Below are positions 1 through 24,000 of a stretch of 24,000 nucleotides of DNA, piece after piece (the first letter of the stretch is position 1; the number at the start of each line of letters is the position of its first letter). The notes under the pieces are model-generated. The model worked only from the letters and a program-made list of their open reading frames with translations. It had not been told where the DNA came from and did no database searches. Position numbers and translations under genes: made by a program. The stretch covers positions 2,165,269-2,189,268 of the forward strand of contig NZ_CP175559.1 of assembly GCF_047421495.1 (NCBI RefSeq), in the 5' to 3' direction. The DNA comes from Acidithiobacillus sp. M4-SHS-6 (lineage in GTDB: Bacteria > Pseudomonadota > Gammaproteobacteria > Acidithiobacillales > Acidithiobacillaceae).

Positions 1-121
1 TGCCGACGATATTGCGGGATCGGATACCCGTGCCGTAGACCGGTCCAATGACCCGGACCACACGCATGCCGGGGCAATCGTTGATGGTGAGGATGAGGAC
101 AGGACTTTGTTCTGCGGCCAT
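1..121 (-). CDS. YbjQ/UPF0145-family protein, N-terminal part (gene runs off the window start)
   Basis: Minus-strand ATG at 121-119 is preceded by gggagac (SD-like). Translation is MAAEQSPVLILTINDCPGMRVVRVIGPVYGTGIRSRNIVG..., which matches the YbjQ_1 N-terminal pattern as I remember it (TT/TI-N-x-x-PG, V-x-G-x-V-x-G, RSRNI). It was too short for the ORF track because the window edge cuts it. Confidence 0.6.
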   Translation of the reverse strand, partial: MAAEQSPVLILTINDCPGMRVVRVIGPVYGTGIRSRNIVG

Positions 122-360
122 GCGGTCTCCCTTTCTGAGGAATGCTGCAATCCATGTACCGATCGCAGTGTATTCTTATGGAGTCAGTACGCTGGACAAG
201 CGGTCAGTCGGCAACTTCTGACTTGGGACTGGTCATTGCCTTGCTCAGACGAATACCCTTCTTAATCTTACGACGCTATCCAACAAGCTGTCACGTCTCG
301 ACAAGCCTCGCTGCTTTTTGCACACTGGGAACATACCCTACAGCCGCAAAAGGGCCACCA

Positions 361-1305
361 ATGGCCTATTATAGGAAACACCGCAAATACCGGGGATCCA
401 GTGGAAGCCCGCGGTTGAACATCGCTACCATGACGGACCCCGCGTGGATCGGCTCGGCCATCCTCGCAGGCATCATCCTGTTTTCATCCTGGCTGATCCT
501 ACCCACCGTTTTTCAGATTAACCCCATCCTGAAGATACTGACGCCACTTTTTGAGATGATCGGCAGCATCCTGGCGCTGATTTTCGGATTCATGGCGTTC
601 ATGCTGTTTCTGGCCCGCGATACAGAGTCGGTGACACCATCCACAACGTACAAGCCCGCATATCAGCCACCAAAGCCCTCTCAAAAACTCCTGAATGACA
701 ATCCATCACCGTACGCCGACTCCAATCCTGAGCAGCCCTACGGATGGTCCTTGTCACTACTCCGAAGCCTCGAATGGAAACGGTTTGAAGACCTTTGCAA
801 TGAATATCACCGTGAATGTGGTCTGCGAAGCACCACCACAGGGCTCGGTGCCGATGGCGGTGTGGATATTCGTTTGTTCCATCGGAAATCAGGTGAATTA
901 ATCGCAGTTACCCAGTGCAAGGCGCGGTCGAATAGACCCATAGGAGTTGATCTGGTTCGACAGCTTTTGGGCACGATGACCCATGAAAAAGTGCCGATCG
1001 GAACTTTTATCACCAATGGCACTTTTACCAAACCCGCCGAGGAGCTAGCCAAGGAAGATCGTATTATTCTTGTTGACGGCAAACACTTCATAGAACTGAT
1101 TGAGCAGATGCCTGCTTTGTCGCGGGCGCGATTGCTGGCCTTCGCAACGGAAGGGGACTACACCACGCCAACCTGCCCACATTGTGGGATCAAAATGGTG
1201 CCGAGAACCAACAGAAGGAAAGGGAATAAATTCTGGGGCTGCAAAAATTACACCAAATATCCGCCCTGCAAACAAATATTGCAGATGAGAAAAGGAACGG
1301 ACTGA
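361..1305 (+). CDS. Membrane-anchored Mrr-cat (PD-(D/E)xK) restriction-endonuclease-like protein with C-terminal topoisomerase-type C4 zinc ribbon
   Basis: This is part of track ORF 142-1305. The first 73 codons look non-coding, so I prefer the ATG at 361 (alternative ATG at 430). There are two hydrophobic helices (AWIGSAILAGIILFSSWLILPTVF and IGSILALIFGFMAFMLFLA). The Mrr_cat core is WKRFEDLC...GADGGVDIRLF...AVTQCKA...IGVDLVRQLLGTM. The zinc ribbon is CPHCGIKMVPR...KFWGCKNYTKYPPC. Confidence 0.8.
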   Translation: MAYYRKHRKYRGSSGSPRLNIATMTDPAWIGSAILAGIILFSSWLILPTVFQINPILKILTPLFEMIGSILALIFGFMAFMLFLARDTESVTPSTTYKPAYQPPKPSQKLLNDNPSPYADSNPEQPYGWSLSLLRSLEWKRFEDLCNEYHRECGLRSTTTGLGADGGVDIRLFHRKSGELIAVTQCKARSNRPIGVDLVRQLLGTMTHEKVPIGTFITNGTFTKPAEELAKEDRIILVDGKHFIELIEQMPALSRARLLAFATEGDYTTPTCPHCGIKMVPRTNRRKGNKFWGCKNYTKYPPCKQILQMRKGTD

Positions 1306-1309
1306 ATAT

Positions 1310-1494
1310 CCCCAAAATGACCGCAGGCCAATCCGTTTTTCCGAGGGATTAAACATGAGTCCGCACTACAGCAACTGATCCACATACCGAAAGGAACGCT
1401 TGCCATAGATATCGAAAATGACGGCACCAATGGTGAGCACTACCGCGCCCAGTTGGGTGGACAGCGCCTCAATATCAATCATCACATCCTGCAT
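1310..1494 (-). pseudogene. 5' remnant of a DEDDh-type 3'-5' exonuclease (Rv2179c-like/DUF5051-like), with an in-frame stop and truncated
   Basis: Minus-strand ATG at 1494-1492 has the SD aggagaag upstream and lies 21 nt after the stop of the last phosphoesterase gene. Translation is MQDVMIDIEALSTQLGAVVLTIGAVIFDIYGKRSFRYVDQLL, then TAG at 1368-1366. The same frame continues as CGLMFNPSEKRIGL until it runs into the antisense of the 361-1305 gene. MIDIE(T/A)L...IGAV.FD is the ExoI motif of that exonuclease family as I recall it. Confidence 0.45.
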
Positions 1495-1515
1495 GAACTT
1501 CTCCTGCTGTCGAGT

Positions 1516-2262
1516 TCAAATTTCCACTATTCGGTATATCCGTTCATTGCCTTCATCTGGGTAACCCCAGGGATTGCAGTGCACCCGCGTTTTGCCAATG
1601 CGGTAATCCCTCTGGTCATGCACATGTCCATGAATCCAGAGTTCCGGCTTCCAGCGTTGAATACGGTGTTCCTGATTGGAACAAAATCCTCCCGATATGG
1701 GGCTCCCGGCGAATCGGGGGTGCTGGCTTTTGTAGCTGGGCGCGTGATGCGTAATGACCACGGTCGGCCCGTCATGCGGGTGATGAGTGAACTGGCCATC
1801 CAGCCAGGCGATGCTGTCCTGATGCACCTTGAGAACGGCTTCCGGGGTGATGCTGCCGGAATGGCCATCAAAGATCACCTGAAAATCTGACATCATGTGC
1901 TGGCAACTGCGCATCTGTTTCCCGCTGGCGAAGTCTGTCCAGAGGGTCGCACCCAGGAAACGGACGCCGCCGATCGCCATCGACTCGTTTTCCAGCAGAA
2001 ACGCCTGGCGGTCGTGGGCGATGGCCTCCCGGTACTTCCGTCGGTCATCGGGAAAGATCCCATTGTAATATTCGTGGTTACCCAGCACGAAGATGACCGG
2101 CCCCGCGTAGGCCAGACGCAGCTTCCGCAAAAACTCCGTGTAATACTCCGGCATGGTGTCCACGTCGCCACCCAGGACCAGCACGTCGGCACCGGAAAGG
2201 CCAGTCAGCGTGATGGATGAATCGAACTCCAGATGGAGGTCGGAGGCGTAGGCGATGCGCAT
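1516..2262 (-). CDS. Calcineurin-like metallophosphoesterase (long form, paralog of 2909-3766)
   Basis: From track ORF 1516-2334. I start it at the ATG at 2262 (MRIAYASDLHLEF), which has gaagggga upstream and lies 13 nt after the previous stop. All five MPE motifs are present: SDLHLE, GGDVD, GNHEYY, ITHHAP, HGHVH. It also has ATLWTDF and DYRIGKTRVHCNPWGYP. Confidence 0.85.
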   Translation of the reverse strand: MRIAYASDLHLEFDSSITLTGLSGADVLVLGGDVDTMPEYYTEFLRKLRLAYAGPVIFVLGNHEYYNGIFPDDRRKYREAIAHDRQAFLLENESMAIGGVRFLGATLWTDFASGKQMRSCQHMMSDFQVIFDGHSGSITPEAVLKVHQDSIAWLDGQFTHHPHDGPTVVITHHAPSYKSQHPRFAGSPISGGFCSNQEHRIQRWKPELWIHGHVHDQRDYRIGKTRVHCNPWGYPDEGNERIYRIVEI

Positions 2263-2275
2263 GAAATATTCCCCT

Positions 2276-2839
2276 TCAGTCCCAGGCCCGTAAACGTAAA
2301 GATCGGCGCTGCTGCTTCTCGGATTCAGCATCAAATGGCGTCACCGCGCTCAGGATCTCCGCCATCTGAACAGGTTTCCCACCCCAGACATCGGCGCTCA
2401 CTTCCATGGAGCCAGGCAACGGCTGCAGGTTGCCATGCACATGACCATACAAATGCACCGTGCCTTGCCACATGCCGGGCCATTCCCGCATCGGGTAGTG
2501 GCAGAGAAAAACGCTGTGACCATCCACACTGATTTTGGCCATCTCCCGTATGCTGGCCCAGCCTTGCAGGCGGGAGCCACTTACCCCATCAACACGATCA
2601 TGATTACCGACAATCAGATGCTTGGTGCCGTGCAACCTTTTGAGCAGGTCTTGGATGATCTCCGCTGGACGCAAGGAGAAATCGCCCAGGTGATAGACCA
2701 CATCACCGGGGCTCACAACGCTGTTCCAGGCATCCACCAACGCACGGTCCATCTGCGCGCCGTCCTGGAAGGGGCGCTTACAATGCCGGATGATATTGTC
2801 GTGCCCGAAATGGCTGTCGCTGGTAAAAAAGGTGCGCAT
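2276..2839 (-). CDS. Calcineurin-like metallophosphoesterase (short form, different subfamily)
   Basis: From track ORF 2276-2896. The ATG at 2839 is preceded by a near-perfect SD (caaggaggagt). Translation is MRTFFTSDSHFGHDNIIRHCKRPF...HLGDFS...VGNHD...LCHYP...YGHVHG. The N-terminal DxHFGHxNII...RPF signature is typical of small, often phage-borne MPEs. Confidence 0.85.
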   Translation of the reverse strand: MRTFFTSDSHFGHDNIIRHCKRPFQDGAQMDRALVDAWNSVVSPGDVVYHLGDFSLRPAEIIQDLLKRLHGTKHLIVGNHDRVDGVSGSRLQGWASIREMAKISVDGHSVFLCHYPMREWPGMWQGTVHLYGHVHGNLQPLPGSMEVSADVWGGKPVQMAEILSAVTPFDAESEKQQRRSLRLRAWD

Positions 2840-2908
2840 ACTCCTCCTTGAAATCTCCATTGAAATCCCGGCCCTGAAGATTGGCCGGATGGGCAATGAC
2901 CCGCGGGT

Positions 2909-3766
2909 TCATGCAACCGCCTCCTCCAGTTCAATCACCTGTTCCAGCTGCACGCCGGTCCCTTCCCTCGGATATCCGAAGGGATTGGACAACACCCGCA
3001 CCTTACCGATCCGGTAATCCACCACATGATGGATATGGCCGTGCATCCACAACTGCACCCCCTGATCACCATAATGCGCCACGCTTTCCTCCAAATGACT
3101 GGCATAGGCGCCGGACAGATCATCCTTGCGGAAGGAGGGATAAAGCGAATTCCATGCCGGGGCATGGTGGGTGATCACGACCTTGGAGCCATCCCAAGGC
3201 TCTGCAACAGCGGTTTCCAGCCACGTCTTGCTGGCCAGGTGCATCGACAGGGCATCTTGCGGCGCAAAACGCCGGGCACCCCCATGACAGCGTATCCGCT
3301 TATGGTCCTGCATAGTCTCTCGTGCTGCCCGCATGACACAGGGGTCGCCGCCATCAAAATCCGACCACAGGGTGGTTCCGAAAAAACGGATATTGCCGAT
3401 GTCCACGCTTTGTCTTTCCAGCAGCGTAAAGCGCGCCATCAGGTCCTCCGGCACATGTCTGGCCAATCCCTCCCGCCATTTTTCCGGTGCGCGTTCGACG
3501 GAGAACCCCCAGTAATCGTGGTTTCCCAGCACCGCCACAATATGGGGAAAAGGGGGTGCCACCATTTTCAGCCAGTCGGCCAGCTTTTTGGGCGTGCCGA
3601 AGTCACCCGCGAGGACGAGAATACTGTCCGGGTCCGTCGTCAAGGAGGCCAGACGGACCGTGGCGGGTGGATTCACATCCACATGAATATCCGACAGGAG
3701 GCGCAGAAAGGGCTGCGGCTTCCCTGTCAAGGCGCGCGTATCCTCCTCCGATTGTTCCCGCGTCAT
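2909..3766 (-). CDS. Calcineurin-like metallophosphoesterase (long form, paralog of 1516-2262)
   Basis: Track ORF. Motifs are LSDIHVD, AGDFG, GNHDYW, ITHHAP and HGHIHH, plus TTLWSDF and DYRIGKVRVLSNPFGYP, which mirror 1516-2262. Its start overlaps the upstream stop as ATGA (3766-3763). Confidence 0.88.
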   Translation of the reverse strand: MTREQSEEDTRALTGKPQPFLRLLSDIHVDVNPPATVRLASLTTDPDSILVLAGDFGTPKKLADWLKMVAPPFPHIVAVLGNHDYWGFSVERAPEKWREGLARHVPEDLMARFTLLERQSVDIGNIRFFGTTLWSDFDGGDPCVMRAARETMQDHKRIRCHGGARRFAPQDALSMHLASKTWLETAVAEPWDGSKVVITHHAPAWNSLYPSFRKDDLSGAYASHLEESVAHYGDQGVQLWMHGHIHHVVDYRIGKVRVLSNPFGYPREGTGVQLEQVIELEEAVA

Positions 3767-5187
3767 TGTAACCAGTCTCCATTCCTGCCCGACGGCCGCT
3801 CCGCCATGGCCTGCATTTCCAGCAGTCGATACACTACGCCGCGCAAATCGCGCATGGACCGGGGATTACGGGCGAAGGCCTGCTGCAAACGATCCCTGAC
3901 CGTGATTTCCAGATCGGGCAAGGCCGCCGTGTCCACCCCATATTCCCGGGCGACATCCCGCCGCACGTTCTCCAAAATGCGATCAAAATCCTCCGCCTGG
4001 GGAAGCCCCACCCGGATGGTCTCCCAACGGGAGCGCAATGGCCCCGGCAAATCCTCCAGACTGTTTGCCGTCGCCACCCAGCTGATGGCGGAATAATCGA
4101 CCTCGCCGAGGTGAAACTCGTCGAGCACGCCGCTGCTACTGGCAGGTTCCAGAAACGTCAGCAAGGTCTCCCAGATCCGTCCATTCTGGCGTCCCAACCC
4201 CACTTTGTCGATCTCGTCCAGGATCACGATAGGATTGGGGCACTGTCGCTCCAGCATCATTTCCACCAGAAAACCGGGGCGGGCGCTGCTCCAGCCGCGC
4301 GCAGCACCTTTCAGGAGCATATTGTCGTTGGCTCCGGCCAGCGGCACAAAGAGCGTCGGAGCGACCATGGTTTCCCCCAACCGTCGCAGGAACCGGGTCT
4401 TGCCCATACCGGCAGGGCCCAGAAGGAGCAGAGGACGCAGTCGCAGACTGTCCACGCCCAGGCGCTGCGCCAAGACCTGCTGTCGTTCCAGCGCGCCGAT
4501 CGCCGCTTCCATCCAGGGGAACTCCTGCCGCAGCAACTTCGCCCAGGAAAGACTCCGTGGCCATGCCGCCAGCGGCAGAGGACGCAGGAGGGGACGAAAC
4601 CGCTCCAGGTTGCGGCGGTCATCCTCCTTCCCGGGCGCCTGCATGGATTGCAGCACGACCCGCCGGGCACGCCTGCCCTCCTCCGGAATTTCTGCCATAC
4701 CCAGCACACGTTCCAGTACACACTGGAGCGGAAAGAGAGGAAGTGGCACAGCGCTTTCCATCTCCCGGATGAACCGGTTAACCTCCCGGGCCAAAGCCGG
4801 ATCTTCCAGCCGGGCTACGGCCAGCAGGCCCATCTCCAGGGTCAGCATTCGGCACTGCGCACTGCGATCGCGGCTATCCATCCAAAAATCGGCCTTGTTG
4901 CGCCATTGCCCACGCCAGAAATAAAAGGCGTCTCTGAGGAATGTACCATAGGATTTCGGCTGCAGGCGTGCGGCCAGCACCAGGGCATAGATCTCCCCCA
5001 ACTTTGAGCCCTGTTGTGCCGCAATTGTTGCCCACTGCCAGGCGAATTCCTCCGGAGGGCTCCAGCAACCCTCTTTCTGAACCGCTTCCGCAAGGTCGCC
5101 CAATGGGATGCAAGCGACCGCCATCTCCACTGTAAAACGCTGGCTTCTTTCCAGAACCTGGGGAGGCTGGCACTTTAAATGACTCAT
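3763..5187 (-). CDS. AAA+ ATPase with a Lon-like ATPase module, no protease domain, and an uncharacterised N-terminal domain of about 250 aa
   Basis: The track ORF 3763-5232 begins at a GTG. I prefer the ATG at 5187, which overlaps the upstream stop as ATGA (5187-5184). Walker A is LLLGPAGMGKT and Walker B is IVILDEIDK. LLTFLEPASSSGVLDEFHLGEVDYSAISWVATANSLEDLPGPLRSRWETIRV parallels the Lon segment (LLEVLDPEQN..F.D.YL.V.YDLS.V.F..TAN....IP.PLLDRME.I). Nothing after this resembles the Lon S-K protease. Confidence 0.85.
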   Translation of the reverse strand: MSHLKCQPPQVLERSQRFTVEMAVACIPLGDLAEAVQKEGCWSPPEEFAWQWATIAAQQGSKLGEIYALVLAARLQPKSYGTFLRDAFYFWRGQWRNKADFWMDSRDRSAQCRMLTLEMGLLAVARLEDPALAREVNRFIREMESAVPLPLFPLQCVLERVLGMAEIPEEGRRARRVVLQSMQAPGKEDDRRNLERFRPLLRPLPLAAWPRSLSWAKLLRQEFPWMEAAIGALERQQVLAQRLGVDSLRLRPLLLLGPAGMGKTRFLRRLGETMVAPTLFVPLAGANDNMLLKGAARGWSSARPGFLVEMMLERQCPNPIVILDEIDKVGLGRQNGRIWETLLTFLEPASSSGVLDEFHLGEVDYSAISWVATANSLEDLPGPLRSRWETIRVGLPQAEDFDRILENVRRDVAREYGVDTAALPDLEITVRDRLQQAFARNPRSMRDLRGVVYRLLEMQAMAERPSGRNGDWLQ

Positions 5188-5783
5188 CGAATTATGTTCC
5201 AAAGTTGGATTTCCATGTTGGTAGTGCCACACTTTGGGGCTTCATGAATCCAGATCTTCCGAAAAAGCAGGGGGCAGCACAAAGCTAACGGGCCGTGCAT
5301 AACGAATAATCCTAAAAAAGCAGTTATGCCCCAGGCAGGGCGGGAATGGCCCCCTCCGGTGACCATGGTGATCGGGTAATTTGTGCCACGATGTAGCCTG
5401 ACGAGGAGGTCCCAGGGGGTTGTGCCCAGTAACCGCTCCGCAGTCTGCCGTCCGGTCTGTAACTGCGGGTCTTGCTCCTGGTCTACTTCGTGGGCGGCCA
5501 CGACCGCCTGCTGAGAGCCTTCATAGGTGTCCGGAACCGGCAGGAGATAACTCGCCTGTTCGCCGGGAGCCGCGCCTTCCGGCAATACGGCGGTCCAGAC
5601 CGGCTTCGTGTTGGCCGTTTCCTTGTGGGTGACGGTGCTGGTGAAGAAATCGCTGGATGAGGAAGTGCTCATGTGCGAGGTCGTCTGCGCCGCCGCAATC
5701 CAGCCGTTGCCGCTCTGGGCGTGCTGCATGACCAGGCCGACCGCCGTGTTGAATTCATACAGCGAAATGGTTACTATGACCAC
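5184..5783 (-). CDS. Hypothetical protein (first gene of the operon), with one predicted C-terminal hydrophobic helix and no domain I recognise
   Basis: Track ORF, with a GTG start at 5783. Alternative ATG starts are at 5729 and 5672. Third-codon-position G/C stays high through at least 5700. The hydrophobic stretch is AWGITAFLGLFVMHGPLALCCPLLF. The stop overlaps the next start (ATGA). The start is uncertain because a good vapBC promoter sits at 5749-5777. Confidence 0.55.
   Translation of the reverse strand: MVIVTISLYEFNTAVGLVMQHAQSGNGWIAAAQTTSHMSTSSSSDFFTSTVTHKETANTKPVWTAVLPEGAAPGEQASYLLPVPDTYEGSQQAVVAAHEVDQEQDPQLQTGRQTAERLLGTTPWDLLVRLHRGTNYPITMVTGGGHSRPAWGITAFLGLFVMHGPLALCCPLLFRKIWIHEAPKCGTTNMEIQLWNIIR
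5749..5777 (+). promoter_or_regulatory. Putative sigma70 promoter of the antitoxin/toxin operon
   Basis: TTGAAT (5749-5754), a 17-nt spacer, then TACTAT (5772-5777), about 33 nt upstream of the antitoxin ATG. Confidence 0.45.
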
Positions 5784-5792
5784 TGGTAACCA
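5768..5792. promoter_or_regulatory. 7-bp perfect inverted repeat overlapping the -10 box (candidate antitoxin operator)
   Basis: tggttac (5768-5774) and gtaacca (5786-5792) are separated by 11 nt. The left arm overlaps the TACTAT box. Confidence 0.35.
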
Positions 5793-5809
5793 CTCGTGAC
5801 CAGGGGTGC

Positions 5810-6064
5810 ATGATGTTGACTGTCAATGTGAAAGACGCCAAGGCAAAGCTCTCCAGCATAGTAAATGAAGCGATCAATGGCGAGTTCGTGACCATTACCC
5901 GTCATGGCAAGCCGGTTGCAGCACTGGTGTCGATCGAAGTGGCCGAGAAAGCCCGTAAAGCCATGGAGCCAAAACGTATGCGACTGGTGGACTATCTCAG
6001 GACTTTCCCGGGCGATGACGCATTCGAACGTAACCGCACACCATCACGAGATATAGAGATTTAA
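5810..6064 (+). CDS. Type II antitoxin, Phd/YefM family
   Basis: MMLTVNVKDAKAKLSSIVNEAINGEFVTITRHGKPVAALVSIE is the canonical Phd/YefM N-terminus. The gene is small and overlaps the PIN gene by 1 nt (TAATG). Confidence 0.88.
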   Translation: MMLTVNVKDAKAKLSSIVNEAINGEFVTITRHGKPVAALVSIEVAEKARKAMEPKRMRLVDYLRTFPGDDAFERNRTPSRDIEI

Positions 6065-6534
6065 TGAAATTTCTGCTCGACACCGATGTCATTTCCATGC
6101 TTTCACCCGTGCGAAACGCCGTTTCAGCCCCGATTCTTGCCTGGCTGGAACAGATGGATAACGAAGATCGGCTGTTCTTGTCTGTGGTCACTATCCACGA
6201 GATCGAAAAAGGCATTGCTGTTTTAGAAGGCAAAGGAGCGTCCGCAAAGGCATCCGAACTCAGAAAATGGCTTTTAACGCTGGTGTCCACTTACGCGGAC
6301 AAGATTTTGGGATTTGATGCGTCTGCAGCGACGATTGCTGGGCAATTAGAAGCGAGAGCCATAATGGCTGGTCATAATCCGGGAATGGCAGATGCGATTA
6401 TAGCGGGCATTGCCAAGGCGCATAATCTTGTTGTTATTACCCGCAACACCCGCCATTTTCTCACCTTTGGTGAGCATGTGGTTTCTCCTGATGACGCCGC
6501 AGCGTCCCATTGTGGTTTTGGTGAAAAATCCTAA
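6064..6534 (+). CDS. vapC: PIN-domain toxin (VapC/FitB-like ribonuclease)
   Basis: MKFLLDTDVIS...TIHEIEKG...MADAIIAGIAKAHNLVVITRNTRHF. The conserved acidic PIN residues are in their expected positions, and the gene is coupled to the upstream antitoxin. Confidence 0.88.
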   Translation: MKFLLDTDVISMLSPVRNAVSAPILAWLEQMDNEDRLFLSVVTIHEIEKGIAVLEGKGASAKASELRKWLLTLVSTYADKILGFDASAATIAGQLEARAIMAGHNPGMADAIIAGIAKAHNLVVITRNTRHFLTFGEHVVSPDDAAASHCGFGEKS

Positions 6535-6571
6535 AGTGTCCTTCCTCCATGATACAATAACCCCATGGTGA

Positions 6572-6730
6572 CCACCGAAGGACGACATCCATCCCTACGA
6601 CTATCTGGTCGATGTTCTGCAGCGGGTCAGCCAGCACCCCGCCTCCCGGATCGCCGAACTGACCCCGCGACTCTGGAAGCAACACTTCGCCGCCAACCCT
6701 CTGCGCTCGGATTTGTATAACCTTCGGTAA
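6572..6730 (+). pseudogene. C-terminal fragment of an IS66-family transposase
   Basis: The frame opens after a stop at 6569-6571: PPKDDIHPYDYLVDVLQRVSQHPASRIAELTPRLWKQHFAANPL..., ending at TAA 6728-6730. This matches the conserved IS66 TnpC tail (DPxxYLxDVLxRlxxHPasrIxELlPxxW). No upstream part of the gene is present. Confidence 0.6.
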
Positions 6731-6803
6731 TAAACCGCGAGAGACGCCGCTCGGTTACCGTACATGGACGTCCCCAGTTTGCCAAACAATGTTGTTGGCC
6801 GGG

Positions 6804-7625
6804 CTATACGTCCACGGCCGCTACTGCGTAGTCGGGCCGGAATGACCGATCATGAGCGAGGAGCGCCCAGACGATTCGTGCGGACTTATTCGCCAAAGCC
6901 ACGGCCGCCACATTTTTGTTGCGACGTATGGCCACGGAAAAGTCCCAATTTTTGGGATCTGCCTTCTGTAAAACCCGATAAATCACCGACCGTGCGCCAT
7001 GAATCATGAGGGTGCGCAGGTAAGCATCTCCTCGCTTACTCATACCCAACAGGTTTTGTTTCCCCCCACTGGAATACTGCCTGGGAACCAATCCAAGCCA
7101 AGCAGCCAATTGGCGGCCATTTTTAAAATTCTTTTTCCGAGAGCCGGTCAATGAGACCACGGAACGATTCTGGCAATTTCTGGCTGGTGTCCTCCATCAA
7201 CTGATGGGACACGCTGTGTGACATAAGTGATCCCTTGCGGCACGACAATACCGAATTCGCTCAGCAGGCCACGAATCTGGTTGGCCTGCGCCGTGCGCGC
7301 CTTCACGAAACCTTGCCGCACCCGATGCAGTGAGAGAACCGCTTTCTGTTCGACATTCTTGATCGGGGCATAACGCATCGATGGTCGGCTAACCGCCTCG
7401 CAGATGGCCTCGGCATCAGCCGCATCATTCTTGTTGCTCTTCACGTAGGGCTTTACGAACTGGGGTGCCATCAGCTTGACCGTGTGCCCCAAGGATTCCA
7501 GCTTGCGTGCCCAATGATGCGCACTGCCGCAGGCCTCCATGCCGAGCAGGCACGGCGATAGGTTCGCAAAAAATATCGCAAGTTGGTTGCGATTGCTCGT
7601 GTAGTGAGGAAACCCTCACTATGGC
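6804..7625 (-). mobile_element. Degraded IS110-family transposase (5'-truncated, internally deleted/frameshifted)
   Basis: Track ORFs 7148-7540 (MEACGSAHHWARKLESLGHTVKLMAPQFVKPYVKSNKNDAADAEAICEAV...) and 6804-7160 (...FKNGRQLAAWLGLVPRQYSSGGKQNLLGMSKRGDAYLRTLMIHGARS...) are the DEDD and Transposase_20 halves. They are in different frames, and the middle of the protein (tens of aa) is missing between them. Homology upstream of the ATG (SNRNQLAIFFANLSPCLLG) ends at a stop near 7625, so the first tens of aa are also missing. Confidence 0.8.
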
Positions 7626-7737
7626 ACATCCATGTCGGTATAGGGTGGGGACGTCCATCCCATTGCTAACACAGGAGCTGTATACGGGTCAGGATCGGCA
7701 AAGTCAGAAAATTTGGGAAGGTGGGTTGCCTAAACGC

Positions 7738-8270
7738 TTACTGGCGGGTGGCGTGAGCAGCCATGTAGGCAGCGGTGGCATGATCACCAAGGTGCGGACC
7801 GCCGCCCAGGCCACTCGCTCGGGTACTGCCATCATCATCGTCAGCGGTCACGAACCGGACCTGCTGTTGCGCCTGCACCGGGGAGAGGCCCTGGGCACCT
7901 ACTTCCATCCCCGCCTGACCCGCCTGACCCGCCCGCAAGCGCTGGCTGGGCAACTCCGGGCAGCCGGCACCCTGCACCTCGACGCCGGCGCCGCCCAGGT
8001 GTTGAGGAAAAAGGGCGGCAGCCTGCTGCCCGTCGGTGTTACCGCGGCAGAAGGGCGCTTTCAGCGCGGCGATCTGGTCGTCTGCCTGGACCCGAAGGAC
8101 CGGGAAGTGGGCCGAGCCTGGTCAATCTCGACGCGCAGATGGTCCGGCAACGCACGGGGAAAAGCAGCAAGGTGATCGCCAAGGAGTTTGGTGAGCTGGA
8201 GGATCCGGAACTCATCCACCGCGACAATCTCGTCCTCAGCGAAACGGAGATCCCCGAAGAAGGGGCTTAG
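7738..8270 (+). pseudogene. proB: 3' fragment of glutamate 5-kinase (proB), about the last 45 percent including the PUA domain, with a 1-nt frameshift
   Basis: AGGVSSHVGSGGMITKVRTAAQATRSGTAIIIVSG...LDAGAAQVLRKKGGSLLPVGVTAAEGRFQRGDLVV matches the ProB C-terminal half. Near 8116 (cgagcctg) the frame shifts, and the homologous tail GLVNLDAQMVRQRTGKSSKVIAKEFGELEDPELIHRDNLVL continues in another frame to TAG 8268-8270. The kinase N-terminal half is absent. Confidence 0.75.
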
Positions 8271-8650
8271 AGACTCGCCTCCGTCTGCTCCTGCAACGCT
8301 TCCCAGCGCCGCTGGCAGGCCACACAACGCTCGGCTTCGGGTTCCACCCGCAAACGCGCCACGGGAATCTCTTCCCCGCAGTCCACGCAGATCCCGTAAG
8401 TGCCGGCCCTGATGCGCTCCAGGGCGAGGTTCACCGCCCGCAACGCCTGGGCCTCCCGCAAATCCCGCGCCAGCCCCAGGCTCTCGACGAGATCCAGCAC
8501 CGAGTCATCGCCGACATCCCGCACTTCCAGCCGCTCCCGCTCCTCCGCCGCCAACTCGCCGTTGAGCAGATGCGCACGCACGCCCATGAGCAAGTCGCGG
8601 CGCCGGTCTTTCAGGATATGATGAAAGGTTTCTACGAGTTTCGCATCCAT
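8267..8650 (-). CDS. DksA/TraR-family C4 zinc-finger protein
   Basis: The C-terminus is GTYGICVDCGEEIPVARLRVEPEAERCVACQ (CxxC-17-CxxC) after a helical region. The SD aagaggaa lies upstream of the ATG. Its stop overlaps the proB-fragment stop tail-to-tail. Confidence 0.8.
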   Translation of the reverse strand: MDAKLVETFHHILKDRRRDLLMGVRAHLLNGELAAEERERLEVRDVGDDSVLDLVESLGLARDLREAQALRAVNLALERIRAGTYGICVDCGEEIPVARLRVEPEAERCVACQRRWEALQEQTEASL

Positions 8651-8692
8651 GGAGGGGTTCCTCTTGGTAATGGGGCATACGTTGCCCGTTGG

Positions 8693-9658
8693 CTAGCGTT
8701 TTTTTACTGCGAGCGATTCCATCTCTCTGATCTGTTGTGCCATTACTTCGGCGGGTGTCCGACCCGAAGGGCGGCGTAAGCAAAAACCCAAAGATTTCCT
8801 AGGTCGATTATTGAGTTCGTCGGCAACGATGGTCAAGCAGCACTGAGAAAATTCCAACAGGTCCTGTCCCTTGGGGAAGTACTGCCGCAGCAGGCCGTTG
8901 GTATTCTCGTTCGTGGGCCGCTGCCAGGGACTGTGGGGGTTCGCGAAATAGGCCAGAATCCCTGTGCGTTTCTCCAGCTCCTGATGCCGCGCCATCTCCT
9001 TGCCCTGGTCGTAGGTCAGGGTCTGCCGAAACGCCTTGGGCAGGGACCGCAAGCGCCGCGTGAAGCCGTCCAGAATCGACTCGGCGGTGCTGTCATCCAC
9101 CCGCGCCAGAATCACGAAACGACTGCTGCGGTCCACCAGGGTGCCAATGGCGCTGCCGTTGTAGGCACCCTTGATCAGATCTCCTTCCCAATGGCCGGGA
9201 ATCTCCCGTGCCTCGGCTTCAACGGGACGCTCGCGGAGCGGACGCATGTTCTGGATACCGCCCCGGCGGTCCTTGCCCCGACTCCGGGGGCGCCGTTTGC
9301 CATGCCCCCGCCGCAGCGCCCCAATGAGCGCCCGCTTCAACTCGCCAGCGGGATGGGCATAGATGTACTGGTAAATGGTCTCGTGACTGACCTGTCGGGA
9401 CCGGTCTTCGGGGTAATCCAAGCGCAGCCTCCCGGCCACCTGCTCCGGTGACCACTTCCGCTCCAGCATGGCCGTGCTGACCTGTTCCGTCAAGGCATTC
9501 CCCGGAACCAGCTTGCGTGTGCCTCGGCGTCTCCGGGACCACGCCGTCTCCCGTCCCGTAACCGCATCATAACTGTTGTCCATCCACCCCCGATGAACCT
9601 CCCGGCTCAGGATGCTGGGGTTGCGTTGCAACTCTTTGGCCAGGGCTCTCAGGCTCAT
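8693..9658 (-). CDS. IS30-family transposase (N-terminal HTH apparently incomplete)
   Basis: HWEGDLI...TLVDRSSRF...LTYDQGKEMA...FANPHSPWQRPTNENTNGLLRQYFPKG...ELNNRPRK is the IS30 DDE core. The ORF starts inside the HTH (AAGMSLRALAKELQRNPSILSREV) and there is a stop 7 codons upstream, so the first roughly 20-30 aa seem to be missing or frameshifted. Confidence 0.85.
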   Translation of the reverse strand: MSLRALAKELQRNPSILSREVHRGWMDNSYDAVTGRETAWSRRRRGTRKLVPGNALTEQVSTAMLERKWSPEQVAGRLRLDYPEDRSRQVSHETIYQYIYAHPAGELKRALIGALRRGHGKRRPRSRGKDRRGGIQNMRPLRERPVEAEAREIPGHWEGDLIKGAYNGSAIGTLVDRSSRFVILARVDDSTAESILDGFTRRLRSLPKAFRQTLTYDQGKEMARHQELEKRTGILAYFANPHSPWQRPTNENTNGLLRQYFPKGQDLLEFSQCCLTIVADELNNRPRKSLGFCLRRPSGRTPAEVMAQQIREMESLAVKKR

Positions 9659-9675
9659 TCCTGCCGCTGGTCCAG

Positions 9676-9900
9676 ATGCTCACCGGCGGTGGTCGTTCAC
9701 TGGAAGACCTGTGGGTCATTCATGCCGACCCGGTATTGCGCCGTCTGCTGTCTTGGGAACGTCTGCCCAGCACGGATACGGTAGGAGACTGGTTGCGCCG
9801 TACGGGCGAAGGAGAAGGGCTGGCCGGTCTGGACCGGGTCCATCGCCGGGTGGTGGCCGCACACCTGCGCAAGGGTTGCACCCGGCAAGGGGAGCCGTAA
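9676..9900 (+). pseudogene. Internal fragment of an IS1380/IS4-like DDE transposase
   Basis: LTGGGRSLEDLWVIHADPVLRRLLSWERLPSTDTVGDWLRRTGEGEGLAGLDRVHRRV resembles the N-terminal region of IS1380-type transposases (aGGxxlxDlxxLRaDPxL...PSxsTxgxwLRR). It begins exactly where the IS30 gene ends, and there is no DDE core downstream. Confidence 0.45.
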
Positions 9901-9969
9901 AGCCCACACCCTCTAAAAAAGCCACGCGGCCCGCGATTTTGCTTGTGAAGTGGGCGGGCATGGCTCTGA

Positions 9970-10149
9970 GGGAGTGGCTTCTTCGTCAGATCGAACCTGC
10001 GTGAAATCATCATGCGGGGAGGAACCGCACTGGATCTGGCCCGACAAGCAGCCAGCGATGGGGTACTCACCATGCGCCAGAATGACTCGCGCCGAGTCAA
10101 GGAAAGGGTGACGAGCCTGGAAGATGTGTTGCGGGTTACCAACCTGTAA
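9970..10149 (+). pseudogene. C-terminal tail fragment of a GspE/PilB-type secretion ATPase
   Basis: GSGFFVRSNLREIIMRGGTALDLARQAASDGVLTMRQNDSRRVKERVTSLEDVLRVTNL, ending at TAA 10147-10149. This matches the conserved end of T2SS/T4P ATPases (..LRxLIxxgaSxxEL...A...Gm.TLr..g...V..G.TsLEEVlRVT). It is preceded by an in-frame stop at 9967-9969. Confidence 0.55.
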
Positions 10150-10578
10150 TGGTGTAGTTCATCCGAACGGCTTGTGATTTGCGGGATTTCGTCTATGTAG
10201 ATAGAAACGTCGTCTGGGAAGGGAAAACTTTCATCGAAAATTTCTCGGTGGAAACCTCCCTCTTCAGGGGGATATACGGTGTTGGGGAGATGAGTAACTT
10301 CTTGCCCATTCACCTCGCCAGAGGTGCAGATGGAAACGGGGAGAAAAATATTTTGTGGTCAAAAAGTGCCCAGGCTTACTGGTTGAATGGTATTTATCCG
10401 TGGGGGTATCGACTAAGGCATATGCTGAACCTCATCCCTATTTGTGTAAAACTGGTCTTAAAGTTCTACCCATTGACTATTTCACTCCGTTTTTAGCCGA
10501 CGAGATTTTCAAAAAAGCGCTTTTTCTGTCAGGCGCTAGCATATAATCCTTCTCAGTTGCATTTATCAAGGAATTGTC

Positions 10579-11145
10579 ATGAAATTTAATATGTTGTCCA
10601 CAGCAGCTCTATCTTTCTCTTTGTTACTTGCCAGTGCAGGTATTGCGCAAGCAGCAAGCACAGCAACGACAACGTTCAACGTCACCGCGACGGTTCCTGC
10701 CTTCTGTAAGGTGAGTGCTACGAACCTGAATTTCGGCAACTATACGCCGGGATCAGGAGCCGTTACGGGGAACTCCACCATTTCTGTGAACTGCACGAAA
10801 GGAACGACGTTCACCGTAGCTTTGAATGCTGGATCGAGTACGGGGGCCTCTTTTACCAATCGCAACATGACCGGTACAGGTGCTGCCGATCCCGCAGGGA
10901 ATACGGCTACAACCTCAGACTTGCTGAACTATCAGCTGTATACCACCGCGACCGTCGGTAGCGGTGGGACGATCTGGGGAGATGGTTCAACAGGCACTTC
11001 CACCGTAGCCGGCACGGGTGCTGGCATGGGCACGCCACAGGCTGTGGCCGAGACGGTTTATGGACAGATCCCAGACAGCACGGTGAACTCAACAGCGGTA
11101 CCCGGTGCGTATTCAGATACGGTGACGGTCACGGTGAGCTATTGA
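10579..11145 (+). CDS. SCPU (spore coat protein U)-domain pilin, CsuA/B-like major subunit
   Basis: The signal peptide is MKFNMLSTAALSFSLLLASAGIAQA. Further SCPU features are TFNVTATVPAFCKVSATNLNFGNY, LNYQLYT, GAYSDTVTVTVSY and paired cysteines. AAGGA lies 6 nt upstream of the ATG. Confidence 0.85.
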   Translation: MKFNMLSTAALSFSLLLASAGIAQAASTATTTFNVTATVPAFCKVSATNLNFGNYTPGSGAVTGNSTISVNCTKGTTFTVALNAGSSTGASFTNRNMTGTGAADPAGNTATTSDLLNYQLYTTATVGSGGTIWGDGSTGTSTVAGTGAGMGTPQAVAETVYGQIPDSTVNSTAVPGAYSDTVTVTVSY

Positions 11146-11146
11146 C

Positions 11147-11896
11147 ATGATGCGGTGGATTTGCAGATGTGGGGGCGCGGGACGAGTCATTGGTTTTTTT
11201 CTACTCATCGTTCTGCCTTTTTCTGCACAGGCCGGTGATTTCGCCATATCGCCGGTCCATGTTCACCTGTCTCAACACCATCCGATTGCCGCTCTGGTGT
11301 TGACCAATTTGCAGGATACATCACTGACGGTACAGGCAACAGCGCAAGCCTGGTCACAAGCACATGGCAAGAATATGACGACAGATACCCACAGTCTCAT
11401 TATTTCTCCGCCACTTTTTGCCGTGCCTCCGCACGGGAAACAGATCATCCGTGTGGGTCTGCGGACGCCCATTCCTCTGCGCCAGGAGAAAGACTACCGC
11501 TTGATCCTGCATGAAGTGCCTCCTCCACCCAATCCGAAAGTCACGGGGGTGCAGATCGTATTAAGAATGATCCTCCCGGTATTTGTTGCGCCTTTAGAAA
11601 AGGCGGCACCTCTCCAGTTACAGGTTTCTGCCCACGTTACGAAAAACGGATTTTCCTTGCAAATGGTCAATGACGGTAATCGGCATGTAGAAATTTCGGG
11701 AGTACGAATTTCTGAGAACGATCATGAAATTTTCAGGAAAGACCTTCTGATGTATGTACTGCCAGCCTCTCGTCAAGAGATCGATATTCCTGTCGCACAG
11801 AGTTTGTCTTATGTCGGGAAAACGCTGTCTGTGCAAATCATGACCCGTCAGAAGGAACAGCCCATAGATGCATCTGTGGTGGTTGTCGCCTCTTAA
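11147..11896 (+). CDS. Periplasmic fimbrial chaperone (PapD-fold, CsuC-like)
   Basis: A signal peptide ends in SAQA and is followed by FAISPVHVHL...ALVLTNLQD..LTVQ...IISPPLFAVPPHGKQIIRVG. The gene lies between the pilin and the usher. Confidence 0.8.
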   Translation: MMRWICRCGGAGRVIGFFLLIVLPFSAQAGDFAISPVHVHLSQHHPIAALVLTNLQDTSLTVQATAQAWSQAHGKNMTTDTHSLIISPPLFAVPPHGKQIIRVGLRTPIPLRQEKDYRLILHEVPPPPNPKVTGVQIVLRMILPVFVAPLEKAAPLQLQVSAHVTKNGFSLQMVNDGNRHVEISGVRISENDHEIFRKDLLMYVLPASRQEIDIPVAQSLSYVGKTLSVQIMTRQKEQPIDASVVVVAS

Positions 11897-14276
11897 TGGA
11901 AGATGTGCGGCGTTCTTTTTCTCGATGGCATTATTCTGTAGCGGTTTTGCCCACGCCCAAGGGATCGCCTCTGCGCCTTTCCCTCAACGGATCGGTGGGA
12001 GATTCTCCCCAACGAAACCCGTGGCAGTTATTTTTTCGGTGCATCTGAATGGGAAGCCAGTGAGTAGCGGTACGGTATTACAGCGTCTGCCTGACGGGGA
12101 ACTGCTTGTCTCAGCGAAAGACCTCACAAAATGGCGCTTGCGACGGCCCAAGAGTTCCGGACTGCTTATCGATAAGGTGTGGTATTATCCCTTATCCGCG
12201 TTGAAGATAAACAGTTATCATGTGGATACGGAAAGCCAGTCCTTGTTTCTCAAAGCGTCGGCAAGTGCATTCTTGCCCACAATGATCACAAAGCGGCAGG
12301 GACAAAACATCCGCGTTACGCCGCCATCTCTCGGTGCTTTCTTCAATTATAACCTTTATGCCCAACACACCATAGGAAACACGCAAGAAGGAGGCTATTT
12401 CAAACTGGGGGTGTTTAGCCCGCTAGGCGTAGTCACTACGAGCTTTATTGTTCAGCATGGCATGGACTTTCAACAAATAGCCAACCAGTCAGTGGTGGTT
12501 CGCCTCAACTCTCTCTGGACCCGTAATTTTCCCAATCGAATGACTGCATTGCAAGTGGGCGATTTTATCACACAGCCCGGTGCTTGGGGTCAGGCGGTGC
12601 GTATGGGTGGCGTCCAGTATGGAACGAACTTTGCCACCCAACCTTATTTGGTCACCACCCCACTGTACAGTGTGCGTGGCCAGGCGGTACTGCCGTCAAT
12701 GGTGGATGTGTACGTGAATCATGTTTTGGTATCGCGAAGTAAGGTACCGTCTGGGCCATTTGCGATCACGCATCTACCCGTCATCACGGGAAGCGGAAAT
12801 ATCAGCACGGTGGTCACCAACATGTTAGGTGCGCAACAGGTTATTACCCAACCTTTCTTCTCCAGTCAGCAGTTATTGCGTCCGGGATTGACCGATTTCT
12901 CCTTTGCCGCTGGGTGGATACGACAAGACTATGGAATACGCAGCAATGATTATGGATCTGCTGCAGCCGTAGGCACTTATCGCATGGGACTTTCCAATAC
13001 CTTCACCGGTGAGATTCATGGGGAGTTGCAGGCCAACAGAAATGCGCTCGGATTCTCTGGCTCCTGGGTGGTCAGTCCGTTAGGCATATTCTCTGGTTCT
13101 GTGGCCTATAGCCACAATCCATGTATTCATCCCGGACAGGGCGTATTGGCGAGCCTGGGTTTTGAACGCATCACGCAAGGCTTGTCTTTCAGTGCCAATG
13201 CACAGATAGATTCCTTGGGCTTTACGCAACTGGGGGATGTTCTTGGATATCCCCGCTTGAACTGGCAGGGAAATGCGACGATCAGTCAGGGTATTGGCTA
13301 TTGGGGTTCTCTGTCTGCATCGTATATTACCCAGAAATATTTTGGAGAGCCCGCGATCAAGATCACCCAGGCCAGCTACAATATCGGTTTGGGTCGTTGG
13401 GGTTACGTGAGTGCATCACTGCTGCGCACCTTTTCTCCCGAACAAAATACCCAGGTAGGGCTGTACTGGACAGTACCCTTTGGGTCGAGATCCAATGTGA
13501 GCCTGACCGCACAATCTGGGGGCACAGGAACTGGAGGTACACTGTGGACCGCCACTGCGCAGCGGAATCTTCCTGTAGGTGCTGGTTTTGGTTATCTGCT
13601 GCAGGCGTCCAGCAATCGCCAGACCTATTTACAGGGCCAATACCGTGGGCCGATAGGCACCTATACCGCACAAATGCAGTCTATAGCGGGTCAAGGGAGT
13701 AGCTACCGCCTGGAAGCCACCGGGGGAATGGGCATATTGGCCAGGACCACGTTCTTCAGCCGCACCATCAACGACAGTTTTGCGTTGATTCAAGTGCCTC
13801 ATATTGCGGGAGTGCAAGTATACGCTAACAATAACCTGATTGGTCGTACTCATACGGACGGGTACTTGATTATCCCGCAGCTACAGCCCTATCAACATAA
13901 TGTCATCTCCATCAATCAGCAGGATTTGCCCCTGGATGCGGAAGTCCCCACATTGGATATGCCGCTCGTTCCGGCCTATTTGAGCGGAAGCGTATTGACG
14001 TTCCCCATAGAGGTAGTGCGTTCGGCGACATTCACTTTGGTTCAGGAAAATGGCAAGCCTGTGCCCCCTGGTGCCATGCTGCAAATTCGTGGGCAAAAGA
14101 AGTCCTATCCCGTAGGATTTCATGGGCTGTCCTACCTGTCAGGGCTGGCGGTGCATAATACGGTAGACGCCACTTGGTCTGGTGGTCAGTGTAGCTTTAC
14201 TTTGACAGATCCCAAGACTACCCACCTGTTGCCCAATTTAGGGAGACAGGTTTGCCGAAACGGAGAACTCCAGTGA
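11868..14276 (+). CDS. Outer-membrane fimbrial usher (CsuD-like)
   Basis: It is 802 aa with a signal peptide ending in AHAQG and beta-rich G/S/T/Q/Y composition throughout. The middle and C-terminal plug-like segments resemble ushers (VDVYVNHVLVSRSKVPSGPFAI..LP). It overlaps the chaperone end, and the next gene starts at its stop. An alternative start is at 11925. Confidence 0.88.
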   Translation: MHLWWLSPLNGRCAAFFFSMALFCSGFAHAQGIASAPFPQRIGGRFSPTKPVAVIFSVHLNGKPVSSGTVLQRLPDGELLVSAKDLTKWRLRRPKSSGLLIDKVWYYPLSALKINSYHVDTESQSLFLKASASAFLPTMITKRQGQNIRVTPPSLGAFFNYNLYAQHTIGNTQEGGYFKLGVFSPLGVVTTSFIVQHGMDFQQIANQSVVVRLNSLWTRNFPNRMTALQVGDFITQPGAWGQAVRMGGVQYGTNFATQPYLVTTPLYSVRGQAVLPSMVDVYVNHVLVSRSKVPSGPFAITHLPVITGSGNISTVVTNMLGAQQVITQPFFSSQQLLRPGLTDFSFAAGWIRQDYGIRSNDYGSAAAVGTYRMGLSNTFTGEIHGELQANRNALGFSGSWVVSPLGIFSGSVAYSHNPCIHPGQGVLASLGFERITQGLSFSANAQIDSLGFTQLGDVLGYPRLNWQGNATISQGIGYWGSLSASYITQKYFGEPAIKITQASYNIGLGRWGYVSASLLRTFSPEQNTQVGLYWTVPFGSRSNVSLTAQSGGTGTGGTLWTATAQRNLPVGAGFGYLLQASSNRQTYLQGQYRGPIGTYTAQMQSIAGQGSSYRLEATGGMGILARTTFFSRTINDSFALIQVPHIAGVQVYANNNLIGRTHTDGYLIIPQLQPYQHNVISINQQDLPLDAEVPTLDMPLVPAYLSGSVLTFPIEVVRSATFTLVQENGKPVPPGAMLQIRGQKKSYPVGFHGLSYLSGLAVHNTVDATWSGGQCSFTLTDPKTTHLLPNLGRQVCRNGELQ

Positions 14277-14746
14277 TGATAGAACGCTACAGGAAATGGG
14301 TTGTTGCGGCAGTATTGCTACTGACTCCTCTCGCGGGAAATGCCGTCACTTGTTCTGCAAGTGCCCCAAATATCAATTTTGGGTCATACAATACCTTGAA
14401 TACCATCCAACTGCCTGCATCGGATATTTCCGTAACTTGTGCGGGTCTTGGTTTTGTTGCTCCAAAGGTCACTCTCAGTTCAGGCTCCGGGAGTTACTCA
14501 GCGAGAGTGATGAATGGGCCTGCAGGGAACACGCTGCAATATAACTTGTATACCAATTCCAGTTATACCACCGTATTTGGTGATGGTTCTTCCGGGACAG
14601 GTTACTATACTGGCAGTCTGCAATTTCTGTTTTTTGGTTCTGTGACCTATTCTGTTCCAGTCTATGCACAACTACCAGGCGAACAGAACGTGGCTCCGGG
14701 GACTTATTCGACGAATACGCCCATTACAGTGACCGTCAGTTACTGA
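14276..14746 (+). CDS. SCPU-domain minor pilin/tip subunit
   Basis: I start this at the ATG overlapping the usher stop (TGATG), not at the track ORF start of 14252. The signal peptide is MIERYRKWVVAAVLLLTPLAGNA. SCPU features are CSASAPNINFGSY, LQYNLYTN, GTYSTNTPITVTVSY. Confidence 0.8.
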   Translation: MIERYRKWVVAAVLLLTPLAGNAVTCSASAPNINFGSYNTLNTIQLPASDISVTCAGLGFVAPKVTLSSGSGSYSARVMNGPAGNTLQYNLYTNSSYTTVFGDGSSGTGYYTGSLQFLFFGSVTYSVPVYAQLPGEQNVAPGTYSTNTPITVTVSY

Positions 14747-14929
14747 GATGAGGGTTTTGGCCTTGGATTATCCGTTGAGCATGTCACAGCAGATCCATTG
14801 AGTCCATACAATAAATATCCCATCAAAGTATTTATCGGGTGATGTGCAAAAAAGGCGACAATTTGACAGACTAACCAAACAATGCGCTCTCATAACATGA
14901 ACAACTCTACCTGCTTAAGGACTTATTTT

Positions 14930-15127
14930 ATGTCATATATCAAAAATGCAATTTTCCCGGTCATGTTCGGCATAGCCATGATCAACGCCTGTGCCGCTTC
15001 TGCCGATGATTTTGACGGCAACTGGACGGCGGCATACGGTCATGTCCTGATGCAGATTCATGGTACACAAGCCCATGTTTCAATCCGCCATGGAGCCGAT
15101 GCAAGACTTATACAGACCTGTTTTTAA
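14930..15127 (+). CDS. Hypothetical small secreted protein (weak call)
   Basis: This lies within track ORF 14882-15127. MSYIKNAIFPVMFGIAMINACAASADD looks like a signal peptide. The surrounding DNA is AT-rich, and I recognise no homology. Confidence 0.3.
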   Translation: MSYIKNAIFPVMFGIAMINACAASADDFDGNWTAAYGHVLMQIHGTQAHVSIRHGADARLIQTCF

Positions 15128-15287
15128 ACTGTATGCTCCATTTTCTGCGCTGCATTGGCGCTGCACTGAGCAACGGGACAGTTAGATATAACGCGGGATA
15201 GTGCGGGATACTGATATATGTAACTTGCTGATAATAATCATCTATTAAAAACGCTTATATTTCAAAAAGACTCGGAAATTCCTGCAA

Positions 15288-15345
15288 CTGGATTTAGGTT
15301 CCAGCGCCGCACGGCGTGGGAGTTCGAATCTCCCCTTTCGCACCA
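15288..15345 (+). tRNA. Partial tRNA-Leu(UAG): anticodon arm, long variable arm, T-arm, 3' acceptor and CCA only (att-type remnant, not a functional gene)
   Basis: The anticodon stem-loop is CTGGA-TTTAGGT-TCCAG (U33, anticodon TAG, G37). The variable arm is cgccgcacggcg. The T-arm is GGGAG-TTCGAAT-CTCCC. The 3' acceptor is ctttcgc, followed by A and CCA ending at 15345. The required 5' acceptor strand gcgaaag and a D-arm are absent from the roughly 30 nt upstream. Confidence 0.8.
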
Positions 15346-15458
15346 GATAGCCGTCTACGGATATGGCGAAGGAAATCATCGGCCGGCTCAAAGCCCGAGT
15401 ACCGCTGAATCTCGCTGATCGGCAGCCCCTGCGCTGTGAGCACCGAACGATTTCATGT

Positions 15459-16706
15459 TCATGATGCCGAAGGTATTTTAGAGGCGAATTTCCGGTGTAG
15501 CCAATATTCTGTGAGTGCCAGAATACCTGCGCCGAGAATCGCCGTGACACAGGCATAGAAATATGAATCCGGTTGATCAACCGTAAAAATGACCCCCATG
15601 ACGACATTCGAGACGAACAAGCCCAGCGCCCGGCTCATGCCCAGCAATCCCATCCCCCCGGAAAGTTCTCCGGACTGCACCAGGTAAGAGGTTAGCACCG
15701 GCTCAAATGTCTCAACGGCTCCGGTGGCGATCCCCAGCAAGGCGGCCCCCAGGTAGAACAGCAGGAGACCGGAATCCACCAGATAAGACACTCCGATAAT
15801 GAGGGAGCCTACCCCGGCCAGGGCATAGCCAGTCGTCCAGAGGGCACGGATGGGACGTAGGGCGCTGGACCCCAGCACGTAGCCAGCCGCAGAAGAAAAA
15901 CCCAGGTAGATACCAAAGGTTAGGACACCCAACGCAGCGCTGGCCTGTGACTCTGCCACCGAAAGTATCGGGAAGCCCAGGGCATAATAACTGAATCCGA
16001 ACAGGGTTGCGGCCAGAAGCACGAATTGGAAGATCCGCCGGTTGATGCGCGGTGGATATTGGGGAAACTGAACCTTCGAGGCGGGGACAGTACCTGTGGA
16101 CGGCGAGGTCACAGCGAATGGCACATAGTGCACAAGGGCCAGACAGACGCTGGAGAGCAGAATTGGAAAAATACTCACAACAAGTATGTCGTGGTAGGAA
16201 ACATGGTAGAGAATCAGGATGATGACATAGACCACGGCGATCAGGCCACCTCCAACATCCAGCGCATGAAGAAACCCGAAGACTTTCGTTCGGTGTTCCG
16301 GTTTGGATACTTCCACAAGCATGGCCCGCCGCGCCGGGGTCCGGAAAAAGCGTGCCCACCAACCCAGAGTAAAAAGGATGCCGATGATCCAGACATTGGA
16401 GAAAAAACCCGCGAGGGACATCAGGGGAATGAGCAGATTACCGACAAGTGCCACGGTTTTTCGATTGTATCTGTCACCTGCCTTCCCTCCCAGAAAAGCA
16501 AACAGTGATCCACCGCCAAAGGCCAGCGCCAGCAACAGGCCATATACGTAGGGCGGTTCTTTCATGTTCAGAATGATCAGCAGGGAAAATATGGAGGTGA
16601 CTGCCTGATAGCCCCCGTCGGCAAAGAATGCCGACAAGGACAGAAGTAACACATTTCTGTTGAGCCAACCATAAGGTCCGGCGGGGGGATGGATGCTGCC
16701 GGCCAT
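15459..16706 (-). CDS. MFS-type transporter (12-TM-like)
   Basis: It is 415 aa and hydrophobic throughout, with a G-x-x-x-D-R-x-x-R-K-like loop motif (GGKAGDRYNRK) after TM2. Substrate is unknown. Confidence 0.8.
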   Translation of the reverse strand: MAGSIHPPAGPYGWLNRNVLLLSLSAFFADGGYQAVTSIFSLLIILNMKEPPYVYGLLLALAFGGGSLFAFLGGKAGDRYNRKTVALVGNLLIPLMSLAGFFSNVWIIGILFTLGWWARFFRTPARRAMLVEVSKPEHRTKVFGFLHALDVGGGLIAVVYVIILILYHVSYHDILVVSIFPILLSSVCLALVHYVPFAVTSPSTGTVPASKVQFPQYPPRINRRIFQFVLLAATLFGFSYYALGFPILSVAESQASAALGVLTFGIYLGFSSAAGYVLGSSALRPIRALWTTGYALAGVGSLIIGVSYLVDSGLLLFYLGAALLGIATGAVETFEPVLTSYLVQSGELSGGMGLLGMSRALGLFVSNVVMGVIFTVDQPDSYFYACVTAILGAGILALTEYWLHRKFASKIPSAS

Positions 16707-16861
16707 TCCGCTCAGCCGAACCAGAAAAAACCAGGATGCCGAGTGCGCTCAGAGAGCAGGGAGGCGATGATGGACGCGGAACATGGGCATGGCGTAGTTT
16801 CGTTTCTCAATGATTCAGCGAGTGCGTACAATTTATCGGACATCTGTTCCTCGTTTAACGG

Positions 16862-17533
16862 TTATTGTGGCTTTTCCTTTTCACCCAGCAAAAATCTCGG
16901 ATCAGGCAGGCACAACTGTGCGCCCGCCTGGGTCAGACGCGACTCATTGTGCACACCGCAGAGTACGCCGATCGGTAAAACACCGGCGGCCACGGCCATC
17001 TCCATGTCATGTACCGTATCGCCGACCATGACAGCGGCTTTCGGCGGCAATTGGTAATGATCCAGCAGCTCTTCGAGCATGAGAGGGTCAGGCTTGGAGC
17101 GGGTTTCATCGGCACAACGGCTGGCACCGACAAGTGCCTCCACGCGAGGATATTCAGTGAGGATCTTGTCCAGACCCCGACGCGCCTTACCCGTGGCCAC
17201 GGCGAGTTGATAACCCGCATCCACCAGTCTGGACAGGGTTTCTTCGACTCCTGGAAACAGCGGCATGGCGGCTGCAGGCGTCGAAAAAAAACAGTGGCGG
17301 TAACCTTCCAGAATGTGGGCCCGCAGTTTTTCGTCGGCCTCGGGAGCCAACACTGCCAAGGCATCGTTCAGGCCCAGGCCGATGATTTCCTTGTATTGTG
17401 CTTCTCCCCGGTCCTCTAACCCGGCATGAGCAAAGGCATGGGCCAGACAGCGACAGATGGTGGAGATACTGTCCATCAGGGTGCCGTCCCAGTCAAAAAT
17501 AATCAGCCGTCGATCCTGCAACAAGGGAATCAT
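16862..17533 (-). CDS. HAD-superfamily hydrolase (phosphoglycolate-phosphatase-like)
   Basis: HAD motif I is IIFDWDGTLMDS, motif II is AVATGK, and motif III/IV is K...VMVGDTVHDMEMAVAAG. Its start overlaps the rluC stop as ATGA (17533-17530). Confidence 0.82.
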   Translation of the reverse strand: MIPLLQDRRLIIFDWDGTLMDSISTICRCLAHAFAHAGLEDRGEAQYKEIIGLGLNDALAVLAPEADEKLRAHILEGYRHCFFSTPAAAMPLFPGVEETLSRLVDAGYQLAVATGKARRGLDKILTEYPRVEALVGASRCADETRSKPDPLMLEELLDHYQLPPKAAVMVGDTVHDMEMAVAAGVLPIGVLCGVHNESRLTQAGAQLCLPDPRFLLGEKEKPQ

Positions 17534-18483
17534 GGGTAAGGCGCCTGTCGTAATTGCTGCAGCACAGCCTCCAGTTCGGCCGGTAAAGGGGCCTGGATAT
17601 ATATGGGCTGCTGATCGCGGGGATGCGCAAAACGAATACTGGCAGCATGCAGAAACAGCCGCTGCAAACCCAAACCGCGCATGCGCTGATTAAAGGCGGG
17701 ATCTCCATATTTTTCATCGCCGGCGACGGCATGGGCAATGGCCTGCAGATGCACGCGAATTTGATGGGTGCGCCCGGTATCCAGATCAGCCTCCACAAGG
17801 GTTGCACCGGGAAGATGCTCCCGGGCCGAGAAACGGGTATGGGCGGCCTTGCCGGCGACGGGATCCACCCGCACCATACGCTCGCCAGATTGCAGGGTAT
17901 TTTTGCGCAGGGGCAGGCGGACCGAACGCGCTGGTCCTTTCCAGTCACCCCAGGCCAGGGCCAGATAGTGTTTTTCCATCTGCCCCTGACGCAAGCTTTG
18001 ATGGAGTGCGCGCAGTGCCGAACGCTTCTTGCTGAGTACCAGACATCCGGAAGTATCCCGATCCAGGCGGTGCACCAGCTCCAGCTCCCGGGCTTCCGGG
18101 CGTAACTGACGCAGGGCCTCGATGATGCCCCAGCTCAAACCGGAGCCGCCATGCACCGCCAGCCCGCTGGGCTTGTCCAGCACCAGCAGATGACTGTCTT
18201 CAAAAAGGACCGCCGCTTCCAGCTGGCTGCGCAGATGGACGGGCAGCACTACCGGATCGTTGGGTTCCGGCACCCGCATCGGAGGCAGACGCAATACATC
18301 GCCCAAGGCAATGTGATAATGGGGCCGCGCCCGCCCCTTGTTCACCCGAACCTCGCCACTCCGCAGGATTTTGTAGATGTGCGAGCGGGGCACGCCTTTC
18401 ATGACCCGCAGGAGGAAATTATCCAGACGCTGGCCTGCATCGGCATCGGTCACCAGCCACTGCCGCACTCCGCTTTCCGCCAT
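17530..18483 (-). CDS. rluC: 23S rRNA pseudouridine synthase, RluC-like (RluA family with S4 domain)
   Basis: The S4 domain is GQRLDNFLLRVMKGVPRSHIYKILRSGEVRVNKGR. The catalytic motif is HRLDRDTSGCLVLSK. HQIRVHL is also present. It is divergent from rne, as in many proteobacteria. I start it at the ATG at 18483 (MAESGVRQW), not at the track start of 18612. Confidence 0.88.
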   Translation of the reverse strand: MAESGVRQWLVTDADAGQRLDNFLLRVMKGVPRSHIYKILRSGEVRVNKGRARPHYHIALGDVLRLPPMRVPEPNDPVVLPVHLRSQLEAAVLFEDSHLLVLDKPSGLAVHGGSGLSWGIIEALRQLRPEARELELVHRLDRDTSGCLVLSKKRSALRALHQSLRQGQMEKHYLALAWGDWKGPARSVRLPLRKNTLQSGERMVRVDPVAGKAAHTRFSAREHLPGATLVEADLDTGRTHQIRVHLQAIAHAVAGDEKYGDPAFNQRMRGLGLQRLFLHAASIRFAHPRDQQPIYIQAPLPAELEAVLQQLRQAPYP

Positions 18484-18510
18484 ATTTTCACTGCTCCAAC
18501 ATTTTTTCGA

Positions 18511-18540
18511 TTGCGATTCTATTCTTTTATGGCATATATT
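18511..18540 (+). promoter_or_regulatory. Putative sigma70 promoter for rne
   Basis: TTGCGA (18511-18516), an 18-nt spacer, then TATATT (18535-18540). This would give a 5' UTR of about 135 nt. Confidence 0.3.
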
Positions 18541-18681
18541 GCGAGTCAGGACGCTGCGCTGACAGAGTGCGGCTCCCGATTTAGCATCGAAGGGCAAGCC
18601 TTTCGGTCCCAATTACGAACGCTGCGCTCCCCGGCCTGCTTGCATGAGCAGACGGGTTGAGCGCCGGAGAAAGAAGAACTT

Positions 18682-20895
18682 ATGAAAAGGATGTTGATTA
18701 ACGCCACCCATGCGGAGGAGCTGCGGGTGGCTTTGGTAGATGGTCAAAAACTCCTCGATCTCGACATTGAGCGCGCCTACAAGGAACAGAAAAAGAGCAA
18801 TATCTACAAGGGGAAAATCACCCGGGTGGAGCCCAGTCTGGAAGCGGCCTTTGTGGATTATGGCGCCGAACGGCACGGGTTTCTGCCCCTCAAGGAAATT
18901 GCCCGGGAATACTTCCAGCAACAGGAACCTGGACAAGGCCGCAAACGCATTCAGGAACTGATTCGCGAAGGCCAGGAAGTCATTGTCCAGGTGGACAAGG
19001 AAGAACGTTCCAGCAAAGGCGCTGCCCTCACCACCTTCGTCAGCCTGGCGGGACGCTATCTGGTCCTCATGCCCAACAACCCCCGGGCGGGAGGGGTTTC
19101 CCGGCGCATCGAAGGGGATGATCGCACCCAGATCCGCCAGCATTTGCAACTGCTGGATATTCCCGAAAACATGGGGGTCATTGCCCGCACTGCCGGCATC
19201 GGTCAGGAACCGGAAGCCCTGCATCGTGATCTCGAATATCTGAAACAGATCTGGCAAGCCATTGTCGATGCGGCAGCAACCCATGCTGCGCCCTTTCTGA
19301 TTTACCAGGAAGGCAACGTGGTTGTCAGGGCGCTGCGCGATCATTTCTCGGAAGACATCGGTGAAGTCCTGATTGATGAAGAAGGCGCATACCACGCTGC
19401 CGTGCAGTTCATGGCTGCGATGATGCCCAAGATGGTGCACCGCCTGAAGTATTACGATAATGATGTCCCGCTGTTCAGTCGCTATCAGATTGAACAGCAG
19501 ATTGAATCCGCCTTCAGTCGCGAAGTGCGCCTGGAATCGGGGGGCGCTATTGTCATTGATCATACCGAGGCGCTGGTTGCGGTGGATGTCAATTCCGGTC
19601 GCTCTACCAAGGGTCAGGATATTGCCGAAACCGCCTTCCGGACCAATCTGGAGGCGGCGGAAGAAATCGCCCGACAGATTCGCCTGCGGGATCTCGGCGG
19701 TCTGATTGTCGTGGATTTCATCGATATGGAATCTCCCAAACATCAGCGCGAAGTGGAAGCCAAGCTCAAGGAAGCCCTCAAGCTGGATCGGGCGCGGGTA
19801 CAACTGGGTCGTATTTCCCGTTTTGGCCTGATGGAACTGTCCCGGCAACGGCTGGGCGCCAGCCTGGAAGAAGCCTCTTCCGAGCCCTGCCCGCGTTGTA
19901 ATGGCACGGGTCAGATCCGCGGTTGCGAAGCCACCAGCATGCACGTCCTGCGCCTGCTCCAGGAAGAATGCATGAAACCCGGACCCGCCGAGGTCCATGG
20001 TGAAGTTCCGGTGGACGTGGCGGTTTATCTGCTCAATGAAAAACGCCTGCCCATTCTGGAGCTGGAAGCCAAAACAGAGACCCGCATTGTCATCATTCCC
20101 AAGCCTGAGCTGGTAACCCCCCACTACAAAATCGAACGCATACGCATGGAAGCCAGTACCGTGCGAACCCTGCCACTGCCGCAAAACCTGAGTCATAATG
20201 TCCCGCTGACCAGGCCCAGTCGTCCGGGTCCGGAATCGGCCGCCCTCAGCCCACTGACAGCGCCGCCACCACCGGATATTCTCCCTCCGCTCCGCAGCCC
20301 TGCCCCGGCAACGGCCAAAAGCAACACCAGCAAAGCGGCCCTTTCGGAGGAAGGCATTCTGGCACGACTGGTGCGCGCCCTGGTGTCACGCTATATGCCT
20401 GTGGATGCCGCCACCTTTATGGCGGAAAGCCGTGGTGCCGAAACGACTGCGGAAAGCTCGGCCGATGCCGAGGGGGGTGAAGACAGCCCCACAGAGGAAA
20501 ATCGCAGTCGGCGGCGGCGGCGCGGTGGTCGTCGGGCCAGGGCTCGGCGTTCCACCCAGAATAATGGCGGGGAAACCGAAAACGCTCAGGAAGCAGAATC
20601 CGCAGAGGACACGCATCCTGCCCCGAAGGCCAAGGCATCGGTCAGGACAATGGCCAAGTCCGGTCAGCCGCCAGCGCCAAAAGAGGAACTGGTCTATCCC
20701 GGCCCCGTTCCGGCCGCGGACGACTGGCACCTGATGCTGGTATCCACTCCGACCGCCATAACTGGCGCGGAAACCGATCCTGCACAATCTTCAGCCCTGG
20801 TGACGGCAGAAACAGGCATTGCTTCGGAAGATACCGCTGCGGCCCCGAGCAGCTCGGCGCCCCAGGCCGCTTTGGAATCCGTGCCCGAAGACTAG
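18682..20895 (+). CDS. rne: Ribonuclease E
   Basis: [30 protein letters not shown]...[34 protein letters not shown]...VDVNSGR...[11 protein letters not shown] is the canonical RNase E/G catalytic half, including the CPRCNGTG Zn-link. It is followed by a disordered Pro/Ala/Arg-rich tail ([16 protein letters not shown]). Confidence 0.97.
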
Positions 20896-20896
20896 A

Positions 20897-22300
20897 TCAG
20901 GCGCCCTGCCGGCGCCAGGTGGTGCCGGCAGGGCTGTCTTCCAGAATGACGCCAGCGGCGCTCAGTTCCTCGCGAATGGCGTCGGCACCAGCAAAATCTT
21001 TTTGCTGGCGAGCAGCAAGGCGGGCGGCAATGCGGTCTTCAATCCAGGCGTTATCACCCGCATCAGCACCGCCTCGGAAGTAGCTCTCCGGATCTTCCTG
21101 CAAAATTCCAAGCATGGCCGCCAGTTCCCGCAGGAGTGTTGCCAGGGGTGCCGCCACTTCGCTTTTCTCATCACGCAAGCGATTGATTTCCCTAGCTAGG
21201 TCAAACAGGGTTGCGAGCGCCGCCGGGGTATGAAAATCATCACTCATGGCCGCATGAAAGCGTTCCCGCCATTCGCTGCCCAGCTCCGGCACAATCTGAC
21301 GCTGGGGCATCCCGCGCAGGGCCGTATAAAGTCGGGTGAGCCCGGCCCGGGCCTGCTCCAGTCCTTCATCGCTGTAGTGCAGGGGACTACGGTACTGGCT
21401 GGAAAGAATGAAAAAGCGCAGCACTTCCCCGGAAAACAGCGGCAGCAATTCGCGCACGGTCAAAAAATTATTCAGGGACTTGGACATTTTTTCGTCATTG
21501 ATCCGCACAAAACCGATGTGCATCCAGTAACGGGCAAAGGCACAACCTGCCCCCTGGGATTGGGCGATTTCATTCTCATGGTGGGGGAACTGTAAATCCG
21601 CACCACCGCCATGAATGTCAAAACTGCAACCCAGGGCATCCGCAGACATGGCCGAGCATTCGATATGCCAGCCCGGCCGCCCCTCCCCCCAGGGTGAGGT
21701 CCAGGAAGGCTCCCCGGGCTTGGCGGCTTTCCAGAGCGCAAAATCCAGGGGATCGCGTTTATCCTCACCCAATTCCACCCGCGCCCCCGCATTGAGCTCG
21801 TCAATGGACTTGCCCGACAGCTTTCCATAGTCCGGAAAACTGCGCACGGCATAATACACATCGCCATTGGCGGCGAGGTAGGCGTGCCCCCGGGCGATCA
21901 ACTCGGCAATCAGGGTTTGCATGGCACCCACATGCTCCGTAGCCCGCGGCTCCAGATCCGGCGGCTGACAGAGCAAAGCCGCCTCATCGACATGCATGGC
22001 ATCAATAAAACGAGCGGTCAGGGCCTGAATGGATTCGCCTTGCTCCCGCGCGCGCCGGATGATTTTGTCATCAATGTCGGTGATGTTGCGCACATAGGTC
22101 ACTTTCAGACCCCGGGCGCGCAGATAACGGACCACCGTATCAAAGGTGACCATCACCCGGGCATGACCCAGATGACAGTGGTCATAAACCGTCATGCCAC
22201 ACACGTAAATGCCCACCTGACCAGGGGTAGCGGGCTCCAGAAGGCGCTTGTCATGATGCATCGTGTCGTAAAGACGAATGGACGGCAGGGCTGGCGACAT
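20897..22300 (-). CDS. cysS: Cysteine--tRNA ligase
   Basis: [20 protein letters not shown] (HIGH), KMSKSLNNF (KMSKS) and WHIECS zinc-site residues are present. The length is 467 aa. The SD gaggaa lies upstream. Confidence 0.96.
20903..20934. terminator. GC-rich hairpin directly after the rne stop, inside the cysS 3' coding end
   Basis: gccctgccggc (20903-20913) pairs perfectly with gccggcagggc (20924-20934), with a 10-nt loop. No clear U-tract follows on either strand, so terminator function is uncertain. Confidence 0.35.
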
Positions 22301-22312
22301 GAATTCCTCGTT

Positions 22313-23761
22313 TCAGAGATATTGGGGGACGGTACGCAGGCGCTCTCGGGCACGCTCCATACCGATCAAGGGCAACAGGGCTGCCAGTTCCGGCCCATGA
22401 CACAGTCCGGTCAAGGCAGCCCGCAGGGGCATGAACAGGGACTTTCCTTTGAGTCCGCTTTCCTGCTGCAGGCTCTTGGTCCAGATCCGGTAATCGCCGG
22501 CGGACTGCTGGAGAAGTCTTTCAGCCAATGGCCAGAATGCCGCCGGGGCTTCAGCCAGCGCCAGTAGTGCCGCCGCTTCTTTCGCCAGCCCGGCGAATTC
22601 CTGATCGCTGAAGCAGCGTCTGGCCCAATCCAGGGCATCTGCGGGAAGCCGTATATTGGCACGCAGCGCCGCCACAAAAGCCATTGCCATCCCTTCGGGT
22701 ACCATATCCCGCAATGGGCCAGGAGCAGCGACGAGCCAGTCCCAAAGCTCTGCGTCAGTCAGTTCCTGAAGAGCCAGATGCTGCCAGTGCTGCAGTTGGA
22801 CCAGATCAAAATGTCCCGGCGCGCGGCTGATGTTTTCTAATGAAAATCCAGAAGCCAGAGCCGCATCGTCCAGCAATTCCGATGCTGCATAATGGTGACC
22901 CAGACGGGCCAGATAATTGCGGACGGCTGCCGGGAGATATCCCTCGGATCGCAAATCCCGCAAACTGGCCGCACCATGACGTTTGGAAAGGGGCTGACCA
23001 TCCCCGCCCAGCAAAAGGGGCAGGTGCGCATATTCCGGCACAGGCAACTGCAGCGCTTGCAAGATCAGGATCTGACGCGGGGTATTGCTGAGATGATCTT
23101 CCCCCCGCAAGACCAGATTCACCCCCATCAGGGCATCATCGACGGCGTTGGCAAAGAAAAAAGCGGGGCTGCCATCACTGCGACGAATCACGAAATCGCC
23201 CAGATCAGCCAGGGCATAACTGCGCTCTCCCCAGACCCGATCGGGCACGTTCAGTATCCCGGTATCCGGCACCCGAAAACGCAGGACCGGATGAATGCCC
23301 TGGGCTGCCAATGCCTGCCGCTGGGCGGAGTCCAGATGACGGCAACGTCCTCCGTAGCGCGGTGACTTTCCGGAAGCGCGTTGCACGGCTCGTTCCGCTG
23401 CCAGATCTTCGGGGCTGCAATAACAGGGATAGGCCTGCTCTGCCGCGAGCAGCATGGCATAGTATTTCTGGTAAATATCCAGCCGCTCCATCTGCCGATA
23501 AGGGCCTGCCGGGCCACCCAGATCAGGTCCTTCATCCCAGCGCAGACCCAACCAATGCAGATCTTCGAGAAGGGCTTTTTCATAGATTTCCGGGGAACGA
23601 GCCTGATCGGTATCTTCCAGACGCAGGACAAAACGTCCTCCTGCGCCACGGGCTGCCAACCAGGCAAACAAGGCGGTGCGGGCATTGCCCAGATGGAGAT
23701 ATCCGGTGGGACTGGGGGCGAAGCGACTCTTGAGATTCATAGTGGTATAGTATTGCGCCAT
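22313..23761 (-). CDS. gltX: Glutamate--tRNA ligase
   Basis: SRFAPSPTGYLHLGNARTALFAWL (HIGH region), RLEDTD, and LSKRHGA (KMSKS variant) are present. The length is about 480 aa. The start may instead be the ATG at 23740 (MNLKSRFAPSPTG). It lies 12 nt upstream of cysS, so the two are probably co-transcribed. Confidence 0.92.
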   Translation of the reverse strand: MAQYYTTMNLKSRFAPSPTGYLHLGNARTALFAWLAARGAGGRFVLRLEDTDQARSPEIYEKALLEDLHWLGLRWDEGPDLGGPAGPYRQMERLDIYQKYYAMLLAAEQAYPCYCSPEDLAAERAVQRASGKSPRYGGRCRHLDSAQRQALAAQGIHPVLRFRVPDTGILNVPDRVWGERSYALADLGDFVIRRSDGSPAFFFANAVDDALMGVNLVLRGEDHLSNTPRQILILQALQLPVPEYAHLPLLLGGDGQPLSKRHGAASLRDLRSEGYLPAAVRNYLARLGHHYAASELLDDAALASGFSLENISRAPGHFDLVQLQHWQHLALQELTDAELWDWLVAAPGPLRDMVPEGMAMAFVAALRANIRLPADALDWARRCFSDQEFAGLAKEAAALLALAEAPAAFWPLAERLLQQSAGDYRIWTKSLQQESGLKGKSLFMPLRAALTGLCHGPELAALLPLIGMERARERLRTVPQYL

Positions 23762-23796
23762 AAGCCGACTCGCAATGACAAAACGGCAACAGGGTA

Positions 23797-23832
23797 CTTG
23801 GTAAAAGGCGGCACAGCCTGTCTTTTACCAAG
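23797..23832. promoter_or_regulatory. Perfect 11-bp inverted repeat in the divergent gltX / downstream-gene intergenic region
   Basis: cttggtaaaag (23797-23807) and cttttaccaag (23822-23832) are separated by a 14-nt spacer that itself can pair (ggc/gcc). There is no upstream convergent gene for it to terminate. Confidence 0.35.
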
Positions 23833-23856
23833 CATTCAGGACATGGAAGAAACGTA

Positions 23857-24000
23857 ATGGCTCAGACTGACGGCTCCAAAGCACGGGGCAAGGCAACCCG
23901 GCGTCCCCGGTATGGCCGCTGGATTTTGTTGATCATCCTGCTGATTTTCATCAATATCGGCATCGGTATCGGTATTTACGTGTATCGCATCTGGGACGAC
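23857..24000 (+). CDS. Hypothetical membrane-anchored protein, N-terminal part (runs off the window end)
   Basis: ATG at 23857 with ggaag upstream. Translation is MAQTDGSKARGKATRRPRYGRWILLIILLIFINIGIGIGIYVYRIWDD: a basic N-terminus followed by one TM helix. Function cannot be determined from 48 aa. Confidence 0.5.
   Translation, partial: MAQTDGSKARGKATRRPRYGRWILLIILLIFINIGIGIGIYVYRIWDD

Follow-up and report, generated by a model that had tools for sequence, protein, structure and literature searches.

Do five closely packed genes of Acidithiobacillus sp. M4-SHS-6 form an undescribed defence operon, or are they remains of something else? The question was raised by a preliminary description of a 24,000-nt stretch of DNA (NZ_CP175559.1, positions 2,165,269-2,189,268, assembly GCF_047421495.1; the window), in which an orphan gene, a Lon-like ATPase gene and three metallophosphoesterase genes had been read as one tightly coupled unit. 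Comparison with related sequences identifies the locus as the degraded remainder of a mobile cassette found repeatedly across several bacterial groups, whose role is probably to be sought in the conflict of bacteria with mobile DNA.

Organization of the locus

Direct reading of the sequence bore out the positions of the five minus-strand ORFs (5184-5783, 3763-5187, 2909-3766, 2276-2839 and 1516-2262), of the two ATGA overlaps (5187-5184 and 3766-3763), of the 69-nt gap (2908-2840) with caaggaggagt ahead of the ATG at 2839, and of the 13-nt gap (2275-2263). As a coupled unit, the five-gene operon was without conservation: the "orphan" is not a member, and three deletions, i.e. upstream, internal and downstream, were found relative to the relatives, leaving a truncated ATPase gene followed by phosphoesterase genes of types MPE_A, MPE_B and MPE_A. 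Among the hallmarks of co-translation claimed for the locus, the 4-nt ATGA overlap between the ATPase gene and the first phosphoesterase gene (MPE1) stood, being common to six relatives (L001, L007, L008, L009, L010 and L011), whereas the orphan/ATPase junction and the 69-nt gap were left behind by deletions. Family HMM searches on each protein returned AAA and lon for the ATPase, Metallophos or Metallophos_2 for the phosphoesterases, and nothing for the "orphan".

The ATPase

The ATPase gene (3763-5187, minus strand) encodes, from its ATG, a 474-aa protease-less LonA-type AAA+ protein, in agreement with the earlier reading of a Lon-like module without protease. Pfam AAA matched at 2.9e-11 and TIGR00763 (lon) partially (75.6 bits, cut-off 608), the family profile reached LonA/LONP1 in the PDB at about 1e-43, and LONP1 and LonA were the top Foldseek matches of the AF2 model (pLDDT 81.7); a Lon_C protease domain was not found in family searches. 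An all-helical N-terminal region is followed by Lon-like pre-AAA helices and by the large and small AAA subdomains. Walker A residues G260/G262/K263 (GPAGMGKT), Walker B residues D324/E325, as well as N375, R387, R446 and W299 (in RGWSSARPG), were invariant in 16 family members. The dN/dS against relatives was 0.17-0.21.

The upstream junction and the "orphan"

Homology to all relatives stops within the ATPase coding region, at a breakpoint located at 5162-5167. The tblastn match of 526-aa ATPase relatives begins at their residue 58-60, corresponding to window positions 5166-5160, and blastn homology stops at 5158-5167. The orphan/ATPase ATGA overlap lies only about 20-25 bp from this breakpoint, and is therefore an accident of the junction.

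The 199-aa "orphan" ORF (5184-5783, minus strand), without Pfam, PADLOC, PHROG or NCBIfam matches, turned out to be neither an orphan nor part of the operon. It represents a 5′ fragment of an Acidithiobacillus gene family of about 320 aa and reads through the rearrangement junction; alignment with the homologues P0121 and P0123 (320-323 aa) is limited to residues ~4-177. In L051, a full-length gene of this family adjoins the type IV secretion genes for VirB8, VirB9 and VirB10, and a family member was located beside the ATPase gene in none of the 58 other loci analysed.

The upstream deletion fused the ATPase gene behind the "orphan" and took away the divergent regulator-like gene, the promoter/operator and about 59 codons of the ATPase, which lacks about 52-59 N-terminal residues compared with relatives of 509-548 aa. 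An HMM search recovered the divergent gene of intact Acidithiobacillia relatives (DIV385, ~380-420 aa) from 14 of the 18 loci of this group, and the window gave no match. Its N-terminus appears helix-turn-helix-like by eye only, with nothing significant for such a domain by Pfam, PDB profile search or hhalign. Between DIV385 and the ATPase gene, intact relatives share a conserved promoter/operator-like element (TAGTACA, a TTGACA -35-like box, and TGCACTA). In 15 Acidithiobacillia loci this element precedes the ATPase start by about 50-80 bp; the window lacks it. In L015, a second match to the motif occurs further upstream.

The phosphoesterases

As first described, all three downstream genes encode calcineurin-fold phosphoesterases with a five-motif metal site each, on the basis of Metallophos or Metallophos_2 matches and of motifs I-V read from the translations. 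MPE1 (2909-3766, minus strand; 285 aa) is of the Icc/PptH-like MPE_A type (Metallophos 4.4e-10, phrog_1649 5.6e-43; motifs DIH, GD, GNHD, THH, GHIH), with 81-84% identity to the post-ATPase gene in L001, L007, L008, L009 and L010, and a dN/dS of 0.21-0.25. MPE2 (2276-2839, minus strand; 187 aa) belongs to the aq_1665/PdeM-like MPE_B type (Metallophos_2 6e-07, phrog_547 1.2e-50; motifs DSH, GD, GNHD, H, GHVH; dN/dS 0.11-0.27). MPE3 (1516-2262, minus strand; 248 aa), the second MPE_A type, is a paralogue of MPE1 with about 35% identity (Metallophos 5.3e-13, phrog_1649 8.5e-52; motifs DLH, GD, GNHE, THH, GHVH; dN/dS 0.07-0.15), and partially matched PADLOC PDC-S10 at 1.6e-14.

The suggestion that these enzymes are Mre11/SbcD-like nucleases did not hold for MPE1 and MPE3. 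The AF2 model of MPE3 (pLDDT 94.6) was closest in Foldseek to PptH (6unc, TM 0.74), then to MPPED2, Dbr1, Rv0805 and GpdQ, i.e. mainly to phosphodiesterases, with SbcD and Mre11 ranking lower. A link to DNA nucleases was limited to MPE2, and was weak: the MPE_B family profile matched aq_1665 (1xm7) at 5e-25 and the Pseudomonas putida "Nuclease MPE" (6nvo) at 1.6e-3, and MPE2 gave a weak match to TIGR04123 PdeM.

Internal and downstream deletion scars

The 69-nt gap is not plain intergenic sequence, as it holds the start of a deleted gene. Of an ApaH/PrpA-like phosphoesterase gene, only the initial 17 codons (MNPRVIAHPANLQGRDF) survive, at positions 2912-2861 (minus strand); the gene after MPE1 in L001 has the same N-terminus. 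In blastn, the alignment jumps at window 2861/2860 from 10306 to 12483 in L010, and from 10216 to 12415 in L015, and the junction is also visible at base level. This internal deletion removed the rest of the ApaH/PrpA-like gene and the following kinase-like gene, leaving an ORF of 44 codons.

A further gene, absent from the preliminary description, was recognised by translation and comparison with relatives at 1494-1366 (minus strand), where a 42-codon ORF starting MQDVMIDIEALST is the remnant of an Rv2179c-like 3′-5′ exoribonuclease. The intact gene (148-195 aa) follows the phosphoesterase genes in L005 (PF16473 4.6e-26), in L006 and in L009, the locus of A. ferruginosus CF3. In the blastn alignment with L009, homology breaks off at window 1411 and picks up again 548 bp further on in L009, beyond the end of the exoribonuclease gene; most of this gene is missing from the window. 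In total, three downstream genes of the window copy are gone wholly or in large part. As a system, this copy has probably lost either its regulation or its activity, although the genes that survive are still intact ORFs.

The cassette in other genomes

In intact Acidithiobacillia operons, the ATPase gene comes first and is followed by an interchangeable hydrolase set of MPE_A (PptH/Icc-like phosphodiesterases), MPE_B (aq_1665/PdeM-like) and ApaH/PrpA-like phosphoesterases, in some cases also with a Zeta/AAA_33-type P-loop protein, and in some with an Rv2179c-type 3′-5′ exoribonuclease. The closest full-length equivalent, with an ATPase only 41% identical, has the order divergent gene, ATPase, ApaH-like, MPE_B, MPE_A, exonuclease. 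A same-strand phosphoesterase gene was located within 6 kb downstream of 22 of the 56 ATPase genes and upstream of none, similar amounts of sequence being searched on either side.

The link between the protease-less Lon-like ATPase and calcineurin-fold phosphoesterases recurs far beyond close relatives, the same two phosphoesterase families being found beside the ATPase in Acidithiobacillia, Alpha-, Beta- and Gammaproteobacteria, a spirochaete, plasmids and one viral contig. The pairing was identified in Aurantimonas (three copies), Antarcticirhabdus, Aureimonas, Methylobacter, Treponema and an IMG/VR contig, and on plasmids of Sphaerotilus, Polaromonas, Bradyrhizobium, Ketogulonicigenium and Microvirga. 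The three Aurantimonas copies have different flanks and share only a ~2.9-kb unit of about 80% identity (small upstream ORF, ATPase, 73-aa ORF, MPE_B). Conservation of gene order applied to ATPase-then-phosphoesterase and not to the five-gene order with the "orphan". Across the ATPase and the three phosphoesterases, dN/dS against relatives was 0.07-0.27.

In one genome with two cassettes, the phosphoesterase cargo is 92% identical and the ATPases only about 46%, which suggests that the coupling is loose. The ATPase occurs without phosphoesterase, with or without its divergent partner, in L002, L004, L013, L017 and Hydrogenophaga, as well as in Rhodobacterales-type loci (L020, L023, L026, L027, L031, L043) and in 9 of 14 plasmid regions. 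The ATPase family had 117 plasmid records and 9 weak phage matches, against 1374 phage records for MPE_B and 188 for MPE_A. Members of both phosphoesterase families are frequent among large virulent phages that lack the ATPase; they therefore function without it, often on the invader's side.

Possible function

No system in PADLOC-DB 2.0.0 was matched by the window cluster or its distant versions, in line with the initial impression of an unnamed system; matches were limited to a partial one to the single-gene candidate PDC-S10 and to generic AAA similarities. A targeted full-text literature search found no description of an ATPase-phosphoesterase system or of a protease-less Lon.

Taken as a whole, the reading of the locus as a decayed mobile cassette encoding a conflict module is slightly favoured. 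More tentatively, and with rather less than even confidence, the cassette may be seen as an uncharacterised, mobile ATPase-plus-hydrolase conflict module leaning towards defence, counter-defence being the main rival; a defence role is plausible. Among the genes near the cassette are those for Mrr and for type I restriction, a DarT/DarG-like pair, VapBC, an E1/E2/ubiquitin-like set, a DUF1998 protein and an MNT-HEPN pair, a dedicated regulator gene adjoins the module, the chromosomal islets are free of other mobile-element genes and still under purifying selection, and the downstream "effector" gene is swapped among lineages. Against this count the lack of a matching PADLOC model, the phosphoesterase located upstream of the ATPase in two plasmids, and both the phosphoesterase-less ATPase loci and the ATPase-less phage phosphoesterases. 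So do the loose coupling suggested by the genome with two cassettes, and the helix-turn-helix of the regulator, which is apparent by eye only. Three to five different hydrolases in a row after one ATPase are also atypical of defence systems. A defence-type "motor plus effector" module on plasmids and islands, possible though short of probable, could work as follows: the divergent regulator would hold the operon repressed, and the ATPase would assemble into hexamers as Lon does. Choice of the target would fall to the helical N-terminal domain, which varies, and engagement or remodelling of the target to the invariant tryptophan of the pore loop and the intact ATP site. The phosphoesterases would carry out the hydrolysis, their substrates being phosphodiester bonds in the ends of nucleic acids, in nucleotides or in nucleotide-protein linkages.

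It is unlikely, although with a real share of the probability, that the cassette instead serves plasmids, integrative elements and phages for counter-defence or establishment. Its phosphodiesterases would then degrade alarmones or the nucleotides of immune signalling, healing or trimming of damaged RNA ends would fall to the ApaH-like enzyme, the P-loop kinase-like protein and the 3′-5′ exoribonuclease, and the Lon-like motor would act on a host factor, stripping or unfolding it. We know of no AAA+ motor among counter-defence proteins. The abundance of MPE_B and MPE_A in virulent phages and of the ATPase on plasmids fits such a role, as do the fold of MPE3 near the cyclic-nucleotide and 2′,5′-phosphodiesterases MPPED2, Rv0805 and Dbr1, the weak Pnkp match of the ApaH/PrpA-like gene, the kinase-like and Rv2179c exoribonuclease genes of full cassettes, an RNA ligase gene near the ATPase in a Bosea plasmid, and a phage metallophosphoesterase with a counter-defence role on record (PMC12287305). 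However, the small chromosomal islets without other mobile-element genes, under purifying selection, count against it, an adjoining regulator of its own is what one would sooner expect of a toxic host-side module, and the Sphaerotilus plasmid operon adjoins replication and partition genes, not transfer genes.

Absence of any joint function is less probable still. The ATPase would serve mobile-element maintenance or regulation, its partners being e.g. the divergent regulator, or an integrase together with a ~700-aa protein, and the phosphoesterases would be unrelated cargo gathering in the same variable spot. The Acidithiobacillia loci with the ATPase (with or without divergent gene) and no phosphoesterase, the Hydrogenophaga order (tyrosine integrase, ~700-aa protein, ATPase), the exchange of cargo between diverged ATPase backbones and the ATPase-independent phage phosphoesterases are consistent with this, yet the same two families, not random cargo, stand beside ATPases only 25-35% identical in five bacterial classes, usually directly adjoining on the same strand and sometimes with a 4-nt overlap, and the Aurantimonas unit moves as ATPase plus MPE_B. 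The intact, translationally coupled five-gene defence operon of the preliminary description is very improbable and, by sequence comparison, already contradicted. Its ORFs, overlaps and short gaps are present, and the "orphan" and the 474-aa ATPase are both annotated as genes by NCBI, but the former is a truncated fragment of an unrelated family found beside the ATPase nowhere else, the latter lacks its 5′ end, promoter and partner gene, and a deletion scar lies inside the 69-nt gap.

Flanking genes

The flanks had been named as a membrane-anchored Mrr-cat nuclease and a VapBC module, and domain matches support both identities, the membrane anchor being seen by eye only, as two hydrophobic N-terminal segments. 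The convergent Mrr_cat restriction-type nuclease gene (142-1305, plus strand; Mrr_cat 1.6e-26, C-terminal zinc ribbon) gave weak PADLOC mREase_IV and PDC-S02 matches. Its orthologues occupy the same cassette end in L009 and L016, which makes it a recurrent neighbour of the cassette rather than an established member. On the other side, the PhD/YefM antitoxin gene (5810-6064, plus strand; PF02604 1.6e-12) and the PIN/VapC toxin gene (6064-6534, plus strand; PF01850 1.2e-10) serve as flanking context only. Related PIN genes lie near the cassette at other positions in L001 and L009.

Gene content and deletion scars

The locus is, with high confidence, the eroded remainder of a cassette that is conserved, mobile and uncharacterised and is composed of a Lon-type ATPase and phosphoesterases. 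Re-reading of the sequence returned the five minus-strand ORFs of the preliminary description at the same positions, i.e. the "orphan" gene (5184–5783), the ATPase gene (3763–5187, 474 aa), and three metallophosphoesterase genes, MPE1 (2909–3766), MPE2 (2276–2839) and MPE3 (1516–2262). The ATGA overlaps at 5187–5184 and 3766–3763 were likewise present, as were the 69-nt gap that precedes the ATG at 2839 and contains caaggaggagt, and the 13-nt gap before the ATG at 2262. The proposal that these five genes form an evolved, tightly coupled operon was contradicted by comparison with relatives, in which three deletion scars and a truncated "orphan" gene became visible.

The first scar lies at the 5′-end of the ATPase gene. 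In close relatives the protein is 525–527 aa long (10 of 11 relatives at ≥76% identity) against 474 aa in the window, and both protein and DNA homology end at window position ca. 5162–5167, corresponding to residue 58–60 of the relatives. Upstream of the breakpoint position, 14 of the 18 Acidithiobacillia loci carry a divergently oriented gene of ca. 380–420 aa, identified by HMM. The intergenic region of intact loci contains TAGTACA, a TTGACA −35-like box and TGCACTA, in this order, the outer two forming an imperfect inverted repeat around the box. In 15 Acidithiobacillia loci this promoter/operator-like element is situated ca. 50–80 bp ahead of the ATPase start, for example at 9922–9947 in L001, 7744–7769 in L009 and 7938–7963 in L005, with a second match further upstream in L015 (L009 and L015 are two cassettes of A. 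ferruginosus CF3). According to HMM and motif searches, both the divergent gene and the element are missing from the window. A promoter and terminator consensus scan of window positions 1200–6200 gave counts not above those of shuffled sequence and was uninformative.

Residues ca. 4–177 of the "orphan" protein align with the N-terminal half of 320–323-aa Acidithiobacillus proteins; a truncated gene of this family has therefore been joined to the truncated ATPase gene. The ATGA overlap between the two is located about 20–25 bp from the rearrangement junction and is accidental. A full-length member of the "orphan" family, of ca. 320 aa and with a glycine-rich, hydrophobic central region, was observed at L051 6001–6972 beside genes for VirB8, VirB9 and VirB10.

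The second scar is found between MPE1 and MPE2. In relatives, MPE1 is followed by an ApaH/PrpA-like phosphoesterase gene (again with an ATGA overlap), a Zeta/AAA_33-type P-loop gene that is kinase-like, and MPE2. At base level, window positions 2912–2861 correspond to codons 1–17 of the ApaH-like gene, after which the sequence continues with the final bases of the kinase-like gene. The 69-nt gap, although real, is thus mostly occupied by the vestige of a deleted gene. The third scar follows MPE3, where an ORF beginning MQDVMIDIEALST meets a stop after 42 codons. The same position in L005, L006 and L009 is occupied by an Rv2179c-like 3′-5′ exoribonuclease gene (E-value 4.6e-26 against PF16473 for the L005 copy), and the window is 548 bp short in comparison to L009.

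The surviving window genes still look like real genes, and their pairwise dN/dS against relatives ranged from 0.07 to 0.27. For annotation, the locus illustrates that genes which overlap or lie close together may owe this spacing to deletions instead of evolved translational coupling, and that relatives must be compared before one locus is taken to define a system.

Lon-type ATPase without a protease domain

The ATPase produced a Pfam AAA match and a partial match to the lon model TIGR00763 (score 75.6, cut-off 608), in agreement with its initial reading as a Lon-like AAA+ protein lacking the protease. PDB chains of LonA and LONP1 matched a 16-member family profile at about 1e-43 over both AAA subdomains, large and small, and some of the preceding helical region, and the same two proteins were the top Foldseek matches of the AlphaFold model (pLDDT 81.7). 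The C-terminus of the window protein coincides with the end of the small AAA subdomain. The C-terminal S16 protease domain (Lon_C, Ser-Lys dyad) was absent, with no PF05362 match in the window ATPase or in any of the 16 family members. The LON N-terminal substrate-binding domain (PF02190) was also absent, and the N-terminal ca. 240 residues of the family members returned no Pfam match; in the model of the window protein, the first ca. 160 residues form a repeat-like stack of about eight helices. Hence the AAA+ module and an aromatic pore-loop residue are common to LonA (E. coli Lon, human LONP1) and the cassette ATPase, whereas the S16 protease and LON N-domain of the former are replaced here by a variable, all-helical N-terminal region.

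The positions of the two Walker motifs, the sensor and the arginine finger are kept as in Lon. Invariant across the family are G260, G262 and K263 in the Walker A motif GPAGMGKT, D324 and E325 in Walker B, and additionally N375, R387, R446 and W299, the last within RGWSSARPG. The W299 site takes the position of the pore-loop tyrosine of Lon, the pore loop of which reads RRTYIGSMPG. Judged from these residues, the ATPase looks like an active ring translocase and not a degenerate relic. An exhaustive profile search against 50% identity clusters returned 6154 representatives at E-value ≤1e-30, a count that probably takes in true Lon proteases. The best 150 of the 6154 were all below 1e-89 and mostly 330–600 aa long, a length which indicates that most of them are protease-less.

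Ring ATPases encoded together with a hydrolytic partner are known from BREX (BrxL), RADAR (RdrA/RdrB) and IetA/IetS. These follow the same logic as the cassette and, like it, occur sporadically on islands and plasmids, often beside restriction or toxin-antitoxin genes. The partners, however, differ, being calcineurin-fold phosphoesterases in the cassette. BrxL retains a Lon-protease-like C-terminal domain and is encoded in a BREX locus of six genes; no other BREX genes (PglX, PglZ, BrxC) were present among the scanned window ORFs, and in PADLOC the BrxL, RdrA and IetA models did not match the ATPase beyond generic P-loop similarity.

Phosphoesterase families

All three MPE proteins matched Metallophos or Metallophos_2, as expected of calcineurin-fold phosphoesterases, and the five metal motifs DxH, GD, GNH[D/E], H and GHxH are legible in each and invariant in the family alignments. 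MPE1 and MPE3 represent an Icc/PptH-like type (MPE_A), and MPE2 an aq_1665/PdeM-like type (MPE_B).

The best Foldseek match of the MPE3 model (pLDDT 94.6) was Mycobacterium tuberculosis PptH (Rv2795c, 6unc; TM 0.74, E-value 7e-11), followed by MPPED2, Dbr1, Rv0805 and GpdQ. SbcD and Mre11 appeared only at ranks 24–26, and PPP protein phosphatases were near noise. On the basis of this ranking, MPE1 and MPE3 are placed in the phosphodiesterase branch and not in the Mre11 branch, contrary to the nuclease role that had been considered for them. When the MPE_A family was compared by sequence profile, 6unc again ranked first, at 3.9e-9 across the N-terminal 70 positions. PptH and the class III phosphodiesterases Rv0805, MPPED2 and GpdQ are just 15–18% identical to MPE3, no substrate can be deduced from them, and their gene context differs. 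SbcCD, Mre11-Rad50 and T4 gp46-gp47 likewise encode an ATPase with a binuclear metallophosphoesterase, but their ATPase is of the Rad50-type ABC family with coiled coils, in contrast to the AAA+ protein of the cassette. The cassette is accordingly not assigned to these systems, which are defined by such an ATPase and a nuclease with the Mre11 capping domain.

The MPE_B profile matched Aquifex aq_1665, deposited as a hypothetical protein, at 5e-25, and the Pseudomonas putida nuclease MPE (6nvo) weakly at 1.6e-3; matches of MPE_B to the PdeM model TIGR04123 were weak as well (15.9–27 against a cut-off of 150). The P. putida enzyme, a ssDNA nuclease also termed PdeM, belongs to a cluster with a ligase and the Lhr helicase, neither of which is near the cassette.

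A phosphoprotein phosphatase role, another initial suggestion, was rejected for MPE1, MPE2 and MPE3, since the PPP motifs GDxHG and GDxVDRG occur in none of the three intact proteins and the PPP fold is absent. The only PPP-type gene is the deleted one of which 17 codons are left; its relatives match ApaH, PrpA and PrpB at ca. 1e-16 in the N-terminal part only. Bacterial RNA repair of the Pnkp type combines a kinase, a metallophosphoesterase-type phosphatase and a ligase. In full cassettes of relatives the phosphoesterases are accompanied by the P-loop kinase-like gene but not by a ligase, the kinase-like gene is lost from the window, and the match to the Pnkp model reached 16.8 bits against a cut-off of 750.

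The kinase-like gene has an N-terminal domain of ca. 130 aa with conserved cysteines and one histidine, without family match; the gene or this domain was located at L015 11086–12417, L016 10271–11704 and L038 14078–14710, and the domain was found alone in Methylobacter, adjoining a second ATPase copy. Two further "kinase" candidates were not counted, the HMM match in Methylobacter being confined to the N-terminal zinc-binding domain and that in Polaromonas being weak (28 bits).

Recurrence of the ATPase–phosphoesterase linkage

The closest intact equivalent was identified in Acidithiobacillus sp. CV18-2, with an ATPase of 41% identity and the order divergent gene, ATPase, ApaH-like, MPE_B, MPE_A, exoribonuclease. 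Other Acidithiobacillia carry varied gene subsets and orders, some of them the divergent gene and ATPase only. Outside this class, ATPases of 24–36% identity are followed by the MPE_A and MPE_B families: MPE_B in three Aurantimonas loci and Antarcticirhabdus, MPE_A in Aureimonas and Methylobacter, MPE_B and then MPE_A in Treponema ruminis, and a Metallophos gene on one IMG/VR contig.

On plasmids, a metallophosphoesterase gene was close to the ATPase gene in 5 of 14 annotated regions and adjacent in four. A Sphaerotilus plasmid has an HTH gene, the ATPase and two phosphoesterases; a Polaromonas plasmid MPE_A ca. 1.4 kb downstream of the ATPase, past three small ORFs; a Microvirga plasmid a metallophosphoesterase close to the ATPase; a Bradyrhizobium plasmid MPE_A directly upstream, its gene overlapping that of the ATPase by 4 nt; and a Ketogulonicigenium plasmid one phosphoesterase on either side. 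In a first sample of 56 ATPase genes, with similar amounts of sequence searched on both sides, a same-strand phosphoesterase gene was present within 6 kb downstream in 22 and upstream in none. Gene order is thus conserved outside close relatives, and chance juxtaposition, which the preliminary description had allowed for, is ruled out by the recurrence and polarity of the pairing.

In Aurantimonas sp. A2-1-M11, a unit of ca. 2.9 kb, composed of a small upstream ORF, the ATPase, a 73-aa ORF and MPE_B, is present on three scaffolds with unrelated flanks (L022, L024 and L028, at about 6590–9504 in each). The copies are ca. 80% identical and have nothing else in common, and the unit behaves as a discrete mobile module. 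In A. ferruginosus CF3, a 1.6-kb segment with MPE1 and the ApaH-like gene is 92% identical at nucleotide level between L009 (9473–11100) and L015 (9383–11010), while the ATPases of these two cassettes are only about 46% identical, which suggests that hydrolase cargo was recently exchanged between diverged ATPase backbones.

The phosphoesterases are also carried by phages. MPE1 and MPE3 matched phrog_1649 at 1e-43 to 1e-52 and MPE2 matched phrog_547 at 1e-50, with relatives in 188 (MPE_A type) and 1374 (MPE_B type) phage records; both families are classic phage genes. The phage phosphoesterases of phrog_1649 and phrog_547 occur without the Lon-like ATPase, which itself gave nine weak phage matches only. 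Scanning of viral contigs with the ATPase alignment yielded a single locus, and the ATPase is therefore not mainly a phage gene. Window positions 1400–5900 had no blastn match in the phage collection.

Defence-system searches and neighbouring genes

No PADLOC-DB 2.0.0 model recognises the cassette, consistent with the early view that it corresponds to no named defence system. The "orphan" protein, the ATPase and MPE2 matched no family in this database, MPE1 and MPE3 partially matched the single-gene candidate PDC-S10 only, and distant cassette versions gave generic AAA matches only. Literature searches found no description of a system pairing a Lon-like ATPase with a metallophosphoesterase.

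Family searches confirmed the flanks of the locus, an Mrr_cat nuclease with a zinc ribbon on one side and a PhD/YefM-PIN pair on the other. The PhD/YefM (1.6e-12) and PIN (1.2e-10) genes of the latter, a VapBC module, abut at 6064, in accordance with antitoxin-toxin overlap. Among the loci compared, cassette neighbours were Mrr (three loci), type I restriction genes, a DarT/DarG-like pair, an E1/E2/ubiquitin-like set, an MNT-HEPN pair and VapBC.

The divergent gene of ca. 385 aa returned nothing significant in Pfam, NCBIfam, PADLOC, a PDB profile search or hhalign against plasmid regulators; its HTH is accordingly a by-eye reading. In the Methylococcales loci L029, L034, L035, L038, L039 and L040 the ATPase is followed, in three loci with an overlap, by a conserved 203–241-aa protein with zinc-ribbon cysteines. 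An HNH-like motif was seen by eye in this protein, and assignment as HNH nuclease was rejected as Pfam gave weak zinc-finger matches only. On Paracoccaceae plasmids the ATPase is flanked by DUF6634 proteins (L064 2770–3336 and 5986–6459; L065 5781–6020), which were absent from the other loci compared and of which literature searches found no mention.

In Hydrogenophaga (L025, L042, L044–L048), distant ATPase members, with several copies per genome, come directly after a tyrosine integrase and a ca. 700-aa protein that neither Pfam nor NCBIfam recognises, and a small HTH gene is often close by. This arrangement looks like an integrative element with the ATPase as a core gene.

Possible role of the cassette

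That the cassette is a conflict module is held with much lower confidence than its identification as an eroded cassette. Its domains are all known ones, and the principle of combining an ATPase with hydrolytic partners is not new. We tend to favour a defence-type arrangement in which a motor and a swappable effector stand under a dedicated repressor, because of the neighbouring genes (Mrr, type I restriction, DarT/DarG-like, E1/E2/ubiquitin-like, MNT-HEPN, VapBC), the adjacent regulator and operator-like element, the persistence of chromosomal islets under purifying selection, and the swapping of the downstream hydrolase between lineages. A more general proposal, put forward tentatively as somewhat less probable than its opposite, is that protease-less LonA-type ATPases, a large uncharacterised family, form with MPE_A and/or MPE_B a new immunity or counter-immunity system of two or three genes that is widespread on plasmids and genomic islands. 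The Lon-like hexameric motor would in that case control, or supply substrates to, phosphodiesterase effectors, and the common phage phosphoesterases of phrog_1649 and phrog_547 would be stand-alone versions of the same effectors.

The main rival to a defence function is a role in counter-defence or establishment. It is favoured by the abundance of both phosphoesterase families in phages and by the enzyme set of the full cassette, in which phosphodiesterases are joined by an ApaH-like enzyme, a kinase-like protein and an exoribonuclease. Action against host immunity has been reported for a phage metallophosphoesterase (PMC12287305), and Gp48 of mycobacteriophage A10ZJ24 is a possible counterpart of the cassette phosphoesterases. 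Another possibility is that the ATPase and phosphoesterases share their location only, as suggested by the existence of ATPase-only loci and by the exchange of the 92%-identical phosphoesterase segment between the CF3 cassettes, the ATPases of which are only about 46% identical.

If the pairing is functional, it would give a role to a large family now annotated merely as "AAA family ATPase" and to two phosphoesterase families present in well over a thousand phage genomes, and a Lon-derived motor would join the known mechanisms of conflict between bacteria and mobile DNA. The association at family level is a good experimental lead; the window copy itself is damaged.

Other genes in the window

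An IS110-family transposase gene (6804–7540, minus strand) is split into two overlapping ORFs with DEDD_Tnp_IS110 and Transposase_20 domains and is probably a frameshifted pseudogene. The ORF adjoining this broken IS (7507–8175, plus strand) has a C-terminal PUA domain only and may be a truncated gene. These are followed on the minus strand by a DksA/TraR-type zinc-finger gene (8267–8650) and a 321-aa ORF (8693–9658) that resembles IS30-family transposases by eye. On the plus strand, positions 10579–14746 comprise a chaperone-usher operon in the order SCPU, PapD-like chaperone, usher and SCPU, with a G+C content of 0.47–0.53 compared with 0.58–0.63 in the cassette.

Follow-up and report, generated by a model that had tools for sequence, protein, structure and literature searches.

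A protease-less LonA-type AAA+ ATPase gene and its metallophosphoesterase neighbours in Acidithiobacillus sp. M4-SHS-6

What does a Lon motor do when it is encoded without its protease? The question is raised by an open reading frame (ORF) on the reverse strand of a 24,000-nucleotide stretch of the Acidithiobacillus sp. M4-SHS-6 chromosome (the window; contig NZ_CP175559.1, positions 2,165,269 to 2,189,268). Few AAA+ machines have been studied as closely as Lon, which has always been regarded as a protease. A preliminary description, made from the letters of the window alone, had read the ORF as a Lon A-type ATPase module that ends about 70 residues after its last motif with no protease, behind a helical N-terminal region resembling nothing known.

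A LonA-type motor without a protease

The ATPase ORF (3763–5187, reverse strand) is uninterrupted from its stop codon at 3763–3765 to a start at ATG 5187 or GTG 5232. All motifs quoted in the preliminary description were recovered, with Walker A GPAGMGKT at 4396–4419, Walker B VILDEIDK at 4204–4227, sensor-1 VATAN at 4063–4077 and the arginine finger PLRSRWE at 4021–4041; the pore loop KGAARGWSSARPG was read at 4273–4311. The AAA+ alpha/beta and small helical domains that hold these elements, the pore-loop Trp and a candidate sensor-2 are encoded by 3766–4443. The adjoining linker (4444–4647), with the stretches RFRPLLRPLPL and EFPWM, corresponds to the three-helix bundle of LonA and is kept family-wide; model residues 229–300 were aligned to LonA 257–310 and LONP1 428–500. 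Retention of this bundle had been overlooked before.

The NCBIfam model lon (TIGR00763) matched ATPase residues 268–409 at its positions 356–496 with an E-value of 3e-21. Whole-protein scores were 75.6 bits for this model and 52 bits for PRK10787, under the curated cut-off of 608 and the cut-off of 891 respectively. LonA and LONP1 accounted for 32 of the 33 PDB sequence matches (best E 6.6e-21), the sole other being Midasin (E 1e-4). They were also the top fold matches of the ATPase model, with VIA Z-scores of 21–24 over model residues 229–520, three-helix bundle included, and a best score of 23.9 for model residues 232–519 against LONP1 431–731 and E. coli Lon 266–564. The superposition gave an rmsd of 2.7–3.2 Å across 283 residues at about 20–23% identity, and Foldseek against Lon an E-value of 2e-15. 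A second structural group was formed by ClpC, ClpB and ClpA (Z 17–18). Among 43 homologues Walker A and B, the sensor-1 Asn and the arginine finger are invariant or nearly so. The pore-loop Trp (W351, in the GTARGW loop) is nearly invariant too and aligns with the pore-loop Tyr of Lon. The Lon assignment of the motor is far beyond chance.

The absence of the protease was borne out as well. The protein ends 73 residues past the arginine-finger segment, where the Lon protease would start, and Lon_C (PF05362) was found neither in the ATPase nor in its 526-residue orthologues, whereas true Lons in the same search carry it. The ATPase is thus a LonA-type AAA+ module with its three-helix bundle and without a protease. 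Two ordinary Lon genes are present elsewhere in the same genome.

With LonA (E. coli Lon, B. subtilis LonA, LONP1) the ATPase shares the three-helix bundle, the AAA+ and small helical domains, the ATPase motifs and an aromatic pore loop. It differs in lacking both the LON (PUA-like) N-domain and the Ser-Lys protease domain, in the Trp that replaces Tyr in pore loop 1, in an N-terminus of a four-helix bundle and TPR-like repeats, and in being an accessory island gene; no Pfam match to the LON substrate-binding domain (PF02190) was obtained in residues 1–260. Unfoldases of the HCLR clade (ClpX, ClpC and the D2 rings of ClpA and ClpB) are likewise AAA+ motors with no fused protease, and choose their substrates via N-terminal or adaptor-binding domains. 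Unlike these, the ATPase has a Lon-specific sequence and three-helix bundle and no ClpP-docking loop, and there is no sign of a partner protease.

BrxL of the BREX systems is likewise Lon-related and serves in a defence island, but it retains a Lon-protease-like C-terminal domain. A BrxL-like or LonB-like relationship, raised in the preliminary description, was rejected: the PADLOC model of BrxL did not match the ATPase (TRIP13 and BrxF alone appeared, at E 0.01–0.04) and the PDB matches, Midasin apart, are LonA and LONP1. BREX gene families (such as PglX, PglZ and BrxC) were absent among the window ORFs, and none of the validated defence models of PADLOC-DB 2.0 was matched by the ATPase or by the metallophosphoesterases (MPEs) described below.

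What remains of the N-terminal helical domain is encoded by 4648–5162 (reverse strand) and consists, in AlphaFold models (pLDDT 86.5 and 83), of the distal half of a four-helix bundle followed by TPR-like repeats. In intact orthologues of 526 residues, the complete bundle and the repeats (about 230 residues) precede the LonA three-helix bundle and the LonA AAA+ module. The region matched no family in Pfam, NCBIfam, PADLOC or the PDB, as the preliminary description had supposed. Foldseek returned at best designed helical repeats (E 0.16), and VIA against 48,161 chains gave Z-scores of 9 at most; the top PDB matches were helical bundles of a generic kind and TPR/PPR repeats (Z 8–9), and residues 112–220 scored Z 7–8 against TPR/PPR proteins, too low to carry meaning where helical repeats are compared. 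Pfam repeat families had no match in the window ATPase, and Sel1 was found below threshold (E 1.8e-4) in one long family member. The N-terminal extensions of such long members (650–940 residues) contained no Pfam domain. The N-domain is the most variable region of the family and diverges faster than the motor. This is expected of a recognition domain and agrees with the proposal that sensing or partner binding would sit there.

Truncation of the window copy

Only part of the ORF is native. Homology in blastn to the loci of four relatives (L033, L034, L045 and L046; 85–88% identity) stops at 5162, and by blastn and protein alignment 3763–5162 correspond to codons about 61–526 of the 526-residue orthologues plus the stop codon. 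The window protein is 85% identical to residues 59–526 of orthologue P0011 and free of stops. The extension at 5163–5232 has no homology to the orthologues and contains the only candidate starts, ATG 5185–5187 and GTG 5230–5232, which would contribute 7 or 22–23 non-native N-terminal residues. Both lie antisense within an unrelated gene fragment of the GFA family, and a search for a sigma-70-like promoter upstream of the ORF found none. The missing 58–60 codons, which together with the native start had escaped the preliminary description, encode helices one and two of the four in the bundle.

The lost 5′ part has been replaced by debris of two genes. On the forward strand, 5166–5288 carry the last 40 codons of the GFA-family gene, with 87% DNA identity to G000:C1:449366-449511 and a translation corresponding to the C-terminal end of the GFA protein; this fragment marks the rearrangement by which the ATPase gene was cut. 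It is followed at 5301–5783 (reverse strand) by the decayed 3′ end of an IS transposase gene (DDE_Tnp_1_4), 85% identical in DNA to the ends of two intact 507-residue transposase genes and similar in frame to the transposase C-terminus. ORF 5184–5783, a candidate for the first gene of the operon, was rejected as a chimera of this IS and GFA debris. Because homology ends at 5162, the loss extends beyond the 60 codons to the promoter and to a gene that lay divergently upstream. Judged by these alignments, the ATPase gene is accessory and horizontally mobile, the window copy is truncated at its 5′ end, and an IS-associated rearrangement took codons 1–60 along with the promoter and the divergent gene.

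With neither a native start nor a promoter-like site, the window copy may be silent. It could even be dead, a pseudogene left over without any present function in this genome, its ORF open only through the recency of the truncation. This reading is a serious possibility, falling a little short of an even chance: IS debris lies all round the copy, and the lost residues are two of the four helices of a bundle. Against it, the remaining 466 codons are free of stop or frameshift, the lineage-specific changes are mostly synonymous (7 non-synonymous vs 18 synonymous), and the three MPE genes downstream are intact, with all catalytic motifs kept. The substitution pattern would fit either a recent truncation or continued constraint. 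The pseudogene reading is limited to the window copy and would hold alongside whatever function the family has.

Metallophosphoesterase partners and mobile context

Three MPE genes follow the ATPase on the reverse strand. MPE1 (2909–3766; Pfam Metallophos E 4.4e-10, PHROG phrog_1649 E 5.6e-43) starts with an ATG that overlaps the ATPase stop codon (ATGA), an order and overlap likewise seen in L033, L034, L044, L045 and L046. The short MPE2 (2276–2860, ATG at 2860) belongs to Pfam Metallophos_2 and phrog_547 (E 1.2e-50). MPE3 (1516–2262, ATG at 2262 preceded by AGGGGA) is a paralogue of MPE1 (Metallophos E 5.3e-13, phrog_1649 E 8.5e-52). All three are intact, DxH, GD, GNH(D/E), H and GHxH being readable in the translations, and their PF00149 and PF12850 scores exceed the cut-offs. 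PADLOC matched them only to the candidate PDC-S10, with E-values of 6e-8 to 2e-14 and half of the model covered. Convergent on the operon is a gene for an Mrr_cat nuclease with a zinc ribbon (142–1305, forward strand; Pfam E 1.6e-26), homologues of which share the neighbourhood in L034 and L040.

In relatives the interval between MPE1 and MPE2 is 2.2 kb longer, the junction in the window lying at 2860/2861. Intact relatives encode a PrpA/ApaH-type MPE followed directly by a Zeta_toxin/AAA_33 P-loop kinase (a weak match, E 2e-5), and both are missing in the window. Together with the 5′ rearrangement, this second loss makes the window locus a remnant. The pairing resembles bacterial Pnkp, in which a P-loop kinase is joined to a lambda-phosphatase-like MPE; unlike Pnkp, the genes of the relatives are separate, include no ligase and match weakly (bacter_Pnkp E 0.0018). 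No close PDB relative of the three MPEs was found, and for MPE1, MPE3 and the kinase of the relatives a PDB search returned no sequence relatives.

Gene contexts of homologues came from plasmid records, genome searches and a pattern scan of metagenomes. Within the clade that shares the N-domain of the window, comprising 17 Acidithiobacillaceae loci (16 relatives and the window), an MPE gene occupies position +1 of the ATPase in 12, often with the ATGA overlap. The order of ATPase then MPE persists in paralogues only 45% identical, between which MPE1 is still 82% identical. In the wider family an MPE was found within two genes in about 7 of 49 non-redundant loci (about 14%), and the majority of homologues have no MPE neighbour. 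Metallophos was nevertheless the commonest Pfam family among the 109 immediate neighbours of the 49 non-redundant homologues, against a background of about 9 Metallophos genes per 3 Mb genome, and a distant metagenome locus (L240) has an ATPase gene followed by three tandem MPE genes. The counts of loci with an MPE neighbour are minimum values, since the in-house MPE HMM overlooked some MPEs, for example at +1 in L177.

The link between ATPase and phosphoesterase is real in the Acidithiobacillaceae, where one to four phage-type MPE genes share the transcript of the ATPase gene and are often coupled to it in translation. The association with MPE neighbours, on which the earlier proposal had been made to depend, stood within the N-domain-sharing clade and did not extend to most of the wider family. 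There the MPE may be one partner of several, or a frequent fellow traveller in islands.

Such tight coupling could also point to a dedicated activase or chaperone, which would mature, metal-load or reactivate the adjoining MPEs and have no part in conflict. AAA+ proteins of the CbbX/CbbQ and MoxR types serve client enzymes in this way. The translational coupling with MPE1 and the gene order kept at 45% ATPase identity would suit such a role, as would the presumed dinuclear-metal nature of the enzymes in a metal-rich acidophile. An activase is nonetheless improbable, as an MPE neighbour is lacking in most of the family, phage homologues of the MPEs exist without such an ATPase, and the N-domain is hypervariable beside a strongly conserved MPE1, where a fixed client should have produced the reverse.

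Grouped at 50% identity, the ATPase family makes up at least 713 clusters; its only name in databases is "AAA family ATPase". Clear full-length copies were present in about 13 of 38 family genomes, in a patchy pattern. Neighbours of family members include integrases, HTH genes, toxin-antitoxin pairs, IS elements, TniQ, DDE transposases and PIN genes, and homologues are also plasmid-borne, some adjoining T4SS genes. The ATPase-MPE module is located in variable islands and plasmids. On chromosomes it occupies differing sites amid housekeeping genes, outside recognisable prophages or ICEs. In a search based on the Walker B stretch, which is common to Lon, 57 of 80 genome loci were ordinary Lon genes, and the remainder formed a separate subfamily of about 330 residues without the GTARGW loop and without MPE neighbours. 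In a profile search of 400 genomes of the class at E 1e-35, the tally of 247 was swamped by Lon and uninformative on the family; true short protease-less members were found in only about 10 of these genomes. Three unpublished genomes (G345, G333 and G076) are among those tabulated, and none of the claims made here depends on them. A literature search for protease-less Lon-like ATPases, or for defence systems combining an MPE with an AAA+ protein, found nothing relevant.

In phages the two partners part ways. The ATPase gave no match in a tblastn of 50,697 phage records and was found on one contig of IMG/VR, while phrog_1649 (MPE1, MPE3) and phrog_547 (MPE2) occur in 188 phage records, jumbo and T4-like phages included. 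The MPEs match the phage enzymes (T5 A1-like) over nearly their full length (E 1e-43 to 1e-52), but unlike these they are chromosomal, arranged in tandem and headed by an AAA+ gene absent from phages. Phage calcineurin-like enzymes have been predicted to act as counter-nucleotide phosphodiesterases or RNA end-healing phosphatases (PMC7824862).

A mobile element might carry the module as cargo for counter-defence or offence, its MPEs destroying host immune nucleotide signals or healing cleaved RNA ends and its ATPase dismantling host defence proteins or serving the element. Besides the phage distribution of the MPEs and the cited prediction, the MPE3 homologue of phage CcrColossus within a tRNA gene array, the Pnkp-like pairing in relatives and the T4SS genes beside plasmid homologues speak for this. 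It is rather unlikely all the same, given the near absence of the ATPase from phages, the position of the module at differing chromosomal sites amid housekeeping genes and outside recognisable prophages or ICEs, and the weakness of the kinase match, which has no PDB relative.

A possible conflict module and its significance

The reading that we favour, with roughly even odds of being right, is that the window holds a truncated copy of a mobile gene family which would act as an unfoldase-phosphoesterase conflict module. The Lon-like ATPase would grip its protein substrate as a hexamer and then unfold or remodel it, with the variable N-domain picking the substrate. The motor would control, or be targeted by, the neighbouring phosphoesterase or phosphoesterases. 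The whole would then serve in conflicts of the host with phages or other mobile DNA, most probably in defence: on recognition of a foreign protein, a phosphoesterase effector would be released to act on nucleotide signals or the ends of nucleic acids. The oligomeric state of the ATPase, the threading of its substrate and any contact with an MPE are inferred. As this type of MPE is common in phages, an offensive or counter-defence role would fit the module as well as a defensive one.

A broader version is more tentative and on balance unlikely. Protease-less LonA-core unfoldases with hypervariable helical N-domains would constitute a large unrecognised class of sensor-motors in conflict systems of mobile elements of the Pseudomonadota, the motor recognising and unfolding a foreign protein and thereby switching on swappable effectors. 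Phage-type metallophosphoesterases would be the commonest of these, with a kinase or an Mrr nuclease sometimes added. If true, a Lon motor would underlie a defence architecture of a new type.

In practical terms, the genome should be annotated with a truncated remnant at this locus and with an IS/GFA chimera in place of the "orphan gene" upstream. The wider interest lies in a complete Lon motor, entry bundle included, that has parted from its protease, acquired a new and rapidly evolving recognition domain and travelled on mobile DNA, a combination that points to reuse of the Lon motor as a stand-alone unfoldase. Its recurrent coupling to phage-type metallophosphoesterases makes a testable two-part module. 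Whether defence or counter-defence were borne out, several hundred protein clusters would gain a function, and so would an enzyme family common in phages.

Lon-type motor and N-terminal domain

The open frame of the ATPase on the reverse strand runs from a start at 5232 (GTG) or 5187 (ATG) to a stop at 3763–3765. Pfam places an AAA domain at residues 268–405, and the top NCBIfam match was lon (TIGR00763, E 3e-21; residues 268–409 against lon 356–496), far under the whole-protein cut-off. All Lon motifs named in the preliminary description were found on the reverse strand: Walker A (4396–4419), the pore loop (4273–4311), Walker B (4204–4227), sensor-1 (4063–4077) and the Arg finger (4021–4041). 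The protein runs on for 73 residues past the Arg-finger segment and then ends; Lon_C was not detected. With P0011, an intact 526-aa orthologue, as the phmmer query against PDB sequences, 33 chains were returned (best E 6.6e-21), which were LonA or mitochondrial LONP1 except for one weak Midasin match; in this alignment, the Trp of the family stands at the pore-loop Tyr of Lon.

A full-length AlphaFold model was built from 43 homologues (mean pLDDT 86.5), for which the top ranks of Foldseek contained Lon only (E 2e-15). With VIA-align, LonA and LONP1 scored Z 21–24 with an rmsd of 2.6–3.8 Å over 276–286 residues (model 229–520 against E. coli Lon 266–564), followed by the Clp-family D2 rings (Z 17–18). 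The LonA fragment “3-helix bundle plus AAA alpha/beta” (4ypn, Z 19.9) lies inside the aligned range and the conserved unit therefore comprises the LonA three-helix bundle, the AAA+ domain and the small helical domain. It is cut off at the point where the Lon protease starts, which bears out the Lon-type module without protease proposed from the sequence. Because two defining domains are absent, the ATPase does not belong to the Lon proteases, of which two ordinary genes (807 and 812 aa) are present elsewhere in the same genome. Its mode of action is very probably that of the Lon motor.

The N-terminal region, initially described as helical-looking and unmatched, had no match in Pfam, NCBIfam, PADLOC or PHROG, and modelled alone (21 sequences; pLDDT 83, pTM 0.78) it consisted of ten helices. 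Foldseek with this model gave nothing better than designed repeat proteins at E 0.16. An independent structure scan of 48,161 chains divided the region into residues 1–112, similar to generic four-helix bundles (best Z 8.9), and residues 112–220, similar to TPR/PPR repeats (Z about 8), both scores being under the level meaningful for helical proteins. No other part of the family varies as much: paralogues at 45% overall identity share only 25–28% in this region, and longer members carry N-terminal extensions of 400–650 aa without a Pfam domain. The ATPase is a LonA motor without protease, bearing a new, variable helical N-domain.

Truncation of the copy in this genome

The observations of the preliminary description stood and its interpretation did so in part, with one important correction: the copy in this genome is truncated at its 5' end. 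In public records, the close homologues carry the name Acidithiobacillus; they are 526 aa long, and the window ATPase aligns to their residues 59–526. DNA homology to four intact orthologous loci (85–88% identity) ends at 5162. Directly upstream, on the opposite strand, lie the last 40 codons (3') of a GFA-family gene (5166–5288, +), whose full copy is 1.7 Mb distant. Beside it is what remains, in decayed form, of the 3' part of a DDE_Tnp_1_4 transposase gene (5301–5783, −); its segment 5301–5463 shares 85% identity with the 3' ends of two intact DDE transposase genes (507 aa each). Both candidate starts are therefore located in foreign DNA. The ORF at 5184–5783 was ruled out as a real gene, being a chimera of the transposase remnant and antisense GFA sequence.

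The window copy alone could be a dead remnant: no promoter-like site was found upstream, and the lost residues correspond in the model to helices 1 and 2 of the four-helix bundle. The other 466 codons are intact and the lineage-unique changes, small in number, are 7 non-synonymous versus 18 synonymous; therefore either the truncation is recent or the remainder is still under constraint.

Phosphoesterase operon and neighbouring genes

Three metallophosphoesterase (MPE) genes follow on the same strand. The start of MPE1 (2909–3766, −) overlaps the ATPase stop (ATGA), with MPE2 (2276–2860, −) and MPE3 (1516–2262, −) close behind, and all three have kept the metallophosphoesterase motifs. The matching phage families are phrog_1649 for MPE1 (E 6e-43) and MPE3 (E 9e-52) and phrog_547 for MPE2 (E 1e-50). 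Homologues of MPE3 were found in 188 phage records; the one in Caulobacter phage CcrColossus (L273, 65311–66072) sits within the phage tRNA gene array, hinting at an RNA-related role. Published predictions for phage calcineurin-like enzymes span counter-nucleotide and RNA-repair roles (PMC7824862). In relatives, 2.2 kb extra between MPE1 and MPE2 (L033:11062–13136, L038:10467–12720), absent from the window (junction 2860/2861), codes for an MPE of PrpA/ApaH type paired, in a Pnkp-like way, with a P-loop kinase of Zeta_toxin/AAA_33 type. A rival reading is a counter-defence or RNA end-healing cargo.

Among 17 Acidithiobacillaceae loci (16 relatives and the window), an MPE lies directly downstream of the ATPase in 12. 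At some of these, ATPase identity is down to 45% with MPE1 still at 82%, which indicates cassette exchange. A less likely rival would make the ATPase a dedicated activase for the phosphoesterases.

Upstream of the ATPase, relatives have a divergent gene, about 380 aa long (L034:7507–8664, −; L035:7507–8754, −; seven more loci), which the window has lost. Its N-terminus looks like an XRE-type HTH by eye, no match was found in Pfam or NCBIfam, and its identity, falling from 93% to 35%, keeps step with the divergence of the ATPase. Convergent on the operon is a Mrr_cat nuclease gene with a topoisomerase-type zinc ribbon (142–1305, +), with homologues near the ATPase-MPE cluster in two relatives (L034 and L040). 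The module is adjoined by a DksA/TraR gene and by a PIN-domain toxin gene (6064–6534, +) preceded by a small ORF (5810–6064, +). Nearby IS110 and IS30-like fragments, with the IS110 transposase split and an rve-type IS transposase present (6804–7540, −; 8693–9658, −), mark the island as heavily rearranged, and next to it stands a complete chaperone-usher pilus cluster of the SCPU (spore coat protein U) kind (10579–14746, +).

Distribution and proposed role of the family

Searched exhaustively with phmmer at E 1e-30 or better, the family yielded at least 713 cluster representatives, named only “AAA family ATPase” or “hypothetical” in their sources; most are 450–560 aa and match query residues about 175–465 only. 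The GTARGW loop is specific to the family, and a degenerate DNA pattern built on it picked out 63 true members on metagenome contigs, or 49 groups at 90% identity. In the neighbour catalogue proposed earlier, most of their 109 immediate neighbours had no match, and Metallophos was the commonest Pfam family, followed by phage integrase and HTH_31. About 7 of the 49 groups, L240 with its three tandem MPEs among them, have an MPE no more than two genes away, an estimated excess of roughly 20-fold over the 9 Metallophos genes in the 3 Mb of this genome, with related loci not independent and many contigs short. Homologues without an MPE neighbour, which were to speak against the preliminary description, are the minority in Acidithiobacillaceae but prevail in the wider family.

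Plasmid homologues adjoin HTH regulators, a T4SS and helicases, and Acidithiobacillaceae flanks vary by locus, with integrases, PIN toxins and IS elements lying among housekeeping genes. The ATPase was not found in 50,697 phage records and occurred on one contig of IMG/VR. The distribution of the family is accessory and mobile, and its operon link to phage-type MPEs is recurrent, not universal.

Lon-like ATPases without protease, about 330 aa long and from Burkholderiales and other groups (L049–L067, L077, L085, L161), form a subfamily of their own. It has neither the GTARGW loop nor phosphoesterase neighbours, and may be housekeeping since flanking ORFs are alike in size and orientation at several loci. 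At L164:7682–9598 (G413), the loop is missing from a distant Lon-like ATPase of 362 aa, and the gene directly after it encodes a 272-aa metallophosphoesterase.

No literature description and no defence-system model were found for the family. The ATPase would form a Lon-like hexamer and thread substrate, chosen by the N-domain, through the Trp pore loop, and may functionally control the phosphoesterases. We favour the ATPase-MPE module being one of host-versus-mobile-element conflict, most likely defensive.
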